DNA from: Kiritimatiellia bacterium
GTDB lineage: Bacteria; Verrucomicrobiota; Kiritimatiellia; CAIVKH01
Direction of reading: 5' to 3'
DNA: 64,000 nt
Assembly (NCBI GenBank): GCA_027493775.1
Contig: JAOSKE010000002.1
Span: forward strand, 407,435 to 471,434
Part shown: positions 1 to 64,000 of the stretch, in pieces
Numbering within the stretch: the first letter of the stretch is position 1
How the letters are laid out: the number at the start of each line of letters is the position of its first letter
The notes under the pieces: generated by a model
The model's database searches: none
What the model was told of the DNA's origin: nothing
Seen by the model: the letters and a program-made list of their open reading frames with translations, nothing else
Program-made: the position numbers and the translations under genes

Positions 1-41
1 AAACCCTTCCCCCATCAACTCATCCACTCATCAACCGGCTT

Positions 42-1668
42 ATGGGTATCCCCTTGATGCCTTTTGTGGTTAATTCTGGCGGCATTCATTTTATCGTCCC
101 TTGTCCCCTCCCCCGAAATGAGCTACGGTTAGAGGCTATGAAACAATGGATTTCTGATTCGATCATTTATCAAATTAATCTTCGCGGCCTCGCGATGCGC
201 GAGCCGCGCAATGCGATTGAGGCGGCGACCGAACGTCGGCTTGCAGAATCGCCATTGGCGTATGTCGCCAATCATCTGACGACGATCAAAAAGCTCGGCG
301 CAAATGTCCTCTATTTTATGCCGCCCTATCCCATCGGAAATGCGTTCCGAAAAGGAATCGGGTCGCCCTACTCCATCCGCAACTTTCGCGCGATTGAACC
401 GGAGTACGGAACACTCGAAGAAATGAAATCGCTCGTTCGCAAGGCGCACAAACTTGGATTCAAAGTGATCTTCGACATCACGCCGAACCATACGAGTCGC
501 GACAACGTGTGGATTCGCTCGAATCCCGAATTTTATGTGAAATGCAAAAACGGCGAAATTTTTTTATGACGCGGATTGGTCCGACACCGCAAAGCTCGAC
601 TACACACAACCGGCACTGCGCAAAAGGATGCTGGCGATCTATGACTACTGGCTCAGCTTCCTCGGCAAGGACGCAAAAGGACAGCCCGACGGCATTGATG
701 GGTTTCGTCTCGATATGGCGCACTTCATCAATGACAAGTCGTTTTGGAACGAGGCCATGCCAAGGCTGAAAAAGCGCCACGCTGGCCGCGAACTGCTATT
801 CCTCGCCGAGTGCTACGGCATTGCGAACAATGTGGACCTCTTTGACCGCGGCATCAATGCCGCCTACGATGATGATTTTTACAAAGTCTGCTCGTTCTAT
901 TACGGCATCACAGAGGAAGGGCGCTCAACAATCATCCCGTCAGCCGAGTGCGAGCACAATCACGACTTCAAAGATCGTTATCTAGCTTTTCAAAAAGGCG
1001 GTATCGCAGCCGCGTTCGAGCGCGCCTTATTGAACTACGAGGAAAAATACGCGTCGCAGGGCGCGCCCTGGGTCGCGCGCTATTCCGACAACCACGACGA
1101 GGGGCGGGGATTCTATCTATTTGGCCCCGAGGCAACAAAGGCGATCAATATGCTCGTCTTCATGGCGCCGCGAACAATTCCGTTCATTCTCACGGGCGAA
1201 GAGTTCGGCGCAACAAACCGACCGCCCATTCACGATCGGATGAACCCGATCGGCAAGCGGCGTCGTATCCAAACCGCCACCGGAATTCGTGAGCAGGAGT
1301 CCGTCGAATTCGAGGGCAATTCCTTCGCGCGCGACCCGGCGGAACGCAAAGCGATCTACAAACTCTTCCAAGACCTCATCCGACTCCGCGCACAGAACAA
1401 GGAACTCTCGCAGGGTTCGTTTGCGCTATTCAACGCGGGTGAGGAATCGCCGAGGAAACAGCGCAGCGTCGTCGCGTTTGAACGCAGGTTGGGCAACTCC
1501 ACCGTTCGCTGCGCAATCAATCTCGGGCCAACTGACCGGAAGTTGCGCAACCGCGGGCGATTCAAAGGAACTCGGTTGTTTGGCGCTCTAAAAGGAGACA
1601 CACTGCCCGCCTTCTCTGCGATTGCCGTGAAGGCTCGCACGCAGGAGCGCTCCGTTGGAACAGCTTGA
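42..1668 (+). CDS. glycoside hydrolase family 13 (alpha-amylase family) protein; frameshifted in T7 run 559-565
   Basis: ORFs 42-569 and 628-1668 lie in different frames. The first has YQINLRG and DITPNHTS motifs, the second GFRLDMAHF. Removing one T from the T7 run gives continuous GEIFYDADWSDTAKLDY. Start uncertain: in-frame ATG also at 138 and no upstream stop before the window edge. Confidence 0.8.
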
Positions 1669-1699
1669 AACTTCGGGCATTTCCGGCAAGGCTATACCG

Positions 1700-2743
1700 A
1701 TGAGCAACACACCTCCGCCCCTGCCGCGACCCCGCCGCAAGAAACGTCACATTTGGCCTTGGCTGATTTTCATTCTTGTTGTGGCGGTCATTGTCTTTGC
1801 CGGACGCACACTGCGTCAGGTGAGCAAGTCCAGCGCGCTCGTCCACTCAAAATTGATGCAACGCGGAATGCTCAGTGACCGCGCGGTGGACGAGTTCCCC
1901 GAAATGAACGAGGTCTGGTCGTACGGCAACGGCACAGTAAAAGTCGCGCGTATCGCCGTTCACGGCGTCATTATGCGTACGCCGCAAACCGGCGTATTTG
2001 CAATGCAGGGGAACATGGTGGACACCATCATTTCCCAAATCCGTCACGCGCAGGGAGACGAGAAGATTAAGGCCATAATTCTCGACGTGGACAGCCCTGG
2101 CGGCGGCGTCACCGCGAGCGATGAAATCTACAAGGCGCTCCAGGACTTCCGCGCGAGCAAGGAAGATAGAAAAGTCGTCGTTTATATGCGCGACCTTGCG
2201 GCCTCGGGCGGCTACTACGTTTCGATGGCGAGCGATTGGCTGATCGCACAACCAACCACCGTTCTCGGTTCCATCGGCGTGATTATGCAATCGTACAATG
2301 TGAAGGGCTTGGGCGAAAAATTGGGCGTTACCGATGTGACCATCAAGTCCGGTGCGAACAAGGACCTACTCAACCCATTCAGTGAAGTGGATCCCGCACA
2401 GATGGCGCTGCTGCAGGAGATGATTAATTCGATGTACGAACATTTCCTCGGCATCGTTGCAAAGAATCGCGCGATTCCGGCGCAAGATCTCCGCGCACTT
2501 GCGGACGGTCGCATCTTCGTCGCGGAACGGGCAAAGGAACTCGCGCTGGTGGATCAGATCGGCTACTGGGACGATGTGATGAAAAAGACCGCTGAATTAC
2601 TCGGCGAAGACTCAATCAAAGTCGTTCGCTACGAACAGCCGATGGATTTCATGCGGTGGATCATGGGCATCCGCGCGCCCCTGCAACCTCTGAACTGGCT
2701 GGCCCAATACAACTCCCGCTTCCTCTACCTCTGGCAGCCGTAA
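1700..2743 (+). CDS. sppA: signal peptide peptidase SppA (S49 family, 36K type)
   Basis: N-terminal TM segment WLIFILVVAVIVFA, then S49 motifs (ILDVDSPGGGVTASDEIY, AASGGYYVS). Start chosen at ATG 1700 (MSNTPPP) with upstream AAGG; the ORF track start 1655 overlaps the preceding gene. Confidence 0.85.
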   Translation: MSNTPPPLPRPRRKKRHIWPWLIFILVVAVIVFAGRTLRQVSKSSALVHSKLMQRGMLSDRAVDEFPEMNEVWSYGNGTVKVARIAVHGVIMRTPQTGVFAMQGNMVDTIISQIRHAQGDEKIKAIILDVDSPGGGVTASDEIYKALQDFRASKEDRKVVVYMRDLAASGGYYVSMASDWLIAQPTTVLGSIGVIMQSYNVKGLGEKLGVTDVTIKSGANKDLLNPFSEVDPAQMALLQEMINSMYEHFLGIVAKNRAIPAQDLRALADGRIFVAERAKELALVDQIGYWDDVMKKTAELLGEDSIKVVRYEQPMDFMRWIMGIRAPLQPLNWLAQYNSRFLYLWQP

Positions 2744-2805
2744 CCGCAGGCGTCGGACTGATCCTTGTGTCGGACCAGCCCGACGCCGCCACCTCGCCCC
2801 ACGTT

Positions 2806-3993
2806 CTATTGTTTGCTATAGGCCAGCACAAACCCGGCATAAAACGCGCACGCGCGGGTCAAATGCTCAATCTCGACACACTCATTCGGGGCGTGCGCCA
2901 TGTGTTCATGCCCGGGCCCGAACCCAATGGTCGGAATGTTGTGCATCCCCGCGCTGGCGACGCCGTTTGTGCTGAAGACCCAGTGGCCGACAATCGGCTT
3001 CTCATCGAACACCGCCTGATACGCCTCGCGCGCCTTCTTCACTTCGAGCGTGGATTCCGGCATCTCCCAGGTTGGGAAATACTTCTTCGTCGGATAGGTC
3101 AACCCCGTGTAGCTCGGCGTTGCATAATCAAGCACGCGCACAACCGCCTTCGCCTTCTTCACCGAAGGCAGCGCCTTGATCTGATTCACGGCAATCTTTT
3201 CCGTTTCGCCCACGGTCAAGCGGCGATCCAAATGGATGGCGCATCCGTCCGCGACCGCGCACAAACTCGGCGAGCGCGAACGGATGTGACTGATCGTCAC
3301 GGTGCCCTTGCCCAACGGCTTTTTCGGCTTGAGGCGCGCGTTCAACTTTTCGATATCCGCAATAATCGGCGCCATCTTATAGATCGCGTTCACGCCGCGT
3401 TCGGGCGCGGAGCCGTGGCAGGAAATTCCCGTCGTCTCCACTTCGATTTCCATGCGGCCACGGTGCCCGCGATAAATGCGCAGACTCGTCGGCTCGGTGA
3501 TGACAACCACGTTGGGACGTAGTTTCTCTTCCTTCACCAAATACTGCCAGCACAGCCCGTCACAGTCCTCCTCCTGCACCGTCGCCGTGATAAAGAGCGA
3601 TACATTCTTCGGGAAGCCCATCTTCTTCAAAAGCGCGCCCGCGTAAATTGCCGATGCCACACCGCCCTTCATGTCGCTTGTGCCGCGTCCATACAAACAT
3701 CCATTTTTTACAATCGGCTTGAACGGGTCGGTTTTCCATGCCTTGAGGTCGCCCACATCCACGGTGTCAATGTGCCCGTCAATAGCGATTTGAACCGGCC
3801 CCTTCCCGATTCGCCCGATGACGTTCCCCATCTTGTCCACGCGCACGGAATCGTAGCCGAGCTTCTTCATTTCATCTGCGATGCGGCGCGCAACGCGCCC
3901 CTCCTCGCTACTCAGCGATTTGATTGAGATGATGTCCTTCATGAATTTCAGAAGGCGCGATTCCATTGCCCGACTTGCTGCCAGTATGCTCAT
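2806..3993 (-). CDS. ygeY: YgeY-family M20 peptidase/hydrolase (selenium-metabolism-linked hydrolase family)
   Basis: 395 aa with M20 metallopeptidase motifs (GHIDTV, GRGTSDMKGG, ITEPT). Lies 5 nt downstream of the TrpB-like gene on the same strand. Confidence 0.8.
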   Translation of the reverse strand: MSILAASRAMESRLLKFMKDIISIKSLSSEEGRVARRIADEMKKLGYDSVRVDKMGNVIGRIGKGPVQIAIDGHIDTVDVGDLKAWKTDPFKPIVKNGCLYGRGTSDMKGGVASAIYAGALLKKMGFPKNVSLFITATVQEEDCDGLCWQYLVKEEKLRPNVVVITEPTSLRIYRGHRGRMEIEVETTGISCHGSAPERGVNAIYKMAPIIADIEKLNARLKPKKPLGKGTVTISHIRSRSPSLCAVADGCAIHLDRRLTVGETEKIAVNQIKALPSVKKAKAVVRVLDYATPSYTGLTYPTKKYFPTWEMPESTLEVKKAREAYQAVFDEKPIVGHWVFSTNGVASAGMHNIPTIGFGPGHEHMAHAPNECVEIEHLTRACAFYAGFVLAYSKQ

Positions 3994-3998
3994 GACCT

Positions 3999-5487
3999 TT
4001 ACTCCATGTTTTTCAGTACGCCTGTTGCCTCATTGAATTCCGTGATCCGCCGATCCCATTCGGCGATCCGTTCCTCCGCAAAAATGTCCCGCCAGAACGA
4101 CTCGTCCCACAGCCTCCGCAAGTCTTCCACGTCCCGGCCCTGCTGTTCGACCCAGGTGAAGTATTTGAACTGATGCAACGCCTTCCGTTCCTGATAATTC
4201 AGCTCGCGGAAAAGAGATGTTGTGTGTCCATCGAGATAGGTCGCCGCCACGGAGATCGCATCGCGAGCGCTGAACCGGCCACGCGCCTCCGTCATTTCTT
4301 CGAGGCGCGATCCGTAAAGCTCCATCGAATCCGTAAGCGGAATAAACAGAACGTCATTGCGGTCCATCTCGTAATATTCGGCGGTCTTTACCGCTGCGAC
4401 CAAATTGCAGATTCCGGAAATGCCTGCGAGATCGAGCGATTCAATCGTTGCTTCTGGCACTCCGCTTGCCGCGAGCAAATTTTTTCCCTCTATCTCGTTA
4501 AACAACCGCATGAGCTGCATGACCGCCTCGTCATCCACCGCGGCCACCGCATCGGTATTGCGGACGTTGTGAACCCACGGAACATGCTTGTCCCCGATTC
4601 CCTCGATTCGGTGTGCGCCGAATCCAAACTGGTACAGCGTCGGACACTGTAACGCCTCCGCCGCAACGACACGCAGCTGTGGATATTTTGTCCGCAAATA
4701 ATCGCCCGCCGCAATGGTGCCCGCCGATCCCGTTGCGCTGATAAATCCCGCAAGCCGCGAAGAAGGCCCACGGATCTGATTTTCGTACACCTCGCTGATC
4801 AGCGAACCGGTGACGTGATAATGCCACATCGCGTTTCCAAACTCTTCTGAACTGATTGAAAATCACGATGTCATCGCCGCGCGTGCGGCGTAGCTCCCAG
4901 CACTTGTCGTAAATCTCTTTTACGTTCGACTCCGTGCCCGGCGTCGCAATGATCTCGTCCGTCCCGATCTCGCGCAACCAGTTGAATCGCTCCTGACTCA
5001 TTCCCTCCGGCAGAATCGCAATGGCGGGACAGCCCAGCAGCGCACAGTCGTACGCGCCGCCCCGACAATAGTTGCCGGTGGATGGCCACACGGCCTTTTG
5101 CCGGGTCGGATCGAACTGCCCCGAGACCAGACGCGGCACGAGACATCCATAGGCTGCGCCCACTTTATGGGCGCCCGTCGGAAACCACTTTCCGACAATG
5201 CCCACGATTCGAGCGTCCACCCCCGTCAGCGCCGAGGGAAACTCAATCCAGTTCCCTTCTCCGAATCCGCCTCCGCGCGGCTTCGGCTCGTTCTTCCATG
5301 TGATGCGAAACAAATTCAGCGGATTCACATCCCACAATCCGATGGAGGAAAGTTTTGTCTTAATCGCGGCGGGGATTTGGGAAGGATCCATTTGCTGCGC
5401 GATGGTCGGCAAAATTACATGCCGCTCTCGCGCACGACCAATCGCCCGTTGCAATACGCTCTCTTCCGCCATCAATCCCGTAGTCAT
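3999..5487 (-). CDS. TrpB-like PLP-dependent enzyme (tryptophan synthase beta superfamily); frameshifted near 4848
   Basis: N-terminal ORF 4531-5487 has the PLP-lysine motif FPTGAHKVG and ends ...DIVIFNQF. C-terminal ORF 3999-4829 continues in another frame (EEFGNAMWHYHVTGSL...). A 1-nt indel at about 4848 restores one ~495-aa protein. Confidence 0.75.
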
Positions 5488-5653
5488 CGAACACCCCGCT
5501 GGTTCTTTCCGCTAAAGCGTCGCGCCGACTTCGTCATCAAACAACGGAATAACAGCCTCCGGCGCCCTGATTAGCCCATCGGTAAAACCCTGATCCCTCA
5601 AAAGAGGTTCTTCCCCGATTGCGATTCACAAGGAATTACGCAACCATTCCAAC

Positions 5654-5887
5654 ATGGAAATCAGGTTGGAATATGTCGCAATGCTGAAGACCAACGCGCC
5701 GCCGAGCGGGAGCGTAATGACCGTTCAAGAGGGCATCACGATTGCAGCGCTCTTGGAACAAATCGGAATCCCTGAAAAGCAACGCGGCGTGATCACGCCG
5801 TTTGTGAACACAGCAAAAGTCAGTCAGAACCACGCGCTCCAAAACGACGACCGTGTCTTCCTCGCAATGCCGATCGGTGGCGGGTAA
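5654..5887 (+). CDS. MoaD/ThiS-family ubiquitin-like sulfur-carrier protein
   Basis: 77-aa ORF ending ...AMPIGGG-stop (C-terminal Gly-Gly typical of MoaD/ThiS). Convergent with the xanthine dehydrogenase-like gene, divergent from the TrpB-like/ygeY operon. Confidence 0.7.
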   Translation: MEIRLEYVAMLKTNAPPSGSVMTVQEGITIAALLEQIGIPEKQRGVITPFVNTAKVSQNHALQNDDRVFLAMPIGGG

Positions 5888-6005
5888 GAGCTATTTTGCC
5901 CCGCGAACAACTCGCAACCGCCTCCGCAATTTGCGGGAAGCGGCAGGACAGGCGTCGGCAAAGCATTCGCGCTTATTCGATGTCGTCCGCTGCGTCGGCC
6001 CTCTT

Positions 6006-8330
6006 GTTATCCGCCCTCGCGTTCTTGAATCGCTTTCCAAATGGCATTCGGCATGAACGGAGAGCTGCGCATACGAACGCCCACGGCATTGTAGATGGCG
6101 TTGGCGATGCAGGGGAGCGGGCCGTTGATGCAAATTTCGGAAACGCTCTTTGCGCCGTACGGGCCACTCTTTTTCGTAGCTGGGGACCAGAATGGTCTTC
6201 AGCGCCGGCTTGTCCCGCATGGACATGATCTTGTAGTGCGCGAAGGATGGATTGAGCATCCGCCCGCGTGAACTGAAGCGATACTGCTCCGTCAACGCAT
6301 AGCTGATTCCGTTCAACACGCCGCCCTCGGTCTGGCCCTCGGCCAGCTTCGGGTTCACTGCCGTGCCGCAATCCACCGCTGCGACATAGCGCAGGACGCG
6401 CACCCTGCCGGTCAACGTGTCCACCTCCACTTCGCAGAAATGTGCGGAGAAAGGCGGCGGCGACTTGTGCGTGATATGCGAGGAAATCGCGCCAATTTGG
6501 AACTGGTCCGACCCATAGAGCGAGCGCAGCGCGATTTCCGGAGAACGTGACGGATTTTCCATCCGGCCCAAACGCGCAGTTGTCGCGCAGATCGATTTCC
6601 TTGGGTTTGCATTCCATCATCGCGGCGCCAACACCAGCGATTTGTTTGGCAACTTTTTCGGCGACGTTCTTCACCGCCATTCCGCTGAGATACGTCGTGC
6701 TGGAGGCATACGCGCCAACATCGAACGGGGTTGTGTCCGTGTCCGACGAATAGACGATGAGCTTGTCCACATCGCAGCCGACTGTTTCTGCAGCGATTTG
6801 CGCAAGAATGGTATCGCTCCCCGTCCCGATGTCCGTCGCGCCGACCAGCAAATTGAATGACCCGTCGTCATTCATCTTCATCGTTGCCGCGCCCATATCA
6901 ATTTCGGGGATGCTGGATCCCTGCATCAGCGACGCCATTCCGATGCCGCGACGGAAGCGCCCTTTTTTGTCCTGCCAGCGCCCGCGCTTTTTCCAACCGA
7001 TCTCGCGTGCGCCGAGCTTCATGCACTTCTCCATTTCGCAACTGCCGATGGACTGTTCGACGCCCGCCTTTCCTTCTCCCAGCGCCCGGAAAACCGGCGA
7101 TGTTTCACCCGAGCGAATCGTGTTCATCCGGCGGAACTCCAGCGGGTCCATGCCGAGCATCTCCGCCAGCTCATCCATCATGCAATCAATGCCGAACGTG
7201 GATTGCGTCGCGCCATACCCGCGATACGCTCCGCCGACCGGCAGGTTGGTGTATGCGGATTCGCCGACAAAGTGGATGGTTTTGCTGCGGTACAGCGGAA
7301 GAATTTTGCTGCCGCTATTGCACACCACCGTCAGCGCGTGCGCACCGTACGCCCCCGAGTTTGTGCAGCAATCCAACGCAAGCGCACTGATTGATCCATC
7401 CTTTTTCACGCCGGCACGAATACGCATTTTCTCGGGATGTCGCGTCCGGCTGGAAACAAACTCTTCCTCGCGCGTGTATTTCCAATGCACGGCCCGACCG
7501 GTACGCAACGCGAACATGGCAACCACCGGCTCCAGCAGCACCTCCTGCTTTCCTCCGAAGCCGCCTCCGATGCGGGGTTTCACAACGCGAATCCTGCGCA
7601 CCGGGATCTGAAGCACCTGCGCAACGATGCGGCGGACATGGAACGGCACCTGTGTGCTCGTTGTGACAATCACGCGACCATCTACATCAAGATGCGCGGT
7701 CACGATATGCGGTTCAATCGGACAGTGATGCGCATAGTCCGTGTAAAACTCCCGATCAAGCATCGTGTCCGCCGCCTTCAATTCGGCCTCGACATCCCCC
7801 ACGTCCATTGCGACCCGCGCGGCGAGATTCCGCTGCGGTTCGTATGGAACCGGAATCGGGACATGCGCCTCCGGCTCGTCGTGGATCACAGGCGCACCGG
7901 GCTTGAGCGCGTCATCAATCGTGAATACGGCGGGCAGTTCCTCGTACACCACCTTGATCGCCTTCACTGCTGCGGCAGCCTGTTCCGGCGTATCCGCGGC
8001 AACTGCGGCGACGCGATCACCAACGAAGCGCACTTTATTGTCAAACAGGAAGGAATCGTATGGCGAGGGCTCGGGAAAACCCTGTCCCGCAGTCGTGTGA
8101 ACCACACGCGGAACATTGCCGTGATGCAGGATGCAATGCACCCCCGGCATCTTCTCCGCCTCGCTTACATCAATGGATACAATCCGCGCGTGCGCATGGG
8201 GACTCCACAGCGCCTTCACATACAAGGAGTCGGCGGGCTTCAAATCCGCGACAAACATCGGCTTGCCGGTGGCAAGCGAGAGGGAGTCAATTTTCCGGAC
8301 GGACTTTGCGACAACATTAAATTTCTTCAT
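6006..8330 (-). CDS. xanthine dehydrogenase family molybdopterin-binding subunit (XdhD-like); two frameshifts (~6540 and ~6166)
   Basis: N-terminal 600 aa read in the frame of ORF 5973-8330 up to ...GPDGKSVTFS. The middle (FCEVEVDTLTGRVRVL...GQTEGG...ILVPSYEKE) is in the frame of ORF 5891-6571. The true C-terminus GPYGAKSVSEICINGPLPCIANAIYNAVGVRMRSSPF...EREGG-stop at 6006 is in the third frame. Confidence 0.8.
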
Positions 8331-8788
8331 GACCGCGCCTCCGAAGCAAGTTTGCGTAACGCCGATTCAATCTTCTGATAACCCGTACACCGACACAACT
8401 GGCCGTCCAGCGCGACAGCCAGCTCCTCTTCGGTGGGCGATGGATTTTTGTCAAACAGCGCCTTCGCCGCGAGAATGACTCCAGGCATGCAATACCCGCA
8501 CTGAATCGCGCCCTCCTCCACGAGCGCGTCCTGAATGGGATGCGGATGATCCAACGAACCGATCGCCTCCACCGTTTCCACCGTCCGCCCGTTCACCTGC
8601 CCGGCGTAGGTAAGACAGGAATTAATGAGGCGGCCGTCCACATTCACCGCACACGACCCGCACGCGCCTTCGTTGCACCCAATCTTTACGCTGGCGCAAC
8701 CAAGTTCCCGCAACAGGTCCGCGAGTTTGGTGTTGGCCTCAACTTCCGCCGTTCGCAATTTTCCATTGAGCGTGAATTGAATATTCAT
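8327..8788 (-). CDS. (2Fe-2S)-binding subunit of xanthine dehydrogenase-family enzyme
   Basis: Cys motifs CNEGACGSCAV and CGYCMPG...CRCTGY. Start at ATG 8788 (MNIQFTL) preceded by GGAGGAAGG; the stop overlaps the Mo-subunit start. Confidence 0.85.
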   Translation of the reverse strand: MNIQFTLNGKLRTAEVEANTKLADLLRELGCASVKIGCNEGACGSCAVNVDGRLINSCLTYAGQVNGRTVETVEAIGSLDHPHPIQDALVEEGAIQCGYCMPGVILAAKALFDKNPSPTEEELAVALDGQLCRCTGYQKIESALRKLASEARS

Positions 8789-8790
8789 AA

Positions 8791-9631
8791 TTACCTTCCT
8801 CCCGCCATCCCGCACGCCTCTAAAATCGCATCGGGCAAATGTGCGCGCGCCAGTTGTTTGATGTACTCACTGCTGTATCCGCGATCCCCTTTCCAGGAAA
8901 CACCGGCCAGATGCGCTTCCACGGCGGCGGCGATGTCCGCCTCTGCGCATTTTTTTCCCGACAAGCTCCGCCTCCAATGCCGAGAGTCGGCAAGGCAGCG
9001 GGACGCCCGCTCCAACCGCGACCCGTGCATCCCGAATCGTCCGGCCTTCGCGGCGAATCCATGCCGCAATGGTGAGGTGGCTGAAGTCCATATTAACAAG
9101 GCTCTCCTTGTGATAGCCAAAGCCGGACCCCTCTCCGATTTCCGGAACGGATATTTCAGTGAGCAGGTCGCCCGGCTGAAATAGACGACTCGGTTGACCA
9201 TCGAAAAAGACCGACGCCAGATGCGAGGTTTTTGCCTCGCCCGAAATGGTCATCGTTGCGTTCAGCGCAAGCAGCGCGACAGGAAAATCATTCCACGGAA
9301 AAACGCGGCTGATGTTTCCGCCGATGGTCGTCATATTTCGTAGCGGCTGACTCACAAAGCGAAGCGCGACGCGATCCAGCACCCAGCCCGGAGCGTGAAA
9401 CGCCTGCAAATCCGCAATTCGCGTATTTGCGCCGACCACAAAATGTCCATTTTTGCACTCAACACCTTCGAATCCGATATCGGCAATGTCCACACCGATT
9501 TTTTCGTCATCATTCTTAACAAATGAATGCGACGACGCGCCCGCAAGCGGCATCGCCGTCGGGCCAAGCTCCTTCAACAGTCGGCGCGCATCCGCCAGTG
9601 ATTTCGCGCGGTGATAGGCAGTCAGTTTCAT
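8791..9631 (-). CDS. FAD-binding subunit of xanthine dehydrogenase-family enzyme (YgfM-like); frameshifted in A7/T7 run 8950-8956
   Basis: ORF 8867-9631 (MKLTAYHRAKS...LPCRLSALEAELVGKK) plus the C-terminus in another frame (AEADIAAAVEAHLAGVSWKGDRGYSSEYIKQLA, part of ORF 8791-9201). The junction is at the T7 run. Confidence 0.75.
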
Positions 9632-11004
9632 ATTTGACCTCCAGCTTTCTTCAACATCATATCCGTCAACTCGTTCGCCCTATGAAAGAGACGCTGCTCA
9701 TCCGTGCCGATCAACTCGCCGCCGGCCACGCGAATGACGCCATTAACGATCGTATAATCCGCGCGCGCACCCGCGCCGCAGAACAGGATGGCGGACGCGG
9801 GATCCGTCATCGCGCCCGCGTATTCAATCCGATCCAGTCGAAACAAGGCGATATCCGCAAGCGCCCCCGGCGCAATACGTCCAATCTCCGGCCATCCGAA
9901 CACCTCTGCGCCCCCGCGCGTCGCCATGTGCAGCACACGACTCGACGGCATCGCGTCAACCGCCGTTCCAACGCGATGCGCCAGCAGCGCCATTTGCATT
10001 TCGCGGCTGAAACTGGAACTATCATTGCTGGCGGAGCCGTCCACTCCGAGCGCAACGCGAACACCCGCCTCCATCATGCGCGGAATCGGCGCAATTCCCG
10101 ACCCCAGCCGCAGATTGGACGACGGACAGTGCGCGATTCCGGTTTTCGTCGCCGCGAGTTTCTGTATTTCACCGTCATTAAAATAGATGCCGTGCGCAAA
10201 CCAGACATCGGGACCCAGCCACTCGTTCTCCTCCATGTATTCGATCGGTCGCTGTCCGAACATCTCGCGGCAGTAATTCTCCTCATCCACGGTCTCGCAC
10301 AAATGCGTGTGACAGATGACGCGATGTGCACGGGCAAAGCGGATTGTCTCCCGTAACAACTCCGTCGTAACCGAAAACGGCGAACACGGCGCGAGGGCCA
10401 GTCGACACATCGAATCCGGCTCGGGGTTGTGGTATTTTGCGATCAACCGGTCACAATCCGCGATGATTTCCTCGTGATGCTGCACCACGTCATCGGGCGG
10501 AAGTCCGCCATGTGATTTGCCCCGGCTCATGCTGCCGCGTGTGGGATGGAAGCGAATGCCCATCGCGCGCGCGGTTTCAATTTCCACATCCACCAATTCC
10601 CGCGTCACACCACGCGGGAAAACGTAAAAGTGATCCGAGGTGGTTGTGCAGCCGGACAACAACAGCTCGCCGATCCCGACACGCGCGCTGATATCCACCG
10701 CCTCCGGCGTAAGCCAGCGCCAGATTTCGTAAAGATTTGTCAGCCAGTCGAACAGTTTCGCGTTTTGAACGGCCGGAATGTTGCGCGTCAGTGTCTGATA
10801 AAGATGGTGGTGCGTATTGATGAAACCGGGGTAGAGCACATGGTTGCTCGCATCAATCACCGACGCGCCGGGTGGCGCGTCGAGCGACGGCTTAATCGCG
10901 GCGATTCGATTGCCCTCCACAAGCACATCCACGTCATGCACAGGCTGCTCGCCATCCACCATGCTGACGAGGGTCTGCACCCGTTTTAGAAGGATGGCAC
11001 TCAA
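9628..11004 (-). CDS. amidohydrolase-family deaminase (8-oxoguanine/guanine deaminase-like)
   Basis: Metal-binding motif GFINTHHHLYQT and typical amidohydrolase C-terminal half. Start is ambiguous: TTG at 11004 (after GGGGGAG) or GTG at 11019; the ORF track ATG at 11112 overlaps the upstream gene. Confidence 0.75.
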   Translation of the reverse strand: MSAILLKRVQTLVSMVDGEQPVHDVDVLVEGNRIAAIKPSLDAPPGASVIDASNHVLYPGFINTHHHLYQTLTRNIPAVQNAKLFDWLTNLYEIWRWLTPEAVDISARVGIGELLLSGCTTTSDHFYVFPRGVTRELVDVEIETARAMGIRFHPTRGSMSRGKSHGGLPPDDVVQHHEEIIADCDRLIAKYHNPEPDSMCRLALAPCSPFSVTTELLRETIRFARAHRVICHTHLCETVDEENYCREMFGQRPIEYMEENEWLGPDVWFAHGIYFNDGEIQKLAATKTGIAHCPSSNLRLGSGIAPIPRMMEAGVRVALGVDGSASNDSSSFSREMQMALLAHRVGTAVDAMPSSRVLHMATRGGAEVFGWPEIGRIAPGALADIALFRLDRIEYAGAMTDPASAILFCGAGARADYTIVNGVIRVAGGELIGTDEQRLFHRANELTDMMLKKAGGQI

Positions 11005-12316
11005 TGGATTCTCCCCCACAACGCACGCGCGCGCTCGTTTGCCTTTCTTCGTATTCCGGCTTCGTCGAGATGCGAAATGACGCCGTTTTCCAGCAACACG
11101 CGACCACGGCAAATCGTTGTCGTCACCGGCGCGGCGACTAGGCCGAACAAGAGGTGACCGTAAAATGTGGAGGAGTTGAAGGGGGTGAACGGGCGATAAT
11201 CAAAGATTGCGATGTCCGCCAGACACCCCGGCGCAAGACGTCCGCGCGGCTCCGGGAAAATACGGTCGCAAATCGCGCGGTTATTTTCCAACAACAGCCG
11301 ACACGCCTCAACAAATGCCACGCGCGGGTCGCGACGGATTGCGCGTTGCGCGAGATACGCCGCGCGCGCCTGTGCGATCAATTGGTTGGACATGCCATCC
11401 GTTCCTAGACCAAGCAGGATCCCATCGCGCAGAATTTCGAGCAACGGCGTCATCCTAAGTCCGTTGTTCATATTCGACTCGGGATTCGTCGCCATCATGC
11501 TGTCCGATTCGGCGAGCATCTTCCGGCCGCGCTCGTCCAGATGAATTCCGTGCGCGAAGATGGATTTCGGCCCGACAATGCCCGCGCGCTGGAAGCGATC
11601 AATCGGGAGCGCGCCAAATTCGCGCAGCGACGCTTCTCCATCGCACTCCGCCTCATCAATATGCACATGAAAGCCCGTGTCCAGCGCCTGGCCTTCCGCC
11701 GCACAGCGCTCCAGCGTGTCGGGGCTGAGTGTCATGGATGCGTGCAGGCCGAACAGCGGTTGTATCTGAGGGTTCTTCGCCGTCCGGCATTTCTTAATGA
11801 ACCGGATATTCTCCGCGACCCCTCCCCCTTCTTGTTGCGGTCTGACACTTCGTAGCAAAGGCAGCCATTCAATCCGGCCTCACGGAACGCGCGCTCGACT
11901 ATGTCAAGGCTTCCATCCGCGCAGGCGGGCGAGGCATGATGATCAATAATCGTTGTGCATCCGGCATGAATCGCCTCCACGCAGGGAAGAATGGACGAGT
12001 AATAGACATCCTCCGCGTCCAACGCGGCGTCGAGTTTCCACCAGAGCCGTTCGAGTATTTCCTGAAAGTTTTTCGCCGGCTCGCCCGGCGGCGAGAAGCC
12101 GCGCGCCAGGGTTGAATACAGGTGATGATGCGCATTAATCAGGCCGGGCATGACAATGCGGCCTTCCGCATCAATCGTGCGATCCACTCTTTCCGTCGCC
12201 ACACGACCGACGGCGAGAATTTTCGTGTCTTCCACGAGAATGGAGCCGTTTTCAATGATGGCCCCCGCGTCATCGAGCGTCACCAATGTTCCGTTTTGTA
12301 TTAATATGCGGCTCAT
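11001..12316 (-). CDS. ssnA: SsnA-like amidohydrolase; frameshifted in C-run 11819-11828
   Basis: N-terminal ORF 11732-12316 (MSRILIQNGTLVTLDD...GLINAHHHLYSTLARG) and C-terminal ORF 11001-11858 are in different frames; the junction ...EVSDRNKKGEG/VAENIRFIKKC lies in a C4/C5 run. Confidence 0.75.
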
Positions 12317-12317
12317 T

Positions 12318-15300
12318 TTATGAATTCTCCATCAGGGGTATAAACGGAACCGATCCGCGCAGACCATTTAGCAACGCCATCATCTCCACCACCGGGCGCA
12401 GCGAAACGCGCTCGCAATCCGGCGCATTGGGCTTGGCGGTGATGGAAAGCAACTCCCAGCCCACGGACCAAACGGCATCCAGTTCAGGGCTCGAATAATC
12501 AATCCGGCCATTCAGCGACAGGGTGTGCGTTCGACCCGCGATACGCGAGTGAATGGCCGCGCCATCAGCCAATCGCTCCAAGAGAAACGCATTGTTCGAC
12601 TCGCGCTCCCATTCATCGCGCCGCGAGTAGATGCGCGGCTTGTCTTTGTACGGTTTCCCAGCGGAAGGGCAAAACGTGACGCAGTTTCCGCACTCGTTGC
12701 ACAGATCGGCAAACACCGCAACCTGGTAGCGCTGCGTGATTTTGATCGTTTCTCCGTCGAGCGCGAACCAGCGGCTATCCTTAATCCGACCCAACGGCAG
12801 TGTCTTGCAGATCGGCGCGTGCTCGTAGGTGAACAATGCAAGGTTGGGGCATACGCCGACGCAGTAGCTGCACAACAGGTCGCAATCGAGACAGCGCGAC
12901 GCCTCCTCCTTTGCGATCCGTTGACTCAACGTGTTGACAACCTCGTCGAAATCGCGGCGATCTTTCGGCGCCCGCTCCGGCGCCTTCACGGCAAATTTCC
13001 GGGTCACTCTGCGACGCTGAAATTCCGCGCGATTCACAAACAACGCGGACTCCTTTTGCCCGTCCGCAGCGCGCCCCTCAAACTTCGCGCGAATCGCGCG
13101 CGCGATTCTCTTGCCGTCGCCCAACGCCTTCACAATCGTCGCCGGCCCGCTGCCGACCGCGTCGCCGCCCGCATACACGCCCGGTGCGCTGGTTTCCAAG
13201 GTCACTGAATCAACCTGCACGTAGCCGTTCTTGTTCAGCGCGACCCCCGCCTTTTGCAGCCACTCGAAATCACCGGCCTGACTGATTGCGACAATCAGCG
13301 TGTCCATCCCGAACGTTTCCGTTTCATCGCCTTTGGGCGATGGACGACGACGCCCGCTTGCATCCGGCTCGCCCAGCTCCATAACGCGACAAACCAAGCC
13401 GGTGAGATGGCCGTTTTCAGTGAGAATTTTTGCGGCGCACGCAATTCACGAATCGGAATGCCCTCCTCCAATACGCCCCGCAATTCATCGCGCTGTGCGG
13501 GCATTTCTTTGAGGGTGCGGCGATAAATAATGTTCACGCTCTCCGCGCCAAGCCGCCATGCGGCGCGTGCGCAGTCCATCGCGACATCGCCGCCGCCAAT
13601 GACCCCGACGCGGCGTCCGATTTTGGGACGACGCCCTTCGCGCGACTCGCGGAGAAATGAAAGCGAATCCCAAACACCCGGCGCATCCTCATCTTCCAGA
13701 CCAAGCCGCCCCGCGCGCTGCGCGCCGATGGCGACAAGGACTGCCGCGTATCCTTCGCGCTGCAAATCCGACAACTGGAAATCAACACCAGCTCGCTGCT
13801 TGTGCCGGACTTCGACGCCGCGTTGCTGCAAGAACGCCAGATCGCGCTGCAACGCGTCGTCGGATGAGCGATAGCCGGGAATTGAGGAGGCAACCATTCC
13901 CCCCTTGCGATCACTCGCATCGAAGATCGTCACGGGATAACCGGCGCGCGAGAGAAAATCCGCCGCGCCCAAGCCGCATGGCCCCGCCCCAACAATTGCG
14001 ATCCGCTCTCTCTTCTTCGGCTCGACAGCCGTTTGACTCTGCGCGTAGTCAACGATGAATCGCTTGATCTCGCGTATCGCGAGCGGCTCGTCCAAGTGCG
14101 AGCGAACACAGCGCATTTGGCAGGGATGGTGACACGCGCGGCCCAAAACAGACGGCATGGTGTTGTCGCGGCACACAATCGCGACGGCCTCATCCAAGCG
14201 GCTTCCTGCGACCGCGCGCATATACTCCGGCACACCCTGCTCAATCGGACACACCTCAACGCAGGGCGCTTTGATGCAGTCGAAAAGACCAAGCGGCCGG
14301 AGCGACTTTGTATCGGTTCGATCAAACGTCTCCTCACGATACAATCTGCTATCCAACACCTCCGCCGCGTAGCGCCTCAAATTGGCCTGCGCCGCCACAA
14401 TTCGATGATCGTTCCCTGCGGTCTTGCGGACAAATTCATCCGGCGAGTGCGCCTGCGCGGACTTCATCGCCGCCGCGAGATGCTGAACGTACTGCGCGAG
14501 TCGGCCATAGCCGCCGGAGCGGAGCAAATCCGAACAGACGGTGACGGTCCTCATGCCGCACTGCATCAACGACGCGATATTGAAGGCGTCCGCGCCGCCC
14601 GCAAATGAGACATCCACTTCGCCGCCGAACGCCTCTTGCAGGCGGAGCGCGGCGTGAACCGTCACAGCATGCAGCGGGCGGCCGGACATGTACATCTGCT
14701 TTTCTTTGGCGTCAAACGTCCGGCGGTGATTGATGACTTCCAGCGTATTCGACAGCTTCACTCCGAAGGACAAGCCCTGCGCCGCAGCGACGGCGCGGAG
14801 TTCACGGATCAGTTCCACGGCGTTATCAAAAGTGATGTCGTGCTCGAACGCCGCGTCCGGAACCGTGATGTCGTCGAAGCCGAGCTGATCATTCAAAATT
14901 GCGCGCAGCCGTTCCGGGCCAAGTAGCGTGGGGTTCAACTTGACGTAGGTGTGAAGCCGCTTCTTTTCGAGCAAATAGCGGCTGATTGCGCCGATTTCGC
15001 CAGGCGGACAACCGTGCATGGTCGAGAGGGTGACATTGTTGGAAACTCGACTGGGAACAGGCACGTCACCGATGTCGGGAAATATCCTGGAGAGTGTTTC
15101 TTTTCCCTTTTGGACCAAATCAGAGGCGTTCTCCATCGCGTCGAAGAAGCCCTGCACGTTCGGCTTGAGGATTCCCTCCATGTTGTAGCCGACGCTCATG
15201 TTGAAGACGGCGCCCGGCTGGTCGCCTTCCAACCCCAATACGCGATGCAGATAATGCGTCAGCAGCCAAGCGTTCACGTATTCCTGAATAGACTCGCGCA

Positions 15301-15649
15301 CGCGCAACTCTTGCGACCACTCCACATTGTAACCCGCGTCCTCCATATCAATGCACGGTTTACTGACCTCCAGCTCGTCCAGCGTTTGGATCGTCTTCAG
15401 TTCGATGAACCGTGCGCCGCACAGCCAGGCCGCAACGATGTTCTGCGCCATTTGCGTATGCGGCCCCGCAGCGACACCGATGGGCGTGAACAGCGTCTGT
15501 CCGAAAACGGAGGTGCGGAACGGGTCGGAAGCGCGCGGCTCGTAAAACAACTCACGATGGATTCCAAAAATGGATTGATTCGCCGCCATCTCATCGCGCA
15601 CCCATCCCGCAAGACGGCCCAACGATAGAGGAAACATTCGATCACTCAT
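12318..15649 (-). CDS. ygfK: YgfK-like putative selenate reductase subunit (FAD/NAD-binding plus Fe-S domains); frameshifted at T5 run 13427-13431
   Basis: ORF 13295-15715 carries Cys clusters and GXGXXG motifs (IAIVGAGPCGLGAA, VGVIGGGDVAMD). The C-terminal 360 aa (ORF 12318-13397, LVCRVMELGEPDASGRRRP...) is in another frame. Start taken at MSDRMFPL (15649), immediately after the sdaA stop. Confidence 0.75.
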
Positions 15650-16917
15650 GAAACACTCCCTTCCGTCGCCGCGACGACCGGCGCGGCTTGCGTTGACGCG
15701 GCTCGTTTGCGCCACACTGCGGCAAGGCCGCCGCGCGCGGTTTCCCGATAGGCGCTTTGCAGATCAAGCCCGGTGCGGTACATCACCTCGACCACATCAT
15801 CGAAACTCACGCGGTGCCGCCCATCCGTCAGCAGCGAAAACGATGCGCACTCAAACGCGCGAAGGCAGGCGGCCATGTTCCGCTCGATGCAGGGAATTTG
15901 CACGTAGCCTTCCACCGGGTCACAGGTCAATCCGAGGTGGTGCTCCATTCCGATTTCAGCGGCGTATTCAATTTGATGCGGCGAGCCGCCAAGCAGTTGT
16001 GAACACGCCGCAGCGGCCATGGAGCAGGCGGAACCGATTTCGCCCTGGCACCCCACTTCAGCGCCGGACACGGAGGCGTTTGCGCGGATGACTGACCCGA
16101 ACAAACCCGCAGTCGCCAATGCGCCCAGGATTTCCTGAAGAGGCGTCTTTTTAACCGTCGCAAAATAGTACAGCAACCCCGCGACCACTCCGGCGGGGCC
16201 GCAGGTCGGCGCGGTGACAATCGTTCCGGCGCTTGCGTTTTCTTCCGCGACCGCCAGGGCAAAGGAGGACAGAAACGCGAGATCGCGCCGCGTGCCCTGC
16301 AGGGATTGCGCCCGCTCCCAGGTGGTTCCTGCCTGGCGCGAGAGGTTCAGCGAACCGGGCAGAAGCTTGTCCGTGCTCTTCAACCCGCGCTCAACACTGT
16401 CGCGCATAGCGGCCCAAATCGGGATCAGCCTGTTCCATACATCCGGCTCATGCAGTTCGACGAATTGCCGGAACGAGCTGTTGTTTTTTTCGCACCAGTC
16501 GAGCGCGTCCGCGAGATTGGAAATGGGATAGGTGACGACCTCTCCCGTATTGACCGGCCCGCTGTCGTCGCGCAACGAACCGCCACCAATGCTGTACACG
16601 CGCCATTCATCTGAAATAAATCCCAGCGCATTGATCGCTTGCCAGATCATCGTGTTCGGGTGAACCGGAGTTGGCGACACGGCGTCCCACACGATTTCGC
16701 AAGCGATCGGATATAGCGCGGCGATAATCGTTCTATCCGTCAGATGTCCGCGTCCCGTCTCCGCAAGACTGCCCTGCAGGGTCACGCGCACGCAGGCGGG
16801 AGGGGTTGTCTGGCGGTCGAGAAGTATGCGCGCGGCACGCTGCGGCCCAATGCTGTGCGAGCTGGATGGACCCGCGCCAACTTTGAACGTCTCAAAAATG
16901 GATTCCACGACCGGCAT
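15646..16917 (-). CDS. sdaA: L-serine dehydratase, iron-sulfur-dependent, single chain
   Basis: Motifs FKVGAGPSSSHSIGP, YSIGGG, ANASVSGAEVGCQGEIGSACSMAAA and GMEHHLGLTCDPV...VQIPCIERN match the L-serine dehydratase family. First gene of the seven-gene minus-strand operon. Confidence 0.8.
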   Translation of the reverse strand: MPVVESIFETFKVGAGPSSSHSIGPQRAARILLDRQTTPPACVRVTLQGSLAETGRGHLTDRTIIAALYPIACEIVWDAVSPTPVHPNTMIWQAINALGFISDEWRVYSIGGGSLRDDSGPVNTGEVVTYPISNLADALDWCEKNNSSFRQFVELHEPDVWNRLIPIWAAMRDSVERGLKSTDKLLPGSLNLSRQAGTTWERAQSLQGTRRDLAFLSSFALAVAEENASAGTIVTAPTCGPAGVVAGLLYYFATVKKTPLQEILGALATAGLFGSVIRANASVSGAEVGCQGEIGSACSMAAAACSQLLGGSPHQIEYAAEIGMEHHLGLTCDPVEGYVQIPCIERNMAACLRAFECASFSLLTDGRHRVSFDDVVEVMYRTGLDLQSAYRETARGGLAAVWRKRAASTQAAPVVAATEGSVS

Positions 16918-16996
16918 GGCGACTTTCCGATTTTGCTTCCACCAATCAGTCTAGGTTTTCGTTGCGCGATGGACAGCGTTATGTCGCCCAGCAACG

Positions 16997-17014
16997 CCTG
17001 ATGCTCGCATCAGG
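16997..17014. promoter_or_regulatory. perfect 18-bp palindrome in the divergent sdaA/ygeW promoter region
   Basis: CCTGATGC-TC-GCATCAGG with 8-bp arms, in the 178-bp intergenic region between the two divergent island operons. Confidence 0.4.
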
Positions 17015-17095
17015 GGAACCCTGATTGAAGCAAAACGGACAACGCTGAATACTTCGCGCAGTGGTTTGGAACGTGTTGTGTGACCGTCCGAAAAA

Positions 17096-18319
17096 ATGCG
17101 TGACTACTGGTCGCGCGGAAAGGGACAAGTGAATACGCTGAATTCAATTATCGCCGACTTGCGCAAACGCCCCGCATCTCTTCACGGAAAAGATTTTCTC
17201 CTAACGTGGGATCGCTCGCTCGATGAATTAAAGTTGATCCTCGGCCTTGCCGAAGCCCTGCGATTGATGCGCAAGCAGGGAATCTCAACGCGAGTGTTTG
17301 ACTCGGGTCTGGCGGTCTCGAATTTTCGCGACAACTCAACACGCACGCGCTTCTCGTTTGCCTCCGCCTCAAATCTTCTCGGGCTTTCCGTTCAGGACCT
17401 CGACGAAGGAAAATCACAAATCGCGCACGGCGAAACCGTCCGCGAAACGGCGACCATGATTTCCTTCCTCACGGAAACCATCGGCATTCGCGACGACATG
17501 TTTCTCGGCGCGGGTCACACCTACATGCTGGAGGTGGCGGAGGCGCTCGATGAAAGTTTCCGCGAGGGTGTATTGCCGCAACGTCCGGGCATTGTGAATT
17601 TGCAGTGCGATGTGGATCATCCGACGCAGTCCATGGCGGATTTGCTCTGGCTCGAAAAGCAATTTGGATCGCTCGACAACCTGCGCGGAAAAAAGATCGC
17701 GATGACGTGGGCGTATTCGCCGAGCTATGGAAAGCCGCTGTCGGTCCCGCAGGGCATCATCGGTTTGATGAGCCGCTTCGGGATGAATGTGGCGCTCGCG
17801 CATCCAAAGGGATACGACCTGATTCCTGAAGTCGTCGAGCGATCGGCGCGGCAGGCGAAAGAGTCTGGCGGCTCGTTCACCCACACGCATTCAATGGAGG
17901 AGGCGTTCGAGGGCGCGGACATTGTCTATCCGAAATCCTGGGCGTCTTATTCCGTCATGGAAAAGCGCACCGGGCTGTTGCGGAACAACGATCACGCCGG
18001 GCTGAAGGAATTGGAAAAGGCGTGCCTAGCGGAAAACGCTGCGCATACGAATTGGGAATGCTCGCCGGACAAGATGAAGCGCACAAAAGATGGCGACGCT
18101 CTTTATATGCACTGCCTGCCGGCGGACATCACGGGCGTTTCCTGCAAACAGGGCGAAGTGGCGGCCGACGTGTTCGAGAAATATCGCCTGCGCACGTATC
18201 ACGAAGCGGGCGGAAAGCCGTTCATCATCGCAGCCATGATTCTGGCCAACCGCTTTGCCGACCCCGTCGGCATGCTGGAGGAATTGCTCAAAAAGAACAA
18301 ATCGCGCGTCGGCGCGTAA
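17096..18319 (+). CDS. ygeW: YgeW-type knotted carbamoyltransferase
   Basis: 407 aa with the carbamoyltransferase signature NSTRTR and HPTQ; length and overall pattern fit YgeW rather than OTC or ATCase. Confidence 0.8.
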   Translation: MRDYWSRGKGQVNTLNSIIADLRKRPASLHGKDFLLTWDRSLDELKLILGLAEALRLMRKQGISTRVFDSGLAVSNFRDNSTRTRFSFASASNLLGLSVQDLDEGKSQIAHGETVRETATMISFLTETIGIRDDMFLGAGHTYMLEVAEALDESFREGVLPQRPGIVNLQCDVDHPTQSMADLLWLEKQFGSLDNLRGKKIAMTWAYSPSYGKPLSVPQGIIGLMSRFGMNVALAHPKGYDLIPEVVERSARQAKESGGSFTHTHSMEEAFEGADIVYPKSWASYSVMEKRTGLLRNNDHAGLKELEKACLAENAAHTNWECSPDKMKRTKDGDALYMHCLPADITGVSCKQGEVAADVFEKYRLRTYHEAGGKPFIIAAMILANRFADPVGMLEELLKKNKSRVGA

Positions 18320-18326
18320 GGAGAGT

Positions 18327-19286
18327 ATGACAGCGTCCGCAAAGCGGAAGAAGCTCGCGATTATCGCGATCGGCGGCAACTCGCTGATCAGCGACAGCCG
18401 CAGCATGTCGGTTCCGGATCAATACCGGGCCGCAGGCGAGACAAGCCGCCATATTTCCGCGCTTGTTAAGCTGGGCTACCGGGTGGTGGTCACCCACGGC
18501 AACGGGCCGCAGGTCGGCTTCATCCTTTTGCGCTCCGAGCTTGCCAAGGACAAACTGCACTCGGTCCCGCTCGAAAGTTGCGTCGCGGACACACAGGGCG
18601 CGATCGGTTATCAAATTCAGCAAACGCTCAAGAACGAGTTGCACCGACTGGGAATCGTACAGCCCGTCGGAACGCTGGTTACCCAGTGCGTCGTCAGCGC
18701 AAATGACCCGGCCTTCAAAAATCCGACCAAACCCATCGGCCCCTTCTATACGGAAGAGGAAGCGCGTGCCCATGAGGTGAAGGACGGCTGGACGGTGCGC
18801 GAAGACGCCGGGCGCGGGTGGCGTCGTGTGGTGCCCTCCCCCGTCCCGCGCGAGATCGTGGAGGAACCCATTATCAAGGTGTTGCTGGAACGGGATGTCA
18901 TTGTCGTCGCCGTCGGCGGCGGCGGCATCCCGGTGACACGCACAAGGAGCGGACGCCTCAAGGGTTGCGCGGCGGTGATTGACAAGGATGCCGCATCAAG
19001 CCTGCTTGCGCAAAATTTGAAGGCGGATGTTTTGATCATCTCAACCGCGGTCAATCACGTCTATGTGAACTTCGGAAAACCGGATCAGCGGCCGATTTAT
19101 TACATGTCTCTCAAGGAAGCGGAAGGTCACGTCAAAGATGGACAATTCTCCGCGGGAAGCATGTTGCCCAAAATCGAGGCGGCGATCCGCTATCTAAAAG
19201 CCGGAGGAAAGAAGGTCATCATCACACAACCGCACCTCATCGAGAGTTCGGTTGTTGGAAAGGGAGGAACACACATCACGCCATGA
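18327..19286 (+). CDS. arcC: carbamate kinase
   Basis: MTASAKRKKLAIIAIGGN...VVTHGNGPQVG...; ATG 18327 preceded by AAGGAGAG. The stop overlaps the next start (ATGA). Confidence 0.85.
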   Translation: MTASAKRKKLAIIAIGGNSLISDSRSMSVPDQYRAAGETSRHISALVKLGYRVVVTHGNGPQVGFILLRSELAKDKLHSVPLESCVADTQGAIGYQIQQTLKNELHRLGIVQPVGTLVTQCVVSANDPAFKNPTKPIGPFYTEEEARAHEVKDGWTVREDAGRGWRRVVPSPVPREIVEEPIIKVLLERDVIVVAVGGGGIPVTRTRSGRLKGCAAVIDKDAASSLLAQNLKADVLIISTAVNHVYVNFGKPDQRPIYYMSLKEAEGHVKDGQFSAGSMLPKIEAAIRYLKAGGKKVIITQPHLIESSVVGKGGTHITP

Positions 19287-20536
19287 ATACGACATCCACA
19301 TCTCACGTCAGCGGTTTCCGCTGCCTTCGTTGCGGCGCCGAGCAGCCGAAATCATTCGACGGAATGCTCTGCCCCCTCTGTGAATACAATCTCGACGTTG
19401 AATACAACTACGCCGCGATTGATCCGCACAACTGGATGAATGAGCGCGACGATTTGTTCCGCTACTCCGCGCTGCTGCCCGTCAGCAACTTGGGCCTGAC
19501 GCCGGTTCAGCGCGTCGGACAAACTCCGCTCTATCACGCCGCACGCGCAGGAAAAGCACGCGGCCTGAGTCAGCTTTATGTCAAAGACGACGGCATGAAC
19601 CCCAGCGCATCGTTCAAAGACCGCGCGGGCGCGGTGGCGCTGGTCGTCGCGCGCGAGCGCAACGCGAGCGTGATTGCCGCATCCACCACGGGCAATGCGG
19701 GCAGCTCCATGGCGGCCTTGACCGCAGGCGTAGGATTTCCGTGCGTCATTTTCGTCCCCGCGACCGCGCCCGCCGCCAAGATCGCGCAGCTTCTCGTCTT
19801 CGGTGCAAAAGTAATCGCGGTGCAGGGCACCTACGACCAGGCGTACGACCTTTGCGAAACGGCGTGCGAGGAGATGGGCTGGTTCAATCGCAATACGGGC
19901 TTCAACCCCTTCACACGCGAGGGAAAAAAAACCTGCTCGTTTGAAATCTGGGAGCAGTTGGGCGGACAGGCGCCGGATCACCTGTTGGTAGGATCGGGCG
20001 ATGGAAACATCATCAGCGGAATTTGGAAGGGCTTCCGCGACCTGCTCGCGCTCGGCCTGATCAAGAAAATGCCCGCGCTCTACAGTTGCCAATCCGAAAA
20101 AAGCGCGGCCATTGCCACCGCCGTTCGCGCCGTTCAAGACCGCTCCGCAGTGGACTGGAAGGCGCTGAAACTGCCGACGGTGAAATCGGAAACCCTTGCG
20201 GACTCCATTTCGGTGGACTACCCAAGCGACGGCATTGCAGCCATGCGCGCGATGTTTGAAACCGGCGGCGACGCAATTACGGTTTCCGAAGATGAAATTC
20301 TACGCGCCATCCCCGACCTTGCCCAATCCACCGGCGTCTTCGCCGAACCCGCCGCCACCGCCTGCTGGGCGGCATTGGACAAACTCTTAACAATGAAGAC
20401 CATCGCCCACGACGAAAAGGTCGTTTGCGTCATCACGGGCAACGGCCTGAAAGATGTCGCCAGCGCCAGAAAAACCGTGGGCCAGCCGATCACCGTGGAG
20501 CCGACGATAGAGGCCGTGATGGCGGCGATTACCTAG
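19283..20536 (+). CDS. threonine synthase-family PLP-dependent enzyme with N-terminal zinc ribbon
   Basis: N-terminal CxxC...CxxC (CLRCGAEQ...CPLCEY) and the PLP-lysine motif SFKDRAG typical of threonine synthase-like enzymes. Confidence 0.75.
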   Translation: MNTTSTSHVSGFRCLRCGAEQPKSFDGMLCPLCEYNLDVEYNYAAIDPHNWMNERDDLFRYSALLPVSNLGLTPVQRVGQTPLYHAARAGKARGLSQLYVKDDGMNPSASFKDRAGAVALVVARERNASVIAASTTGNAGSSMAALTAGVGFPCVIFVPATAPAAKIAQLLVFGAKVIAVQGTYDQAYDLCETACEEMGWFNRNTGFNPFTREGKKTCSFEIWEQLGGQAPDHLLVGSGDGNIISGIWKGFRDLLALGLIKKMPALYSCQSEKSAAIATAVRAVQDRSAVDWKALKLPTVKSETLADSISVDYPSDGIAAMRAMFETGGDAITVSEDEILRAIPDLAQSTGVFAEPAATACWAALDKLLTMKTIAHDEKVVCVITGNGLKDVASARKTVGQPITVEPTIEAVMAAIT

Positions 20537-20699
20537 CCAGCGCCCGACTCACAATCAAATTTTGCCGCAAGGCAAAACGACACCTGCGACAGACAGCTCG
20601 CCGGGACGCTTGCGGATAAACTCGCTTCGCACGCGCGATTAATAAGGCGCACGGCGCAAAGATATGCTTCACTCCGCGCCATCACTTAGGAGTTACCGA

Positions 20700-21743
20700 A
20701 TGAAATTGCTTCGCGTCCTGGCCGCCGGCAGCTTGTTATTGCCGGGTATTGCTTCCGCTGAATTCATCACCGGCGGACGACCACTCAATTCCAATAAGAC
20801 ATTTTCAGTCCACGCAACAGTCGGACAGGTCAGCGAAATCAGCGGCGGGGTGACGGAAACAACACGGCGACTTTTTGAACTCGAGGGCCGCAACCCCTCC
20901 ACCTTTGAGCCTGAAAGCTATACCTTCAAAGATCTCGGCATCAAGGACAGCGACATCACCTTCGGCCTCTCGCTGGAGAGGAATTGGAAATATTTCACCT
21001 TTCGCGGCGGCCTCTCCTATATGAGCGCGGATGCCAACGGCGCCCCGCCACGCGACTTCTTCATCGGCGTGAGCGACATTGACTTCAACGGGAAATCCTA
21101 CGAATACATGAAGCTGGAGAAAAATATCCCCTACACCGCTTCGATTGACTCCGCAATTATTGACGCGCGTTTGCAATGGACGCCGGTGACCTTCGGCGAG
21201 GACTACACCATTTCCTTCACCCCTCATGCACACCTCGGTTTCTTTGCGCTCGCGGGCACATTTGAAGTGGATCAAGGCGATCCGAAACGCATCCAGATTT
21301 ATGAAGACCCGCCACGCGAATATGTCGTCGGCGGGCACGGTGAAGGCACGGTGGCCGGGTTTGCGCCGGAAATAGGATTGGGCGGCGAAGTTCGCTTTTG
21401 GCTCGGACGCGACCGCCACGGAGATCGCGAGCTGGCGATACAGGGAACCTATGCCATTTTTCAATACAACGGATCATCCGACGCGCTCGGCGTCAGCTCG
21501 CGCAACGCAAAAGACCTCGATGTGGATTACAACATGATGGAGCTTCGCGCATCGCTGTATCTACCGATGAGCGACAAGATAGATCTGGTACTCGGCGCGG
21601 AATACAAGGCCATCAGCACCGACGCGGAGAGCAAGAGCAAGGCACGGACACTGAAAGAAGCGCAAAAGAACCGTGAGAAGTTCGACAAGGACATTGATCT
21701 CGACCTGACCATCATCAATGTCTTCGCGGGCATTCGATTCTAA
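20700..21743 (+). CDS. putative outer-membrane beta-barrel protein
   Basis: Signal peptide MKLLRVLAAGSLLLPGIASA, alternating hydrophobic pattern, C-terminal ...FAGIRF ending in Phe. Confidence 0.55.
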   Translation: MKLLRVLAAGSLLLPGIASAEFITGGRPLNSNKTFSVHATVGQVSEISGGVTETTRRLFELEGRNPSTFEPESYTFKDLGIKDSDITFGLSLERNWKYFTFRGGLSYMSADANGAPPRDFFIGVSDIDFNGKSYEYMKLEKNIPYTASIDSAIIDARLQWTPVTFGEDYTISFTPHAHLGFFALAGTFEVDQGDPKRIQIYEDPPREYVVGGHGEGTVAGFAPEIGLGGEVRFWLGRDRHGDRELAIQGTYAIFQYNGSSDALGVSSRNAKDLDVDYNMMELRASLYLPMSDKIDLVLGAEYKAISTDAESKSKARTLKEAQKNREKFDKDIDLDLTIINVFAGIRF

Positions 21744-21760
21744 AGCGACGGCAGGTCGTT

Positions 21761-21792
21761 AAAAAACAAGCCGGACGGGTTCGGCCCGTCCG
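21761..21792 (-). terminator. rho-independent terminator after the AsmA-like gene (bidirectional candidate)
   Basis: Minus strand reads GGACGGGCCGAACCCGTCC followed by GGCTTGTTTTTT, between the convergent outer-membrane and AsmA-like genes. Confidence 0.5.
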
Positions 21793-21814
21793 ACTTGGTT
21801 AATTCCTCGCAGCG

Positions 21815-22783
21815 TTATTTGCTGGCAGGCTCTTCGGCCTCGCCCTCGTCTTTTTTGTCGTCTGCGCCGAACAGCCCGCCAATTCCCTTAACCACGCTGC
21901 CCGCGCCATCAAGCACTGCCCCACCGGCGGAAGCCGCCGCGCCGCCGACGGCTTTCGCGCCACCCGCCACAGCTCCACCAACCGCGGCCGCGCCATCCAC
22001 GGCTGCCCCGCCGACTGCAGTGGCTCCGTCCACTGCGACGCCGCCCACAGCCATTGCTCCGTCACCGACGGCTTTCGCTCCCTCGCCGACGAGCTTTCCA
22101 GCGCCCGTCGCAACCTGCGTCGCGCTGCCCAAAATGGCCTTTACGATGCGGGCAAGGACATCCGTCAAACTCGCGCCATCGTCTTCCTTGCCGATATCGC
22201 GCAGCGTCAGCGGCGGGAGCGGAAGCGGCGCGGATAGTCCCGCCATTCCCTTGATGCTCAAATTAAGCTGTGCGCCCGAAATGCTGATTTCATCAATGAC
22301 GACTTTCTTGCCGCCTTCCTCTTTCTTTTCATTTTTTGAGGCGGGCGTCCCTTCCCCGCTCTCTTTCTTTTCGCCTTCCAAATTTTCCAGCAATGCGCCG
22401 AGGTTGCTCTTGGTCAACCCGCGTTCCAGCGTGATCTTCGGATCCTTGATTTCAATCTTTTGAATCCGAATCGTGTCGCTCATCAGCGAGCGCGTATCCA
22501 TTTTGATGTCGAGGTAGCCGAGATCGAAAATGCCATCGGTCTGGAAACCTTCCGGATTGCCGACGTGCAACCCGGCGAGATACACGTGGCCGGCAAGCGG
22601 GCGCAATTTGGCGTCCTGCAGCGACACCGGAACGCCGAGCACCATCGGGCCGCCGGTATTTACCGCCTGCTTAATTGTTGCTCCGCCGAAATAGCGGAGG
22701 AAGAACACGAGGCCGACCAGAATAAGCACGAGGACAATTATGATTTTCTTTAGTGTTTTCACGATTCTTTCCCTTTCCCACAA
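21815..22783 (-). CDS. AsmA-like membrane-anchored protein with Gly/Ala-rich 8-residue tandem repeats
   Basis: N-terminal TM helix (KKIIIVLVLILVGLVFF) and AsmA-like N-domain; the C-terminal third is (A/V)VGG(A/V)AVDGA repeats. The opposite-strand ORF 21795-22463 is judged an artefact of the repeat. Confidence 0.55.
   Translation of the reverse strand: MWERERIVKTLKKIIIVLVLILVGLVFFLRYFGGATIKQAVNTGGPMVLGVPVSLQDAKLRPLAGHVYLAGLHVGNPEGFQTDGIFDLGYLDIKMDTRSLMSDTIRIQKIEIKDPKITLERGLTKSNLGALLENLEGEKKESGEGTPASKNEKKEEGGKKVVIDEISISGAQLNLSIKGMAGLSAPLPLPPLTLRDIGKEDDGASLTDVLARIVKAILGSATQVATGAGKLVGEGAKAVGDGAMAVGGVAVDGATAVGGAAVDGAAAVGGAVAGGAKAVGGAAASAGGAVLDGAGSVVKGIGGLFGADDKKDEGEAEEPASK
21910..22100. repeat. 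imperfect ~24-nt tandem repeats encoding the Gly/Ala-rich octapeptide repeats of the AsmA-like protein
   Basis: Repeated GCx-GCC/ACG-GCT-units (e.g. GCCGCCCACAGCCATTGCTCCGTC variants) visible on the forward strand; corresponds to AVGG(A/V)AVDGA repeats on the minus-strand protein. Confidence 0.6.
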
Positions 22784-22881
22784 ACAGGCCTCAAACCATA
22801 CCCCGGCTCTACGGCGGATACAACGTCATCTTTGGCCGCGCGTGGCTTGCCCGCAGCATCGCCACCCGCTAAAATAAGGAG

Positions 22882-23073
22882 ATGGGGAAAAAAGCCAATA
22901 GTCCCGGTGCGCTTGTGCGCGCATGGTTTGCGGTGACACCGCAAGAACGGCGTTTATTGTTCGGGATTCTGGCGGTGACTCTGCTCGGCTTCACGCTTCG
23001 TTACTTTTATCTGCGCGCCAGCGAGCCGACGGCGACCGAGCCACCGGGCAACGCCGGTGCCTTTAATCCCTAG
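22882..23073 (+). CDS. small hypothetical membrane protein
   Basis: 63-aa ORF with one predicted TM helix (LLFGILAVTLLGFTL) directly upstream of the HIT gene; the AAGGAG abuts the ATG, so the start is uncertain. Confidence 0.3.
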   Translation: MGKKANSPGALVRAWFAVTPQERRLLFGILAVTLLGFTLRYFYLRASEPTATEPPGNAGAFNP

Positions 23074-23085
23074 GGAGTCTGCACG

Positions 23086-23505
23086 ATGAGCAATTGTATT
23101 TTCTGCAAAATTGTTCGCGGCGAATTGCCGTGCGAGAAACTGTACGAGGACGACAGCGTCCTCGCCTTCATGGACATCGGGCCGATTGTGAAGGGCCACG
23201 CGCTGGTTATTCCGAAAGCGCACCACGATCCGTTGACGGATGTTCCCACGGAACTGCTCGGCAAAATAATGACTGTCGTCCAACGCATCGCGCGGGCGCA
23301 ACGCGACGGGCTGGGAGCGGACGGCGTGAACATCCACCAAGCCAACGGAAAGGCTGCGGGCCAGGAAGTCTGGCACACACACTTTCATGTCATACCGCGA
23401 TTTGCAAATGATGGGCACTCTTGGAACTGGCGCGCCCAAAAATATGAGCAGCGCGAAGAAATGCAGGCGCTGGCCGGAAAAATTCGCGGGGCGCTGCCGT
23501 CATAG
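23086..23505 (+). CDS. HIT-family (histidine triad) hydrolase
   Basis: HIT motif HTHFHVIPR and N-terminal CIFCKI. Confidence 0.85.
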   Translation: MSNCIFCKIVRGELPCEKLYEDDSVLAFMDIGPIVKGHALVIPKAHHDPLTDVPTELLGKIMTVVQRIARAQRDGLGADGVNIHQANGKAAGQEVWHTHFHVIPRFANDGHSWNWRAQKYEQREEMQALAGKIRGALPS

Positions 23506-23560
23506 GTCCCGCTCGGCGCTTTGCGTTTCATACCACGTGTGCTAAGCTTGTGGCCCTTGT

Positions 23561-23980
23561 ATGAAGAAGATTAATTTTCAGGAAGCGTTGAATCAGGTTA
23601 TCAAGGACGATCCCCGCTTTGCAGAGGATGCGTATGTATTTCTGCGCGAAGCGCTCGACTTTACAGTCAAGCTGCTTGACAAACCGACAGAAGGTCCGGC
23701 CCGCCACATCAGTGGACAGGAGCTGATACAGGGCATCCGCCAATACGCACTGCAAGAATTCGGCCCGCTCGCTCTTCGCGTGCTCAACACATGGGGCATT
23801 CACCGGACCCTAGACTTCGGTGAAATGGTCTACAACCTGATCCGTGTCGGGATCATGGGCAAAACGGACGAGGATCGCGTGGAAGACTTCGCGAACGGTT
23901 TTGATTTTGAAGACGCCTTCACAAAGCCGTTTCAGCCGCGCCGTCAAACTCGGGCAGCGCGTGCCGCAGGCCTGAATTAG
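23561..23980 (+). CDS. conserved hypothetical protein (resembles the Minf_1886 family of Planctomycetes/Verrucomicrobia)
   Basis: 139-aa ORF MKKINFQEALNQVIKDDPRFAEDAYVFLREALDFTV...; the family assignment is from memory, not a search. Confidence 0.5.
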   Translation: MKKINFQEALNQVIKDDPRFAEDAYVFLREALDFTVKLLDKPTEGPARHISGQELIQGIRQYALQEFGPLALRVLNTWGIHRTLDFGEMVYNLIRVGIMGKTDEDRVEDFANGFDFEDAFTKPFQPRRQTRAARAAGLN

Positions 23981-23997
23981 CCGACGCAACCAGTCTT

Positions 23998-26642
23998 ATG
24001 CGCAACTCCATCAAAACTCTGACCGCGCTCATTTGCGCGTGTTTTATCCTATCCCCCTTTATGAAAAATGCCTCCGCCGGAACTCTGGATGTCTTGCGTG
24101 AATCAAACAAACCCCTGCGCCGCGTGGTGCTCGATAACGGCATGGTGTGCCTGATCAAACCCGACGCAAGTGCGCCGGTGGTGGCGGTACAAATCTGGGT
24201 CGGCTCGGGATCCATTCACGAGGGCAAATGGCTGGGCGCGGGTCTTTCGCACTACATGGAGCACATGATTTTCAAGGGCACCCCGACGCGCGGCCCGTCT
24301 GAAATCACAAAAGCAATTGACGATGCCGGGGGTGAAATTAACGCATACACGGCGCAGGATCGCACGGTTTTCTACGCGGATTTGCCCTCCCGCAACTGGA
24401 ACGTCGGGGTGGATGTTCTCGCGGACGCGGTGATGCACGCCTCGCTTCCAGAGGATGAATGGGAGCGCGAAAAAGAAGTTATCCTCCGCGAATTTGCCAT
24501 GGGCGACGACAACCCCGACCGGTTATTGAGCAAGTTGCTGTGGAGCACAGCCTATCGCATCCACCCCTATCGCTTCCCTGTCATCGGCTACGAAGAGATT
24601 TTCCGCGCGATGACGCGCAACGAACTGGAAGAGTACTTTCACCAGCACTATGTCCCGGACAATATGATTACGGTCGTAGTCGGGGACATTGATCTGGACG
24701 AAGTGGAGGCGCACCTCCGGGACGTTTTCAGCGCCTTCCAGCGGCGCGCGCATGCAGCACCCTCTCTCCCCACCGAACCGACACAAGTCGCCCCGCGCGA
24801 GGCGCGAAAAATTTCGCCGGTCGAAGTCAGCCGACTCGCAATGGCCTGGCATACGGTCTCATTGGATCATCCCGACGTGCCCGCACTCGACCTGCTCGCG
24901 ACCCTTGCCGGACAGGGGCGCAGCTCCCGCCTGGAAGCGCGCTTGAAGGAGCGCGAGCAACTCGCGCACGGCATTGGCGCATGGTCATGGAACCCACGCG
25001 ACATGGGGCTGTTCACGATCACTGCAAATTTCGATCCGGACAACGAGCAGGCGCTCCGCGCGTCGCTTGACGAAGAGCTCGCCATCTGGCGCGAAGGCAA
25101 TTTCCGCGCGGACGAAATAGAAAAGGCGCGGCGCAACCTGATGGTGTCCGAGCTGGACGATCTAGAAACCATGCACGGCCAAGCATCGAGCTACGCATCC
25201 GGCGAGTATTACACCGGGAATCCGCGCTTCTCGGAAATCTATATAGCCAACCTCGCGCGCGTGACACCGGAAAAGATCGGCGAAGTCGCGCGTCGCTATC
25301 TGAACCCGGAGCAGCGCACCACCGTCATCCTTTCGCCTCCGACAACCAACGAGGCAAAGTCGGCCGAATCGAATCACACCAACTCGCCGAACATCTCGCG
25401 GTTCACATTGAGCAACGGGGTTCCCGTCATCGTCCGCGAAGACCACCGGCTTCCGTTCGTCTATGCGGCCGCCGTGCTCGGCGGCGGACTGCTCTCGGAG
25501 AACGAAACCAACAACGGCATCACCGTTCTGATGGGTGACCTGCTGACACGCGGCACCGCAAAACACACGGCGGAAGAAATTGCTGTCGAGGTGGAGCAGC
25601 GCGGCGCGGCGCTTAATGCGTTCTCCGGTCGCAACAGCTTCGGACTCGCCGCCCAGATGCTCGCGGAAGACACAGACGCGATATTCTCTCTCTTTGCGGA
25701 ATGTCTGCTCGGCTCCACCTTTCCCGAATCGGAATTTGAAAAACAGCGAGCCTTGCAAATGGCAACCATCCGTCGCCAACGCGAGCAGCCGATGTATATC
25801 GCGCAGGAGGCCCTGCGCAAGATGCTGTTCCCCGGACATCCGTACCGCTTCAACTCGGCGGGCAGCGCCGAATCCTTGAAAACTCTGACGGCTGACGCTG
25901 TCCGCGAACACTACCAACAGCTCGTGACCCGCTCCAACCTCGTCGTCTCGCTCTTCGGCGACATCACGCGCGAGGAGGCGGAGGCGTTGGCGGAAAAATA
26001 TCTGGCCGCAACGCCCAACGGCTCCAAGCCTAATCTGAAACGCGCCGCGCCCACGCCCACCCTCCCCGCAAGCGCCGAACAAACGCAACCAAAGGAACAG
26101 GCCATTCTGCTCATGGCCTATCCCGGCATTGATGTGACCGACCCGCGTGTGGACGCGCTAAATGTTCTCCAAAAAGCGCTCAGCGGTCTCTCGTCCGATC
26201 TCGGCATCGAGATTCGCGAGAAGCGCGGGCTGGTTTATTACGTCGGAGCATTCAGCCTCGTCGCGACGGATCCCGGCTTCTTCGCCCTCTACGCGGGCAC
26301 GCGCGAGGAAGCGATTCCGGAAGTCGAAAGGCTAATGACTGCGGAACTCGAACGCATTCGCACAGAGGGAATTCGCACCGACGAATTTGAGCGGGCGCGC
26401 GCACAGCTTGTCGCAGAGGCGAGTATGAGTTTGCAAGACAACGGCGGACTCGCGAGCGCTTGCGCACTGAACGAACTCTACGGTCTGGGCTATCGCCATC
26501 CCCTTGAACAAGAGCAACGCCTGCGCGCGCGCTGACGCCCGAAGACGTGCGCACGCTGGCCGACAGTTTGATTGTAGAACAACAACGCGCAATTTCCATC
26601 GTTCATCCCGCATCCGTGCAAAAGGACTCCGACAATGAGTGA
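23998..26642 (+). CDS. M16-family (pitrilysin-like) zinc peptidase, two-unit fused; frameshifted in a (GC)n repeat at 26523-26532
   Basis: Signal peptide, inverted zinc motif HYMEHMIF and a second inactive M16 unit. The ORF track stops at 26535 (...EQRLRAR-stop) but the adjacent frame continues LTPEDVRTLADSLIVEQQRAISIVHPASVQKDSDNE-stop (26642). Confidence 0.75.
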
Positions 26643-27012
26643 TTCAAAACAAAACAAAGAGCTTTTCGCGCAACTGGTACTCTCTCTCGCCCAGTCGGCC
26701 TTGATCGGGCTGGGCAAGGTTCTCCATCCGGCGACAGGGAAAGCAGAAGTTGACCTTCCCGGCGCTCAACAGGCCATTGACCTGATTGACATGCTGGAGT
26801 CAAAGACCAAGGGCAATATTGACGCGGAAGAAGAGCGTATGCTCAAAACCACGCTCAGCATGTTGAAGCTCAACTACGTCGAAACCTCCAACGCGCCGAA
26901 GAGCGAAACCCGACCGCCCGTCGCCGCGTCAGAGCCCGCCGCGCCAACGGACGACGCAAATCCGGCTCCCGACAGCGACGAAAAAGTAAAGTTCCGCAAG
27001 ACCTACGGCTGA
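26635..27012 (+). CDS. DUF1844-like protein
   Basis: 125 aa; MSDSKQNKELFAQLVLSLAQSALIGLGK...IDLIDMLESKTKGNI pattern. The start overlaps the M16 peptidase stop. Confidence 0.6.
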   Translation: MSDSKQNKELFAQLVLSLAQSALIGLGKVLHPATGKAEVDLPGAQQAIDLIDMLESKTKGNIDAEEERMLKTTLSMLKLNYVETSNAPKSETRPPVAASEPAAPTDDANPAPDSDEKVKFRKTYG

Positions 27013-27044
27013 AAAATCGGCAAGGGGTTCGGCAAATCCTTAAA

Positions 27045-28070
27045 TCACTCCGCGTCGCGCGTGAGGTCAATCCAGACCGGGTAATGGTCGGAGGCGTGGC
27101 CATTCTGACCAGGCAAGTCGCTGATACGCTCGCTCACCCCGCGCTGCAACACGCCCGGCGCGCCGACGCGCCACGGGTAATTTGTTGCGTCGCCGGCGGC
27201 ATACACCCGATCAAAACAGGCTGGCGGAAATTCCAGCGCGGGATCCCCATAACGGGTCGGAATGGTTGTCCGTTCATGCAACGGCGCGCCGTTCCACAAA
27301 TCGGCCCACGAGCGAAGCGGACTCAATGACCAATCGCCTTCAAATTCCTTCGACTCAGGGTCCACATTGAAATCGCCAATAACCAGCAACTCCTGCGTGG
27401 CCGTGGAGTCTTTTTGAAGCGCCTTCGCATCCGCAACCAGCTCGTCCAGAGCGTGCTTGCGCTTGTTCATATTGCGTGGGGTGTATCCAAAATTCGACTT
27501 GAGGTGAACCCCATATACCGTCAGCAAATGGTCGCCTCCCAAATCAAAGGTCGCGCGAAGCAGGCCGCGCGGCGGACGACCTGCGCCCGTGGTCGGGCCG
27601 AAATCCAGTTCGACCAACTCCTTCGGCTCAATTCGTGAGAGGATCGCAAGGTTGAGTCTTTCCGCATTCGACTCGCCGTCACCCAGCCTAGTCACCCAGC
27701 CGAATGGAAACGGTTTTTCAAGCGCGTCGTTCAGCATTTTGAGCGAATGTTCGTTCTCAATTTCCGCAAGCATCACCACATCAGGGTTAATTTCCTGCAC
27801 CAGCGACGCCGCATTCTTCGCCTGGGCCTGCGCATCGTCCAATGTACGCGCCGGGCCATCGTTGTCGGCATCGGTAAAGTTTTCAATGTTGTAGAACGCA
27901 ACGCGAATACGCTCGCCGACCGACGCAGCCTCCTTTTTCTTGTTCCAAACCTCGAAGGGGTGATCCCGCCGAATCTCGCCGGAATAGGAGAAGTCGTTCG
28001 TTTTTTTCTGCGCGGAACTCGCCGCAACGGCGAACGCGCCCAACACGAGGATCAGAGCTGCCTTCTTCAT
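27045..28070 (-). CDS. secreted endonuclease/exonuclease/phosphatase (EEP) family protein
   Basis: Signal peptide MKKAALILVLGAFAVAASSA; EEP-like motifs (VAFYNIENF, VMLAEIENE, LVIGDFN, SDHYPVWIDL). Confidence 0.7.
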   Translation of the reverse strand: MKKAALILVLGAFAVAASSAQKKTNDFSYSGEIRRDHPFEVWNKKKEAASVGERIRVAFYNIENFTDADNDGPARTLDDAQAQAKNAASLVQEINPDVVMLAEIENEHSLKMLNDALEKPFPFGWVTRLGDGESNAERLNLAILSRIEPKELVELDFGPTTGAGRPPRGLLRATFDLGGDHLLTVYGVHLKSNFGYTPRNMNKRKHALDELVADAKALQKDSTATQELLVIGDFNVDPESKEFEGDWSLSPLRSWADLWNGAPLHERTTIPTRYGDPALEFPPACFDRVYAAGDATNYPWRVGAPGVLQRGVSERISDLPGQNGHASDHYPVWIDLTRDAE

Positions 28071-28129
28071 AGCGTAAGTTTGAAGGATTCTGACGAAGGC
28101 GCAAGCGCCAAATCCGGCGGCGGTAATGA

Positions 28130-29056
28130 CTATTCTTTTACGGGCTTTTCGGGGACAAGGACGGAAAGGACACGAGGCTCCACGGAGACTTCCACCTCCG
28201 CTTCGCTCTCCTGTAATTCGCCATCCACCTGAATCACGGCTTTTTTTTCGCGCCGCACACGCATCTGTTTGAAGCGATGCGTCACAACACCCGGAAGACC
28301 GTCGAGGGTGCCGTCAAAAAAGCGCGGAACATTGGCAAGCGCCCGGCCCGTTTCCGGTTTTTCAATAACGACCAGCTCAAGCAAGCCATCGTCAGGTTCG
28401 GCGGTCGGCGCAATGCGGAGACCACCTCCGAATTGCGTCAGGTTCGCAGCCGTAAAAACCAATGGCGAATGGAACTCAAGTTTCTCACGGCCATCCAGCG
28501 TCACCTCGAAACGTTGCGGCTGGTAATCAAACATTTCATACGCCGCAGCAAACACGTAGGGAATAATTCCTCGAAACGGAAATGTCTCAATCGTCCGCAC
28601 AAGCGAAGCGTCTGCGGCCATGCTACAGGTAATAAAGAATGGACGCCCGTTCGCAACACCCACATCAATCTTTCGCACTGTGGCGCGCGTCAATGCCTTC
28701 GCCGCGGCTTCGATGTTCAACGGAACTCCGAAATGCCGCGCGAATCCATTTCCGCTTCCCGTCGGAATCACACCGAGCGCAACGTCACTCCCGATCAGCT
28801 CCGAACCGATCGTGTTCACGATGCCGTCTCCACCCATCACCAGAACCACGCTCACGCCATCGCCAACCGCGCGACGAGCCTTGCGGCGGCCATCCTGTTC
28901 GTTGTTGCTGAATTCAAAAGAGACATCGCAGCCCAACTCGCTCCAATGCCGGTTGACCGAGTGAACCACATCATCCAATGAATGGCCGCGCCCACTGTGC
29001 GGATTCATCAATACCCGCACGAGCTTCCGCTTCGCCACAGTTCCAACATCACTCAT
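28130..29056 (-). CDS. diacylglycerol kinase-family lipid kinase (YegS/DagK catalytic domain)
   Basis: GGDGT-type motif VLVMGGDGIVNT and conserved downstream GxIPxGSGNxFA. Confidence 0.8.
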   Translation of the reverse strand: MSDVGTVAKRKLVRVLMNPHSGRGHSLDDVVHSVNRHWSELGCDVSFEFSNNEQDGRRKARRAVGDGVSVVLVMGGDGIVNTIGSELIGSDVALGVIPTGSGNGFARHFGVPLNIEAAAKALTRATVRKIDVGVANGRPFFITCSMAADASLVRTIETFPFRGIIPYVFAAAYEMFDYQPQRFEVTLDGREKLEFHSPLVFTAANLTQFGGGLRIAPTAEPDDGLLELVVIEKPETGRALANVPRFFDGTLDGLPGVVTHRFKQMRVRREKKAVIQVDGELQESEAEVEVSVEPRVLSVLVPEKPVKE

Positions 29057-29237
29057 GCTTGAACTTTACCATCAATAAACAATTTTGGCGATAAAAAGCC
29101 CCCCACTCGCCCAACTGCGCCACATCGTCACCACTTGTTCGTACAAGATGCCGAAAGCGTCATTATGTCACACAGCCCGTCGCCCAGTGAAGATAGTAAC
29201 ATTATGACTACCAACGCTTTATTCGAGTTTAACAAAC

Positions 29238-29253
29238 CTGGCACGCGCAATGC
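29238..29253 (+). promoter_or_regulatory. sigma-54 (-24/-12) type promoter upstream of the hsp20 operon
   Basis: CTGGCACGCGCAATGC: TGGCACG exact, GG (29240-41) and GC (29252-53) at the canonical spacing; -12 element ATGC versus consensus TTGC. About 33 nt upstream of ATG 29286. Confidence 0.5.
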
Positions 29254-29285
29254 TTTCTATAAATGCGTAAATAAGGAGAAACACA

Positions 29286-29723
29286 ATGGTATATCCTATC
29301 GCAAGATTAGATTGGTCGCTGGATCCGTTCAACGGGCTTCACAGGCTTCATCGCGATATGAATCGTCTCTTTGCCGGGTTTGCGTCTCCGGCCGAGCGAT
29401 TTCCCGCAATAAACCTTTGGAACTCGGAAGACGGCATGGTGCTGGCTGCCGAAATTCCGGGCGTGGACCCGAAGGATGTCGAGGTATCGGTGCTGGGCAA
29501 CGTGGTCTCGGTGTCGGGTGAGCGCAAAACGGATTCGTCCGTTCCTGCGGATAATTATCACCGCCGCGAGCGCGAGGCCGGAAAGTTCACGCGCTCGATC
29601 CGCCTGCCCTACGAGGTCGAATCAGACAGCGTTCAGGCTCGGTATGAGTTCGGAACACTGCGCGTCACATTGCCGCGCAAGGAGGCAACCAAGCCACGGC
29701 GCATCGCAATCAGCGCGGAATAA
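29286..29723 (+). CDS. Hsp20/alpha-crystallin family small heat-shock protein (1 of 3)
   Basis: Alpha-crystallin domain (WSLDPF...MNRLFAGF...ARYEFGTLRVTLPRKE); perfect AAGGAG 8 nt upstream of the ATG. Confidence 0.9.
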   Translation: MVYPIARLDWSLDPFNGLHRLHRDMNRLFAGFASPAERFPAINLWNSEDGMVLAAEIPGVDPKDVEVSVLGNVVSVSGERKTDSSVPADNYHRREREAGKFTRSIRLPYEVESDSVQARYEFGTLRVTLPRKEATKPRRIAISAE

Positions 29724-29736
29724 GGAGCAACACAAA

Positions 29737-30126
29737 ATGACAACACAGACAGCAGAGCTTCAAACGAAAGAAAATGAGCGGACACGCGATCTCCCGGTTG
29801 CTGTGCCAGCAACGGATATTTACGAGACCGAGAACGGAATCGCACTGTCCGTGGACTTGCCCGGCGTGCGCCAGGAGCAGGTCGAGGTAACGCTTGAAAA
29901 TCGAGTGCTCACGATCAGTGCGCGAAGCGAAGCGGTGGATCCGGCGGGTTACGATGCCGTTCATCGCGATTTCGAGCCGGTCGAATATCGCCGTTCGTTC
30001 ACACTCACGGAGGATGTGGATCGCGCGGCAATCAGCGCACGGCTCAAAAACGGCGTTCTACACCTCGCGCTGCCCAAAGCTGCGGAATCGCAGCCGCGAC
30101 GCATTGAGGTAAAGACGGAACATTAA
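29737..30126 (+). CDS. Hsp20/alpha-crystallin family small heat-shock protein (2 of 3)
   Basis: MTTQTAELQTKENERTRDLPVAVPATDIYETENGIALSVDLPGV...NGVLHLALPK; AAGGAG upstream; 13 nt after the previous stop. Confidence 0.85.
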   Translation: MTTQTAELQTKENERTRDLPVAVPATDIYETENGIALSVDLPGVRQEQVEVTLENRVLTISARSEAVDPAGYDAVHRDFEPVEYRRSFTLTEDVDRAAISARLKNGVLHLALPKAAESQPRRIEVKTEH

Positions 30127-30147
30127 TGAGGAAGGAGGTGATGGAAA

Positions 30148-30663
30148 ATGAAAAAGAACTTGGTTCCATGGCGCAGACGCGCAAGCGACTCCGCGATGGC
30201 GCGGCACGAGGACAATCCTTTCGCCGACTTCCATCGCCAAATGAACCGGCTGTTCGATGACTTCTTCTCGGATTTCGAGGATAGGCCCTTCGGGCTACGG
30301 CTCCCCTCCGCGTTCGAGCGCACCGACACGGCCACGCCCCGCGTGGATGTGTCGGAAACGGACAAAGAGGTGACGGTGAAAGCCGATCTCCCCGGCATCG
30401 CGGAAAAGGATGTTCAAGTCACACTTGATGAAGATGTCCTGATCATTCGCGGGACACGCGAAGATGAGCGGGAAGAAAAGAAGCGGAACTACCACATCGT
30501 GGAACGCCAATACGGCGAATTCCAGCGAAGCGTCCCGCTACCCGGCGGAATTGACGAGGAACACGTAAAGGCCAGCTTTGAAAAAGGCGTGCTGACCGTG
30601 ACCCTGCCGAAACTGCCAGAAGCGCAGTCGAGAAAGAAAACGATTGCGGTGACGAGCGAATAA
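30148..30663 (+). CDS. Hsp20/alpha-crystallin family small heat-shock protein (3 of 3)
   Basis: ...FADFHRQMNRLFDDFF...VKADLPGIAEKDVQVTLDEDVLIIRG...KGVLTVTLPK; GGAAGGAGG upstream. Confidence 0.9.
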   Translation: MKKNLVPWRRRASDSAMARHEDNPFADFHRQMNRLFDDFFSDFEDRPFGLRLPSAFERTDTATPRVDVSETDKEVTVKADLPGIAEKDVQVTLDEDVLIIRGTREDEREEKKRNYHIVERQYGEFQRSVPLPGGIDEEHVKASFEKGVLTVTLPKLPEAQSRKKTIAVTSE

Positions 30664-30668
30664 ACATC

Positions 30669-30704
30669 GAGGGCGCGGCGCCCGCCGCGCCCTCTCTATT
30701 TATT
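30669..30704 (+). terminator. rho-independent terminator after the hsp20 operon
   Basis: GAGGGCGCGGC-gccc-GCCGCGCCCTC (11-bp GC-rich stem) followed by TCTATTTATT, between convergent hsp20 and alaS. Confidence 0.6.
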
Positions 30705-33385
30705 CCAAAAGTTTTTCAGCAGCAGCAAGCGCGGCGTCCAGCTTTGACGCATCCTTGCCGCCGCCTCGCGCGAAGTCAGGTTTGCCACCGCCACGTCCAC
30801 CGACAATCGGAGCAATCGTTTGAATAATTTTTCCCGCCTGCGCCTGCTTTGTGTAATCCGCAGAAACAGAGGCCAGGAGCGCGACCGCGCCAGCGCTCGC
30901 CGCGCCCAATACGACGACCCCCGCAAAACGCGATTTGAGATGATCCGCAATCGCGCCCATGGTATCGCCGTCCACTTCGCCAAGATTCGCGACAATCGTC
31001 GGACGGCCGCCGCGCGTGACCGCCTGCGCGCACAACGCTTCGGCTCGCTCCGCGGCTTGCTTCAAATGAAACGACTTCAATTGTTTTTCCAACGCCTTCT
31101 GATGCGCAAACAACGCCTCAACACGTTTCTCCATTTCGGCGGGCGCAGAATTCAGCGCAGCGGCGGTGCGCTTCAATTGGTGTAGATCATCGGCGACAGA
31201 CTGCCAACCGGATAAACCGGCAACGGCTTCAATGCGACGAATCCCCGCAGCAATTCCGCCCTCGCCGACAATCCGGAACAAACCGATTTCACCGGTCGCG
31301 CGTGTATGCGTTCCGCCGCACAGCTCCATCGAATAGCCGTTCAGCTCGCCCGGTGCGCCACCGATCTGCACAACGCGCACAACATCGCCGTATTTATCGC
31401 CAAAGAAGTGCATGACATCGGGGCGCGCCTTCACATCGGCATACGCGGTTTCCCGCCAACTCACCGGCGCGTTCTCGACAATTCGCTCGTTGACCAATCG
31501 CTCAATATCCGCCACCTGCGACGGCGTCAGCGCAGCGCTGTTGAAGTCGAACGTGAGCTTGTCCGGGCCGACATACGATCCCTTCTGACTCGCATCTGGA
31601 CTGACCACTTCGTGGAGCGCCCAGTGAAAAATATGCGTTGCGGTATGATGCCGTTGAATCGCATTACGCCGCGACATATCCACGGAAATAGAAATTTCGG
31701 CCCCTGCTTCCGGAGACTCGCCGCCGTCAACAAAGTGAAGCCAGGCATCTCCCGCCTTTTGCGTATCAACAATGCGCCAAAGCCGACTGCCTAATCGAAT
31801 CTGCCCCGTGTCGCCGACCTGTCCGCCCATCTCGGCATAGCACGGGCTCTGATCGAGAATAACCGCAACGCGGCCTTTCACATCGAGCACATCCTCCACC
31901 CGCGCCGACGCTTCAAAATGGTCGTAACCGACGAAGTCTGTTTTCACTTCGCTCGCAATATCGGCCACCTCAATCACGGTCTTTTTCTGCGCGGCGCGCG
32001 CACGGGCGCGTTGCTCCTCCATATGCTTTTCAAAACCGATATGGTCCACGCCCAACCCCTGCTCGCGCGCCATCAACTCGGTCAGATCGAGCGGAAAACC
32101 GTAGGTGTCATACAGCTTGAACGCGAATGCGCCATCCAACGATTCCCCACGCGCAAGGCGGTCCGCACGTTCATGAAACAACTCAATGCCGCGATCAAGG
32201 GTCCGATTGAACGCCTCCTCTTCCACGCGAATCGTTTCCTGTACGGCTTTTCTGTGCACGCGAATTTCGGGGAATACATCGCCCATTGTTTCGGCGAGAA
32301 CATCCACCAACTTGAAAAAGAAAGGCTCGCCAAATCCGAGCGCACGGCCGTAGCGGACGGCGCGGCGCAGGATCCGACGTAGCACGTAATGGCGATCCGT
32401 ATTACCCGGTTGAATTCCATCGGCAATGGCAAAACTTAACGCGCGGATATGGTCGGCAATCACGCGAAACGCAACGTCCACCTTCTCCTGCTCCGTCTCG
32501 CCCGCGCTGCCCGTCGCAGGAAGCGTCGAGCCATAGTTTTTTCCGCTCAAGCGTTGCAGCGCATCGAAAATCGGGCGGAACACATCCGACTCGTAGTTGG
32601 ATACCATCCGGCTGAAGTCGGTGAAATTTTTTGTGCATTGCATGATTCCCGCAACGCGCTCAAAGCCCATCCCGGTATCCACATGCTTTGCCGGGAGCGG
32701 ACTGAAAGAACCGTCCGCATCGGCATTGAACTGAATGAACACGAGATTCCAAATCTCAATACACTCCGCAGAACCCTTGTTCACCAATGCACCACGCGTG
32801 TCGCCAGCGGGGGTCAGATCAATATGAATTTCCGAGCATGGCCCGCAAGGCCCCGTGTCGCCCATCATCCAGAAGTTGTCCTTCTTGTTGCCGTTGACGA
32901 TGTGTTCCCCGGGATCAAGTCCGGCGCTCGTGAAAACTGCAGCCCATTGATCGTACGCTTCTTGATCAAATTCCGACGGATCACCCGCGCTCTTGTCCGG
33001 ACTGTACACCGTCGCGTAGAGGCGCTCGGCAGGAAATTTCCAGACCTTCGTCAGCAATTCCCACGCCCACTCGATCGCCTCCTTCTTGAAGTAATCGCCG
33101 AACGACCAGTTGCCGAGCATCTCGAAAAAGGTGTGGTGATAGGTATCGAGTCCGACATCCTCTAAATCGTTGTGCTTACCGCCGGCGCGAATGCACTTTT
33201 GCGTATCGGCCGCGCGACCGGGATGATACGGACACGACTGCTGGCCGAGAAAGATCGGTACAAACTGATTCATTCCCGCGTTCGTGAACAATAGATTCGG
33301 CGAATCCGGCATCAGGCTCGACGACGGCACGATGGTGTGTTGCTTCGACTTGAAAAAGTCGAGGTACGACTGACGAATTTGGCTG
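30700..33385 (-). CDS. alaS: alanine--tRNA ligase
   Basis: Class II aaRS AlaS motifs across ~894 aa (FTNAGMNQF, catalytic core, editing domain HTATH...CGGTH, C-terminal DHHA1-like). Start at tandem ATG 33385/33382 (MMTSSQIRQ); the ORF track start 33519 adds an implausible extension. Confidence 0.9.
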
Positions 33386-33564
33386 GAAGTCATCATAAAA
33401 CTCTTCAAAAGAAGGCGAAACGATAGGCAAACGCGGCCCGCAAGACCAGCGGAAGTTTGGGGGCGGCGCAAATGCCGGAATAACGCTAAAAACTTGCCGT
33501 ACATCCGCACACCAAGCACACTTCGCCCCAGATTTTATTTGTAAAAGGGTGATAAGAACCATTT

Positions 33565-33611
33565 TTCCAAGGGTTGGAAGTCCCGCAAAGGGTCTTTTCC
33601 AACCCTTGGAA
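33565..33611. promoter_or_regulatory. pair of 15-bp palindromic sites TTCCAA-N3-TTGGAA (candidate operator) upstream of proB
   Basis: TTCCAAGGGTTGGAA (33565-33579) and TTCCAACCCTTGGAA (33597-33611), exact reverse complements, centres 32 bp apart, ending 21 nt before the proB ATG. Confidence 0.55.
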
Positions 33612-33631
33612 GTTTCTGATAGAGTGGCGCC

Positions 33632-34774
33632 ATGGCTGTCGAAAAATCCATTCGAACTCGTCTGACGAAGGCCCAGCGGATCATCGTAAAGATCGGAAGT
33701 CGCGTGATTGTTCAGCGCACGGGCCGCCCCGACCGGCGACGTATGCGCGAATTGGTCCGTCAGCTCGCTGCTCTTCACAAAGAAGGGCGCGAAGTCGTCG
33801 TGGTCTCTTCGGGCGCGATTGGGAGCGGAATCGAAGCGTTGGGCTGGCGCAAAAAACCCACGACGTTGAAGCTGCTCCAAATGGCGGCAGCGGTGGGACA
33901 ATCGCGATTGATGGCGGAATACGACGAACTCTTTGCCGCGCACGATATTCGGATCGGTCAGATTTTGCTGACGCACGAAGACCTACGCCACCGCACACGG
34001 CACCTCAATGCGTCGGCAACGATCACCACACTGTTGGAACATCGCGTCATTCCGATCATTAACGAAAACGACGTGGTTGCAATTGATGAGATAAAATTCG
34101 GCGACAACGATTTACTCGCGGCATTGACCAGCCTGCTGATTCAGGCCGACGCGCTGGTTCTCCTGAGCACCGTGGACGGATTTCGCGCACCCGCCGGAAA
34201 AGGCCGCACCCGCCGCGTTCCCACACTGGCCGGGGTTGGGGAAAAAGAACTGGCGCTTGCGCTGGGCAAAGGCAGCGCGCTCTCCACCGGAGGGATGGCG
34301 AGCAAGCTTCAATCCGCAGGGATGGTCGCCGAAAACGGAATTCCTGTTGTCATTGCCAACGGGCGTTCCGACGGCGTGCTTGAGCAAATTTTGGCAGGAG
34401 CGGATATTGGAACGTTGATTAAGGCAAACGTGTCGCCCAGCGCTCTCTCGCGCCGAGAGCGCTGGATCACACTATTCCACCGCCCTGAAGGCGCGTTGGT
34501 CGTGGACAACGGCGCACGCGTCGCGCTACTCGAAAAAGGCCGCAGTTTGCTGCCGGTCGGCATTCGCGAGGTGGAGGGCCATTTTGAAGCTGGCGCCGTG
34601 GTCAGTATTAAGGCGCTGGACGGTGCAGAAATTGGGCGGGGACTGTGTACCTTTTCCAGCACAGAAATGCGCCTGATGAAAGGTCGGCACTCCAAAGAGC
34701 TGGAGGCGATTCCCGGACATACCGAAGCGCCCGAAGCGGTCCATCGCGACAACCTTGTTTTTCGTAAGAAATAG
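33632..34774 (+). CDS. proB: glutamate 5-kinase with C-terminal PUA domain
   Basis: ...RIIVKIGSRVI...VVVVSSGAIG...INENDVVAIDEIKFGDNDLLAA... plus PUA domain. Confidence 0.9.
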   Translation: MAVEKSIRTRLTKAQRIIVKIGSRVIVQRTGRPDRRRMRELVRQLAALHKEGREVVVVSSGAIGSGIEALGWRKKPTTLKLLQMAAAVGQSRLMAEYDELFAAHDIRIGQILLTHEDLRHRTRHLNASATITTLLEHRVIPIINENDVVAIDEIKFGDNDLLAALTSLLIQADALVLLSTVDGFRAPAGKGRTRRVPTLAGVGEKELALALGKGSALSTGGMASKLQSAGMVAENGIPVVIANGRSDGVLEQILAGADIGTLIKANVSPSALSRRERWITLFHRPEGALVVDNGARVALLEKGRSLLPVGIREVEGHFEAGAVVSIKALDGAEIGRGLCTFSSTEMRLMKGRHSKELEAIPGHTEAPEAVHRDNLVFRKK

Positions 34775-34886
34775 ACCGAAACTGTCCGTGTTGCGCGAGA
34801 GGGAATTTTTCGTTTTTAACGGTTTTCATCCGTAATTTTTGCTACTCTCGCAAAGGAACCACGCGTGTACACCAGCGAGGCAAGTT

Positions 34887-36143
34887 ATGAATCTACATGA
34901 AGAAATGATGGCAATGGCAGACCGGGCAGTCGTCGCATCACGCGCGATGGCGCAGTTGTCATGCCGTCGCAAGAACACGATTCTTGAAGCGATGGCCGAC
35001 GAGCTGGACAAGCGGCGCGATTCGCTGAAAGAGGCCAACGCGCTCGATATGGACGCGGGCAAGGCAGCCGGTCTCTCGGCTGCAATGCTGGATCGCCTTC
35101 TCCTCACCGACGGGCGAATTGACGGAATGATCAAGGGCATCCGCGATGTCGTCGCGCTGAAGGACCCGGTCGGAGAGAAGATCAGCAAATGGCTTCGTCC
35201 AAACGGCCTTGAGATCATCAAAGTTCGCGTGCCGATCGGCGTCATTGCGATCATCTACGAATCGCGCCCGAATGTGACGGCGGACTCCTCCATCCTCTGC
35301 ATCAAAACCGGTAACGCTGTGATTTTGCGCGGCGGCAAGGAAGCGCTGCACTCCAACAAGGCGATTGCAGAGGCGCTGCAAGAGGGCGGCAAAGAAAAAG
35401 GACTTCCCGACAACGCGCTGCAAATCGTCGGAACGACTGACCGCGAAGCCATTCGCGAACTGGTTCAGATGGACGGGCGCGTGGACCTCGCAATTCCGCG
35501 CGGCGGCGAAGGTCTAATTCGCGCGGTAACGGAACACGCGCGCATTCCCGTCATCAAGCATTACAAAGGCGTTTGCTACATCCACGTGGATAAATCGGCG
35601 GACACCCAGATGGCGCTGCAAATCATCGAAAATGCAAAAGTGCAACGTCCCGGCGTCTGCAACGCGGTCGAGCACGTCCTGGTGGATGAAGCGATTGCAA
35701 AGAACTTCATTCCCGACCTCGTGAAGACACTTCGCAAGGACAGCGTAGAGCTGCGCGGCGACGAATCCGCGCGCGCAATTGTCGGCGACTTGATCCCCGC
35801 AACTGACGCGGACTGGGATACAGAATATCTCGATCTCAAAATGGGTATTAAAGTCGTGCCCGATTTACATTCCGCGATTGAACACATCAATAAACACGGC
35901 TCGCATCACTCCGATGCAATCGTGGCAACCGATCCAACCGCGTTAAAAGAATTCACCGAGCAAGTGGACTCCGCAACCGTGTACGCGAACGCCTCCACCC
36001 GCTTCACCGACGGCGCGGAATTCGGCCTCGGCGCAGAAATCGGCATCAGCACCGACAAGCTGCACGCGCGCGGGCCGATGGGCTTGGAAGAACTGACCAC
36101 CTACAAATATGTGATTCAGGGCACGGGCCAAATTCGCCCGTAG
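34887..36143 (+). CDS. proA: glutamate-5-semialdehyde dehydrogenase
   Basis: Gamma-glutamyl phosphate reductase pattern (IYESRPNVT, catalytic Cys in PGVCNAVEH). Start at ATG 34887 with GAGG upstream. Confidence 0.9.
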   Translation: MNLHEEMMAMADRAVVASRAMAQLSCRRKNTILEAMADELDKRRDSLKEANALDMDAGKAAGLSAAMLDRLLLTDGRIDGMIKGIRDVVALKDPVGEKISKWLRPNGLEIIKVRVPIGVIAIIYESRPNVTADSSILCIKTGNAVILRGGKEALHSNKAIAEALQEGGKEKGLPDNALQIVGTTDREAIRELVQMDGRVDLAIPRGGEGLIRAVTEHARIPVIKHYKGVCYIHVDKSADTQMALQIIENAKVQRPGVCNAVEHVLVDEAIAKNFIPDLVKTLRKDSVELRGDESARAIVGDLIPATDADWDTEYLDLKMGIKVVPDLHSAIEHINKHGSHHSDAIVATDPTALKEFTEQVDSATVYANASTRFTDGAEFGLGAEIGISTDKLHARGPMGLEELTTYKYVIQGTGQIRP

Positions 36144-36176
36144 CAACAAGCGCGACTGTGTTGTCGCCTGTTCAAA

Positions 36177-36611
36177 TTATCTTTGCGACGACGCCCCGGC
36201 TTTTCCGCGAAAATCCACAGGGGCGTCGGCGAGGCGGCGGGCGGTGTAGTCGAAGAAAACGAAGCCGGTTGTGGCTCGGGCGACCTCGTTTCCACCTTTG
36301 CTCACGAGATACACCAACTCAAAGCCGCGGCGGCTCCATTCGGCGACTGCGATTTGTACGCGCGCGATGTCACCGTAGATCAACTCGGTTTTGAAGCGCA
36401 CGGCGAGGTCCACAAGAATCAAACCAACCGGCTCAACCAGAAGTTCGGAGGGATACCCCATCCCACGCAGCCACTGAACGCGGGCCTCCTGTAAAAGCGA
36501 AAGCATGGTGTCGTTGCCGACATGGCGACCGTAGTTTAGATCGGTGATGCGGACGGGGATTTCTGTGGAAAATAGCCAGTTCTCAGGAAGCTCAATTTTC
36601 TGGCGGGGCAT
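36177..36611 (-). CDS. acyl-CoA thioesterase (hotdog fold, YbgC/4HBT-like)
   Basis: 144-aa hotdog-fold pattern (...RITDLNYGRHVGNDTMLSLLQEAR...). Confidence 0.65.
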   Translation of the reverse strand: MPRQKIELPENWLFSTEIPVRITDLNYGRHVGNDTMLSLLQEARVQWLRGMGYPSELLVEPVGLILVDLAVRFKTELIYGDIARVQIAVAEWSRRGFELVYLVSKGGNEVARATTGFVFFDYTARRLADAPVDFRGKAGASSQR

Positions 36612-36667
36612 AATGAATTCTCCAAGACAACCCCTCCCTCAAGACGCAGATTGCGCCGGAAAGGGAG

Positions 36668-36744
36668 TGGCGGGAGCGACGGGACTCGAACCCGCAACCT
36701 CTGCCGTGACAGGGCAGCGCTCTAACCAGTTGAGCTACGCCCCC
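36668..36744 (-). tRNA. tRNA-Asp (anticodon GTC)
   Basis: Reverse complement GGGGGCGTAGCTCAACTGGTTAGAGCGCTGCCCTGTCACGGCAGAGGTTGCGGGTTCGAGTCCCGTCGCTCCCGCCA folds as a cloverleaf: 7-bp acceptor stem, anticodon loop CUGUCAC (GUC), T-loop TTCGAGT, encoded CCA. Confidence 0.9.
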
Positions 36745-36820
36745 GCCTGAAAGAGAACACGAAGAATAGGTTAATTCTGCTGCAGTTCAAGCCCGATTTC
36801 GAGGCTCGCCAATAAATCTA

Positions 36821-38041
36821 TCAGCCGAGCGGATGAACAAACAAGCCGGAACGGAGCTTCGGCTCAAACCACGTGCTTTTCGGCGGCATAATTTGACCCG
36901 CATCCGCAATGGCGATCAGTTGATCCACCGTCGTTGGATGCAGCGAAAAACCGACCACGGCCTCGCCTGCGTCCACGCGCTGTTTCACTTCCTCTGCGCT
37001 GTGAACGCCGCCGATATAATCAATGCGCGTGTTGTTGCGCGGATCAGTGATCCCTAACACGGGGCCGAGCAAACGATCCTGCAAAACAGAAACATCGAGC
37101 GCGGAAACCGGGTCCGCGCTCGCATCCGGCTGCCAACTCAACGCGTACCAACGTCCGCCAAGATACATCTGTACACTACCCGGCGCGGCAGGGCGCACAT
37201 CCGATGTATCGCCAACCGCAAATCGTTCGCGAACGGTCGCAAGAAACGCCTCAGGTGTAAGCCCGTTCAAATCGTGGAGAATTCGATTGTAGGCAAAGAC
37301 GTGCAACTGCGTGGCCGGGAAAATTACCGCCATCACCCAGTTGTACCCCTCGTCGCCAGTGTGATGCGGGTTTCCCGCCCTCTTCTCGCGGCCCGCCCGC
37401 GCAGCGGCGGCGGAGCGATGGTGCCCATCGGCGACGTACATTTCAGGCACGGGCTCAAATGCGTGACGGAGCTCACTCGCATTCGGAACATTCCAAATCT
37501 CGTGACGAATTCCATCGTTAGCTCGAAAATCAATGGCCGCAGGTCGCCGAATAATATCGTTCACCAACTGATCAATCGCAGGCTGGTCTTTATACATCAG
37601 ATAGATCGGCCCGGTCTGGGCACCGACCTGCAGGACGTGTTGTGTGCGATCATCTTCCGTCGGCTTCTTCGTTTTCTCGTGTTTCTTGATCGGATCCGCG
37701 TAGTAGTCATCCACATGGCAGCCGCCTACGATGCCGACCTGCGAGTGCGCGCCCATCGTGATGCGATAGACAAACAGCGCGGGCGCGGGGAGTCGCTTCA
37801 AATCACCTGCGGCGAGCAGACGCTCCAAATTTGCCCGCGCGGTTTTGTGATGAATTCCGCTCGCAGCGTCAAAATTTACAGGCAAGTCCACTTCCGGACG
37901 TTCGACGTGCAAAAAGCTCGATGGATTTTGCTGCGCCTCGCGGCGCGCGTCTTCCAACTGCCCGACGTCATACGGCAAACTCGCGACGGCGGCGGCCCGA
38001 TCCGGGGGCGGCTGTAAAACTGAAATGGGGTGAACACGCAT
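36821..38041 (-). CDS. DUF1015-family protein
   Basis: ~407 aa; N-terminal ...PPYDV...SFLHV pattern typical of DUF1015. Start at ATG 38041 preceded by GAGAGGAAA. Confidence 0.65.
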   Translation of the reverse strand: MRVHPISVLQPPPDRAAAVASLPYDVGQLEDARREAQQNPSSFLHVERPEVDLPVNFDAASGIHHKTARANLERLLAAGDLKRLPAPALFVYRITMGAHSQVGIVGGCHVDDYYADPIKKHEKTKKPTEDDRTQHVLQVGAQTGPIYLMYKDQPAIDQLVNDIIRRPAAIDFRANDGIRHEIWNVPNASELRHAFEPVPEMYVADGHHRSAAAARAGREKRAGNPHHTGDEGYNWVMAVIFPATQLHVFAYNRILHDLNGLTPEAFLATVRERFAVGDTSDVRPAAPGSVQMYLGGRWYALSWQPDASADPVSALDVSVLQDRLLGPVLGITDPRNNTRIDYIGGVHSAEEVKQRVDAGEAVVGFSLHPTTVDQLIAIADAGQIMPPKSTWFEPKLRSGLFVHPLG

Positions 38042-38163
38042 TGTGTTTCCTCTCTCTAAAAATAGGTTGAACGTCGGGTGTAGCACGGGAACAGAGAGGT
38101 GTCACGGAGTTTGCAGAATCAGCCGCCTTGCCACGCCGCGAAGCAACTGCCTATAGTCGCGTG

Positions 38164-39226
38164 ATGAATAAAATCAACTGGGCCACACTTGCGATTTCCG
38201 CACTTTTCGCGATGCCCGCTCACTCCGCAAACTCCGGAAGAATTCCGATGAACCCCCTCCCCCCTCCCCCTCCACAGCCATACCAACGCCCTGCTCCTGC
38301 AAAACAGAACCATCGAAGTCGCAATTTTTCCGACAATCGGTCGGATTGGCCTTCTGAACTTTCGCGGTGAGTCGAATGTGCTTCGCTTCGATAGCAGTCT
38401 CGCGGAATCATCCGCAGCTCCACTCACACAATCGCCGGCGGACTGGCGCAATTTCGGTGGCGACTGGGTTTGGCCGGTCTCGCAAGCGCGGTGGCCTGAT
38501 TATTTCGGCGCAAATTGGCCGCCACCGTGGTTGTTGGACGGACCGGCCTGGAGCGCGAATGGATGGGTCAACAACGATCAGTCACAAACCGTTCTGATGA
38601 AGATTGAAATCGGCGAGCCGGTGAACATCATCGTTGAGCGCAAGATCACACTGCCCGCCGATTCCACCACGCTTACGATTCAACAGCGCATCGTGCGCAC
38701 GGCGCCTTCAGCCATCCCCGTCACACTCTGGAACATCAGCCAGCTCGTCGGCGCTCAGCGCGTCGCTCTGGCGACGGATTCAAACAGCGCCTTCACCAAC
38801 GGCTATCGCGTGTTGGATTTTTCGCCGCCGTCGCCGGAGATTATGGATACGGAGACGGCGGAGGTACTCGTCCTAAATGTGAAGAGTGTGGACGAGATTA
38901 AAATCGGCAGCGATTCACCGCGTGGCTGGATTGCCGCGCAGCGCGGGGACACGGTGATCATCGAAAAAGCGCAAGGTCGCGCAGACGCCACGGAATTTCC
39001 TGATGGTGGCTGCCGGACAGAGCTGTATTCCAATAGCGGCCTCGGCTACAGCGAAATTGAGACACTGAGCGAAGAGATCAACTTGGCCGAAGGGCAGTCC
39101 GTTCAAAACACGTTAACCGTCTCGCTCTATCACGTTCCCGCGAATTTGAACGATGAGGAATTTGCCACACGCATTCGCGAATTGCTCGGCGAGCAAGTTG
39201 CGTCGAGCGTGGAAGTCACTGAATAA
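38164..39226 (+). CDS. hypothetical secreted protein; possibly frameshifted between signal-peptide ORF and main ORF
   Basis: ORF 38128-38370 encodes a signal peptide (MNKINWATLAISALFAMPAHSA) plus a Pro-rich stretch; ORF 38378-39226 (GTG start, no signal peptide) follows in another frame. A C-rich tract at 38250-38280 could hide an indel. The merged model is tentative. Confidence 0.4.
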
Positions 39227-39235
39227 ATTCGCGCG

Positions 39236-39631
39236 CTACTCCAGGCGCGCAAGCGCAAACGCGGCGGCGGACGCGGCGAAAACCGCATAGTCGAACACCG
39301 GCTTCAAACCGACGGTGTAGCTCATGGACAGGGCAAACATTAGAAGCAATGCGCCACTCGCTATCGCTGTCCATTTCAACTTGTAGCCGATTAGCAACGC
39401 GATCCCCAAAAGCAATTCGGCGACAGTGGCAATCCAGCCGAGCGCGGGAATCAATGCCGCAGGGCACCACGGGTTGAGGGTTTGCGTGTACGTCAAAAAT
39501 GCGTCCATCGTGTGCCAAACCGATACCTTTTCGGGCCAAAAGCCAAAACGGTCTGCAACGGCTGAAAGAAACCCTGCGGCAATCGCAAGGCGCAAATAAA
39601 TTTTTACAGTTTTGTTGCTCAACTCACTCAC
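39236..39631 (-). CDS. DoxX-family membrane protein
   Basis: 131 aa with 3-4 predicted TM helices; GTG start adjacent to AAGGAG. Confidence 0.6.
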   Translation of the reverse strand: MSELSNKTVKIYLRLAIAAGFLSAVADRFGFWPEKVSVWHTMDAFLTYTQTLNPWCPAALIPALGWIATVAELLLGIALLIGYKLKWTAIASGALLLMFALSMSYTVGLKPVFDYAVFAASAAAFALARLE

Positions 39632-39666
39632 TCCTTTTAAGTAGGACGCTGCAAACGGCGACTTCC

Positions 39667-40086
39667 TTACAAGAATGAGCGCAAGACTTCGACGGCTTTT
39701 TTAGGTTTGTTGACATGCGCGACGATCAGGCTCTGCTCTGCGTCGGCGTCATCGGCAGAGTACGCATACTCCACATTAATTCCGGCCTTTGCCCAAACAT
39801 CAATCGCGCTTGCGAGTCCGCCCGGTTTGTTGGCCACCGTGAGCAAGACCACATCGGTCACGGAGATGATGTGTTTGGCCTGCTTCAACACCTCAACCGC
39901 TTCGTTGTGTTTGTCCACAATGATGCGGACGTAGCCGACGTCAATGCCTTCGGAGAGGGAGAGTGCGAGCATGTTAACGCCGTGCTTGCGTAGGGTGTTG
40001 ATCACTTCAGCAAGGGTGCCGGGGCGATTTTCCAAAAAGATGGAAATCTGTTTTCCCGGTTTCGCATTAAATAATTTATTTGTCAT
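39667..40086 (-). CDS. ACT domain-containing protein
   Basis: Tandem ACT-like pattern (ISIFLENRPGTLAEVINTL...); ATG 40086 preceded by GGGGAGGAG. Confidence 0.65.
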   Translation of the reverse strand: MTNKLFNAKPGKQISIFLENRPGTLAEVINTLRKHGVNMLALSLSEGIDVGYVRIIVDKHNEAVEVLKQAKHIISVTDVVLLTVANKPGGLASAIDVWAKAGINVEYAYSADDADAEQSLIVAHVNKPKKAVEVLRSFL

Positions 40087-40108
40087 TTTTCTTCTCCTCC
40101 CCAACCGA

Positions 40109-41329
40109 CTAGAATCGCAGCGCAGCCTTTTTCAACCGGCTCTCCAACTCCGCCAACACGCGGTCTTCGTCCGCCTCATCCTTTGCCTCAAACGTCGCGG
40201 AGAAACGCAGGAACGGACCCACGTCATCCCACGGCACGGTTGAGACCGATGCTTCGCGAATCAGGAATTGCGACGCGTCCTCGGCCGTATCAAACCGCGT
40301 ATCGCCCGTGCCGACCGGCGCGCGCACGTAGAGATAGAACGTGCCGCCCGGCATAGCGGCCTCGAAACCAACACAGTCGAGCACGTATACCATCTTTTCC
40401 AGTCGCCTGCGATAGTGTTCGCGAATGCTTTCGGAAAGCGTGATGTCTGCAATTCCGGCGCACGCGGCGTGTTGAATCGCCTTGAACTGACCTGAATCGC
40501 AGTTGTCTTTCACCTCCGCAAACGCTTTCACCGCCTTCTGCGAGCCAGCTACAAAACCGAGTCTCCACCCTGTCATATTGTAGCTCTTGCTCATCGAGTG
40601 CAGTTCAATCGCGGCATCTTTTCCACCGGGGCGGGAGAGAATGGAAATGCGGTCACCATAAATCAGCGTCGCATACGCGGCGTCTTGTACGATGAGGATG
40701 TTGTATTTGTTCGCAAAGGCAATCAGCTCATCGAAGAATTCAGCCGTCGGCGCGGCGCCGGTGGGGTTGTTCGGATAATTGACATAGAACAATTTCGCGC
40801 GCTGCGCGAGGGCGGGATCAATCGCCTTCAAGTCGGGGAAGAATCCGTTTTCCTGCTTGAGCGGGATCTTGACCACCTCGCCGCCAACATAGCGGGCGTG
40901 CGTCGCCATCACCGGATAGCCCGGAACGGTTTGAAAGACCACATCGCCGGGATTCACAAAGCACAGCGGCAACATCGCGAGAGCCGGCTTGGACCCGATG
41001 CTGTGATTGATCTCGGTGTCAGGATCCAGATCCGATACGCCGAAGAACTTCTTCATGTATTCCGCAGCGGCCAAGCGGAACTCGCGGATGCCGTTGTCGG
41101 AGTAGCCGCGGTTGGCGGGATCGTCCACCGCCTTCTTCAAGGCATCCCGGATCGCCGCCGGCGCAACCTTGTCCGGTTCACCCACGCCAAAGTCCAGCAA
41201 CTCAACACCAGGCCGCGCGGCGCGGGCGGCCGCCTTTGCCCGCTTAATTTTCTCAAACTTATAGATTTCGGTGCCGACGCCAAATTTGGCGCCGCCAATT
41301 CGTTCGGCAAAGAGTGATTGAATATCCAT
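40109..41329 (-). CDS. dapL: LL-diaminopimelate aminotransferase
   Basis: 406-aa class I aminotransferase with the DapL N-terminus (MDIQSLFAERIGGAKFGVGTEIYKFEKIKRAK...LDFGVGEPD) and PLP-lysine region SMSKSYNMTGWRLG. Confidence 0.8.
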   Translation of the reverse strand: MDIQSLFAERIGGAKFGVGTEIYKFEKIKRAKAAARAARPGVELLDFGVGEPDKVAPAAIRDALKKAVDDPANRGYSDNGIREFRLAAAEYMKKFFGVSDLDPDTEINHSIGSKPALAMLPLCFVNPGDVVFQTVPGYPVMATHARYVGGEVVKIPLKQENGFFPDLKAIDPALAQRAKLFYVNYPNNPTGAAPTAEFFDELIAFANKYNILIVQDAAYATLIYGDRISILSRPGGKDAAIELHSMSKSYNMTGWRLGFVAGSQKAVKAFAEVKDNCDSGQFKAIQHAACAGIADITLSESIREHYRRRLEKMVYVLDCVGFEAAMPGGTFYLYVRAPVGTGDTRFDTAEDASQFLIREASVSTVPWDDVGPFLRFSATFEAKDEADEDRVLAELESRLKKAALRF

Positions 41330-41422
41330 AGATAAACGGCCCTTAACAAGTGAGGCCGAACGTCCGGCTGCTCTTCGCCCGGCCGAACGCTGGCTTCATT
41401 CCAACAAGCTTCCGATCAATTC

Positions 41423-41880
41423 TTACGCATTAATGGCAATCATGGAGAAGACCATCACGAGTAGCGCAACCGTTTCCACGATGCCCAGCCCCATGAGATA
41501 ATTTCCAAAGCCCTTCCCCGTCTCCGCCTGCGAATCCGCTGCGGCAGCGCCAATCACGCCTTGGAACCAGGCGGAAAAGCCCATCGCCAGACCGCCGAAA
41601 ATACCGACGGCGATCAGCATCGGAAAGTCGCTCGGCGTCGCCTTGGCGACCTCGATCATCTTGTTCATCAAAATCATTCCGTAAATCGTCTGCGAGAGCG
41701 GGGCGCCAACGAAGGTTACAAGAATGAACGGCGCGGCTTTATTCTGCAAAAACACTTCTTCCACGCGCCCACCGCCGCGGCGCCGGCTGCACCGATTCCG
41801 ATTGCAGATCCTATCGCGCCAAAAGCCAACGCGCTCGCCGCACCAAATTTTCCCCAGCCGATCATCAGTTCAGGTGTCAT
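41423..41880 (-). CDS. atpK: V-type ATPase proteolipid subunit K; frameshifted near 41761
   Basis: N-terminal hairpin MTPELMIGWGKFGAASALAFGAIGSAIGIGAAGAAAVGAW (ATG 41880 after AAGGAG) is in one frame; the remainder (EEVFLQNKAAPFILV...LLVMVFSMIAINA) is ORF 41423-41764. Confidence 0.75.
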
Positions 41881-41905
41881 CGTTCAGTCTCCTTATAAAT
41901 TAATC

Positions 41906-43670
41906 TCAGTCTTCCGCCGTCTGCTCCGCGTCCAGCCGCCGGAAGGGTTTATATGCAAACCCCGCCCACGAAATGCCGCTGTGCGACGAGAACTCCAGCG
42001 TGATCAAACGCACGCCGTGCACCAGCACGCCCATAACGCAGAGCAATATATTCAGCGCATGTCCGGCAAAGAGGAGCAAGGCCGCAATCAAACCGGCCAC
42101 AATCCCCTTCACCCCGCCAGCAAGAATCATGGTGTTGAACGAGTTGGCAACCGTGTAACTCGCAGCGCCGACGGCAAAGAGACGGATGTAGGAAACAAGA
42201 TCCACGAAGTTGCTGACGAGGTTCAACGGAAGCATGACGTGATTGAACCACTCGCCCTTGAGGTCGCGTGGCGCGGTCATAAACAGCACAATCAGCACCA
42301 CACTCACAATAAACAGGGGAGCGAGCCAGCCCGGCATCGGCTGTCCCAACACGAAACTGCACGCGACAAAAAACATCGTCCAGGTGCTGCCGATCCAACC
42401 CAACTGCGCGAGCATTCGGGGGCTGTTCCAAATCCGCATTGCGTTCCACAGATGCGCCAGCGTGAGGTGAATGGCGCCCAAGAGGAAACTGAGAAACATG
42501 ATGTTGTTCCCGTCCTTCAACCAAGCGACTGTCATGTCGTTAAAGAAACGTCGGCAGCGCGCCCGCGCCGAACCAAGTGCCCGTTACAGTGCCCCAAAGC
42601 ACAGTGCAGAAACTCATAATATAGAGCAGGCGGAAGGGATAGGCGGGCGCTTTCGGCATCTTGCGCCGGGCCGCGAATGTCAGACCCATAAAAATCAATC
42701 CGTAGCCCGCATCGCCAACGATGATGGCGAAAAAGATGCTCAGAAAGAGCAAAAAGGCGGCGTTGGTATCAATCTCGCGATACCCCGGCAACACGCCCAT
42801 AAAATCGAGCACCGCCTTGATGGGTTGAACCCAGCGCGGATTTCGAATCAGTGTCGGCACCTCATCGCCTTCCGGCTCGGAAAGGACCAGACCCCAACCA
42901 TGGCGCGCTGCGGACGCGCGGAGCGCCTCGACGGAATCCGCCGGACAAAACCCACGCAAATACGCGAGGGAAGCTTCTGTGCCCATTCCTTCCCGCGCCT
43001 CCAGAAAGCGAACGGCATCTTCCGCGTCCAAGGCATACTTCTTCAGCAACCCTGCATCTCCCGCGCGTTGTTGCAATAGCTTTTCAGAGGCCGCGATCCG
43101 CGCATCGAGATCGCCGAGTCGCCGATCCAGTTCACTCAACGGCAATTCCGGCATCCGAAACTCATGCGCATCAAGCGAAATCGGCTCGCGGCCGATTGCG
43201 GCAAAATACACACCGCTCTTGTCTTCACGCAAAATCTGAATAGCCACCCCGTCCGGCGCATCCACGCGATGGCCAGCATTCGCGTGGAACAGGCGCACGT
43301 GAACGCCCTTCTTCGCCAGCGCTGCAATGGCCTGTGGATCAAATGTTCCGTACGGCGCGAGGCGGGCGCGCTCCTGCAAAAGCGACTCCCTTTCCTCGCG
43401 GCATTTTCGCGTCTCGTCGAGCACGCCCAAAATCCGTTCCACCATCAAATCGGCCGGTTCGCCGGACGAGGCCGTTCCCTCGTTTTCCGGAAGCGCATCC
43501 AACGCGCGCTTAACATTCGTACGTCGCGCGCGCGCCTGCTCGACATCCTTCCCCTCCGGTGCGCGCACCGAAACCAAATGCAACACGCCCCATTCACGCA
43601 GCGCTTCCAGCGTCGCTTCGCGTTCCGACGCGAGGCACAACAGGGTGAGGCTCTTCATCGGAACAATCAT
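41906..43670 (-). CDS. atpI: V-type ATPase subunit I; frameshifted at 42538-42541
   Basis: N-terminal soluble domain (ORF 42540-43670) and C-terminal membrane domain (ORF 41906-42535) are in adjacent frames; the junction ...GALPTFL/NDMTVAWLKD lies at a T-run. Confidence 0.8.
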
Positions 43671-44266
43671 GCCCCGACCTCCACCGACTTGCTCTTTGCA
43701 ATCTTCGCGCGCGCGACTTCCGCCACCTGCGCGTCGCCGATAAAAATACGGATGATTCGGATGTTCGATTGCGCCTCAGGAATCTTCACCTTCTCAAACA
43801 GGTTCACCCGCTGCGAGGTGGTTCGCAATTCTTCGCCCAATAAGCGGTGCTGTTCGGCGAGAATTTCATGTTCCACGCGAAGGCCGACCAATTGCTCGAC
43901 AGCCGCACGCCCGTCATCCACCCAGGCGTCCGTCGCGAGCAAATCCATCTTCACCGCCTCAAAGCTCACTTCCTGCAAAACCGGGATGTTCACGCCGGCG
44001 ATGTTCCCGCTGCCCGTCTTCACCGCCTTCAATCGCACCCACGCCGACAAATCCACCGGCTCGGCAAACAGGCGCACCCACGAGCGCATGCCCCGTTGCA
44101 AGCGCTCCATCTCGCCGCGCACTTCATCCATCCGCTGCTCAAGCTGTCGCATCTCCATCTGCAACTGCTGTTTTTTGAGCAGCAGCGTCGGGAGATAGCG
44201 CTTGAAGCGCCGCAGTGCATCGCGCTGCGCCTTTAGCTCGTTCTTGGTATGCTTGATCTTCGCCAC
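43667..44266 (-). CDS. atpD: V-type ATPase subunit D
   Basis: MAKIKHTKNELKAQRDALRRFKRYLPTLLLKKQQLQ... typical subunit D coiled-coil. Confidence 0.85.
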   Translation of the reverse strand: MAKIKHTKNELKAQRDALRRFKRYLPTLLLKKQQLQMEMRQLEQRMDEVRGEMERLQRGMRSWVRLFAEPVDLSAWVRLKAVKTGSGNIAGVNIPVLQEVSFEAVKMDLLATDAWVDDGRAAVEQLVGLRVEHEILAEQHRLLGEELRTTSQRVNLFEKVKIPEAQSNIRIIRIFIGDAQVAEVARAKIAKSKSVEVGA

Positions 44267-44282
44267 GGATTCGCTCTTTGGA

Positions 44283-45588
44283 TCAACCCTCGGATTTTTT
44301 CGGCCAGTATTGGTCCGTCATCTTGCCAGGAATACCGGTCTCCGTCGGCTCAAAGCAGTCCGCAAGGATGTGCCAGCCGAGGTCGAGCGCCTTTTCCAAC
44401 GGAATATTCACGCTCAGATCCATCATCTCGCGCTCAAAGCGCGCGCCGTACTTGAGCAACTTCTGATCCCACGCGCTCATCCGGAAACCCATCGCCTGCT
44501 TCTCCAGTGTTTCGCGATAGGACGCATAAAGCTGAATCATCGAGTTCATAATCGTGCGGTGATCCGCGCGCGTCTTGTCGTTCACCAACTGCTTCAGACG
44601 ACTGAGCGAACCGAACGGCTCGATGCGTCCGTTGCGCAGATAGAACTGCCCCTCGGTAATGTAGCCCGTATTGTCCGGCACCGGGTGCGTGACGTCATCG
44701 CCCGGCATCGTGGTCACCGCGAGAATGGTAATAGATCCGGCCGTATCGAAATCCACCGCCTTCTCGTAGCGCGCAGCCAACTGGCTATAGAGGTCACCCG
44801 GATAGCCGCGGTTCGACGGAATCTGCTCCATCGTAATCGCGATTTCCTTCATCGCGTCGGAGAAGTTTGTCATATCGGTCAGCAACACAAGCACGCGCTT
44901 GCTCTGCAGCGCAAACTGCTCCGCGACGGCAAGCGCAATGTCCGGCACCATCAAACACTCCACCGTTGGATCCGCAGCCGTGTGAACGAACAACACCGAG
45001 CGCGCCAACGCGCCCTGCTTTTCGAGCGTGTCGCGGAAATACAAATAATCGTCGTGCTTCAGCCCCATGCCGCCGAGAATGATGATGTCCACTTCTGCTT
45101 GCAGCGCGATGCGCGCAAGCAACGGGTTATACGGCTCACCCGCGACCGAAAAAATCGGGAGTTTCTGCGACTCGACGAGCGTGTTGAACACGTCAATCAT
45201 CGGCAGCCCCGTGCGCACCATGTTTCGCGGAATAATACGCTTCGCCGGATTGACGGACGGGCCGCCAATGGCGGTCATATTTTCTTCAATCGTCGGGCCG
45301 CGATCGCGCGGCTGACCAGAGCCGGTAAAGATGCGGCCCAACAACGCATCGGAAAACGGGACTTCCATCGGATGTCCGAGAAAACGCACCTGCGCATCCG
45401 TCGTGATGCCGCGACTGCCCGCGAACACCTGCAAGTACACGCGCTCGCCCTCGAGTCGAATCACCTGCGCCAACGAGGACCCCGTGTTCGGAGGTGACCT
45501 GCGCCAATTCGCGATAGCCGATTCCTTCCGCGCGCACCACAATGACGTTGCCCGCGATCTGTTCGATTTGTTGATACGTCTTATGCAT
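44283..45588 (-). CDS. atpB: V-type ATPase subunit B; frameshifted at G4/C4 run 45480-45483
   Basis: N-terminus [35 protein letters not shown] (ORF 45286-45588) and the rest ([26 protein letters not shown]... with the nucleotide-binding region) in ORF 44283-45542. Confidence 0.8.
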
Positions 45589-47317
45589 GAGCCGTCACCT
45601 CCGCGAGCATGTCTTCCGCGCGGCTTTCGAGCGTTTTGAATTCGGCGCCGTCCTGCGGCGTGCGGTTCCAGTCCTTTGTGAGCTGTGTCAGCTTTTGGAA
45701 AAATTGCCGTGCGGCATCCTTTTCTTCAAACGTCATCTGCATCTTGAGAACATCGTGAATGTGGTTGAACATATACTTTTGACGATCCGCTGACGTCGCA
45801 GCGTCCACATCGTGATACGCATCCTGCTGCAGATAGACCGAATCGAGATACTCCGCCTTCAGGTACACGACAAAGTCGTCAATGGATGTCCCCTCTTCGC
45901 CGACGACCTTCATCATCTGATTCACTTCACTTCCGCGCCGCAACGTGGAACGCGCAAACACGACTTGATCTTCCGGCACAACACCGTCGTACTTGCTCCA
46001 GGAATCCAGCGGCTGAATCGCCGGGAACCGGCGCGCATCCGAGCGTTCGCGCGACAACCCATGAAACGCGCCGACGACCTTCAGCGTGCTTTGCGTGACC
46101 GGCTCTTCAAAGTTGCCGCCCGCCGGACTCACCGTTCCTCCGATGGTGACCGACCCCGTCGATCCGTCGCGCAATCGCACCACGCCACCGCGCTCGTAGA
46201 ACGCGGCGATAACCGATTCGAGGTACGCAGGGAACGCTTCTTCACCCGGAATTTCTTCCAAGCGCCCGGACATTTCGCGCAGCGCCTGCGCCCAACGCGA
46301 CGTGGAGTCGGCCAGCAGCAGCACGTTGAGGCCCATCTGGCGGTAGTACTCCGCCAGCGTCACGCCCGTGTACACCGACGCCTCGCGCGCAGCGACGGGC
46401 ATCGAGCTGGTATTACAAATAATCAGCGTGCGCTCCATCAAACTGCGGCCCGTGCGCGGATCCTCCAAGTGCGGAAATTCGCGCAAGGTTTCCACCACCT
46501 CACCCGCGCGTTCGCCGCAGGCGGTGATAATGACGATGTCCACATCCGCGTGGCGACTCGTGATCTGCTGCAAAACCGTCTTGCCGGCGCCGAACGGACC
46601 GGGGATGCAATAGGTGCCGCCGCGCGATACCGGGAAGAATGTGTCTACAATGCGAACCTTCGTGACGAGCGGTTCCGTGGGACGCAAACGCTCCGTGTAC
46701 ACTTTGATCGGCAGCTTCACCGGCCAGCGCTGCATCATCGAAACGGAAATCGCGCGCCCCTGCTCGCCCTTCAATGTCGCAATGCCCTCCTCCACCGTGC
46801 GCTCGCCCGCGCCGACGATGGTCTCCACCGTGAACGTTCCGCGCAGCCGGAACGGGACCATGATTCGGTGTTCAAAAATGCCTTCGGGCACCGTTCCCAG
46901 CGTATCGCCCGCCTGCACAACATCACCCACCTTCACCTTGGGCGTGAAGGCCCATTTCGTGTTGCGATCCAACGCGGAAAGATACTTTCCGCGCTGTAGA
47001 AAAAAGCCGCTCTCCTCCGCCAACTCGGGCAGCGGGTTTTGCAAGCCGTCATAAATGGCGCCGAGCAGACCGGGGCCCAATTCAACGCTCAGCAGTTCGC
47101 CGGTGAAATCCACCGCATCGCCCACGCGCAAATCGCCCGTGTCTTCGAACACTTGCAGCTCTGCGATGTTGCCGCGAATTCGAATCACCTCCGCCTTCAA
47201 GCGAAGGTCGCCACTCATCGCATAGGCCACCTCGTTTTGCGCAACTGGCGAAAAGAATTCAACGCGAAGCAGGTTTCCGTTGATCCCTGTAATTTTACCC
47301 TGATGTGTCGTTTCCAT
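45581..47317 (-). CDS. atpA: V-type ATPase catalytic subunit A
   Basis: 578 aa with the Walker A motif GPFGAGKT and typical A-subunit N-terminal barrel; apparently intact. Confidence 0.9.
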
Positions 47318-47328
47318 CCGTTTCGTTC

Positions 47329-47878
47329 CTATTCGTTAACCGATGCCGTCGCCGATGCGCGAACGCGCGTCACCGTCTCTTCCAAGCGCGAATAACCGGA
47401 CTCCTCCGTCAGTCGCGCCCAGCGATGAAGCATGCTCAATTTCACTGCGTACGCAAATACGTACGGCTTGCCAAAAGGCGTCGTGCGCGCCCAGTCATCC
47501 AACAACGCCCAGCGAGAGCGATCCAACGACTGCTCGCGCTCAAGAGGATTCGATTTTGCCGTCGCCTCAACCACGGCGCGCTCCGCCTCGCTGCTAAACG
47601 GGACGCCGGCGTTCTGATACTCGCCCGCATCCACGCCCAGCTTCGCCAGCGCGCGCGCGCGCAAGCGCCAGGCCCAATTGTCGCTCCGCCAGCAACCAGC
47701 GCCGCACAAAGCGGTCTGTCACGGCGGCGCCGCTCGTTCCCAGAAGAATCTCCAACTGATCGCCGAACTCATCCCCTACGATGCGCCGGGCATCCGCCGA
47801 AAACGCCTCCATCGTCATGGGCGGCTCCCCCGTGAACGATAGGGTCGGCAAACTGGCCACAAAGTAGTAGAGGCTCAT
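47329..47878 (-). CDS. hypothetical protein in the V-type ATPase operon; frameshifted in (GC)7 repeat 47649-47662
   Basis: ORF 47594-47878 (MSLYYFVASLPTLSF...LGLALARARA) and ORF 47329-47709 (...LAKLGVDAGEYQ...) join across a GC-dinucleotide repeat. Its position between atpE and atpA matches the Chlamydia-type operon. Confidence 0.55.
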
Positions 47879-47880
47879 GG

Positions 47881-48504
47881 CTACCCATTCTCGCGCGCGG
47901 CCTGATAAACGATCGCGGCGAGGTGTGGACGCAGAAAACTCGAAAGCGCCTCCGCAATCGCCTCATTGGTAAAGCTGTGTTCAATGCGGCCATTCGCGAG
48001 CTTCACGTTGAAACCCTTCAAGATGCGCTCGTCGCCTTTCACTTCGAGGCCCTTGCCCAACTGCTCGCGGTACTTCGATTTGAAGAACGCGACCAATCGC
48101 TCCTGGTCCTTCGGGTTGACCATCACTTCGATCCGATGCTCGCGATCCGGTCGGGACCAGTACGATTCGACGAGCTTCTCCAACATCGTCTGTACCGTCT
48201 CGTACGTCAGCGAGGCGTCGGACGCCTCTTTCGCGAGACGACCGACGATGTTCTCTACGCCCCGCCCGACCGTGATCAACAAATCGCGCGATGCCTGCCG
48301 GAGTGTTTGCTGGCTGCGCGCCGTGAATTGCTCCGCGTCGCGCTCGGCCTTTTCCCGATACTCTTTTGCCTGCTTCTCCGCCTCCGCGACAATCTCTGCG
48401 GCTTGCCTCTTCGCCTTCGCGACGAGATCCGCTGCCTGCTTTTCGCCGGTGTCCACGGCCTCGCGCTGGATGCGCTCGATCAGATGTTGCAATTCTTCAG
48501 CCAT
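47881..48504 (-). CDS. atpE: V-type ATPase subunit E
   Basis: MAEELQHLIERIQREAVDTGEKQAADLVAKAKRQAAEI...; ATG 48504 with AAGGAG 9 nt upstream. Confidence 0.8.
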   Translation of the reverse strand: MAEELQHLIERIQREAVDTGEKQAADLVAKAKRQAAEIVAEAEKQAKEYREKAERDAEQFTARSQQTLRQASRDLLITVGRGVENIVGRLAKEASDASLTYETVQTMLEKLVESYWSRPDREHRIEVMVNPKDQERLVAFFKSKYREQLGKGLEVKGDERILKGFNVKLANGRIEHSFTNEAIAEALSSFLRPHLAAIVYQAARENG

Positions 48505-48592
48505 TGACGACCACTCCTTAATCTTGTCGCCATACCCTTTTCGAATAAAGGGCATCCCGACGTGAAAGACACGGGTGTTATAGGCAAGGATA

Positions 48593-48610
48593 TGGCAATT
48601 GAAAAGCCAA
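48593..48610 (-). promoter_or_regulatory. possible sigma-54-like or palindromic element upstream of the V-type ATPase operon
   Basis: Minus strand reads TTGGCTTTTCAATTGCCA: GG and GC at -24/-12 spacing but a weak -24 box (TGGCTT); also TGGC...GCCA inverted ends. About 90 nt upstream of the atpE ATG. Confidence 0.25.
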
Positions 48611-48663
48611 ACTCGCTCTGATCAAAAATAGGGTTTTCCCCGTAGAAAGCAGTTTATCCGCTT

Positions 48664-50344
48664 TTACGGAACCCTGAAGTTTGCGGTCAACTCAACGACC
48701 TCTTTTCCGACGGCCTCTATGACCGATTCGTTTTGCGGGTCGTTGAGCACGCGCGAAATGAATCCCGCAATACGGGCCATTTCCTTTTCCTTCATTCCGC
48801 GCGTGGTCAACGCGGGAGTGCCGAGACGAATGCCCGAAGTGACAAAGGCGCTCTTGGTATCGAACGGAATCGTGTTTTTATTGACCGTGATGTTCGCCCT
48901 ATCCAGCGCTACCGCCGCGTCCTTTCCGCTAAGCCCCGCAGCGCCGACATCCACGAGCATCAGGTGATTGTCCGTGCCACTGGAGCAAATCCGGAAGCCT
49001 GCATCCATCATCCCCTTCGCCAAGGCCCGCGCATTGGCAACGATCTGTTTCGCGTAGTCCGCGAACGACGGCTGCAGTGCCTCGCCAAAGCAAATCGCCT
49101 TCGCAGCAATAATATGCATCAGCGGCCCGCCCTGAATGCCGGGGAATACCTGCTTATCGAGATCTGCCGCAAATTTTTCGCGGCACAAAATCAAGCCACC
49201 GCGCGGGCCGCGCAGCGTCTTGTGCGTCGTCGAGGTGACAAAGTCGGAATAGGGAACCGGAGCTCGGATGCGCACCGCCCGCGACCAACCCCGCGATGTG
49301 CGCCATATCCACCATCAGCAACGCGCCGACACTGTCCGCAATCTCGCGGAAACGCTTGAAGTCAATGATGCGGGAATAGGCGCTCGCGCCGGAGGTGATT
49401 AGTTTCGGACGATGCTCCTTCGCAAGACGCTCGATCTCGTCGTAGTCAATCTGCTCCGTGTCCTGCCGCACGCCGTACGGAATCACCTTATAGTAACGGC
49501 CCGAAAAGTTCATCGGGTGACCGTGGGTCAGGTGTCCGCCATGCGAGAGATTCATCGCGAGAATCGTGTCGCCCGGTTGCAGCACTGAAAAATAAACCGC
49601 CATATTGGCCTGACTGCCGCTGTGCGTCTGCACATTCGCGTGCTCCGCGCCGAACAACTGCGTCACGCGGTCAATTGCAAGCTGCTCCGCTTTGTCCACA
49701 CACTCGCAGCCGCCGTACCAGCGCTTCTTGGGATAACCCTCGGCGTACTTGTTCGTCATATTGCAGCCAGCAGCCTGACGAATCGCGCGGCTCGTGTAGT
49801 TTTCGGAAGCAATCAGCTCCAAATTCCGGCGCTGCCGAACGCCCTCTTCCGTAATCGCTTCGAAGATCGGTGAATCGTGCTTGGCGATGGAGTCCAATCC
49901 CCCGGCAATGTTGCTCGATTGTTCAATCTTTTCGATGCGGCGAACGTGGCGGCCGCCCTCAAATTCTGTCGCAAACCACTTCTCTAAAATTGCGGGAATC
50001 TCCGCAGTCGGCGTCGTCGCCGCACCAAAGACGATGATATTTGCATTGTTGTGCAAACGTGCAAGTCGTGCCATTTCGGGCGAAACGATCAAAGCGGCGC
50101 GAATGCCGGGATAACGGTTCGCAGTGATGCTCATCCCCACGCCGGTCTTGCAGATCAACAAGCCCTGATCAAATTCGTGATCCGCAACGCGACGCGCAAC
50201 GACGCTCGCGTAGTCAGGATAGTCCACCGACTCCGGCCCAAAAGCGCCGATGTCCTCAACCTCAACGCCACGCTTTGTGAGCAGGTCCTTAACCAACGCC
50301 TTCATCTCCACGCCGCCGTGGTCGGAACCAATAATCATCTTCAT
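48664..50344 (-). CDS. glyA: ribose-5-phosphate isomerase B fused to serine hydroxymethyltransferase; frameshifted near 49264
   Basis: Residues 1-145 are RpiB ([11 protein letters not shown]...[15 protein letters not shown]...[13 protein letters not shown]), running without stop into SHMT ([11 protein letters not shown]...[11 protein letters not shown]). The SHMT C-terminus ([25 protein letters not shown]...) is in the frame of ORF 48664-49275. Confidence 0.75.
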
Positions 50345-50844
50345 TGTTCTTCGCTCTCCGTCTTCCGTTTCAATTGTTTCGTATCTTCCAAAATCGTCAG
50401 CAGCACATCCGCGATCGCGCGGTCAATTCGGTCGCGCGTGAAGCGATACACATCCAGCGACATCCCGATCGGGTCTGGAATATCCTCCATCCGCCGATCC
50501 GTGCCGAATTCCGTCAGCAGGCGCACCCGATCCCGCGCCTCGGGGAACATCGAAAGCACCGCCTGTGCATGACCGCGCGTCATCACAATAATCCAATCGG
50601 ACTCTTCCACCAACTTTTGCGTCAGTGGCTGGCTGCGGTGCTGGCGGACATCAATCTGCCACTCGCGCAGTGCAACCAACGCCTCCGCGCTCGCGGGCAC
50701 GCCCGTCAGTGCGGCGACGCCGGCGGATTTTACGCGCCAACCCGGACGGTTTCCGAGCCGATGCCGCAAAATCGCCTCCGCCATCGGGCTGCGACAAATG
50801 TTGCCCGTGCAGACAAACAAAACTTGATGTGTAGCTTCAGCCAT
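50341..50844 (-). CDS. low-molecular-weight protein tyrosine phosphatase (or arsenate reductase-like)
   Basis: P-loop motif [17 protein letters not shown]. Start at ATG 50844 preceded by GAGAGAGGGAAA; the ORF track start 50916 runs through the palindromic operator. Confidence 0.8.
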
Positions 50845-50878
50845 TTCGTAAAAGCGTTTCCCTCTCTCAACCAAAAAC

Positions 50879-50925
50879 TTCCAAGGGTTGGAAGAACCGT
50901 TCCGCGCGACTTCCAAGGCTTGGAA
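50879..50925. promoter_or_regulatory. pair of 15-bp palindromic sites TTCCAA-N3-TTGGAA (candidate operator) upstream of the PTP/rpiB-glyA operon
   Basis: TTCCAAGGGTTGGAA (50879-50893) and TTCCAAGGCTTGGAA (50911-50925), centres 32 bp apart, 35-81 nt upstream of the minus-strand start at 50844. Confidence 0.55.
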
Positions 50926-50944
50926 CTTTTGCCCACAGTCGGCG

Positions 50945-52264
50945 TTACAACGCGGACGATAGCGGGCCGGGCCGGATATTCAAGGCTTTGAGTCCCAACA
51001 AAACATCCACGGCCCGCTGCAACGCCGCATCGCCGCGAATCCGGTCGCGCAACGCGAGGTCGGAATCTTCCTGATCCAATCGAATCCGACGATCCACCCC
51101 CAGCTCCGGCTCGTACTCAACTTTGCCGGGGCCCGCAGGCAGAATCACGGTCGGTTTCACGCCCGACCGCCCGTCGAGCACGATGCCATCTCCCACAAGC
51201 AGCTTCCGCGTTGCAATGCAAAGTGACTCGCTGTCAGAAATGGAAATGACATCGCGGATGGCGGGGTCGCCCGCAGTCTCGCGCCCGATCACGAGCGTTC
51301 CGCGCAAGCTGCCTGCCGCCGTCGCAGCCAGCGCTTCCGCCGCGCCGGAAGTGTGTTCGTCCACGAGAACCATCACAGGCAAATCAATCGGCGCGGATCC
51401 ACCGGCTTGATAGTTCGTCAGCGTATTGCCGTCGCGATCGAGAAATGAAAACAGCGCCGAACCGGGCGATGCAAACGCGCCGGCAATCTGCGCCGCGCTG
51501 GCAACGTCGCTCCCATCTGCACCGCGCAAATCGAGAATGCCTCCCGCGAGTTTTGCGTCCGCCCACGCCTGCAACTGCGTCAACACCCCCTCGCCGGAAC
51601 CCGCATTCAATCCATTTACTCGCGCATAGCCGATGTCGCGCGGCCACATTTCCGAAACTTCGAACAGGGGGAACGGCGACAACACCCGCTCAACGCGAGT
51701 GGTGGCGGGAGCATTCGTGCCGCGCACGTAAATCAGCTCCGTGCCGCCCGCCGTATGGCCGCGCAACTGGCGCAACGCATCGCTTAACGTGACGTTGGTG
51801 GCCGGCGCGCCCTGAATGGAAATAATGCGATCTCCCGTGCGCAAACTCTCCCCAAGGTCGGCTGGCGCGGCGACGACCACCGGCGTTGCATTCGAAATGG
51901 TCAGGCGGATATCCGTGTGGTAATCCACGCCCGCTTGTTCGTGTTGCCAGTGCTCCAACTCAGCCGCGGTGAAAAGTCGCGCCTGCGGATCCACGATGCG
52001 CGCAACACATTCGTAGAGCGGCGCACGTTCCTCGTCGCCGGTCAGTTGAATGCCGTGCGCCGCCAGATTCGCCAACAGCGCATCCACGTCGGCAACCAAT
52101 GGGTGTTTTGCGGGATCAGGCTCCGGCGTCGTCGCGACAACTTCTGCGTCGAGTTCCAAGACCGGCTCCGCAGCGAGATTCTCCTCAGCAACCTGCGCAT
52201 GAAGGCCGACAGGCAAAAGAAGTACGCCGAAGAGAAACAGCAGTATTTGTCTTAGTTCATTCAT
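50945..52264 (-). CDS. S41-family peptidase (C-terminal processing protease-like), secreted
   Basis: Signal peptide MNELRQILLFLFGVLLLPVGLHA; S41-like catalytic region (...VLVDEHTSGAAEALA...). Confidence 0.65.
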   Translation of the reverse strand: MNELRQILLFLFGVLLLPVGLHAQVAEENLAAEPVLELDAEVVATTPEPDPAKHPLVADVDALLANLAAHGIQLTGDEERAPLYECVARIVDPQARLFTAAELEHWQHEQAGVDYHTDIRLTISNATPVVVAAPADLGESLRTGDRIISIQGAPATNVTLSDALRQLRGHTAGGTELIYVRGTNAPATTRVERVLSPFPLFEVSEMWPRDIGYARVNGLNAGSGEGVLTQLQAWADAKLAGGILDLRGADGSDVASAAQIAGAFASPGSALFSFLDRDGNTLTNYQAGGSAPIDLPVMVLVDEHTSGAAEALAATAAGSLRGTLVIGRETAGDPAIRDVISISDSESLCIATRKLLVGDGIVLDGRSGVKPTVILPAGPGKVEYEPELGVDRRIRLDQEDSDLALRDRIRGDAALQRAVDVLLGLKALNIRPGPLSSAL

Positions 52265-53544
52265 AGCAAAAGCGCCCGCCATGCAATATCCTTCCGATAG
52301 TGTGCGTTCGCAAAGCTAATTTTTTCGGCCGCCCCGTATGCCCGCGACACCGCATCGCGCAAACTCGCCCCCATTGCGGTCACGCCGAGAACGCGACCGC
52401 CGTTTGTGACCACTTCCCTGTCCTTTAATAGAGTCCCCGCGTGGAACACCACAGCGCTCTGTTGTTGCGCGGCTGCTGACAGCCCGGAAATTGTGTCGCC
52501 ACACGCATACGAGCCGGGGTAGCCGCCGGCCACCATTACGACGCAGGCACAGGCTTCGTCCTTCCACCGTACAAGCTCATCGCGCAGCTCGCCGTCCGCG
52601 CACGCATCCAGCGCGGGGAGCAAATCGCCGTCCCAACGCGGGAGAATCGCCTGAATTTCGGGATCGCCGAAGCGACAATTGAACTCAAGCACCCTCATAC
52701 CACGGGCGGTCAGCATCAATCCCGCGTACAACACGCCGCGATAGATGATGCCGCGGTTGCGAAGCTCCCTCAGCGTCGGTTCAAAAACAGTCTTGCGAAC
52801 AACTGGCCACAACTCGTCGCTCACGACAGGCGCCGGTGAATAGGCCCCCATCCCGCCCGTGTTTGGCCCCTGATCGCCATCGAAAACACGTTTGTGATCC
52901 TGCGCAGAGGCGAGCATCACAAGATGCTCGCCATCGGTCAGCGCGAGGATGGATGCTTCCTCTCCTTCGAGAAATTCTTCAATCACAACTTGCGCGCCGG
53001 AGCTGCCAAACGCGCCGCGCACCATCATTTCTTCAATCGCCGACTCCGCCGCCGTCAGCGTCTCGCAAATCACAACGCCCTTCCCCGCCGCTAGTCCGTC
53101 GGCTTTCACAACCAATGGCAGTTGCGCCCCACGCGCGTAAATCAGCGCTTCGCCGACTTCGGTGAACGAGGCCGATTTGGCTGTCGGCACACCCGCCTTG
53201 AGCATCACGTCTTTGGAAAAAACCTTGCTGCCTTCGATCTGAGCGGCGGCCTTGTTCGGCCCGAATACGCGCAAGCCTTCGGCCTGCAATCGGTCTGTGA
53301 GCCCGGCGCACAAGGGGGCTTCCGGCCCGATGACGACGAGGTGCGGCCGATGTTCAATTGCCCACGCGACAAGTCCTTCGCAATCCGTCGCGGCAAGATC
53401 AAGGTTCGTTGCGATTTCCGCCGTTCCCGCGTTTCCGGGCGCGCAGACCAAGCGCGGTTGCGCACTGTCCTGCGCGAGCTTCCACGCCAACGCGTGTTCG
53501 CGGCCCCCGCCGCCGACAATTAAAATCAGAGGATGGCTGTTCAT
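52261..53544 (-). CDS. purD: phosphoribosylamine--glycine ligase
   Basis: MNSHPLILIVGGGGREHALAWKL... ATP-grasp pattern; 427 aa. Confidence 0.9.
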   Translation of the reverse strand: MNSHPLILIVGGGGREHALAWKLAQDSAQPRLVCAPGNAGTAEIATNLDLAATDCEGLVAWAIEHRPHLVVIGPEAPLCAGLTDRLQAEGLRVFGPNKAAAQIEGSKVFSKDVMLKAGVPTAKSASFTEVGEALIYARGAQLPLVVKADGLAAGKGVVICETLTAAESAIEEMMVRGAFGSSGAQVVIEEFLEGEEASILALTDGEHLVMLASAQDHKRVFDGDQGPNTGGMGAYSPAPVVSDELWPVVRKTVFEPTLRELRNRGIIYRGVLYAGLMLTARGMRVLEFNCRFGDPEIQAILPRWDGDLLPALDACADGELRDELVRWKDEACACVVMVAGGYPGSYACGDTISGLSAAAQQQSAVVFHAGTLLKDREVVTNGGRVLGVTAMGASLRDAVSRAYGAAEKISFANAHYRKDIAWRALLL

Positions 53545-53636
53545 AGGGGCGCGAGTGTAGGAAGGCGCGCCTCAAATAACAGATAAAATCAGGTTAGGAA
53601 AAGACGAAGGCGAAGAATCGTCAACGGTGGCGCTAA

Positions 53637-54798
53637 TTAGAAAATATCTATTTCGACATCGTCCGAACTTTCGTTCGCCACACGCGCGGGAGTCTCATCG
53701 CGACCGGACGGAAGGCGGAACGAGGAAGGCGCCTTGCCCGTGCGTTTATATTCTTTGAAGTCCTGAACGAGATCGAGCAACTGAACGCGCTGCAAATATC
53801 CCTCGTCCATCGTCTTGTAGTTCACGATGTGTGAGTAGGGAATGTTGTCCAAGAGCGCCGGGTTCCGCATCTTCTTGCGGTTCACATAATTGCCGCCCTG
53901 TTGCTCGTTCCACTTCAACAATTCGCGCGTGGAAATGCCGTCGGCCCACATGCAATCGGTCGGCACCAACTGACGCTGGATACCCGCGTCCTCGCTACTC
54001 CACTCCAGGCGGCTGACGGCGTGAACGAAGACTTCGCAGAATGCGTACTTCACGTCATAGGAGAGTCCGGCAAGCATCTCAATCTGAACCTTGTCTTCCT
54101 GCTGCGGGTGTTCCGTCAACTGGTCGAGCACGAGTTTGTCGTTGATCCACATCCGTGCGCCATCGTCGGATTGTAGATAGAGGGTGTAGTGGCCGCTGCG
54201 TTTCGGAACAATGCGCCCGGTCCAGATAACGGAGAATAGGTCGGGCTTAACGCGGCCCGGCCAGGGACTGGACTCGCCCCAGTTTTTATTCAGCGTCTCG
54301 TCAATTCGCATCAGTGTTGGGCCGGTGAAGTCCACGTTCGCAAAATAGGAGCCGAGCAAACCATTTTCTGTCGCGCGCGAGCCGTAGCGACCTTTCAGCG
54401 TGCCCATGGATTGCGAATCGCCACCGAGCGCCTTGAAGGTGAGTGGGGAGTCGGACGGCAGGATACTCGGCAGCTCATCCACCATCGAAGGCGTTTCCGG
54501 CGTCACATCCGCGAGTTTCTGCGCGATATCGTCGAGAAGCGGCTGCGTATCACTTTCGCTGATCACGTCGTCGTTGAGATCCTGCAACGGCTCAATCGGG
54601 TCCCAGTTCCTTAATGTCGTCCAATTCAAGCTGTTCATCCTGAACGAGCTTCGTCTCCAAATCCGGCGTCGTACTGCTCGAGCTGAAGACCAGAAAGTGC
54701 AAAAGCGCATAAAACAAAAGGATGTGGGCCAGCACAGAAATGGCTGGGCCGCTTGAGCGCTGCAAAAATCGTATGAAAGGGCTGTTTTTATTCATCAC
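53637..54798 (-). CDS. membrane-anchored PA14 domain protein; probably frameshifted near 54595-54605
   Basis: ORF 54592-54798 gives an N-terminal TM anchor plus acidic linker ending ...DDIKELGPD-stop; ORF 53637-54710 continues the acidic linker (...IEPLQDLNDDVISESD) in another frame and contains a PA14-like domain (GLLGSYFANVDFTGP...HYTLYLQSDDGARMWIND). Confidence 0.6.
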
Positions 54799-54922
54799 GT
54801 TTCCCGATTTGTTAACCTCTACGATAGTTTAACGAGAATTGCACTTCCGAAATTACGGGCGCCGAAAGAATTTGCCGTGTCCAGCCTCGCAGCGAGCGCG
54901 ACACTATGCTAGTGGTTAACGA

Positions 54923-55798
54923 ATGCGGCTCGGGCCACTCATAATTTGTCTGACACTCGCCGCGAGTTCCGTCGCGCGGGCGCAAATTCCGCGCGACGAC
55001 TTTCGTTTTCGTGTGCCACTGGAGGGAACGCTGACTAGCGGCGCGCTCTACCGGGTACTCATCCCCGGCCCCATTTTTTCCGGCAGCCAATCGTTTCCAG
55101 CCGATTTGCGTCTGTTGGACGAACATGGAGCCGAGTGGCCGTTCTTCATCCAACAAAGCGACGACGACGAATCGCTGACCCCCACCCCGCTGAGCCAACT
55201 TTCGCCGCCGACCGACTACGTGCCGCAGGAAGACATTCAGTCCGTCTTCTTCGAGCCGCAGTTTGAGCACCAGCCACTGCGCTTCCTTGTACTCAATGTC
55301 GAAAACAAGGAGTTCACGCGCCCGATCAAAGTCTTCGGGCGACACTCCGACCTCGCCCGCTGGCGCTTGGTGGGAAATGGCGCGATTCACCGAATTGAAG
55401 GACTGGAGCGCAACAAGATCAACCTCCACAACAACGGATTCCGTTACCTGCGCCTCGACGTGTATAACTATGAAGAGCCGGAGCTGGTGATCACCGACGC
55501 GCATGCGTTGGCCGAAACGCAGTTCGTCGTCACCCGCGCCGCGAGCAGCGGTCGGGCGTGGATTTACTTCGGCTCCGACACGTTTTTTCTTCCGCGCTTC
55601 GATCTGCAACACTCCCTTTCGCGCACGGAGCTGACGAATGCCACCCCCGTCAGCGCCGGGGCGCGTGAACGGAACCCCTACCGGCTGACTCAGGAAATTT
55701 GGCTCTACGCCCGCCTCTTGCTCTACGTCGTTCTCGACGGCGGCGTAATTTTTATTGCCCTGGCGTGGATGAAAAAATTCCGAACGCGGTCCGGTTGA
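54923..55798 (+). CDS. hypothetical secreted protein with C-terminal TM anchor
   Basis: Signal peptide MRLGPLIICLTLAASSVARA and C-terminal hydrophobic helix (LLLYVVLDGGVIFIALAWM). Confidence 0.5.
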   Translation: MRLGPLIICLTLAASSVARAQIPRDDFRFRVPLEGTLTSGALYRVLIPGPIFSGSQSFPADLRLLDEHGAEWPFFIQQSDDDESLTPTPLSQLSPPTDYVPQEDIQSVFFEPQFEHQPLRFLVLNVENKEFTRPIKVFGRHSDLARWRLVGNGAIHRIEGLERNKINLHNNGFRYLRLDVYNYEEPELVITDAHALAETQFVVTRAASSGRAWIYFGSDTFFLPRFDLQHSLSRTELTNATPVSAGARERNPYRLTQEIWLYARLLLYVVLDGGVIFIALAWMKKFRTRSG

Positions 55799-55808
55799 TT
55801 CACGCAAA

Positions 55809-56744
55809 TTAGCGGCTTTTCCCCGCTTCCAACAGTTCCAGCGCAGCATCAATAACGGGCGCAGCGCATTGATCGTTTAGATTCAATCCGTCACGAACGA
55901 CACGTTGTTGTTTTCCGTATGGCCCGGTCTTGATCGGATCGGTCGGGCCAAAAATTGCAACAGTGGGAATTCCCACCGCGGCGGCGAGGTGCATGGGGCC
56001 GGAGTCCACCGTGATGAGCAGGTCGAGGTCACGCAGCAGGCCGCCCAACTCCAGGATGGAAGTCCGACCGCACCAATTCTGAGCGCTTTCCCCGATCAGC
56101 TCCGTCAGCGCCGCGCAGGCTTCCGCATCGGCCGGCCCGCCGAGCACGACAAAACTCGCCTGCGCTTTTGGGCCCAGCGCTCGTGCGACTTCGGCAAACC
56201 GTTCAATCGGCCAGTTCTTCTCCGTTCGCCGCGAGCAGGGCAGTAATCCGATGCGGGGATGTGGAAGATCCAACGAAATTTTGGGAAATTTTACCGGGAA
56301 CTCAACCGGCGCATCGGGCAGGCCAAGGAATCGCGCGGTATCCAAACACTCCTCTACCGCGTGACGTTTTTTGTTCGTCGGGCCGGACACCGCGTCGTAA
56401 AAAATATGCGAGCCTTCGCGACTGAACGACGGGCCGATTCTTCGCGCTGCGCGGGCAGCGCGGATCACCATCGCGCTTTTGAGCAGCCCCTGAAAATCGA
56501 GCGCGAGATCGTATTCCTCTTTGCGAAGCGCCGCAAAAAATGCGCTCGCGTCACGAACAAACGAATGGCGCGGATAGGCAATCGCACGACTCACCGGGAC
56601 GAACGCCGCAACGAGGTCGAGATACATTCGGTGACAGACCCAGTCCACTTCCGCGCCCGTGTGCCGCTGAATCAGATTCACCGCAGGGAGCGCGTGAAAC
56701 AAATCGCCAAGCGAGCTGAGTTTGACGACGAGGATTCGCTTCAT
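55809..56744 (-). CDS. glycosyltransferase family 9 (heptosyltransferase-like)
   Basis: MKRILVVKLSSLGDLFHALPA... and C-terminal ...DSGPMHLAAAVGIPTVAIFGPTDP typical of GT9. Confidence 0.8.
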   Translation of the reverse strand: MKRILVVKLSSLGDLFHALPAVNLIQRHTGAEVDWVCHRMYLDLVAAFVPVSRAIAYPRHSFVRDASAFFAALRKEEYDLALDFQGLLKSAMVIRAARAARRIGPSFSREGSHIFYDAVSGPTNKKRHAVEECLDTARFLGLPDAPVEFPVKFPKISLDLPHPRIGLLPCSRRTEKNWPIERFAEVARALGPKAQASFVVLGGPADAEACAALTELIGESAQNWCGRTSILELGGLLRDLDLLITVDSGPMHLAAAVGIPTVAIFGPTDPIKTGPYGKQQRVVRDGLNLNDQCAAPVIDAALELLEAGKSR

Positions 56745-56769
56745 AATTCGCACGGAATCAGACTACGCC

Positions 56770-57708
56770 CTATTTTTTTACCGACGCCAACAGGAGGAGC
56801 ATGACCGCCTTCTGCGCGTGCAGACGATTTTCCGCCTGATCGAAAACCACGGACTGCGGGCCGTCAATGACCTCGGCCGTCTGTTCACAACCCCGCACCG
56901 CCGGGAGGCAGTTCATAAAAATCGCGTCCTTCTTCGCCCGCTTCATCAGCGCGGCATTCACCTGATAGGGCGTGAACATCTTGATACGCGAGTCCTGCTT
57001 GTGCTGTGGAATGTGATAGCTCATCCAGGAATCGGTATAGACCACATCTGCGCCCACCACCGCCTCTGCGGCGTCGCTTGTGAGAACGATTTTTGCGTCG
57101 GTCTCTTTTGCAATTTCCTTTGCGCTTGCGACTACCGTATCGAGCGGCTCGTACTCTTCGCCCTTCGGGCAACCGACGCTAATGTCCATGCCCACTTTCG
57201 CACAGCCGAACAGCAGCGAGTGAGTCATGTTGTTGTTTCCATCGCCAAGGTACGCGAGCTTGATGCCCTTCAATGCGCCCTTTTTCTCCCGAATTGTTTG
57301 AAAATCCGCAAGAATCTGGCACGGGTGCTCGTAGTTCGTCAGCGCATTGATCACCGGCACGCCCGCAAGCCGCGCCATCTCTTCAATGTGCGCCTGCTCA
57401 TAGAGACGGCCCATAATGATATCCACGTAACGACTCACGACACGGACCAAGTCGGCGACGTTCTCTTTGCCGGAGCTTAGCGGCGAAGTTGCAAGGTCGT
57501 AAAAAATGGCGTGACCGCCCATTTGCGTCGCGCCGGTTTCGAACGACACGCGGGTGCGCAGGCTCGGCTTTTCGAAAATCATCATCAGCGTCTTGCGCCG
57601 CATCGAATCGTGATATTCTTCCGGCTTTGCCTTGACCCTGTCGGCCAGATCAACGATTTCCAACAACTCTGCGGTGGACCAATTCTCAAGTGTAATCAGA
57701 TGTTTCAT
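56770..57708 (-). CDS. argF: ornithine carbamoyltransferase-family protein
   Basis: Carbamoyltransferase motifs SLRTRVSFE (variant of STRTR), HPCQILAD and CLPAVRG; 312 aa. Substrate specificity is inferred only. Confidence 0.7.
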   Translation of the reverse strand: MKHLITLENWSTAELLEIVDLADRVKAKPEEYHDSMRRKTLMMIFEKPSLRTRVSFETGATQMGGHAIFYDLATSPLSSGKENVADLVRVVSRYVDIIMGRLYEQAHIEEMARLAGVPVINALTNYEHPCQILADFQTIREKKGALKGIKLAYLGDGNNNMTHSLLFGCAKVGMDISVGCPKGEEYEPLDTVVASAKEIAKETDAKIVLTSDAAEAVVGADVVYTDSWMSYHIPQHKQDSRIKMFTPYQVNAALMKRAKKDAIFMNCLPAVRGCEQTAEVIDGPQSVVFDQAENRLHAQKAVMLLLLASVKK

Positions 57709-57717
57709 TTTGCGCCT

Positions 57718-58809
57718 CTAGCTCATCAGGTCTTCATAATAGCTGTTAATTTCGTGATCGCGCTCAAAAATCATTAAAATCAGCGTCGCGCGCACCCACA
57801 TTCCATTCCGCACCTGCCGCCAGTATTTCGCGCGGGGGTCCGCGTCCACCTCCGGCGCAATCTCGTGACGTCGCGGAAGCGGGTGCAAAATGATGGCCTT
57901 CTCCTTGAGCACGGAAAGATGTTCCGCGCGCAGATAGAACTTCGTGATGTCAACTGCCCCGCTCTCGCCCGCCTGATCCCACTCGTCCTGAATGCGGGTC
58001 ATATAGACTGCATCCAGCTCCGGCAGCACCTTTTCAAAGTCCGACGTGACCTCGTATTCCATCCCCGCCGCGTCGAGTTTTTCCAAAATATCCGATCCAA
58101 TTTGCAGTTGTTCGGGCGCGACAAAATACTGCTTCACTCCGGGATAGTGCCGCAGCAGCAGTGAAAGAGAACGCACGGTGCGCCCACGCAGAAGGTCGCC
58201 GACAAACGCAATTTTTGCGCCCTCCAAACCGCCGCGTCGAATTTCGAGACTTCGCTGGAGCGAGTAAATATCCAGCAGCGCCTGAGTCGGATGCTGATCC
58301 TTCCCCGACCCCGCATTGATCACCGGCACCGGACGATCCGTTCCGGAGAGCATCCATGCGATGCGCTCCGCAAACCCGCCCTGCGGGTGGCGCATAATGA
58401 TGAGGTCGAAGTAGGAGCTGAACGTACGGACGGAATCCTCCTGCGACTCACCCTTGACCTCCGACGATGTCCGCGCGTCGCGCACCTCCGCCGGTTGAAT
58501 TCCGAGGATTTGGCACGCGGCATAAAAAGAAAGGAACGTTCGCGTGGAGGGCTGCGCGAAATACAACATCGCGCGTTTCTCCGAAAGAAGGTCTTGTAAA
58601 AACTTCATCCCTCCGCGCGTCTTCCCGATCTTCCGCATCTTCGTCGCTGTATCCACGATGCGATCGAGCAGCGGGCGATCAAACTGCTCCGCAATCAACG
58701 CGTGATACGGCCGGCCGTTGTGATTCAGCAACGGCCCCTTTTCCTTCGGCGCCATCGCATGAAATGTCTCCCAAGGAATCCCCCGCAATGCCTTATGTCT
58801 AAAAACCAT
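57718..58809 (-). CDS. pyrB: aspartate carbamoyltransferase catalytic subunit
   Basis: Motifs PSTRTFLSF, HPTQALLD and HPLPRR. The N-terminal extension is uncertain (alternative ATG at 58755). Confidence 0.75.
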   Translation of the reverse strand: MVFRHKALRGIPWETFHAMAPKEKGPLLNHNGRPYHALIAEQFDRPLLDRIVDTATKMRKIGKTRGGMKFLQDLLSEKRAMLYFAQPSTRTFLSFYAACQILGIQPAEVRDARTSSEVKGESQEDSVRTFSSYFDLIIMRHPQGGFAERIAWMLSGTDRPVPVINAGSGKDQHPTQALLDIYSLQRSLEIRRGGLEGAKIAFVGDLLRGRTVRSLSLLLRHYPGVKQYFVAPEQLQIGSDILEKLDAAGMEYEVTSDFEKVLPELDAVYMTRIQDEWDQAGESGAVDITKFYLRAEHLSVLKEKAIILHPLPRRHEIAPEVDADPRAKYWRQVRNGMWVRATLILMIFERDHEINSYYEDLMS

Positions 58810-58983
58810 GCGGATGCGATACAGCGCGGCGAAGATTTAGGCAATATGAAAAGAGAATCGCCTTCTTTTCGCCTTTTAGACCCGGACAGCGACAGGTCGG
58901 CACGGGCAGGGCATGCCATGTCCCTACGAATCATAACGGGAATCTAACGTGACGTTTCTGCTGGCGTGGCGCACAACTTCGGC

Positions 58984-61936
58984 ATGGCTATTCGTATTGA
59001 GGTCGGACTTCGTGACGGTGTGCCGGATGCGCGAGGGGCGGGGGTGGCTGCGGGGGCGCGCGAGGTGTTGGGGGCGCGGGTGGAGCGGTGCGCAGTGCGG
59101 GAATTTTTCTTAATCGAAGGGGCGTTGTCGCCCGCCGAAGTTGAGTTGGTGCGGGGCGCATTTGTTGATCCGGTCACACAAGTGGCAGCGGTGGATCGGC
59201 TCCCTGCCCCATCGGATTTTTCCTACGCGCTGGAGGTGGGGCTGAAGCCAGGGGTGACGGACAATCTGGGCCGGACGGCGGCGACGGTGATCGGCGACAC
59301 GTTGGGGCGCGAGGTGGCAGGTTGCGAGGTGTTCACCGGAACTCAGTATTTCCTGTGGGGTGAGGTGTCGCGTGAGGAGGCGGAGCGGATCGGATGGGAG
59401 TTGTTGGCGAATCGGCTGATTCAAACGGTAGGCGTATTTTCGGGCCGAGAGTGGGTTGTGCGCGCTGTCGGGCGCGATGCGCCGCTGGTGCGGGAAAAGA
59501 GTGCGGTGGAGGCGCGCACATTCGATCTGGAGGTGAGCGACGAGGCGCTACTGGAGATCAGTCGCAAGGGCGTGTTGTCGCTGTCGCTAGAGGAAATGCG
59601 CGCGATTCGGGAATATTACCGGAACGAGGCGGTGCGCGGGGCGCGCGTGGCTGCGGGGCTGCCGGAGTGTCCGACGGACGTGGAGCTGGAGTGTATTGCG
59701 CAGACGTGGAGCGAGCACTGCAAGCACAAGATTTTTTCGGCGCGCGTGCGATACACGGATGAGCACGGCGAGACGCGGGTGATTGATTCGCTATTCAAGA
59801 CGTTCATCAAGGCGGCAACGGCCGAGGTCGGGCGTCGAGTGGATTGGCTGGTATCGGTGTTCAGCGACAACGCGGGGGTCGTGAAATTTAACGAGCGGTG
59901 GAATGTGTTGTTCAAAGTAGAGACGCACAATAGCCCGTCGGCGTTGGACCCGTATGGGGGAGCGATCACCGGAATCGTGGGCGTGAACCGGGATGCGATG
60001 GGGACGGGAGTTGGCGGTGAGATGCTCTGTAATGTGTGGGGATATTGCTTCGGGCCGCCGGATTTCGCGGGAGATTTGCCGGAAGGCTTGATGCATCCGC
60101 GTCGGATTCGCGACGGCGTTCACACGGGGGTGATTGACGGCGGAAATCAGAGTGGGATTCCGTGGGCGCGCGGATGGGAGCTGTTTGACGAGCGATTTCT
60201 GGGAAAGCCGTTGGTGTTCTGCGGAACGGTCGGAAAGCTCCCGGTGACGGTGGGAGGTGAGCCGTCGGAGCGAAAGGAAGCACTGCCGGGCGATTTGATC
60301 GTGCAGGCGGGGGGCGCATTGGGAAAGACGGAATTCACGGGGCAACATTCTCATCCGTTGAGCTGCGCGAGGAATCGCCAGCGCAGGCGGTGCAAATTGG
60401 GGATCCGATTACACAGCGAAAGCTGTACGAATTTTTAGTCGAGGCGCGGGATGCTGGACTGTTTCGGGCAGTGACGGACAATGGCGCAGGCGGATTGAGC
60501 AGCTCGGTCGGTGAGATGTGTACGTTGAGTGGTGGAGCGGAGGTGGATTTGACAGAGGCACCGCTAAAGTATGAAGGGCTGCAACCGTGGGAGATTTTTC
60601 TTTCTGAAGCACAGGAGCGGATGACGCTGGCGGTGCCGCCGGAGAAATGGAAGGCGTTTGCAACATTGGCGCGGCGTCGGGATGTGGAGGTTGCGCGGCT
60701 CGGACATTTCACGGGTTCGGGGCAATTGCGGATATGGTATCAGGGGCGACTATACGGGGCGCTGGCGCTGGAGTTTCTGCACGAAGGTTGTCCACGAATG
60801 GAGATTCCCGCAGTGTGGTCGGCGCCGCGCGTGGCAGCGCCACCGCCACTGCCAGAGGGAGACTGCCCCGAGTGGGTCGTGCGCGTGTTGGAGGCGCTGA
60901 ACATTCGCTCAACGGAAGAAAAGAGTCGGATGTACGACGGGGAAGTGAAGGGCCTGAGTGTGGTGAAACCCTACGTGGGGGTGCGGAGCGATGTGCCGAG
61001 CGATGCGACAGTGATACGCGTGGAGTACGGCGAACACGAGGGGATCGCGCTGGCCGAGGGCGTGAATCCATTTTTGTCGGATTTGGACACGTACGCGATG
61101 GCCGCATCGGTCGTGGACGAAGGGGCGCGTCGAATTGTCAGCGTGGGCGGGCGCTGGGATCAGATTGCGGGGTTGGACAATTTCTGCTGGCCGGACCCGG
61201 TGCTGTCCGAGGGGACGCCCGACGGGCCGTATAAGATGGCGCAGTTGGTGCGGGCAAATCAGGCGCTGTACGATGTGTGCGTCGCGTACGGAATACCACT
61301 GATCAGCGGCAAGGACAGTATGAAAAACGACTCGGTGCGGGGCGGGCGCAAAATTTCGATCCCCCCACCCTGCTATTTTCGACGATTGGAAAACTGGACG
61401 ATGTGCGAAAGGCAGTAACCATGCCCTTCAAGCGCGCGGGCGATGTTATTTTTGTGCTGGGTCTCACGCGGGACGAATTGGGCGCATCGCTGTTTTATCG
61501 TCTGCGCGCCCGCGCGGCGGCGACGCCGGATCAAATTGGCGGCGCGACACCGGGGTTGGATGTGCACGTCGCAAAGCGGCTGTACGCGGCAATGAACGTG
61601 GCGCAGTCGCGTGGCTTGGTGCGGTCGTGCCATACGCCGACGCGCGGTGGATTGGCCGCTGCATGTTGTCTCGCCGCACACGGCGGCGGGTTGGGCGCGG
61701 AGATTGACTTGGAGCGCGCACCGAACAATGACGTTTCACTGGATGCGTTGTTATTCGCGGAGAGCAACAGTCGTTTTGTCACAACCTGCGCACCGGAATG
61801 CGCGGCGCAGTTCGAAGAAGTCTTCGCGGGCCTGCCGTGTGCGCGCGTGGGATTTGTTTCAGCGGAGCCGGAGGTGGCCGTGAGGTATGCGGGCCGCGAG
61901 GTCTTCCGTTGGCGCGAGGCGAACAGCGCTCGATAA
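58984..61936 (+). CDS. purL: phosphoribosylformylglycinamidine synthase PurS-PurL fusion; two frameshifts (G-run 60309-60314, C-run 61361-61366)
   Basis: PurS-like N-terminus (MAIRIEVGLRDGVPDARG...), then PurL AIRS domains. The frame changes at ...IVQAGG/RIGKDGIHGATFSSVELREE... and again at ...KISIPP/TLLFSTIGKLDDVRKA...; the three ORF-track pieces 58966-60438, 60390-61418 and 61277-61936 join into ~984 aa. Confidence 0.8.
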
Positions 61937-61940
61937 AAAT

Positions 61941-62741
61941 ATGAAACCTACGATCTTGATTATTACCGGCTACGGGCTGAACTGCGAGGGGGAGTCGGAG
62001 TATGCGTGGCAGTTGGCGGGGGCTGAGCCTCGGCGAATGCACGTGAATGATTTGTTGGCAAATCCTGCGCCGCTGCGCGATACGGCAGGCTTGATGCTTG
62101 GGGGCGGGTTCTCGTTTGGCGATCACTTGGGATCGGGATTGGTCTTTGCGAATCGGCTGAAGACAAAATTGCGTGATGAACTGCAATCGTTTTTGGAGCG
62201 CGGTCGGATTGTGCTGGGGATCTGCAATGGGTTTCAGATTTTGACGAAGCTGGGAATGCTGCCGGGGTTGAATGGAGACTATTTTGCACCGACGGTTTCG
62301 TTGCAACAAAACGAGTGCGGACGGTTTCAGAATTTCTGGGTGAAGCTGAAGTTCGAGTCGGAGAGCCGGTGTATTTTCACACAGGGCTTGGGCGAGATGG
62401 AGGTTCCGATTCGACACGGTGAAGGTCGAATTTTTCCGGCGGACGCAAAGGTATTGCGGGAGCTGGAGGAGAAGAAACTGGTTCCATGTCGCTATGTGAA
62501 TCCCACCACAGGCGAGCCGACGCAGGAGTTCCCGTACAATCCGAACGGATCGGTGAATGCGATCGCGGGGTTGTGCGATGAGACCGGGCGGGTGTTCGGG
62601 TTGATGCCCCACCCCGAAGCACATTTATTTCCCGAAAATCATCCGCAGTGGGACTTCAAAAAAGCCAGTGGCACGTTGCCGGAGCACGGAGCGGGGCTGG
62701 CGATTTTTAAGAACGCGGTCGCTTATCTGAAATCTGCGTGA
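61941..62741 (+). CDS. purQ: phosphoribosylformylglycinamidine synthase glutaminase subunit
   Basis: MKPTILIITGYGLNCEGE..., catalytic Cys in GICNGFQIL, His near the C-terminus (GLMPHPE). Confidence 0.9.
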   Translation: MKPTILIITGYGLNCEGESEYAWQLAGAEPRRMHVNDLLANPAPLRDTAGLMLGGGFSFGDHLGSGLVFANRLKTKLRDELQSFLERGRIVLGICNGFQILTKLGMLPGLNGDYFAPTVSLQQNECGRFQNFWVKLKFESESRCIFTQGLGEMEVPIRHGEGRIFPADAKVLRELEEKKLVPCRYVNPTTGEPTQEFPYNPNGSVNAIAGLCDETGRVFGLMPHPEAHLFPENHPQWDFKKASGTLPEHGAGLAIFKNAVAYLKSA

Positions 62742-63836
62742 TCACCACGGAAGCGTTTTCGGCGTAAAGCGGTCGTTCTCGGTTCCCATACCGCCGAGTT
62801 TTGATGCGGGCGCCTCCGCACTAATCGGCGTAGTGGGCAGGGAGACCGACGCGGGCTTGATGTCCACTGCCGGTGAATCCAGCGGGCCGACCGAGAAGGG
62901 TTTGAATCCGCCGAAATCGCTGACGGCAGCGCTGCTCGAAAAGAGACTTCCGGGACTTTCCGTGTTGAAGCGTTCCGTCTTGAAGCGGTCTCCATCGCCA
63001 AATCGCGCATCCGGCGCAGCGACCGGTGTTGGCGCGGGGATATCGCGTGGCGCATCGCGCAGAGTTGGAGATACAGCGGAGAGATCGAAGAGCGACGGCG
63101 TTGCGGCGAGCTCCGCTGCGAAGCTTGGGCTATCCCAGACACCAGAACCCGAAGGAGCTGACCAGTCTGTTCCTGCGGAAATATCCTGTTGCGCGGCGCC
63201 GAGGAGATTCCGGTCAGCCTTTGGCGTGACATCGCTCGCCTGCTGCGCATCGTTCTGCGAGTCGCCGAGCCAACCAAGCGCCGGCTCGCTAATCACTGCG
63301 CGGGAACTGGATTGGTTTGTGGCTGATACCGAAGACGGGTCATCGTACGCGGTAGTCATTCGATTGGTCTGAAAATCTGTGCGTCCTGAATCGTTGTTAT
63401 CTCGGCCATTCGCCGAGCGATCATCTTCATCCTGTTGCATCGCGCGTGCGGCAAGGTTGCTTGCCATGCCATCGGCAAGCCAGCCCCAACCCGATCCGGC
63501 TTTGTTCGACAGCGAATTGTCGCGCAGCCCTAAAAATGGGTCGATTCGGTCGAAGGTTGAGTAGTCGCTTCGGCTGTCCGGATTTTGCGCAGTCGGCTGG
63601 ATAATCATCGGGATAACCCGCGTGACACCCTCCACCGCAGGCGCCTCACGCGTCGTCGGCGCTTGATCGTCTGGAATAGCCGCCGGCTTTGGCGACGCGA
63701 CCGAGAGCGGCGCATCATACAGTTGCGCACGACCGCTATAATTCGCAGGCGGCCTTTCCCTCTTCTGCGTCCCCTGCCCCATCGCCACACCAGCGAACAG
63801 AGCGAGTGCAAACGCTATGGAGCAAGTTCGAAACAT
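62742..63836 (-). CDS. hypothetical secreted low-complexity (Ser/Asp/Ala/Pro-rich) protein
   Basis: Signal peptide MFRTCSIAFALALFAGVAMG followed by low-complexity sequence; no recognised domain. Confidence 0.4.
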   Translation of the reverse strand: MFRTCSIAFALALFAGVAMGQGTQKRERPPANYSGRAQLYDAPLSVASPKPAAIPDDQAPTTREAPAVEGVTRVIPMIIQPTAQNPDSRSDYSTFDRIDPFLGLRDNSLSNKAGSGWGWLADGMASNLAARAMQQDEDDRSANGRDNNDSGRTDFQTNRMTTAYDDPSSVSATNQSSSRAVISEPALGWLGDSQNDAQQASDVTPKADRNLLGAAQQDISAGTDWSAPSGSGVWDSPSFAAELAATPSLFDLSAVSPTLRDAPRDIPAPTPVAAPDARFGDGDRFKTERFNTESPGSLFSSSAAVSDFGGFKPFSVGPLDSPAVDIKPASVSLPTTPISAEAPASKLGGMGTENDRFTPKTLPW

Positions 63837-63969
63837 AGTGCGATTGTACTCGCGCACAGAGCGGATGCAACCGCGCAGAAATCCCACCCGCTCCGCCCGA
63901 TTTTGGGCTTCCGTTCCTCTTCAACTTCTGGGTATATGATTTGCGTCGGACTGTTCCAGTCCAAGCAAC

Positions 63970-64000
63970 GGAGAGGTGGCCGAGTGGTTTAAGGCGCACG
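63970..64000 (+). tRNA. tRNA, 5' part only (truncated by window end; tRNA-Ser-like start)
   Basis: GGAGAGGTGGCCGAGTGGTTTAAGGCGCACG matches the acceptor and D-arm of a type-II tRNA; the anticodon is beyond the window. Confidence 0.6.

Follow-up and report, generated by a model that had tools for sequence, protein, structure and literature searches.

A conserved array of three half-sites, probably a regulator-binding element, in both divergent control regions of a Kiritimatiellia purine-degradation island

Regulation of reductive uric-acid degradation

The genes of the reductive (2,8-dioxopurine) uric-acid pathway have been described recently (PMC12507026; bioRxiv 10.1101/2025.04.24.650524), and the pathway as a whole was worked out only in 2023-2025. 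Regulation of this "yanthine" pathway across bacteria is, in the words of the authors concerned, poorly understood (PMC12507026). Two systems offer the closest comparison. In Escherichia coli the divergent ygeV-ygeW control region, located upstream of ygeW, combines the sigma-54 activator YgeV with a CRP site (PMC12507026), while in Clostridiales a DioR sigma-54 regulon is predicted to control ygeW-ygfK-ssnA-ygeY (PMC6615313).

The locus considered here lies within a 64-kb stretch of DNA from a Kiritimatiellia bacterium, the whole of which was analysed and is referred to as the window. It resembles the YgeV and DioR systems in that its control regions serve the same pathway genes (ygeW, ygfK, ssnA, ygeY and xdh), and the E. 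coli system in having a divergent intergenic region upstream of ygeW. The design is nevertheless different. Neither intergenic region of the island contains a -24/-12 element (TGGCAC-N5-TTGC) at up to 2 mismatches, no Sigma54_activat domain was detected among the window ORFs scanned, and because the divergent partner of ygeW is an sdaA-like enzyme gene there is no adjacent enhancer-binding-protein gene of the YgeV kind. The nearest sigma-54 look-alike, TGGAACGTGTTGTGT, is not conserved in the related loci L001 or L081, and a candidate sigma-54 promoter at about 17068 (TGGAACG-N4-GTGT) was set aside for want of conservation. A perfect sigma-54 consensus, TGGCACTCCGCTTGC, does occur on the plus strand at 4455-4469, inside the ygeX coding region and on the strand opposite to it, and is probably a chance occurrence.

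The island and its control regions

The genes that frame the two control regions are as follows.

15646-16917, minus strand: sdaA-like gene for an L-serine ammonia-lyase, which heads the minus-strand operon
17129-20536, plus strand: ygeW (knotted carbamoyltransferase), arcC (carbamate kinase) and a gene for a thrC-like PLP enzyme
20664-21743, plus strand: gene for a 359-aa protein, probably an outer-membrane protein, the last gene of the ygeW operon
3999-5487, minus strand: gene for a ygeX-like PLP enzyme, with its start at 5487, frame-shifted in the window
2806-3993, minus strand: gene for a ygeY-like M20 peptidase
5654-5887, plus strand: ThiS/MoaD-like ORF of 77 aa that ends in GGG (PF02597 on orthologs)

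NCBIfam and Pfam bear out the gene context claimed in the preliminary description of this DNA, a divergent pair formed by an sdaA operon and a ygeW operon. The minus-strand operon starts with the sdaA-like gene and continues through ygfK, ssnA, a PRK08203-type amidohydrolase (deaminase) gene and the xdh genes down to 5973, the last encoding the FAD, 2Fe-2S and MoCo subunits of an enzyme of the xanthine dehydrogenase family. Alignment with orthologs places the start of ygeW at the GTG at 17129, not at the ATG at 17096, so that the sdaA/ygeW intergenic region spans 16918-17128. The second divergent region, between ygeX and the ThiS-like ORF, spans 5488-5653 (166 bp). This small ORF is divergent from ygeX and convergent with xdh, is conserved in the related loci L174 and L175, and may serve as a sulfur carrier tied to the molybdenum enzyme. 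A perfect 16-bp palindrome within it, CGGCGTGATCACGCCG at 5785-5800, is probably fortuitous.

By its annotation, the gene set of the island is that of the reductive uric-acid pathway. No gene named HyuA was found in the window; the PRK08203-type amidohydrolase (9628-11112) occupies the place in which a second ring-opening enzyme would be looked for. The closest genomes are Kiritimatiellia MAGs, with YgeW 87% identical to that of JBDHQM010000010, and the Kiritimatiellia versions of the cluster in L161, L164, L169 and L175 keep both the sdaA-like and the thrC-like gene. Both genes fall outside the E. coli and Clostridioides difficile gene lists of PMC12507026, the text of which mentions neither sdaA nor serine dehydratase.

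The 359-aa protein gene closes the ygeW operon also in L161. Its product has no match in Pfam, NCBIfam or PDB, but an N-terminal signal peptide and a C-terminal ...GIRF suggest an outer-membrane beta-barrel and not a regulator, and this could be a purine or urate porin. A GC-rich hairpin (inverted repeat 21772-21792) follows the gene.

An array of three half-sites

The starting point was a "perfect 18-bp palindrome" reported at 16997-17014. Read directly, these bases are CCTGATGCTCGCATCAGG. The two arms are exact reverse complements, but the 2-bp centre is TC and is not self-complementary, so the feature is an 8+2+8 inverted repeat with 16 of 18 positions symmetric and not a perfect 18-mer. 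The pattern is single-copy within the window at a tolerance of 3 mismatches. Its form is unexceptional: 33 of 100 shuffled windows gave at least one match at up to 3 mismatches, and inverted repeats with perfect arms of at least 8 bp and spacers of 0-6 nt number 15 in the 64-kb window, compared with 8.9 +/- 3.5 expected from first-order Markov simulations. The bare palindrome is thus not beyond chance, and judged on these counts its reality comes from its context and not from its bare pattern.

That context is a larger element, which ortholog alignment and a weight matrix delimit.

16997-17014, no strand: inverted repeat CCTGATGC-TC-GCATCAGG, 8-bp arms and 2-nt spacer
16996-17026, plus strand: three-half-site element, CCCTGATG-N4-CATCAGGG-N3-CCCYGATT
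16996-17003, direct: half-site 1, (g)CCTGATG
17008-17015, inverted: half-site 2, CATCAGGG
17019-17026, direct: half-site 3, CCCTGATT, overlooked in the preliminary description
17009-17025, no strand: half-sites 2 and 3 combined as an everted palindrome, ATCAGGG-GAA-CCCTGAT, read directly from the sequence

Spelled out, 16997-17026 reads CCTGATG-ctcg-CATCAGG-ggaa-CCCTGATT, with the half-sites oriented -> <- ->, and the reported palindrome forms the left two-thirds of the array. The two direct half-sites, 1 and 3, are offset by 23 bp. Half-site 2 is common to the reported palindrome and to the everted one, and the dyad centres of the 1/2 and 2/3 pairs lie 11.5 bp apart. The element has the same length in the window as in all orthologs, and across genomes the conserved core of the first pair is CCTGAT-N6-ATCAGG with its dyad centre at 17005.5.

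Conservation between divergent sdaA and ygeW genes

Orthologous regions were collected through one GTDB genome scan, one metagenome scan and look-ups of sdaA and xdh homologues, and duplicates were collapsed (L164 and L165 are identical to L081, and L170 to L169). Phylogenetic footprinting of these intergenic regions had been proposed as the check on the palindrome, absence from related genomes being the result that would speak against it. The element instead keeps its place in six other genomes (L161, L163, L175, L001, L081 and L169), whose sdaA-like proteins are 74-89% identical to that of the window. What is kept is the dyad core CCCTGAT-N6-ATCAGGG together with the third half-site, CCCYGATTGA. 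Among the seven sequences, the block 16996-17029 (34 columns, made up of the element and 3 further bp) has a mean pairwise identity of 0.77 and the other 180 intergenic columns one of 0.43, with a mean column identity of 52% over the alignment as a whole. The best sliding windows in the intergenic alignment all fall within the element.

Inside the element, the central 4-6 nt are different in almost all genomes (CTCG, CGCC, CTTC, ATTT, ACATTC) while the arms are fixed, as is usual where a dimer makes no contact with the spacer of its site. Half-sites also decay singly, with the others staying in register. In L169 the middle half-site has decayed (ATTCAGCA) and half-sites 1 and 3 hold the 23-bp register, and in L166 half-site 1 is degenerate and the everted 2/3 pair remains.

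The compared genomes are fairly close relatives, with the second site described below covered in three of them. In L082, L084 and L002-L008, more distantly related loci that share the gene pair, the motif is missing; turnover of the regulator would explain this absence, which also limits the depth of the footprint. Nor was the motif found at ygeW loci, of PVC bacteria and others, where the upstream gene is a different one. The locus L082, whose sdaA product is 63% identical, has the same divergent pair and a different perfect palindrome, CCGCCATGGCGG, upstream of sdaA. At about 2840-3000 on the reverse strand of that locus a copy of ACCATGGCG lies near CCGCCATGGCGG, replacing the CCCTGAT array. 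From its sequence, this looks like turnover of both operator and regulator at an otherwise conserved promoter.

A second copy in the other divergent region

The preliminary description also pointed to a CCCTGAT heptamer occurring twice, at 5565 and 5588, in the other divergent promoter of the island, and rated a heptamer alone as statistically weak. Both heptamers are present, in a window that holds 10 where 5.8 are expected, and the link between the two promoters is real, since they belong to a full composite site with the same internal spacing as the first.

5565-5595, plus strand: second copy of the element, CCCTGATT-agcc-CATCGG-taaaa-CCCTGATC, in the ygeX/ThiS-like intergenic region

As in the first copy the direct half-sites are offset by 23 bp; the dyad is centred on 5574.5. 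Five orthologous sites, to the exclusion of the window, were used to derive a weight matrix, which was run over both strands of the window (about 128,000 positions) and ranked the matches as follows, against a background of -59 +/- 13 bits.

16995-17030: rank 1, 43.5 bits, the reported site
Overlapping rank 1 on the opposite strand: rank 2, 15.0 bits, a self-overlap from the symmetry of the site
5564-5599: rank 3, 11.7 bits, the second divergent promoter and the best non-self match
Next best match: rank 4, -1.8 bits

The simpler patterns CYGAT-N6-ATCRG and CYGAT-N18-CYGAT each occur in the window at these two places only. Both L174 (7614-7649) and L175 (12658-12693) conserve the second site, which is again their top weight-matrix match outside the main site, and the best-conserved block of the ygeX/thiS regions in these loci is CCCTGATT-N4-CATCGG-N-AAA-CCC. 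These orthologs were reached through look-ups anchored on xdh; look-ups anchored on ygeX (P0122, P0140, P0141) returned loci from other lineages, without the motif. Over the 173 fetched loci (1.28 Mb), weight-matrix matches above 5 bits lie at these promoters, with the exception of a 5.9-bit match in L046. With two copies in the 64-kb window, both in promoters of the island, the element does not behave as a dispersed repeat of the REP or MITE-like kind.

Position relative to genes and candidate promoters

Dyad centre and start codon are separated by a near-constant 86.5-88.5 bp for sdaA in six genomes (those with a strict dyad) and for ygeX in three. In the window the sdaA start lies 88.5 bp and the ygeX start 87.5 bp from the respective dyad centre. 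The dyad is less tightly spaced from ygeW (119.5-123.5 bp) and thiS (75.5-79.5 bp). Duplication of an entire control region was considered as the source of the equal 87.5-bp distances and rejected, as the sequences that flank one site show no alignment with those of the other.

A scan of 16850-17200 with a sigma-70 consensus, which may not be that of the host, called no promoter, and the assignments below are therefore our own reading of conserved hexamers.

16948-16953, minus strand: putative sdaA -10-like hexamer TAGACT, 55 bp from the dyad centre
16971-16976, minus strand: putative weak sdaA -35-like hexamer CTGTCC, the 17-bp spacing being read from the sequence
17025-17053, plus strand: putative ygeW promoter, TTGAAG (17025-17030), 17 bp, AATACT (17048-17053)
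5516-5544, minus strand: putative ygeX promoter, -35-like TTGTTT (5539-5544) and -10-like GACGCT (5516-5521), 17 bp apart

These hexamers would fit sigma-70-like promoters. On the sdaA side the AGTCTAG block is largely conserved, its T, A and G being invariant in seven of seven sequences. On the ygeW side the -35-like TTGAAG overlaps the end of half-site 3, and the arrangement of TTGnnn, 17-18 bp and (G/A)ATAnT recurs in all seven orthologs; it matches 8 of 12 consensus positions, below the scan threshold of 9/12. The ygeX -10-like hexamer (GAnnCT) and the dyad centre of its control region are separated by 56 bp, in a mirror image of the sdaA side, and the corresponding sequences are TTGAAC...GATTCT in L174 and TTGCGT...GAAGCT in L175. 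If these promoters are right, the element would extend, for sdaA and ygeX, from about -55 to -85 and have its dyad near -65, and for ygeW from about -64 to -34, where it would touch the -35 hexamer.

A putative binding site for a coordinating regulator

Intergenic location at promoters, conservation above background and recurrence at functionally linked promoters are general marks of an operator, and the element carries all three. We consider it likely that the element is bound, as double-stranded DNA, by a sequence-specific transcription factor whose gene lies beyond the window and which coordinates the island. Three CCCYGAT(G/T) half-sites in alternating orientation and about 11.5 bp apart present a dyad at each adjacent pair, so that a dimer, a tetramer or a pair of dimers could occupy the array. 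One copy would serve each divergent control region, that between sdaA-ygfK-ssnA-xdh and ygeW-arcC-thrC-like and that between ygeX-ygeY and the thiS-like ORF, and with a copy in each a single regulator would switch all four transcription units together. The signal is presumed to be a purine or a pathway intermediate. Of the original proposal, an operator shared by both divergent operons, the binding site itself finds comparative support and extends to an array in both control regions.

We lean modestly towards an activating role, in a class I/II or LysR-like arrangement, over repression, as the dyad would lie near -65 for sdaA and ygeX and the third half-site abuts the putative ygeW -35. Both the -65 placement and this preference are soft, since the promoters are weak matches to a consensus that may itself not apply. 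The strict repressor case is one in which a ligand-released repressor, for example of the TetR, GntR or MarR type, blocks the ygeW -35 and by extension the divergent promoters. It is a sub-case of the binding-site explanation and not a true alternative to it, and we regard it as possible though on balance unlikely. Half-site 3 overlaps the first base of the putative ygeW -35. Catabolic clusters are often controlled by repressors, and MarR-type repressors that respond to urate, such as HucR and PecS, are known. On the sdaA and ygeX sides, however, about 40 bp separate the end of the element from the -10-like boxes downstream, and at about -55 to -85 from the putative start sites occlusion of RNA polymerase would not be expected; the poor -35-like hexamers on the sdaA side (CTGTCC) suggest dependence on an activator instead.

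No DNA-binding domain was detected by Pfam or NCBIfam in about 56 window ORFs (all those of at least 150 aa and ten small gap ORFs), and the genes that flank the cluster in related contigs include no regulator common to them, which places the predicted regulator elsewhere in the genome. The contig L166 carries a truncated LytTR-domain gene (1-343) about 5.6 kb from its partial copy of the motif. LytTR proteins bind direct repeats about 21-22 bp apart, compared with 23 bp between the direct half-sites here, and as no other motif-bearing contig has a LytTR gene nearby the association is probably coincidental. A literature search for the motif string returned primer sequences only, and one for Kiritimatiellota regulator motifs returned nothing relevant.

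The two overlapping dyads, inverted (1/2) and everted (2/3), share half-site 2, and two dimer-binding modes would therefore be mutually exclusive. This allows a speculative reading, to which we give a slim chance, in which the array acts as a toggle: an undescribed urate- or purine-sensing regulator of the PVC group would shift register on binding its ligand and so switch between the back-to-back promoters, as opposed to a plain activation of the two together. If true, both the mechanism and the regulator family would be unrelated to YgeV, DioR, CRP, PucR and HucR. The credible but ordinary reading is that of a new motif of a familiar type, a standard operator that leaves current views unchallenged.

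The element provides a testable cis-regulatory handle on this pathway in an uncultured Kiritimatiellia lineage. The 31-bp sequence could serve as bait for the regulator, and the motif as a means of defining the regulon across complete genomes and of spotting co-regulated accessory genes. The candidates for such genes outside the pathway as described in E. coli and C. difficile are the sdaA-like, thrC-like and ThiS-like genes and the outer-membrane protein gene.

Comparison with known binding sites

The comparisons that follow are with established consensus sequences and serve as leads. CRP recognizes TGTGA-N6-TCACA and FNR recognizes TTGAT-N4-ATCAA. The element shares with these a symmetric nTGA...TCAn dyad, CTGAT is one base from the TTGAT of FNR, and its position, upstream of the -35 or abutting it, is reminiscent of class I/II activation. 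The spacing fails to match, however, which sets the motif apart from the CRP site of E. coli: all genomes have CTGA-N8-TCAG where CRP and FNR sites have TGA-N6-TCA. The third half-site, one helical turn away, is likewise absent from CRP and FNR sites.

The ARG boxes of ArgR and AhrC are 18-bp sequences, wnTGAATwwwwATTCAnw, arranged in tandem pairs. Here the likeness extends to the length of 18 bp, to the TGA-N8-TCA geometry and to a set of regulated genes that includes a carbamoyltransferase and a carbamate kinase. The arms are nevertheless TGATG/CATCA in place of TGAAT/ATTCA, the spacer is variable and often GC-rich in contrast to the AT-rich centre of an ARG box, and there is one extra half-site where a second complete box would be expected 2-3 bp away. 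No match to the motif was found upstream of the OTCase-family genes of the window (56770-57708 and 57718-58809).

LysR-type regulators use a recognition site near -65 and an activation site near -35. The array is similar in combining a dyad with a weaker extra half-site over about 30 bp, in placing the dyad about 65 bp upstream of the putative sdaA and ygeX start sites, and in controlling a catabolic cluster from a divergent intergenic region. It differs in having no T-N11-A box (the dyad gives T-N12-A or T-N6-A), in the lack of a divergently transcribed LysR gene, and in the position of the extra half-site, which for sdaA and ygeX is distal to the dyad and not proximal.

Core promoter, hairpin or chance

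Outside the binding-site explanation, two readings deserve discussion. The first takes the conserved block as core-promoter sequence, the -35 or UP-like part of back-to-back promoters, possibly for an alternative sigma factor, with no dedicated regulator involved. Half-site 3 does continue directly into TTGA, a conserved sequence compatible with a -35 hexamer at 17-18 bp from a conserved (G/A)ATAnT, and three genomes have GGAAC, which is ECF-like. That sequence is not conserved, however (L001 and L081 have GGTATC, and L175 GGAAAG), and an ECF-type GGAAC -35 was rejected on this ground. A core-promoter element would also have to accommodate a distance from half-site to -10-like hexamer of 22 nt on one strand and about 55 nt on the other, as well as the recurrence of the array at the second promoter without the TTGA; the lack of a -24/-12 match in both intergenic regions weighs against a sigma-54 variant. 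We consider this reading improbable.

The second, which we rate a shade lower still, is a hairpin in RNA (or single-stranded DNA) of a 5' leader, in which half-site 2 would pair with either half-site 1 or half-site 3 in exclusive stem-loops, acting as an attenuator, a riboswitch-like switch or an mRNA-stabilising stem. The segment 16990-17035 folds on both strands with a 7-bp stem around the 2/3 pairing, which is the pairing that the minimum-free-energy fold selects, at -14.3 and -15.8 kcal/mol (z = -1.7 and -2.1). One arm is common to the 1/2 and 2/3 pairings, an overlap that five genomes conserve. Yet covariation is zero in both helices (1:2 and 2:3), and each substitution breaks a pair: pair 117/127 is A.C in five of seven genomes, and L169 has lost the middle arm. 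The second site folds no better than shuffled sequence (z = +0.3 on both strands) and is conserved all the same. No Rfam family matched at E <= 1, and neither stem is followed by a U-run. Transcription of the element is itself improbable, since the conserved -10-like boxes lie downstream of it on both sides. An apparent compensatory change in the inner arm (C:G in the window, A:T in L001) was discounted, as L161 and L163 have C..C and L175 has A..C, without covariation. An intrinsic terminator was also discarded, there being no T-run on either strand and both flanking genes pointing away from the element. The independent decay of half-sites, their kept register, the degenerate Y and the free spacer point to a protein-binding site and not to a hairpin.

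That the palindrome is a product of chance without function, as the 15 comparable repeats where about 9 are expected and the 33 matching shuffles might allow, is scarcely believable in view of its retention in six other genomes against a 43%-identical background (in regions that, at 52% mean column identity, are not near-identical recent transfers), its recurrence at a second promoter and its fixed distance to the start codons.

Frame changes and other features of the assembly

Relative to intact orthologs (YgfK 1110 aa, SsnA 438 aa, Xdh 774 aa, YgeX 495 aa), the island genes contain at least five frame changes.

4843-4847: frame change in ygeX
6161-6183 and 6538-6540: frame changes in xdh
11819-11837: frame change in ssnA
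13424-13430: frame change in ygfK

The Logan protein P0241, from the same species, is 100% identical over only 76% of the xdh ORF of the window. Together these observations make assembly indels a likelier cause than decay of the island. Genes for an alpha-amylase and for serine hydroxymethyltransferase (SHMT) also appear split (42-1668 and 48664-50344). In the second case, an ORF on the minus strand (49154-50344) joins an RpiB/LacAB ribose-5-phosphate isomerase domain to the N-terminal half of SHMT, and an overlapping minus-strand ORF (48664-49275) holds the C-terminal half; either a frame change interrupts an rpiB-glyA fusion, or an indel has joined two genes.

Follow-up and report, generated by a model that had tools for sequence, protein, structure and literature searches.

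The locus studied here raises the question of whether three tandem small heat-shock genes of a Kiritimatiellia bacterium are transcribed from a sigma-54 (-24/-12) promoter and, if so, through which kind of activator that promoter would be switched on. Heat-shock control in bacteria is understood mainly through sigma-32, HrcA, HspR and CtsR. In addition, there is growing evidence that several non-proteobacterial phyla use sigma-54 in their place, with the activator and its enhancer undefined there. An initial annotation of the window (the whole stretch of DNA that was analysed, 64,000 nucleotides long) had proposed a sigma-54 promoter for the three-gene operon; the proposal is supported here, with all the computational tests that were run in agreement, and the motif is very probably a real promoter driving the three genes. 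The features of the locus are collected in Table 1.

Table 1. Features of the hsp20 locus in the window, and a gene module found in other loci (locus coordinates)
Feature	Position	Strand	Remarks
Diacylglycerol-kinase/YegS-like gene	28130-29056	-	divergent from hsp20-1
Distal palindrome GCGCCACATCGTCAC	29117-29131		7/8 core positions; about -122 from the T of TGGCA
Proximal palindrome GCGTCATTATGTCAC	29157-29171		8/8 core positions; -82 from the T of TGGCA, roughly -100 from the predicted start
Degenerate third palindrome-like copy GTAACATTATGACTA	29196-29210		6/8 core positions; overlaps IHF-like TACCAACGCTTTA (29209-29221)
Putative sigma-54 (-24/-12) promoter CTGGCACGCGCAATGCT	29238-29254	+	rank 1 in window; GG at 29240-41, GC at 29252-53
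Predicted transcription start	29265	+	from sigma-54 geometry, about 12 nt after the GC
Shine-Dalgarno AAGGAG of hsp20-1	29273-29278	+	from sequence
hsp20-1	29286-29723	+	145 aa; PF00011, E 3e-21, 75.9 bits
hsp20-2	29737-30126	+	129 aa; own AAGGAG; 13 nt past hsp20-1; PF00011, E 2e-18, 66.8 bits
hsp20-3	30148-30663	+	171 aa; own AAGGAGG; 21 nt past hsp20-2; PF00011, E 6e-26, 90.9 bits
Intrinsic-terminator-like hairpin	30669-30704	+	11-bp stem, 10 GC pairs, T-rich tail
Module of histidine kinase, NtrC-type activator, Rnk/GreA-like protein and PTS-EIIA(Ntr)-domain protein	L094 6851-12968; L095 6882-11361; L096 6809-11570; L035 1045-5479		

The annotated Hsp20 identity of the three products is borne out, as each of them matches the Pfam family HSP20 (PF00011) above its cut-off of 20.8 bits, and the strong AAGGAG ascribed to every gene is present at 29273-78 and, as AAGGAG(G), before each of the other two. 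The anatomy is that of one operon, because the genes are separated by gaps of only 13 and 21 nt, each has its own AAGGAG(G) and a hairpin closes the set before alaS. This hairpin is bidirectional, lying between hsp20-3 and the convergent alaS and common to both. Among the 40 other promoter-bearing loci that were examined outside the window, 28 keep the 1-2-3 gene order. The orthologues of hsp20-1, with 59-92% identity, are metagenomic, and the named ones belong to Kiritimatiellia, which assigns the window to an uncultivated species of this class within the PVC superphylum. Ten contigs of the same species from public runs (L001-L010) carry an identical locus and are hence uninformative on conservation. 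In the closest relative (L091, 6001-6927; Hsp20-1 92% identical), only the first two hsp20 genes stand before alaS, the third having been either lost or never gained.

The motif lies on the + strand in non-coding DNA, within the 229-nt intergenic region between the divergent gene and hsp20-1. The letters at 29238-29253 (CTGGCACGCGCAATGC) are those reported in the initial annotation, with GG and GC at canonical spacing, and the C of the -12 GC is 33 nt before the ATG of hsp20-1 (29286), in agreement with the distance of about 33 nt given there. Described by its core, the site (TGGCACGCGCAATGC, 29239-29253) has one mismatch to TGGCAC-N5-TTGC and its GG and GC are exactly 10 nt apart. The matrix scoring suggested as a check was carried out with the 18 E. 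coli sigma-54 promoters that are known from experiment and tabulated in PMC2831329. The resulting matrix gave the site 17.7 bits, rank 1 of the 127,964 positions in the window and 5.5 bits above the runner-up (12.2 bits). When the genuine E. coli promoters are themselves scored by leave-one-out (3.5-20.3 bits), 17.7 bits falls in their upper half. A second, independent matrix, drawn up from the published consensus, again placed the promoter as the top-scoring site in the window.

An alternative is that this match arose by chance, with the operon using a sigma-70-type or unknown PVC-type promoter and TGGCAC-N5-ATGC having no function. In line with this notion, the loose consensus TGGCAC-N5-TTGC with one mismatch allowed is not enriched in the window (5 observed, 5.3 expected), and 12 of 200 shuffled windows (6%) reach 17.7 bits at some position. 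The exact TGGCACG that had been pointed out occurs, as TGGCACG-N5-TGC, once in the window as compared with 0.27 expected. Taken from the sequence alone, without position or conservation, the site is thus suggestive, exceeding chance only weakly. No sigma-70-type hexamer pair was detected by consensus scan on the + strand upstream of hsp20-1, which speaks against the alternative, although the rules for sigma-70 promoters in the PVC group are poorly known and such a negative scan is therefore weak. It is the position and the conservation of the motif that make it more than a chance match, and the comparative evidence is what we regard as decisive for a real promoter.

In this regard, a collection of genomes, one per species, was scanned with alignment of the orthologue group, yielding 80 loci, and the stretch of 300 nt before every hsp20 start was scored for the promoter, with thresholds of 14 and 12 bits. 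A site of at least 14 bits is found in 35 of 79 hsp20-homologue loci, at 33-96 nt from the start codon, as against only 0.5% of 300-nt windows drawn at random from these loci. The 35 are labelled as Kiritimatiellia, Verrucomicrobiota, Lentisphaerota/Victivallales, 'PVC group', Phycisphaerae, Planctomycetes or unclassified, except for one Nitrospirae metagenome-assembled genome (MAG), and every hsp20-homologue locus labelled as Chloroflexi, Acidobacteriota, Actinomycetota, delta-proteobacteria or Myxococcales stays below 12 bits. When the window was aligned with seven Kiritimatiellia loci, TGGCA, TGCT, the Shine-Dalgarno sequence and the ATG proved invariant, against a mean column identity of 56%. 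The TGGCA-N7-TGC spacing is invariant in about 40 orthologous loci, from Kiritimatiellia, Lentisphaerota, Verrucomicrobiota and Planctomycetota, in which the distance to the start codon varies and the rest of the intergenic DNA has diverged. In three loci of Planctomycetales, the site is found farther out, at about 300 nt upstream. Such a pattern is as expected for a functional sigma-54 promoter at the head of an old operon; set against an invariant motif amid diverged DNA and the rarity of equal scores in random windows, a coincidental match is very improbable.

The locus in the MAG labelled Nitrospirae (L044, 5855-7386) has the hsp20 triad and the sigma-54 site without the type of palindrome described below (GnGnCA-N3-TGnCnC). 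This case could reflect horizontal transfer, mis-binning or a different activator.

Many small heat-shock genes are controlled by ROSE or fourU RNA thermometers, and the operon might therefore be regulated mainly after transcription, by a thermometer in its 5' untranslated region, with the promoter being secondary. Distant relatives (L020, L022, L023 and L026) do have a conserved hairpin in a longer 5' untranslated region, which lends the idea some support. The predicted leader of hsp20-1, by contrast, is about 21 nt long and shows no significant structure when its folding is compared with shuffles (z = 0.15), and an Rfam scan of the window returned only a tRNA elsewhere and nothing in the promoter region. 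The absent Rfam match and the unstructured leader speak against a thermometer at hsp20-1, and mainly post-transcriptional control is very unlikely. The window does not have the hairpin of the relatives (GGGAGAtnnTCTCCC), which is found about 25-55 nt past the promoter in a Kiritimatiellia/Verrucomicrobiota subgroup and may serve there as a transcript stabiliser or a thermometer. Among classical heat-shock operators, neither CIRCE (TTAGCACTC-N9-GAGTGCTAA) nor HAIR (CTTGAGT-N7-ACTCAAG) has a match in the window with up to three mismatches.

Upstream of the putative promoter, the alignment revealed two palindromes that a generic repeat finder had missed in the intergenic region. Their consensus is 15 bp long, GnGnCA-N3-TGnCnC, and in promoter-anchored loci the two copies begin about 82 and about 122 nt before the T of TGGCA, and are thus about 40 nt apart; in L026 the sequence GCGACATAATGTCGC is present twice as palindrome copies. 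The pattern was defined on seven loci (L011-L017) and tested on 29 held-out loci at a match of at least 7/8. The proximal palindrome is found at -78 to -86 in 12 of the 29 (0.8% of random anchors) and the distal one at -108 to -130 in 20 of the 29 (1.6% of random anchors), and the proximal copy is also kept in the closest relatives (L091-L093). Two dyad-symmetric enhancer sites at such upstream positions are the classical layout for AAA+ activators such as NtrC, NorR and DctD. The palindromes of the window, which lie at about -100 and -140 relative to the predicted start, conform to this layout, and we consider them probable enhancer sites of an activator ATPase.

The function of the degenerate third copy is doubtful, and the IHF-like element that overlaps it shows weak conservation in relatives. 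The IHF site itself was set aside, since one-mismatch matches to it are not above chance in the window (33 found, 27.7 expected). A further palindrome with an 8/8 core (GCGTCACATTGCCGC) is located at 29662-29676 (+) within the coding region of hsp20-1, about 60 nt before hsp20-2; it is probably due to chance, since no sigma-54 site follows it and the window holds 28 matches of at least 7/8.

The combination of palindrome and promoter is also found before other genes. In a Verrucomicrobiota MAG (L019), clpB points away from the hsp20 triad and is preceded by a sigma-54 site and a palindrome of its own, and a cbpA-like dnaJ and a MerR_2 gene come after the triad. A metagenome collection was then scanned for the promoter, a gap of 64-70 nt and the palindrome, and at least 120 loci were obtained. 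Among the 84 matches with a callable downstream reading frame (of at least 120 matches listed), the first gene is hsp20 in about 20, clpB in about 10, dnaK in 4, groES in 3 and htpG in 1, and a sigma-70-family factor stands behind the module in 3 among the 120 matches listed, one of which (L183) is outside the 84. Both palindromes are present in 33 among the matches listed, and 24 of these 33 precede heat-shock-type genes (among the matches listed: 11 hsp20, 7 clpB, 2 groES, 1 dnaK and 3 sigma-70-family factor genes). Because the regions upstream of hsp20 had supplied the scan pattern, the hsp20 matches are not independent, while those before clpB, dnaK, groES, htpG and sigma-factor genes are. 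The presence of the module before chaperone genes points to a sigma-54 proteostasis regulon, as predicted from these upstream sequences.

Some matches of the scan deserve a separate comment. In L098 (about 660-1200), L157 and L183, a gene for a sigma-70-family factor with regions 2-4 (274 aa in L183) lies directly behind the dual palindrome and the sigma-54 promoter, which suggests a sigma cascade within the stress regulon. PII genes among the scan matches listed represent an unrelated system, and these matches are probably NtrC sites. In four loci (L112, L123, L178 and L192; for example, L192 1912-7372) there is a very large sigma-54 activator of about 1,600 aa (1,617-1,619), whose Pfam domains in L192 are protein kinase, STAND/AAA, TPR, GAF, AAA+ and HTH_8. 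The activator gene is directly followed by GCGACAWWWTGTCGC-type palindromes, with two clear copies in L112, L178 and L192, then by a sigma-54 promoter and a gene for a small secreted protein of 92-106 aa. These large-activator loci are a different system with the same palindrome type.

It is conceivable that the promoter is real while the palindromes are not enhancers, being instead operators for a repressor or another factor, or promoter elements of the divergent gene, with an activator that acts from solution or without a DNA-binding domain. Activators lacking such a domain exist in Chlamydia and Helicobacter. In addition, a minus-strand sigma-70-like -10 element (CATAAT) overlaps the proximal palindrome and could serve the divergent diacylglycerol-kinase-like gene, and the palindrome is so far tied to no activator. 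Against this stand the fixed distance of the palindromes to the sigma-54 promoter whatever gene is on the other side, their recurrence before clpB, dnaK, groES and htpG, the arrangement of two sites about 40 bp apart and 80-150 bp upstream, which is the classic enhancer layout, and the occurrence of the same palindrome type between the activator gene and the sigma-54 promoter in L112, L123, L178 and L192. A non-enhancer role is accordingly judged unlikely, and enhancer sites for a sigma-54 activator remain the reading that we favour.

The next issue is which protein would bind there. The initial annotation had stated that neither rpoN nor a bacterial enhancer-binding protein gene is in the window, and six-frame motif scans and phmmer indeed found neither signature. 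A search with an approximate E. coli RpoN query yielded no rpoN, either in the 64-kb window or in the other loci, which amount to about 1.6 Mb, and our literature search for rpoN in Kiritimatiellota returned nothing. Absence of sigma-54 from the Kiritimatiellia lineage is nevertheless unlikely, because genomes of Kiritimatiellales and Pontiellaceae encode sigma-54 activators and Pontiella has nifA (PMC10880615). Kiritimatiellales genomes also have sigma-54-type (-24/-12) motifs before other genes, and we infer that rpoN is present in the source genome.

In all the loci searched, an activator gene was found next to hsp20 only once, in L035, as an NtrC-type response regulator with a kinase nearby. 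Its homologues are 65-82% identical and occur in many lineages, including Pontiellaceae, Kiritimatiellales and strain S94, and they are always linked to genes for Rnk/GreA-like and PTS-EIIA-domain proteins, for which reason this regulator was rejected as the hsp20 activator. The complete module of histidine kinase, NtrC-type regulator, Rnk/GreA-like and PTS-EIIA(Ntr)-domain proteins is found in Kiritimatiellales and Verrucomicrobiota. The Rnk/GreA-like gene has its own sigma-54-type site in three of four distinct loci (L035, L095 and L096/L097, not L094), and the GnGnCA-N3-TGnCnC palindrome is absent from the four activator loci of this type. The adjacency to hsp20 in L035 appears coincidental, since the homologues keep other partners and lack the palindrome. 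A second candidate, in L184, is a response-regulator activator gene behind one palindrome and a promoter; it makes a weak case for an autoregulated heat-shock activator, being alone among the 120 matches listed and having no second palindrome.

These findings allow us to propose a model for the control of the operon, in which a functional sigma-54 promoter would drive hsp20-1, hsp20-2 and hsp20-3 as one operon with an activator bound at the palindromes, a proposal that we hold to be likely. Sigma-54 RNA polymerase would wait on TGGCAC-N5-ATGC in a closed complex. The promoter would fire only once an AAA+ enhancer-binding activator, whose gene would lie in another part of the genome, has bound the two 15-bp palindromes (centred about 100 and 140 bp before the start), reached the promoter by looping and opened the complex with ATP. 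The three genes would be transcribed together, from the predicted start up to the hairpin at 30669, presumably upon stress. The operon is most likely one member of a sigma-54-dependent regulon for proteotoxic or heat stress that is old within the PVC group, since the same module precedes clpB, dnaK, groES, htpG and a sigma-70-family factor gene in related bacteria. A broader proposal, to which we would give about even chances, is that the main heat-shock and proteostasis regulon of Kiritimatiellota, Lentisphaerota, Verrucomicrobiota and many Planctomycetota relies on sigma-54 and on a single putative activator, which would read GnGnCA-N3-TGnCnC at two fixed positions before hsp20, clpB, dnaK, groES, htpG and the sigma-70-family factor gene. 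If true, a stress-sensing AAA+ activator would fill in these bacteria the role that sigma-32 or HrcA has elsewhere, and the palindrome would be usable as bait.

Comparison with known enhancers offers a lead on the activator. As in NtrC/NorR-type systems, the promoter in the window is preceded by a pair of dyad-symmetric sites spaced by about 40 bp. NorR sites follow a GT-N7-AC rule, and variants of the palindrome of the form GTCA-N3-TGAC fit it, a likeness that serves as a lead only; the half-site differs between copies in its second base (GACA, GTCA, GCCA), so that many copies do not follow the NorR rule. The targets of the palindrome module are chaperones, as opposed to the NO-detoxification or nitrogen genes of NorR and NtrC.

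Sigma-54 promoters before chaperone genes have precedents, and control of such genes by sigma-54 is already known or predicted in other phyla. The sigma-54 promoter of E. coli ibpB, invoked as a parallel in the initial annotation, is confirmed by ChIP according to PMC2831329, where it is cited from Kuczynska-Wisnik et al. 2001. Like the window operon, ibpB is an Hsp20-family gene behind a -24/-12 promoter, but its site is weaker (TGGTAA-N5-TTGC), lies about 170-185 nt upstream within ibpAB and acts alongside a sigma-32 promoter, whereas the site in the window is near consensus, is the only recognisable promoter, heads three genes and is preceded by conserved palindromes. In Chlorobaculum tepidum, the HSP20 gene CT0644 is preceded by an RpoN motif at a primary start that has been mapped (bioRxiv 10.1101/172254); this is again an Hsp20-family gene behind a sigma-54 motif and outside Proteobacteria, differing in being a single gene of another phylum with no enhancer described. 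In Flavobacterium psychrophilum, -24/-12 promoters have been mapped before groES-groEL, dnaK, grpE-dnaJ, htpG, clpB and lon (PMC9723704), and a matrix survey from 2025 found predicted sigma-54 promoters to be enriched before GroEL/ES, IbpA, GrpE, DnaJ and DnaK in Planctomycetota and Bacteroidota (PMC12316311). The genes named for Flavobacterium/Bacteroidota and in the survey match those behind the palindrome-plus-promoter module. The Flavobacterium promoters have mapped starts, unlike the start in the window, which is predicted. We found no mention of Kiritimatiellota or Lentisphaerota in PMC9723704 and PMC12316311, which come without an enhancer motif, its geometry or a named activator, and our search of the literature on sigma-54 control of chaperones likewise returned nothing on these two phyla, on an enhancer motif or on an activator. 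Two points may be new, namely that a pair of palindromes is conserved at a fixed geometry and that the proposed regulon extends to several PVC phyla.

Together, these comparisons extend the sigma-54 heat-shock pattern to Kiritimatiellota and other PVC lineages. The conserved enhancer motif makes the putative stress-sensing activator tractable by experiment and computation, and two palindromes followed by TGGCA-N7-TGC provide an annotation rule for genes likely to be stress-induced in uncultivated PVC genomes.

Two further observations concern other parts of the window. A weak sigma-54-like motif (TGGCTTTTCAATTGCCA, 48593-48609, - strand; 12.7 bits with a PVC-derived matrix) is located in intergenic DNA upstream of V-type ATPase genes (E-like subunit, 47881-48555; A subunit, 45581-47317), with no palindrome beside it. 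The glyA gene for serine hydroxymethyltransferase (SHMT; 48664-50344, - strand) is split across two overlapping reading frames, of which 49154-50344 has an RpiB domain and covers positions 2-219 of the SHMT profile and 48664-49275 covers positions 217-399. The split may be due to a frameshift or an assembly error, or may mark a pseudogene; the reading frames also imply an RpiB-SHMT fusion.

Follow-up and report, generated by a model that had tools for sequence, protein, structure and literature searches.

The TTCCAA-N3-TTGGAA pair upstream of proBA belongs to a dispersed family of helically phased palindromes in Kiritimatiellota

Immediately upstream of proBA, two copies of a 15-bp palindrome (TTCCAA-N3-TTGGAA) stand side by side, raising the question whether the pair is an operator of this locus or part of something more widespread. 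A sequence-only reading had proposed paired binding sites for a dimeric helix-turn-helix regulator or, alternatively, a conserved promoter architecture. From the window (the whole 64-kb stretch of DNA analysed here), its orthologous loci and a scan of further genomes, we find that the paired palindromes are real and non-random, and that the label “operator of proBA” is too narrow. TTCCAA-nSn-TTGGAA boxes are a dispersed family across Kiritimatiellota, which we document here in its anatomy, phasing, distribution and conservation among orthologs.

Two box pairs in the window

The window contains two pairs, S1 and S2 (Table 1). S1 lies within the divergent gap that extends from the alaS start (33396, minus strand) to the proB ATG (33632, plus strand), and its two boxes are exact reverse complements of each other with centres 32 bp apart, in agreement with the sequence-only reading. 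The same reading had let the pair end 21 nt before the proB start; the close upstream placement holds, and the distance is 20 nt, counted between the box end at 33611 and the ATG. It had further reported that the pair recurs at 50879-50925. The motif pair and the 32-bp spacing do recur there, but S2 is not an exact reverse complement because its second box (at 50911) has the centre GGC. Read toward the downstream gene, both loci show the same layout, TTCCAAG[GC][GC]TTGGAAGTC-N13-T[CT]TTCCAACCCTTGGAAGTTT, and have the sequence just past the proximal box in common (TTGGAAGTTTyTG).

Table 1. Positions of the box pairs, of the predicted proB promoter element and of neighbouring features in the window
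Feature	Position	Strand	Sequence or domain	Remarks
GC-rich hairpin	30658..30705			between convergent genes
alaS	30700..33396	-	tRNA-synt_2c in an ortholog	divergent from proB
S1, distal box	33565..33579		TTCCAAGGGTTGGAA	centre ~-60 from predicted proB start; 169 nt from alaS start codon
S1, spacer	33580..33596		GTCCCGCAAAGGGTCTT	17 nt; in orthologs length conserved, sequence partly so
S1, proximal box	33597..33611		TTCCAACCCTTGGAA	spans ~-35 to -21 of predicted proB promoter
Extended -10-like element	33617..33625	+	TGaTAGAGT	its -10 lies 8 nt after proximal box; element ends 6 nt before proB ATG
proB (glutamate 5-kinase)	33632..34774	+	AA_kinase and PUA domains	
proA	after proB, ORF end 36143	+	Aldedh domain	
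LMW protein phosphatase gene	50341..50844	-		downstream of S2; followed by rpiB-glyA on the same strand
S2, box nearest the phosphatase gene	50879..50893		TTCCAAGGGTTGGAA; minus-strand reading TTCCAACCCTTGGAA	ends 34 nt before ATG at 50844
S2, spacer	50894..50910		minus strand GTCGCGCGGAACGGTTC	17 nt; 17/17 identical in L222, 15/17 in L221
S2, distal box	50911..50925		TTCCAAGGCTTGGAA; minus strand TTCCAAGCCTTGGAA	19 nt past the S41 peptidase stop codon
S41 peptidase gene	50945..52282	-		upstream of S2

With at most one mismatch allowed, TTCCAA-N3-TTGGAA has four matches in the 64-kb window against 0.14 expected, and none of 100 shuffles reached four. At two to three mismatches the count is at chance level (25 matches, 23.6 expected), so S1 and S2 are the only copies in 64 kb, which corresponds to 0.06 boxes per kb (four boxes). 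The half-site TTCCAA occurs 62 times against 37 expected, eight of the 62 coming from the boxes. A hyper-abundant word of the uptake-signal or HIP type was considered and rejected on the basis of this only mild enrichment and of the mostly intergenic position of the full boxes.

A Pfam scan of 30 ORFs, picked among the small and mid-sized of the 60 predicted in the window, detected neither a DNA-binding domain nor a regulator, matching in these ORFs the earlier statement that no regulator is identifiable in the window. Several ORFs, among them glyA and an amidohydrolase, are split, a sign that the assembly may contain indel errors; the box spacing is nonetheless confirmed by orthologs. The window alaS has 76% DNA identity to that of a Kiritimatiellia MAG, and its LMW phosphatase is identical to one of a “Kiritimatiellae bacterium” MAG. 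In Rfam 15, only a tRNA reached its gathering score in the whole window, and at the E-value threshold the only further hits were generic hairpin models (miRNA precursors) far below their gathering scores. Text searches of the literature for the motif, for palindromes of Kiritimatiellota and for REPs in Verrucomicrobia returned nothing on this element, and the box family is apparently undescribed so far.

A dispersed family of phased boxes

To survey the motif beyond the window, one genome per species was scanned for two exact boxes 8-32 nt apart. At least 116 loci from 46 assemblies carry the paired motif, together comprising 387 exact boxes in 185 clusters. Among the matches listed, nearly all belong to MAGs named Kiritimatiellia or Kiritimatiellales, Pontiella or Tichowtungia, or bearing the older labels Lentisphaerae or Verrucomicrobia. 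Boxes are present both in Pontiella (class Kiritimatiellia) and in Tichowtungia (class Tichowtungiia), the two classes belonging to Kiritimatiellota, and five viral or prophage contigs bear the same boxes. Clusters of two boxes prevail among the matches listed (107), followed by single boxes (42) and clusters of three (21), four (10), six (3) and five boxes (2). In several MAGs, the sampled 8-kb blocks reach a density of ~0.6 boxes per kb, most of them between genes, compared with 0.06 per kb in the window; these blocks were picked for holding a pair, and the densities are biased upward by the requirement for two exact boxes and by the scope of the scan.

A matrix of 382 boxes yields the consensus tTTTCCAA-n-S-n-TTGGAAAa (15-19 bp), with a T-run before and an A-run after the palindrome. 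The twelve arm bases are nearly invariant and are the same across two classes of the phylum, and 99% of the boxes have G or C as their central base. Exact boxes number 382 against 81 with one mismatch among the matches listed, a ratio to which the same upward bias applies (two exact boxes required, at least 116 loci). Of these 81 mismatches, 53 break the pairing of the arms, and compensated double changes amount to six, with about one expected by chance. A single box forms a weak hairpin of -4 to -5 kcal/mol, its stem having two G-C pairs, and the flanks cease to be complementary 2 nt beyond the box. Read together, the substitutions indicate that the arms are conserved as sequence and not as structure.

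Neighbouring boxes are direct in 104 and inverted in 61 cases among the matches listed. Direct neighbours thus outnumber inverted ones, so the exact reverse-complement relation within S1 is incidental. The two boxes of S1 can fold into a common hairpin of -36.4 kcal/mol (z = -4.45), and any two boxes can pair in this way in single-stranded nucleic acid. As a selected feature, such a long inter-box hairpin was rejected in view of the excess of direct neighbours and of flank complementarity that stops after 2 nt.

The centre triplet is specific to the genome: the probability that two boxes share it is 0.74 within an assembly and 0.15 between assemblies, and one MAG has TCA/TGA in 76 of 77 boxes. 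Several genome-typical triplets are asymmetric (ACC, ACA, CCA). The spacers within one genome are weakly alike.

Spacings between box centres are quantised. Among the matches listed they fall at ~21-22, 30-33, 41-43, 52-53, 62-64 and 73-74 bp, with a few values off or beyond this phased series (46, 66 and 95 bp). Within the range of 23-47 bp that the search pattern forces, all spacings but one (46 bp) lie at 30-33 or 41-43 bp, and the 19 spacings outside the forced range give their highest resultant length, 0.88, at a period of 10.5 bp. Lineages favour different numbers of whole turns, namely two, three or four: the MAG CAIVKH prefers 32 bp (42 of 46 spacings), Tichowtungia MAGs 41-43 bp, and rumen MAGs 22 and 30-31 bp. 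That the spacings are whole turns, in multiples that depend on the lineage, suggests recognition on one face of duplex DNA. Neither a hairpin loop of set size nor the copying of one unit would produce this.

The position of boxes relative to genes was determined with a self-trained codon-usage gene caller that reproduces the expected window genes, a longest-ORF map being misleading as to what lies inside a gene. Among the matches listed, 83 clusters lie in tandem, 21 in divergent and 19 in convergent gaps, and 47 inside called genes. Several of these 47 are start-codon miscalls, and others are placed within long ORFs whose coding signal continues on either side of the cluster. Where a convergent gap is flanked by two strong genes, the assignment is unambiguous, and many clusters start 1-10 nt past a stop codon. 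In four box-rich MAGs, gaps of at least 40 bp contain boxes in 13 of 22 convergent, 43 of 88 tandem and 8 of 20 divergent cases, small numbers that come from our own gene caller. Within the sampled 8-kb blocks of some genomes, boxes fill about half of the gaps of at least 40 bp, whatever the gene orientation. The orientation of the centre base shows no bias with respect to the nearest gene 3′ or 5′ end (p = 0.13 and 0.55), and an all-against-all BLASTP comparison of 717 predicted proteins from the loci revealed no recurrent neighbour family enriched beside boxes. Random occurrence inside coding DNA, which the sequence-only reading had named as speaking against its motif, is not what these positions show; the boxes are largely intergenic.

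Conservation of the pairs and the proBA promoter

Six relatives whose ProB proteins are 80-100% identical have retained two boxes between alaS and proB, at a spacing of 31-32 bp. S1 is present together with a conserved extended -10 in L214, L062, L215, L216 and L219, and the distal box is kept in the first three of these. Between the window and L062, the S1 block is identical at 55 of 66 positions (alignment A1) and the rest of the intergenic region does not align; L062 has two additional boxes in the gap. Relatives at 80% ProB identity show the arm variants TTCCAG, TTACAG/CTGTAA and TTGCAA (seen in L215-L219), including some asymmetric hybrids that are unable to pair as hairpins. Orthologs of proB with 78% identity or less have no boxes upstream, including metagenome orthologs at 55-61%; in a comparison of the proB upstream regions of 80 metagenome loci, those closest to the window (55-61% identity) were without boxes and the remainder represented other groups.

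The S2 pair is kept in L221 and L222, with 15-17 of the 17 spacer positions identical while the centre triplets differ. L222 has a single pair in 11.5 kb, pointing to boxes being rare in the window's lineage. Conservation at orthologous promoters had been set beforehand as a test of the motif, and it is found for S1 down to ~80% ProB identity and for S2 in both of these loci. As judged from the alignments, purifying selection acts on S1 and S2 in the window's lineage when they are compared with the intergenic DNA around them, which has diverged.

Downstream of the boxes of S1, six orthologous upstream regions (alignment A2) have T62, G63, T65, A66, A68 and T70 invariant. These positions lie in the block T.TG.TA.A.T, which contains an extended -10 (TGnTAnAnT), follows the boxes in the six relatives and ends 6-10 nt before the ATG. 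A strict sigma-70 scan made no promoter call at this element, so it is from conservation that the proB promoter is predicted. Since the -10 of the window ends 6 nt before the ATG, the proBA mRNA would be leaderless or nearly so, and in the window's lineage this extended -10 promoter appears to drive proBA as a leaderless transcript. The -35/spacer region of the predicted promoter is overlapped by the proximal S1 box, and the -10 is peculiar to the proBA locus; the comparison of S2 orthologs revealed no conserved -10 downstream of S2. At proBA, then, the conserved promoter architecture that the sequence-only reading had offered as its alternative finds support in the extended -10 just past the proximal box.

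Candidate roles of the boxes

A dedicated helix-turn-helix regulator that binds both pairs and controls a small regulon of proBA and the phosphatase-rpiB-glyA operon is, in our judgement, improbable. The two pairs have much in common with what such a protein would bind: the sites are dyad-symmetric, 32 bp apart, located just upstream of a start codon with the same orientation at both loci and conserved in close relatives, and the proximal S1 box overlaps the conserved promoter. In a related low-density MAG (AS-MESO-3CA.351), the other two sampled pairs lie upstream of an aminopeptidase gene and of pyrE. The boxes resemble the two-site operators of dimeric HTH repressors in their dyad symmetry, in sharing one helix face, in the position of S1 over the -35/spacer and in their conservation among close relatives; they differ in a copy number and a placement at unrelated genes and gene ends that exceed any single regulon. 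Elsewhere in the phylum, the motif adjoins hundreds of unrelated genes and also convergent gene ends. Terminal boxes in general have no -10 at a fixed distance, none is conserved downstream of S2, and no regulator gene is found in the 30 window ORFs scanned. With at least 116 loci in 46 assemblies, unrelated genes beside them, boxes in convergent gaps and proB orthologs at 55-78% identity that lack boxes, the small regulon or proBA operator of the sequence-only reading is not supported. It is more improbable still, to the point where we would give it very little weight, that the boxes are transcription signals in themselves, either a -35-like element (TTGGAA) or the hairpin of an intrinsic terminator. 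TTGGAA does match TTGACA at four of six positions, the initial TTG among them, and the arrangement TTGGAA-N17-TAnnnT is seen upstream of an aminopeptidase gene in L018, with a less exact TTGGAA-N17-TACATC upstream of a tRNA gene in L111. However, TAnnnT reaches only 0-2% at each offset of 8-29 nt after terminal boxes, irrespective of whether a gene starts or ends on that side. The box is thus no promoter element in general, and boxes also occupy convergent gaps, in which no promoter is expected. The box as a -35 was rejected on distance as well: TAnnnT does not follow at a fixed 16-18 bp, and the proB -10 lies 8 nt after the box. As for termination, boxes are common at gene 3′ ends and a scan flags CTTCCAACCCTTGGAAG followed by TTTTTGG at S2, but the consensus, with its T-run before and its A-run after the palindrome, is the reverse of a terminator, and the stem contains only two G-C pairs. 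In L207, a canonical terminator distinct from the boxes comes after the four-box array, and where two genes converge in the window a GC-rich hairpin is used (Table 1).

Dispersal of the boxes brings to mind REPs and BIMEs, short high-copy palindromes that are mostly intergenic, form doublets or arrays, lie near stop codons, vary unevenly in copy number and carry a GT(A/G)G or CGTC tag at one palindrome end (PMC3733652; PMC2817692). Against a yardstick of more than 100 copies per genome for REPs, the boxes appear at high copy in the sampled 8-kb blocks of several MAGs, while the window has four in 64 kb. Like these elements of Proteobacteria, the boxes are mostly intergenic, occur singly, as doublets or in regular arrays, lie near stops and occasionally in genes, and are uneven between genomes. 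Unlike them, they are without a GTAG/CGTC head, are AT-rich and nearly perfect where REPs are GC-rich and imperfect, need not alternate in orientation, do not avoid divergent gaps and have identical arms across two classes. REPs reside mainly in convergent and unidirectional gaps and rarely in divergent ones, and the boxes show a trend in the same direction in the gap counts given above, within the limits of small numbers and our own gene caller. A REP/REPIN- or MITE-like selfish repeat, in which a dedicated enzyme would copy the 47-bp doublet (box-spacer-box) via a single-stranded hairpin, nevertheless seems to us rather unlikely as an explanation. The presence of the pair at proBA and at the phosphatase gene would then reflect insertion history, with a side effect at most, such as protection of mRNA 3′ ends. 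It would fit the high and very uneven copy number (~0.6 boxes per kb in the sampled blocks, 0.06 in the window), the genome-specific centre triplets and related spacers within a genome, the arrays that resemble tandem duplications, the copies within long ORFs and the ability of the doublet to fold into a long hairpin. Many copies lie 1-10 nt past a stop codon, as for REPs (PMC3733652). Orthologous gene ends can also differ, L024 having a pair where L016 has GC-rich hairpins, and at one orthologous 3′ end both L059 and L094 have a pair, each with the triplet of its own genome. Against copying by a dedicated enzyme stand the lack of a GTAG or CGTC tag in the 382-box matrix and the outcome of a tblastn search of ~1.3 Mb of loci with approximate RAYT and IS200-family queries, which found two Y1-type genes and no RAYT/Y1 transposase gene flanked by boxes. 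The one, an intact RAYT-like gene (L077), has arrays of another repeat, a GC-rich one, on its flanks, the other (L088) is without an adjoining box, and in L059 GTAG-type REPs coexist separately with the boxes. Whereas REPs co-evolve with their RAYT and differ by lineage (PMC2817692), the arms of the boxes do not differ between two classes. There is no preference for inverted neighbours (61 versus 104), and a single box is a weak hairpin. Spacings of two, three or four turns by lineage are not explained by a single copied unit, divergent promoter gaps are not avoided (8 of 20), and both window pairs appear to be under purifying selection compared with the surrounding intergenic DNA.

The explanation we favour, with a confidence that we would put at about even, is that the boxes are duplex DNA sites for one conserved homodimeric, oligomerising DNA-binding protein with an architectural or global role. 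Sites for a symmetric dimer on duplex DNA are suggested by conservation as sequence, the G/C centre, the helical phase, the irrelevance of orientation and selection where boxes are rare. To this extent the part of the sequence-only reading that saw regulator sites for a dimer would be borne out, with arms conserved as sequence, a spacing in step with the helical repeat and no dependence on gene orientation. Dimers on adjacent boxes would touch along one side of the helix, mostly at a distance of three turns (31-32 bp) and in some cases of two or four. Judging by how many sites box-rich genomes contain and where these lie, the putative binder would be an abundant architectural or global protein and not a pathway-specific repressor. 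The genome-specific centre triplet in turn argues for an added copying process; boxes may have been multiplied by copying in some genomes. In the window's lineage they are rare and kept at fixed places. At proBA, where the proximal box lies over the -35/spacer region, an occupied box should modulate initiation, most simply by repression. Binding by a protein, the nature of that protein and the sign of the effect on proBA are what we infer from the sequences compared here.

Some observations fit less well with duplex sites of this kind. Triplet specificity and the likeness of spacers accord better with a copied repeat than with independent selection of sites, the asymmetric triplets ACC, ACA and CCA are not imposed by a symmetric dimer, and the potential for hairpins between boxes leaves room for a hairpin-based role.

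Among known DNA-binding systems, the geometry is closest in kind to that of Lrp-type regulators, whose dyad sites form clusters along a single helix face at distances of two or three turns, are bound by cooperative dimers that wrap the DNA, and are described as degenerate in nature (PMC2995911). In geometry only, the boxes would be comparable to Lrp/AsnC arrays, with dyads of ~13-15 bp on one helix face at spacings of 21-22 and 30-33 bp (in the boxes also 41-43 bp). The window boxes also adjoin the amino-acid genes proBA, glyA and alaS. In contrast to Lrp/AsnC sites, the boxes are nearly exact and are not confined to promoters, being found also at gene ends and in convergent gaps. The centres of Lrp-type sites are AT-rich, unlike the fixed G/C centre of the boxes. 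A further comparison is offered by HIP1 (GCGATCGC) of cyanobacteria, which is described as a short palindrome of 8 bp, GC-rich, present phylum-wide at very high copy, recognised by DNA methyltransferases and without an agreed function (PMC5861425; PMC4390886). The box family is likewise a short palindrome kept phylum-wide at high copy, but its boxes span 15-19 bp, are largely intergenic and occur in phased pairs or arrays. By analogy, we would class the boxes as dispersed extragenic palindromes or clustered dyad sites that combine REP/BIME-like dispersal with Lrp-like geometry.

More speculatively, the boxes might serve as a phylum-wide “punctuation”, an idea we consider possible while not counting on it. 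An architectural protein would oligomerise over two to six boxes that separate transcription units and might, for instance, act as an obstacle to transcription or supercoiling; the boxes would be copied independently of RAYT, leaving the genome-specific triplet behind.

If the family is what it appears to be, the local “operator” would give access to a genome-wide feature, so far undescribed, in a phylum that has received little study, with one nearly invariant palindrome kept in at least two classes and taking a large intergenic share in some genomes and a few conserved promoter-proximal places in others. In genome annotation, such boxes should not be taken as gene-specific operators. The motif would be sharp enough to fish out the putative binding protein directly, and box-poor versus box-rich lineages would provide a natural experiment on the expansion of a regulatory or architectural site family.

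Occurrence of the boxes on viral contigs and next to promoter-like hexamers

The same TTCCAA-N3-TTGGAA palindromes are carried by five viral or prophage contigs (L204, L200, L203, L207 and L210), two of which share identical sequence, with L204 6055-10912 matching L200 at 100% across 3.6 kb. The viral and prophage boxes include a GGG/CCC pair resembling S1, the pair upstream of proBA in the window, and this pair is located 8 nt past the stop codon of one gene and 12 nt before the ATG of the next.

In two loci from other genomes, the outer TTGGAA arm is followed 17 nt downstream by a -10-like hexamer, namely TATGCT before an aminopeptidase gene (L018 5554-5650) and TACATC before a tRNA gene (L111, about 7640-7800). 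Because of this spacing, a box can double as a -35 element in individual cases such as these two, although this is not the rule.

Genes around alaS and proBA and split reading frames

The window contains three tandem HSP20 genes (29436-30663). An inverted repeat separates hsp20 from the convergently oriented alaS and resembles a terminator that works in both directions (see table). In the relative's locus L219, alaS (1-1395; recorded product 1116 aa) shows a weak Y1_Tnp match within the tRNA-synt_2c region, and the portion present in the locus ends in a Gly/Ala/Pro/Arg-rich insertion; this gene may have received an insertion of a repeat or a transposase. Several relatives also carry a small gene between proB and proA that is absent from the window.

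The frame of the window's rpiB-glyA fusion is interrupted near 49154-49275, resulting in two overlapping ORFs; either the gene itself is frameshifted or the assembly contains an indel there. Taken together, the several apparently split or truncated ORFs suggest indel errors in the window's assembly.

Features of the window and of the compared loci
Feature	Location	Strand	Remarks
G+C-rich inverted repeat	window 30658-30705		23 nt, arms 2 nt apart, 87% complementary
RpiB-serine hydroxymethyltransferase (GlyA) fusion	window 48664-50344	minus	
Amidohydrolase ORF	window 11004-12283		two neighbouring pieces
Alpha-amylase fragment	window 138-566		
AIRS_C-only fragment	window 61421-61933		
PDDEXK_3 nuclease-family gene	L216 2683-3060; L219 2682-3059; L220 2652-3035		between proB and proA
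GTTCCAA-N3-TTGGAAC-like arrays	L036 3313-3372; L038 354-411; L209 7607-7846; L199/L201/L202		
RAYT-like Y1 transposase gene	L077 6350-7450		G+C-rich repeat arrays (GGAGACGCCGCGCCCTCGCGCCGCAATCCCCCC) on either side

Look-alike arrays and REP-like repeats

Other arrays of GTTCCAA-N3-TTGGAAC-like palindromes originate from a Prevotellaceae MAG and from viral contigs, have periods of about 22, 28 or 36-60 bp and, in the viral representatives, an A/T centre. These are probably unrelated iterons picked up by the same search pattern.

A long intergenic stretch of L059 (about 1450-2700) is full of GTAG-type REP-like repeats (CTGTAGCGGCGCGCTATGCGCGCCG...) and is immediately adjoined by a TTCCAA box pair. 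In L077, which comes from a Kiritimatiellae MAG, the RAYT-like transposase gene and its flanking repeats form a unit of the classical REPtron-like type, distinct from the TTCCAA boxes.

Follow-up and report, generated by a model that had tools for sequence, protein, structure and literature searches.

The reduced V-type ATPase operon is a known type, common to several bacterial phyla. In Bacteroides fragilis P207 it comprises seven genes (PTOS_002482-88), and the operon recurs in further Bacteroidetes, among them Porphyromonas gingivalis. The second of these genes encodes a DUF2764 protein, the stalk subunits are fewer than in the characterised bacterial V-ATPases, and the Na+-coordinating residues of the proteolipid K are conserved (bioRxiv 10.1101/2023.05.11.540287). 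A divergent V-ATPase clade consisting of Chlamydia, Borrelia, Treponema and Bacteroides has been described (PMC2359735). For Kiritimatiella glycovorans L21-Fru-AB, ATP synthesis by a V-type ATP synthase from an Rnf-generated gradient of H+ or Na+ was predicted (PMC5148204).

The comparisons for the complete subunit set are the Na+-ATPase of Enterococcus hirae (Ntp; PDB 2bl2, 3vr2, 8wci) and the V/A-ATP synthase of Thermus thermophilus (PDB 6ly9, 1r5z). The E. hirae operon, ntpFIKECGABD, includes genes for the C (d), F and G subunits. The Thermus enzyme is coupled to H+, and F and G are present in it as well. The genes CT310-CT304 of Chlamydia trachomatis presumably follow the order E-hypothetical-A-B-D-I-K, that of the reduced operon.

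Here we describe an operon of the reduced type in a contig of a Kiritimatiellia bacterium. The window, that is, the whole stretch of DNA analysed, is 64 kb long. The operon, with the order E-DUF2764-A-B-D-I-K, very probably encodes an ordinary, functional V/A-type rotary ATPase of a Kiritimatiellia (PVC) metagenome-assembled genome (MAG), its four frameshifts being errors of the assembly.

Composition of the operon

Seven genes at 41423-48504, all on the reverse strand, could be placed with family profiles, in agreement with the V-type ATPase operon that the first-pass annotation had recognised there. The operon and its immediate surroundings are as follows.

48505-48663, reverse strand: intergenic DNA separating the glyA fusion gene from atpE, presumed promoter region, with indels at 48538 and 48623
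47881-48504, reverse strand: atpE, peripheral-stalk subunit E, 207 aa, true ATG at 48504
47329-47878, reverse strand: DUF2764 gene, short form, second in the operon, 182 aa, in two frames in the window (+1 at 47648)
45581-47317, reverse strand: atpA, catalytic subunit A, 578 aa, intact
44283-45588, reverse strand: atpB, non-catalytic subunit B, 434 aa, split by +1 at 45480
43667-44266, reverse strand: atpD, central-stalk subunit D, 199 aa, intact
41906-43670, reverse strand: atpI, membrane stator (a-type) subunit I, 587 aa, split by +1 at 42542
41423-41880, reverse strand: atpK, proteolipid, 152 aa, stop at 41423, -1 at 41747
40109-41329, reverse strand: dapL, LL-diaminopimelate aminotransferase, 94 nt downstream of atpK, a neighbour and not a part of the ATPase

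Subunits A, B, D, E, I and K of a V/A-type rotary ATPase are all assigned, with family matches that lie well outside what chance would give. AtpA matches NF003220 with 786 bits (cut-off 470) and is comprised of the Pfam domains ATP-synt_ab_N, ATP-synt_ab_Xtn, ATP-synt_ab and ATP-synt_VA_C, the second of which is the inserted domain specific to A (PF16886, 98.9 bits). Its translation contains the Walker A motif GPFGAGKT, and its closest solved relatives are the A subunit of Pyrococcus, NtpA of E. hirae and the A subunit of Thermus. The corrected AtpB protein matches NF002555 (752.9 bits, cut-off 431) and the corrected AtpK matches NF005174 (191.7 bits, cut-off 127); AtpD scores 235.9 bits against NF002565 (cut-off 189) and 134 bits against PF01813. 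Subunits E and I fall under the NCBIfam cut-offs and are thus divergent members of their families. AtpI nevertheless aligns over residues 1-579 to positions 1-606 of the 608 of NF004429 (E 1.3e-119; 401 bits against a cut-off of 799), and AtpE over residues 1-205 to positions 1-202 of the 203 of NF002424 (E 1.8e-42; 145 bits against 241), with 20.2 bits against the Pfam family vATP-synt_E (GA 24.2). The stator arginine is kept in AtpI, where the R of LVSYIRLFAVG corresponds to that of LVSYTRLMALG in E. hirae NtpI (PDB 8wci_P).

The second gene had been called hypothetical. Its position between E and A stands, but its product has a family, PF10962 (DUF2764), which it matches with 41.2 bits (GA 24.1).

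Genes for C (d), F and G (H), which belong to the canonical subunit set of Thermus and E. hirae, are absent from the operon, as the first reading had claimed. The neighbouring genes overlap or are separated by at most 26 nt, and these gaps are too small to hold any of them. In family scans no gene of the operon matched PF01992 or the F and G families. A tblastn search with relatives of AtpA and AtpB found no further ATPase alpha/beta-like match within the 64-kb window. An Rfam scan of the whole window returned tRNA only, and a search of positions 40000-49000 for sigma-70 promoter and terminator consensus sequences gave nothing above shuffled expectation.

Subunits A, B, D, E, I and K all have homologues in E. 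hirae. The operon differs from that of E. hirae in lacking C, F and G, in having DUF2764 after E, and in that the membrane genes stand at its end and not at its start. The Thermus enzyme has the same rotary architecture, and its subunits A, B, D, E and I are homologous to those encoded here. The Thermus subunit C, however, is a protein of 323 aa for which the window operon has no gene, and the Thermus c subunit has 73-102 residues in the solved structures, unlike the 152-aa K of the window. The gene content and order are those of Bacteroides, although the phylum is another one and the DUF2764 protein is a short form of about 180 aa, compared with a Pfam model of 271 positions.

Interrupted reading frames

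The DUF2764, B, I and K genes are each split into two frames in the window, a feature absent from the first-pass annotation. The DUF2764 gene is disrupted by one additional base at 47648 and atpB by an additional G at 45480, where GGG is read as GGGG; an extra T at 42542 divides AtpI into pieces of 376 and 209 aa. In atpK a T is missing from a T6 run at 41747, which leaves the N-terminal 40 aa out of frame. The longer open reading frame of atpE, extending up to 48555, is likewise an artefact, produced by one A too many at 48538; the gene calls on the Logan short-read contigs confirm the start at 48504.

An exact copy of AtpA was found in four independent short-read (Logan) assemblies, and all seven operon genes are intact there. 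Apart from the indels, these assemblies are 99.7-100% identical to the window (99.75-99.95% for the contigs compared), and at each indel the four contigs agree with one another against it. Four single-base edits restore all seven operon proteins exactly. The intact 182-aa version of the DUF2764 protein (P0001), which is the protein obtained when base 47648 is deleted, is present on 21 short-read contigs. Comparison of the window with L081, one of these contigs, over 20.6 kb revealed one substitution and ten one-base indels. A second comparison, covering 8328-29288 of the window, added four more indel events, with ssnA and ygfK split. The total is 14 single-base indel events in the 41.6 kb compared, mostly in homopolymer runs, those at 47648 and 49261 lying outside such runs.

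Two explanations would make the interruptions real. According to the first, the operon is decaying to pseudogenes in this strain, for instance after a shift to purely substrate-level ATP supply. Four of its seven genes are indeed interrupted in the window, and the NCBI accessions of D (...249) and A (...250) leave none between them, which suggests that there is no protein record for B. Decay is nonetheless extremely unlikely. Single-base indels of the same kind occur in glyA, ygfK, ssnA and intergenic DNA, and the operon is not enriched for them (binomial P = 0.20). The 10:1 ratio of indels to substitutions against L081 is the opposite of normal divergence, and neither nonsense substitutions nor larger deletions are seen. 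All genes are intact in L083, a strain with 26 SNPs, and the four other samples encode proteins 100% identical to the corrected ones.

The second explanation, that the interruptions are programmed ribosomal frameshift sites tuning the subunit stoichiometry, draws on the location of three of the four sites within short homopolymer runs (GGGG, TTTCTTT, TTTTT). Its probability is negligible: neither the four near-identical assemblies nor any of the 80 related loci has the sites, each gene being one continuous open reading frame there, the shifts needed are of mixed sign (+1 and -1), and equivalent indels are found in unrelated genes and non-coding DNA.

The four broken genes are almost certainly the product of single-base assembly or sequencing errors and not pseudogenes. 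The intact alleles in four assemblies, the spread of the indels over the window and the restoration of the proteins by four edits speak against decay and programmed frameshifting alike. At about one single-base indel per 3 kb, other apparent pseudogenes, split genes and 'truncated' open reading frames in this window should be distrusted as well.

Host lineage

The genome belongs to the class Kiritimatiellia of the PVC superphylum, a conclusion supported by several lines of evidence. The AtpA, AtpD and DapL proteins of the window are MCZ7592250.1, MCZ7592249.1 and MCZ7592246.1, which NCBI lists under the name of a 'Kiritimatiellae bacterium' MAG. The nearest species-representative genome, L001, is a Kiritimatiellia MAG whose AtpA is 87% identical. 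Its collinearity with the window extends from 56744 to 39676, about 17 kb that hold the operon together with the genes for a glycosyltransferase, PurD, a peptidase S41, the LMWPc/RpiB-SHMT protein, DapL and an ACT protein. DapL scores 601.9 bits against the equivalog NF004937 (cut-off 585), and dapL also follows K in the close relatives L001, L004, L006 and L007. A Minf_1886-family protein at about 23546-23980 matches TIGR04138 ('Plancto_Ver_chp') with 159.8 bits (cut-off 60). The GC content is 55-62% across the window. The earlier proposal of a PVC bacterium other than a chlamydia, based on the LL-diaminopimelate aminotransferase route, a Minf_1886-like protein and a GC content of about 60%, was thus borne out in each of these points.

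Its further argument, from the gene order, fared less well. The reduced order is present, but it is not diagnostic of Chlamydiae or of the PVC group. The same order with compact spacing (median gaps of 2-76 nt) is found in all 80 related loci, these being the best 80 matches. They include Treponema and other Spirochaetes, with more than 20 loci of the E-hypothetical-A-B-D-I-K order, as well as Fibrobacter and MAGs labelled Planctomycetota and Sumerlaeota. Among these best 80 matches there is no chlamydial locus. Being common to all 80 loci and described also in Bacteroides, the operon order is weak taxonomic evidence. The host itself differs from Chlamydia, Treponema and Borrelia in that it is free-living, with about 58% GC, and not a pathogen with a reduced genome.

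The wide distribution raises the question of whether the operon was acquired recently and horizontally from Chlamydiae or Spirochaetes, in which case it would be uninformative on the host lineage. Multiple transfers were inferred by Mulkidjanian et al. (PMC2359735), and the AtpA of Fibrobacter (73-75% identical) is as near to that of the window as many Kiritimatiellia AtpA proteins are (69-78%). The closeness of the Fibrobacter protein points to a past transfer of the operon type between phyla or to a very slow evolution of AtpA. A recent acquisition is highly unlikely, however. The operon and both its flanks are collinear with the Kiritimatiellia MAG, the GC content is uniform across the region, and the closest 15 or so AtpA matches all come from MAGs labelled Kiritimatiellia, Verrucomicrobiota or Lentisphaerae. 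Identity to the AtpA proteins of Treponema and other spirochaetes is 66-69%.

Coupling ion and the DUF2764 protein

At about 150 aa, AtpK is a proteolipid c subunit of the duplicated, two-hairpin kind represented by NtpK of E. hirae, with which it aligns over nearly the full length (152 and 156 aa). A PDB search with the single K sequence gave no match, and the family profile was needed to reach NtpK. In the alignment of this profile with PDB 2bl2, S63, Q64, Q107, E136 and Y67 of AtpK correspond to T64, Q65, Q110, E139 and Y68 of NtpK. The list of Na+ ligands of NtpK is reportedly that of Murata and co-workers from 2005. The ligands are the same in the two proteins, and each has one ion-binding glutamate per subunit, E136 in AtpK. 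Q64, Q107, E136 and Y67 are invariant in 15 aligned members of the K family; position 63 is S in the consensus and T in many of these relatives.

Because all the Na+-coordinating side chains of NtpK are conserved, the K ring likely binds Na+ rather than H+, and the enzyme is likely coupled to sodium. The choice between H+ and Na+ was left open for K. glycovorans (PMC5148204), and a complete Na+ motif permits Na+ binding without proving which ion is used in the cell. Proton coupling is nevertheless rather unlikely, in view of the four conserved Na+-coordinating side chains, the family-wide invariance of Q64, Q107 and E136, and the top solved match of subunit I, which is NtpI of the E. hirae Na+-ATPase.

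By the family assignments, A3B3 forms the catalytic head and D the rotating shaft, E serves as the peripheral stalk and I as the membrane stator, and the proteolipid K makes up the rotor ring, which likely binds Na+. In a fermenting anaerobe such an enzyme might use a Na+ gradient, such as Rnf would generate, to make ATP, or might pump Na+ out at the expense of ATP, both directions being compatible with the sequence. Synthesis, the function of the Thermus enzyme, is one of the two directions possible, and it is the one predicted for K. glycovorans, of the same phylum.

All 20 second-gene products compared match PF10962 (DUF2764), and for 18 the score exceeds the gathering threshold of 24.1 bits. 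The short form of about 180 aa covers approximately positions 1-44 and 195-266 of the 271-position model. In three of 20 DUF2764 members a sub-threshold match to PF01992 (vATP-synt_AC39) was detected, in each case at profile positions 256-312 of 339; the best reaches 22.7 bits (GA 29; E 7.5e-5). Comparison by hhalign with a 20-sequence profile of subunit C gave P = 0.065, and with Thermus subunit C alone or with the 20-member alignment P = 0.02-0.07, at a probability below 3%. The DUF2764 family profile found nothing relevant among PDB sequences, and a Foldseek search of the PDB with the AF2 model (pLDDT 89.7) gave no match at E < 0.001. The highest query-normalised TM-score of the model, 0.35, is a weak one (E 4.3) to Thermus subunit C (6ly9_M). 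All the weak signals linking DUF2764 to subunit C lie in the C-terminal third of the latter, and none is significant.

The DUF2764 protein is predicted to be a structural subunit and may sit in place of C/d at the junction of the D shaft with the K ring. It can be suggested, tentatively and at less than even probability, that the short form is a minimal, highly diverged counterpart of C/d, equivalent to about its C-terminal third, which couples the shaft to the ring in a Na+ V-ATPase that has stalks of E only and dispenses with F and G. PDB searches found no solved structure of a V-ATPase of the reduced, DUF2764-containing type.

The locus itself adds little that is new: the operon type has been published, Kiritimatiellota are already reported to have a V-type ATP synthase, and NCBI names the intact proteins of the locus. 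V-ATPases of the reduced seven-gene type that includes DUF2764 occur widely in anaerobes and pathogens. How such a rotary enzyme runs in the absence of C/d, F and G is a structural question independent of this window. A minimal C/d, if true, would likewise characterise the operon family as a whole and not this window. It would define a distinct structural subclass of rotary ATPases in Kiritimatiellia, Spirochaetes, Fibrobacteres, Bacteroidetes and Chlamydiae.

The V-type ATPase operon

The operon consists of seven co-directional ATPase genes on the minus strand, running from 48504 to 41423, as found by an ORF listing and by family searches with NCBIfam and Pfam. The order E-hypothetical-A-B-D-I-K proposed in the first-pass annotation is borne out with exact coordinates, 48504 being the start of E and 41423 the stop of K. 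The 'hypothetical' second gene is identified as PF10962, DUF2764.

Genes of the operon, with family scores (model cut-offs in brackets)
47881-48504, minus: atpE; V-type equivalog model (NCBIfam), end-to-end alignment, E 2e-42
47329-47878, minus: DUF2764 gene; PF10962
45581-47317, minus: atpA; 786 bits (470)
44283-45588, minus: atpB; 752.9 bits (431)
43667-44266, minus: atpD; 235.9 bits (189)
41906-43670, minus: atpI; V-type equivalog model (NCBIfam), end-to-end alignment, E 1e-119
41423-41880, minus: atpK; 191.7 bits (127)

Both I and E score below the cut-offs of their own equivalog models despite end-to-end alignment and are therefore divergent members. The genes overlap or are separated by gaps of at most 26 nt, so that no C/d, F or G/H gene is hidden between them; the claimed absence of C, F and G/H thus holds within the operon. 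AtpA and atpB genes normally overlap, and three related loci (L015, L022 and L033) carry about 1.0-1.2 kb extra between the two.

The window operon is ordinary, and the main interpretation of the first-pass annotation is correct. The operon is a further member of the divergent 'Chlamydia/Borrelia/Treponema/Bacteroides' group of V-ATPases, a clade known since 2008 at the latest (PMC2359735). A V-type ATP synthase has also been reported in the phylum (PMC5148204). The operon type, the V-type ATP synthase in the phylum and the intact proteins, which are named in NCBI, are all already known.

Frameshifts in the assembled sequence

The DUF2764, B, I and K genes each lie in two reading frames in the window as given. 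All seven genes of the earlier reading are present, but these four splits had been overlooked. Aligned with the nearest genome locus, the window shows one single-base indel at each break. The exact AtpA of the window is found in short-read (Logan) assemblies from four different sequencing runs, the contigs of which are 99.75-99.95% identical to the window and carry all seven genes intact (E 207, DUF2764 182, A 578, B 434, D 199, I 587 and K 152 aa). One of them, L081, differs from the window over 20.6 kb by 1 substitution and ten one-base indels. At every indel the four contigs are mutually consistent and the window is the odd one out; a slightly different strain among them (26 SNPs) is likewise free of the indels. 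Programmed frameshifting in the four genes is rejected, since near-identical short-read contigs lack the indels.

Comparison of window 8328-29288 with a second set of short-read contigs revealed four further indel events, two of which split ssnA and ygfK. Others lie in the rpiB-glyA fusion gene (49261), in another gene (54602) and in intergenic DNA (48538, 48623 and 38264/5). The total is 14 events in the 41.6 kb compared, mostly changes in the length of homopolymer runs, and the genes split are ssnA, ygfK, the rpiB-glyA fusion and the four ATPase genes.

Indel sites in the window, relative to several independent short-read assemblies otherwise about 99.9% identical (single-base; one of the full set is 2 bases)
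8950, 11819, 13427, 26523-26524, 38264-38265, 41747, 42542
45480, 47648, 48538, 48623, 49261, 54602

The 14 events in 41.6 kb show no enrichment in the operon (binomial P = 0.20). Removal of bases 47648, 45480 and 42542 and lengthening of the run at 41747 by one base restore seven proteins that are 100% identical to those from other samples. Real pseudogenisation of DUF2764, B, I and K is rejected, because intact alleles occur in four runs and the indels are spread window-wide. The intact short-read assemblies, the window-wide distribution without enrichment in the operon and the restoration by these edits indicate that the four frameshifts are, almost certainly, assembly errors. The exact proteins lie on NCBI contigs of up to 668 kb, a length in keeping with a long-read MAG. 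A useful by-product is an error rate in the window of about one single-base indel per 3 kb; it is a warning to read any apparent pseudogene in the window as an assembly error.

RpiB and serine hydroxymethyltransferase form one fused 559-aa protein (window 48664-50979, minus strand; L081:6446-8655; L001, the closest Kiritimatiellia MAG locus, 6424-8607), the window copy being broken by the indel at 49261. An overlapping gene for a 177-aa low-molecular-weight phosphotyrosine phosphatase precedes the fusion, and in L001 phosphatase, RpiB and SHMT all lie within a single 727-aa ORF.

Gene order, neighbourhood and origin

The E-X-A-B-D-I-K order, always compact, is present in all 80 of the best 80 matching loci, among them loci of Treponema, further Spirochaetes and Fibrobacter as well as of MAGs that carry the labels Planctomycetota and Sumerlaeota. 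A reduced operon of this kind, likewise with DUF2764 in second place, has been described in Bacteroides fragilis and further Bacteroidetes (bioRxiv 10.1101/2023.05.11.540287). Fibrobacter AtpA is 73-75% identical to that of the window, as close as many Kiritimatiellia. As a taxonomic marker the operon is poor. The Chlamydia-like order, which had been taken as a pointer to the PVC group, is present, but it is shared with Spirochaetes, Fibrobacter and Bacteroidetes; the PVC conclusion is right, and the route to it weaker than it appeared.

Neighbouring features
40109-41329, minus: dapL, following atpK after a 94-nt gap, same strand
36668-36744, minus: tRNA-Asp (GTC); Rfam and ARAGORN gave no other hit in the window
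about 23546-23980, plus: Minf_1886-family protein; TIGR04138 ('Plancto_Ver_chp'), 159.8 bits (cut-off 60)

A PVC origin outside Chlamydiae is supported by several other lines. The exact AtpA, AtpD and DapL (MCZ7592250.1, MCZ7592249.1 and MCZ7592246.1) are named in NCBI as from a 'Kiritimatiellae bacterium' MAG. A search of one genome per GTDB species gave a Kiritimatiellia MAG as the top AtpA hit (87%), followed by some 15 hits from MAGs that carry the label Kiritimatiellia, Verrucomicrobiota or Lentisphaerae. The best-matching locus, L001, shares its gene order with the window between 56744 and 39676 (glycosyltransferase, PA14 protein, PurD, peptidase S41, LMWPc/RpiB-SHMT, the seven ATPase genes, DapL and an ACT protein). 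Both proteins cited earlier for this origin are confirmed: DapL exceeds the LL-diaminopimelate aminotransferase equivalog cut-off, and the name of the TIGR04138 model points to Planctomycetes and Verrucomicrobia.

In the window and its closest relatives (L001, L004, L006 and L007), not in more distant ones, dapL directly follows atpK. The two may be co-transcribed; a scan of 40000-49000 found no terminator-like site exceeding shuffled expectation.

Window ~8300-20500, with a probable upstream extension to ~5900, resembles the E. coli ygeW-ygfK region. It encodes xanthine-dehydrogenase-type subunits (Fer2, FAD_binding_5, MoCoBD), an 8-oxoguanine-deaminase-like amidohydrolase, SsnA, YgfK (1110 aa intact), an L-serine-dehydratase-like protein, the knotted carbamoyltransferase YgeW, carbamate kinase and a PLP enzyme, a gene content suggestive of anaerobic breakdown of purines in a member of the Kiritimatiellia. 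GC skew turns from negative to positive at ~58 kb (window ~58000-64000), where the genes also switch to the plus strand; the sign change may be a landmark of replication or simply follow from the altered gene orientation.

The DUF2764 protein and the predicted enzyme

In the window's clade DUF2764 is a short form of about 180 aa, its match to the Pfam model (271 positions) being confined to the two ends of that model. AlphaFold2, given 23 homologues, models it confidently (pLDDT 89.7) as all-helical, and neither sequence profile nor fold search with the model detected a significant PDB relative. In classical operons (E-C-F-A-B-D) the slot between E and A is occupied by C (and F), and the DUF2764 gene has the same position. 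Three of 20 DUF2764 members give sub-threshold PF01992 matches, all at positions 256-312 of 339. The top query-normalised TM-score, a non-significant 0.35, is to Thermus subunit C (6ly9_M), and hhalign with a subunit C profile of the Thermus type pairs residues 14-141 with 209-315, also non-significantly (P = 0.065). These signals, all weak and none of them significant, point to the C-terminal third of subunit C/d. We tentatively raise the hypothesis, with the odds somewhat against it, that DUF2764 is a diverged stand-in for C/d. In P0026, a 395-aa relative of Thermus subunit C, PF01992 (subunit C) is combined with PF01990 (subunit F); such a possible natural C-F fusion is in line with the adjacency of C and F in classical operons.

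The closest solved complexes are the Pyrococcus A-ATP synthase, the Enterococcus hirae Na+-V-ATPase and the Thermus V/A-ATPase; the sequence and fold searches run turned up no apparent solved structure of the reduced, DUF2764-containing type. By homology, the catalytic head would be A3B3, with D as central shaft and E as peripheral stalk; I would be the membrane stator, and K would form the rotor ring. A contains the Walker A motif GPFGAGKT, and the R of LVSYIRLFAVG in I aligns with that of LVSYTRLMALG in E. hirae NtpI (8wci_P). The K-family profile aligns with E. hirae NtpK (2bl2) over its whole length. The Na+ ligands of NtpK, which we take, following Murata et al. (2005), to be T64, Q65, Q110 and E139 with Y68, correspond to S63, Q64, Q107, E136 and Y67 in the window, and all 15 K-family members aligned share the Q, Q, E and Y without exception. 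The sequence is compatible with either ATP synthesis or Na+ pumping; judged by these residues, the enzyme is probably coupled to Na+.

Follow-up and report, generated by a model that had tools for sequence, protein, structure and literature searches.

An RpiB–SHMT fusion gene with a predicted bifunctional product

We analyzed a stretch of 64,000 nucleotides from a Kiritimatiellia bacterium (hereafter, the window) and found that its minus strand carries, at 48664-50344, what is very probably one real gene for a bifunctional protein of 559 residues, in which ribose-5-phosphate isomerase B (RpiB) is joined through a linker of about 7 residues and of fixed length to a complete serine hydroxymethyltransferase (SHMT). 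The protein belongs to a family of such fusions, with an LMW phosphatase domain split off in this strain. The architecture did not arise through misassembly, and it is not new either, having been known since 2008.

In the coding direction, the gene begins with a complete RpiB domain (residues 1-142; 49919..50344), delimited by PF02502, TIGR01120 and alignment to solved chains. The linker SSNIAGG (residues 143-149; 49898..49918) lies between the two domains and includes a G5 run at 49899-49903. The SHMT domain follows in two parts, an N-terminal one (residues 150-361; 49262..49897), placed by PF00464 and by alignment to 3pgy and 1kkj, and a C-terminal one (residues 362-559; 48667..49260), which covers PF00464 profile positions 217-399. 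The TAA stop codon, read from the sequence and the ORF coordinates, occupies 48664..48666. All these features are on the minus strand, and the length of 559 residues is reached once a spurious base between the two SHMT parts is removed, a T of the coding strand at 49261 (AGC-T-CCG) that frameshifts the SHMT. As the window stands uncorrected, RpiB and the start of SHMT lie within a 396-residue minus-strand ORF (49154..50344), the C-terminal half of SHMT lies in a different frame (ORF 48664..49275), and the PF00464 match, which begins at residue 154, is divided between the two frames.

The opposite (plus) strand has four ORFs antisense to this region, at 48733-49359, 49622-49873, 50051-50572 and 50344-50991; they had no Pfam match, and we treated them as shadow ORFs of GC-rich DNA. 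We found no further RpiB or SHMT paralog within the 64-kb window. A search of 47500-54000 for riboswitches and other RNA elements (for example ZTP, THF or glycine) gave no Rfam match at E<=1, and a promoter and terminator scan of 48300-52500 gave nothing that exceeded the shuffled expectation.

Both domains retain their catalytic residues

The N-terminal domain matches Pfam LacAB_rpiB (PF02502) over its full length (residues 4-140, profile positions 2-138 of 138) and scores 164.3 bits against the NCBIfam rpiB model TIGR01120, whose equivalog cutoff is 138.65. Solved standalone RpiB chains (1o1x, 3he8/3hee and 1nn4/2vvr) align to it ungapped over residues 1-142, with E-values from 8e-42 to 1e-33. 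Numbered from the ungapped alignment to 3he8, the domain carries D8, H9, C65, T67, H98, N99, R132, H133 and R136. The catalytic and binding roles of these residues in RpiB are well established. The fusion thus shares Cys65, Asp8/His9, His98 and Arg132/136 with the standalone enzymes, and D8, H9, C65, H98, R132, H133 and R136 are invariant in all 120 fused homologs. We conclude from these matches that the domain is a Cys-type ribose-5-phosphate isomerase B, with predicted Ru5P<->R5P activity. It differs from the standalone enzymes at its end: 1o1x stops one residue past the equivalent of fusion residue 142 and the other solved chains a few residues past it, whereas the C-terminal helix of the fusion protein runs on through the 7-residue linker into SHMT.

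The C-terminal domain is equally complete. The corrected protein scores 544 bits against PF00464 over profile positions 2-399 of 399, and standalone bacterial SHMT/GlyA proteins (3pgy, 1kkj and 1dfo) align to it end to end, over residues 150 (approximately) to 556, with E-values from 1e-156 to 1e-170. Its N-terminal part includes Y200, E202, Y210, H271, D346 and H349, and its C-terminal part H374, the PLP-binding K375, R381 and R506; each of these ten residues is invariant in 120/120 homologs. K375 aligns to the lysine of the TTTHK motif of 1kkj and lies within an intact PLP Schiff-base motif, T-T-T-H-K-T, so that the PLP lysine motif and the substrate-binding residues of standalone SHMT are both conserved in the fusion. 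By these matches the domain is a complete PLP-dependent SHMT (GlyA; PF00464, NF000586), predicted to interconvert serine and glycine with THF.

We considered whether the RpiB-like domain might be no isomerase at all and might serve SHMT as an oligomerization or regulatory module, for example as a bridge from dimer to tetramer or as a pentose-phosphate sensor. RpiB and SHMT are both homo-oligomers, the constrained length of the linker suggests a defined geometry, and LMWPc–SHMT fusions that lack RpiB (L034 and L035) indicate that SHMT tolerates varied N-terminal partners. We nevertheless regard this role as improbable, since the catalytic and phosphate-binding residues of RpiB are invariant in 120/120 homologs, which a purely structural role would not keep, and the domain exceeds the rpiB equivalog cutoff. 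Since each domain keeps its catalytic residues unchanged in every one of these homologs, we favor a bifunctional protein as the most likely product of the gene.

The linker is variable in sequence and conserved in length

The solved standalone RpiB chains align only as far as residues 141-142, and alignment to the native N-terminus of SHMT begins near residue 150; the roughly 7 residues in between, SSNIAGG, form the linker. A description of the two domains as joined without stop codon or linker is thus right about the stop codon and nearly right about the linker. A junction alignment revealed that the linker sequence varies among homologs while its length is conserved: the distance from the RH motif of RpiB to the xLIASEN motif of SHMT is 42 residues in the window protein and in 133/139 relatives.

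An AF2 model of the monomer (pTM 0.63) predicted the RpiB domain confidently and gave no confident geometry between the domains; the linker and the SHMT N-terminal arm had pLDDT values of 33-59, falling below 50 at residues 147-149. A PDB search found no chain with both RpiB and SHMT domains. Part of the dimer interface of solved SHMTs is made by their N-terminal arm. The fusion differs from standalone SHMT in that this N-terminus is not free, and its oligomer must therefore accommodate the attached RpiB module. That the RpiB and SHMT oligomers assemble together is a conjecture.

The same region bears on the proposal that one ORF yields two proteins, through internal initiation at the SHMT N-terminus or proteolysis of the linker. 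Residue 150 is encoded by TTG, aligns to Met1 of standalone SHMTs and is immediately preceded by GGGGGA, and the linker is predicted with low confidence. However, no spacer separates the G-run from the TTG, and we found no conserved start codon at this position, where relatives have CTG, CCG, ACT, ACG, GCG, AAT and other codons; for this reason we rejected an internal SHMT start. Conservation of linker length would also be unexpected if the linker were simply cut. We therefore consider two separate products quite improbable.

Conservation of the fusion in Verrucomicrobiota sensu lato

All 120 best database matches carry RpiB and SHMT in one protein (PF02502 plus PF00464); 74 of them add an N-terminal LMWPc domain (PF01451) and the other 46 have two domains. 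An earlier note on this DNA had asked whether orthologs are always separate, which these matches answer in the negative. The named sources of the matches are Kiritimatiellia, Lentisphaerae/Victivallales and Verrucomicrobiae MAGs. At the DNA level, single in-frame ORFs occur in at least 13 loci of other species (L003, L004, L005, L006, L007, L009, L011, L013, L015, L016, L017, L020 and L027); the loci and taxa of this genome-contig scan are those among the matches listed, and their taxonomic range is a sample. Fusions of the Verrucomicrobiae type also exist, in records labeled Luteolibacter, Pedosphaera, Limisphaerales and Chthoniobacteraceae. A library of representatives at 50% identity contained 45 representatives at E<=1e-30, most of them spanning the junction; these are mainly fragments, and the count is a rough lower bound. 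The fusion family is conserved in Verrucomicrobiota sensu lato, with members in Kiritimatiellia, Lentisphaeria, Verrucomicrobiae and Methylacidiphilum. The Kiritimatiellia-type and Akkermansia-type junctions differ in both length and sequence, and a single ancestral fusion is therefore not proven.

The earlier note was not aware of any description of the architecture, but one exists. The genome paper of Methylacidiphilum infernorum V4 (Hou et al. 2008, Biol Direct 3:26; PMC2474590) had already noted from sequence that Minf_1669 consists of LMW phosphatase, RpiB and SHMT, and NCBI and IMG hold hundreds of such fusions, named 'ribose 5-phosphate isomerase B' in NCBI or 'glycine hydroxymethyltransferase' in IMG. 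These single-activity names mean that metabolic reconstructions of MAGs from Kiritimatiellia, Lentisphaeria and Verrucomicrobiae can wrongly score glyA or rpi as missing. Searching the literature for RpiB/SHMT and LMW-PTP/Rpi fusions, we found only the 2008 genome paper, and no enzymatic or structural study of any member. Compared by the domains described for Minf_1669, the window protein resembles this Verrucomicrobia member in having RpiB and SHMT in one polypeptide and differs in that its phosphatase is a separate gene with a 4-nt overlap. Its nearest relatives, P0002-P0009 (73-86% identity), have the three-domain architecture of Minf_1669.

For the methanotroph Methylacidiphilum, Hou et al. 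2008 (PMC2474590) proposed that Minf_1669 couples C1 assimilation by the serine pathway with the pentose-phosphate pathway. As an account of the fusion in general, a dedicated coupling of this kind is very unlikely: the fusion is widespread in non-methylotrophic Kiritimatiellia, Lentisphaeria and Akkermansiaceae, a reviewer of the same paper doubted the serine cycle even in M. infernorum, and the genes that neighbor the window copy are purine and V-ATPase genes, not C1 genes.

An independent assembly supports the junction and locates an assembly error

We compared the window over 21.7 kb with L001, an independent Logan short-read contig from the same strain, and found 0 mismatches and 9 single-base indels, in agreement with the earlier note's description of the assembly as rich in indels. 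The two sequences are identical throughout 49262-50344, including the G5 run and the RpiB/SHMT junction, and the only difference inside the fusion gene is the window's extra T at 49261. The remaining eight differences, also single-base indels, comprise six within genes whose L001 versions are intact and two between genes. When the T is removed, the 559-residue protein is 100% identical to the database protein P0001. We therefore read this T as an assembly error and not as biology, because L001 lacks it, the two sequences show 0 substitutions and its removal gives identity to P0001. Taken over the compared region, the window assembly has about 1 indel per 2.4 kb, and its broken ORFs should not be taken as pseudogenes.

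These comparisons bore out the fusion claimed in the earlier note: the peptide quoted there lies inside one minus-strand ORF, both domains are recognized by Pfam, and the junction is the same in L001. It had asked that an indel artifact be excluded; the independent assembly has neither a stop nor a start codon between the domains. The artifactual frameshift at 49261 in the window copy had escaped it.

A pseudogene, in which the frameshift at 49261 would be real and SHMT truncated, is highly unlikely. The frame of the window does break past residue 361, just before the PLP lysine, but the frame downstream of 49261 is perfectly conserved, the T is absent from L001, and 9 indels with 0 substitutions are the pattern of technical error, not of decay; we rejected the pseudogene on this pattern and on the intact genes of L001. 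There is next to no chance that an indel removed an rpiB stop and a glyA start from what are truly two genes: although one of the nine indels lies within the fusion gene and separate, adjacent rpiB and glyA share a frame in many other phyla, no indel falls within 49262-50344, the identity of L001 across that interval, junction included, led us to reject an artifact there, and the junction is in frame not only in the window and L001 but also in L002, a locus of 92% DNA identity, and in 120/120 homologs.

A recent deletion has apparently split off the phosphatase

Immediately upstream of the fusion gene, on the same strand, lies an LMWPc phosphatase gene (50341..50874; 177 residues from the ATG called in L001, where the gene call is 9471-10004), with an open frame that reaches back to a TTG at 50916. 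It matches PF01451 with an E-value of 1.6e-32 and 113 bits against a cutoff of 23.2, and its P-loop, CTGNICRS, has the form C-X5-R-(S/T). The earlier note had missed this neighbor as part of the same fusion family. A Thr at position X5 of the P-loop is a determinant of specificity for pArg over pTyr (PMC8001253). At this position the window phosphatase has Ile and not the Thr of YwlE/PtpB-type arginine phosphatases, and most of the LMWPc domains that we retrieved likewise lack Thr there, since among 83 P-loop matches Ile occurs in 44 and Val in 34.

The phosphatase is absent from the fusion polypeptide of the window; by orthology and synteny it corresponds to the phosphatase domain of the three-domain members, and it shares 74% identity with the LMWPc domain of P0002, a triple fusion. 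This 741-residue protein is encoded by L002, and the window protein is 86% identical to it. L002 is collinear with the window, with two genes of the OTCase/ATCase family, purD, an S41 peptidase and a V-ATPase operon. Aligned to L002, the window lacks one nucleotide of the phosphatase frame at 50355..50356 (minus strand), reading AAGACGGAG-AGC versus AAGACGGAGAAGC, and the deletion is also present in L001. Without this nucleotide the phosphatase frame runs into a TGA stop, which separates the phosphatase from RpiB–SHMT. The TGA overlaps the rpiB ATG in the sequence ATGA (50341..50344), an arrangement typical of translational coupling. From this alignment we infer that a recent 1-nt deletion turned the phosphatase domain back into a separate gene in this strain. 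In a tree of the family, P0001 stands as a single two-domain protein inside a clade of three-domain members, and the tree requires at least 5 switches between fusion and fission; one cluster at 90% identity contains members of 726 and 557 residues.

Fusion and fission occur within a conserved gene string

Among the matches listed, separate and adjacent rpiB and glyA, in this order, occur in Bacillota, Omnitrophota, Marinimicrobia, Nitrospiria, Pelagibacteraceae, Acidimicrobiia and others. At several unfused loci the two genes are in one frame, with the rpiB stop often only 0-3 codons before the glyA start. The Bacillaceae loci L042, L044 and L075 have the order ywlE(LMWP)–ywlF(rpiB)–glyA, with a spacer of about 650 nt before glyA that presumably contains the extra gene ywlG. 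In Mycoplasma mycoides JCVI-syn2.0, rpiB lies upstream of glyA (_0800/_0799) and read-through is required (PMC6755753). The fusion shares gene order, orientation, tight packing and co-transcription with these unfused operons, which differ from it in producing separate polypeptides.

Another fusion occurs in the same gene string. TsaC–LMWPc fusions lie immediately upstream of rpiB in L003, L008, L036 and L047. Of these loci, L003 has RpiB fused to SHMT, and the other three encode the two as separate proteins. These TsaC/YrdC–LMWPc proteins resemble the family studied here in that the phosphatase is able to fuse to either neighbor, and differ in that its partner is the t6A enzyme TsaC and not RpiB–SHMT.

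We propose that the tsaC–LMWP–rpiB–glyA string, found in many phyla, was compacted when the rpiB stop was lost in frame, which would have welded the two enzymes together. The family is a clear natural case of genes that repeatedly fuse and separate within a conserved string.

Metabolic context and possible roles of the fusion

An isomerase and a PLP enzyme that share no metabolite, welded by a linker of fixed length, present a puzzle. Each domain would run its normal reaction, Ru5P<->R5P in the first and Ser+THF<->Gly+5,10-CH2-THF in the second. Since the two reactions have no shared intermediate, substrate channeling is probably not the benefit, and for the same reason the selective advantage has to be argued from context. 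More likely, the benefit would be that the two homo-oligomeric enzymes are always made in a 1:1 ratio and assemble together. The products R5P (to PRPP), glycine and C1-THF would converge on purine and thymidylate synthesis. Upstream of the fusion or rpiB locus, purD is found in the window and in L002, L004, L005, L008, L036 and L047, and in L007 it is close by on the other strand; in the window, purL is near the gene as well. The role of the protein is likely a coupled supply of ribose-5-phosphate, glycine and one-carbon units.

A speculative extension, which we think unlikely, is that RpiB and SHMT, together with the LMW phosphatase in relatives, form a defined hetero-domain oligomer in which RpiB dimers bridge SHMT dimers, with pentose-phosphate and one-carbon metabolism influencing each other allosterically and with the phosphatase acting on a metabolite (e.g., phosphoserine or a sugar phosphate) and not on proteins. 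If so, the family would be a self-contained module that provides serine-derived glycine, C1 units and R5P as nucleotide precursors. A linker of fixed length, the linkage to purD and the repeated fusion of the phosphatase (to RpiB–SHMT, to SHMT alone and to TsaC) are compatible with such an oligomer.

The fusion gene is intact in an independent assembly

The RpiB-SHMT fusion that an earlier note had read from the sequence is real. A 396-aa reading frame on the minus strand (49154..50344), found by ORF search, holds the peptide quoted there, and Pfam matched both domains within it: LacAB_rpiB is complete (residues 4-140, profile positions 2-138 of 138) and the first half of SHMT begins at residue 154. 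The same frame scored 164 bits against the NCBIfam rpiB equivalog TIGR01120 (cutoff 138.65). The rest of SHMT occupies a separate minus-strand frame (48664..49275). The break occurs at AGC-T-CCG, and removal of the T at 49261 restores the frame, giving a 559-aa protein that is 100% identical to a protein found by database search (P0001).

P0001 is encoded on an independent short-read contig from the same strain (L001, Logan assembly of run SRR11288142). Alignment of L001 to 21.7 kb of the window (38662-60344) revealed 9 single-base indels (60308, 54602, 49261, 48623, 48538, 47648, 45480, 42542 and 41747) and 0 mismatches. The extra T at 49261 is one of the nine; seven fall inside genes for which L001 has intact calls (purL, a PA14-domain gene, SHMT, DUF2764 and V-ATPase subunits B, I and c) and two are intergenic. 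Thus, the window is the copy bearing errors, the SHMT frameshift is technical and the fusion is no artefact; any broken ORF in the window is best regarded as an assembly error. An indel-generated fusion is ruled out: 49262-50344 is free of indels, and L001 matches the window at the G5 run (49899-49903), at the RpiB/SHMT junction and in the start region.

Two complete domains are joined by a linker of near-constant length

The best-matching solved RpiB chains (3he8 and 1o1x) align without gaps to residues 1-142, and 1o1x terminates one residue past the position equivalent to residue 142. Alignments of solved SHMT chains run from residue 150-154 to ~556, with LDSIAKHD of the fusion in the place of the native SHMT N-terminus (MSYITKQD in 3pgy). 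Consequently, the linker comprises about 7 residues, SSNIAGG. The PDB holds no chain with both domains, and among relatives no start codon is conserved where SHMT begins. Across 120 fused homologues, the junction is variable in sequence and nearly constant in length: RH of GGRH and xLIASEN are 42 residues apart in 133 of 139 Kiritimatiellia-type proteins, and 40 or 34 apart in Verrucomicrobiae-type proteins. This constancy hints at a defined quaternary arrangement. In the AF2 monomer, RpiB has pLDDT >90, the linker and SHMT N-terminal arm have pLDDT 33-59, and pTM is 0.63; the model is therefore unreliable on domain packing.

The putative catalytic residues of RpiB (D8, H9, C65, H98, R132, H133 and R136) and of SHMT (Y200, E202, Y210, H271, D346, H349, H374, K375, R381 and R506) are invariant in 120/120 homologues. 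We take their roles from the known E. coli, C. thermocellum and B. stearothermophilus enzymes, K375 being the PLP lysine. From their sequences, both domains look fully functional, and the most economical reading would be a bifunctional enzyme catalyzing Ru5P<->R5P and Ser+THF<->Gly+CH2-THF. No intermediate is common to both reactions, which makes channelling unlikely; the benefit of fusion is likely enforced co-expression or co-assembly.

The window gene belongs to a widespread fusion family

All of the best 120 database matches (120/120) combine PF02502 with PF00464, and 74/120 also carry an N-terminal low-molecular-weight phosphatase domain (LMWPc, PF01451) in proteins of ~655-745 aa. Their named sources include MAGs of Kiritimatiellia, 'Verrucomicrobia', Pontiellaceae and Lentisphaerae. 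We also scanned one genome per GTDB species with a junction profile; among the matches listed, which are a sample, single in-frame RpiB-SHMT ORFs occurred in Verrucomicrobiota MAGs, a PVC-group MAG, Pontiella, Verrucomicrobiales, Akkermansiaceae, Akkermansia sp. and Victivallales, and at least 2 of these ORFs are triple fusions. A search from an Akkermansia-type protein retrieved more fusions, most of them partial, under the labels Luteolibacter, Pedosphaera, Limisphaerales and Chthoniobacteraceae.

The view that this architecture was undescribed did not hold, as Minf_1669 of Methylacidiphilum infernorum was reported as 'an unusual protein' that unites domains of SHMT, LMW phosphatase and RpiB (Hou et al. 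2008, PMC2474590). It combines SHMT and RpiB as the window gene does, but has the phosphatase domain in addition. Our literature search found no paper characterising an RpiB-SHMT fusion protein. The window protein adds a member to a known fusion family, widespread among Verrucomicrobiota, that has hundreds of members in public databases and was noted in print in 2008 but is biochemically uncharacterised.

Two fused genes lie in bins outside PVC, one on a 4-kb contig labelled Coriobacteriales (L020, 2596-4131) and one on a short contig labelled Xanthomonadales (P0326, partial); mis-binning, horizontal transfer or independent fusion could account for these. One Akkermansia sp. MAG carries a fused gene (L015, 3677-5410), and two Akkermansia sp. 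proteins annotated as SHMT only (P0353 and P0367, 406-410 aa) are 86-89% identical over the SHMT part. The fusion state may vary within this genus, or start sites may be miscalled.

Adjacent rpiB and glyA genes suggest a route to fusion

Among the matches listed, many loci outside Verrucomicrobiota carry separate, adjacent rpiB and glyA, in this order, including Selenomonadaceae, Bacillota, Marinimicrobia, Nitrospiria, Omnitrophota, Pelagibacteraceae, Rhodospirillales, Acidimicrobiia, Ignavibacteriota and Planctomycetales. In several unrelated phyla, glyA starts 0-3 codons past the rpiB stop in the same frame (L018 ~931-935; L019 ~4183-4187, ...KKYTWEDA*MDGRSLAEVDPEI; L012 ~4177-4181; L022 ~933-937), although the scan favours such cases and their frequency is not representative. 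We hypothesize that losing one stop codon, by a single mutation, would yield a fusion whose linker is about as long as the one observed. Bacillaceae loci share the order LMWP, rpiB, glyA with the fusion, presumably the B. subtilis order ywlE-ywlF-ywlG-glyA, but unlike the fusion have ~650 nt between rpiB and glyA. In the minimal Mycoplasma genome JCVI-syn2.0, glyA lies directly downstream of rpiB, and transposon insertions in rpiB are tolerated solely where read-through into glyA is possible (PMC6755753).

Other fusions involve the same neighbours. TsaC/YrdC (Sua5_yciO_yrdC)-LMWPc fusions lie directly upstream of rpiB in one Verrucomicrobiota, one Planctomycetales and two Omnitrophota MAGs (L003 2658-3749; L008 2661-3743; L036 2607-3698; L047 2637-3716), so either neighbour can serve as fusion partner of the phosphatase. 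Two Chthoniobacterales loci encode LMWPc-SHMT without RpiB, with a ~45-aa spacer (L034 2813-4615; L035 3353-5233), a third architecture within this gene string. Our model suggests that a conserved, tight tsaC-LMWP-rpiB-glyA string has been welded in differing combinations. In an Elusimicrobiota locus (L082 3386-5266), a 208-residue open frame without Pfam match precedes SHMT; it may be an N-terminal extension or merely an open non-coding frame.

The phosphatase was recently split off

In the window, the LMWPc gene (50341..50874, minus strand; Pfam) lies directly upstream of rpiB, its TGA stop overlapping the rpiB ATG as ATGA. The closest relative (L002), collinear with the window and 92% identical in DNA, encodes a 741-aa LMWPc-RpiB-SHMT protein (P0002, 86% identity). 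Compared with L002, one base is missing from both the window and L001, 11 nt before the ATG, and its loss ends the phosphatase frame. In a neighbour-joining tree of the RpiB-SHMT portion, P0001 is the lone two-domain protein within a three-domain clade, and the 120 proteins need at least 5 fusion/fission switches; 726-aa and 557-aa members even share one 90%-identity cluster. Together with the missing base, this indicates that the phosphatase link is evolutionarily labile. It was broken recently in the window strain, and the overlap that is left is of a kind typical for translationally coupled genes. This locus is chiefly of value for annotation hygiene and as a neat example of an operon evolving into a fusion, with the phosphatase recently split off.

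The window P-loop is CTGNICRS, and the LMWPc domains of P0002-P0118 have CTGN[I/V]CRS, X5 being Ile or Val in most fused phosphatase domains retrieved. X5 is described as a pArg/pTyr specificity determinant, with Thr in the YwlE/PtpB arginine phosphatases (PMC8001253). By this determinant, the aliphatic residue points to the pTyr type and away from the YwlE-like pArg type. Thus, despite its ywlE-like gene position, the window phosphatase is probably no pArg phosphatase.

Genomic neighbourhood

The products of the two reactions, R5P (to PRPP), glycine and C1-THF, are all inputs of de novo purine synthesis, and the purD product, GAR synthetase, uses glycine. purD lies upstream of the cluster in the window, L002, L004, L005, L008, L036 and L047, and close by on the opposite strand in L007; purL is also close by in the window. 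From this we infer a purine-supply rationale for the fusion. Other PVC and Omnitrophota loci likewise link purD to the LMWP-rpiB-glyA cluster.

We found no Rfam match in 47500-54000, no promoter or terminator signal above shuffled expectation in 48300-52500, no Pfam match in antisense ORFs and no second RpiB or SHMT within the 64-kb window. The G+C content of the fusion gene (57.5%) equals that of the window (58%).

Upstream, tightly packed and mostly biosynthetic minus-strand genes (50945-58809) encode, in order, two OTCase/ATCase-family paralogues, a family-9 glycosyltransferase, a PA14-domain protein, PurD and an S41 peptidase. Between the glycosyltransferase and PA14 genes sits one gene on the opposite strand, and purD and the S41 gene overlap by 22 nt. 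Immediately downstream, a minus-strand V-type ATPase operon (~41500-48555) encodes an E-like subunit, DUF2764 and subunits A, B, D, I and c. Protein identity between the window and L002 is 97-98% for this operon, far above the 76% for purD and the 52% for the S41 peptidase.
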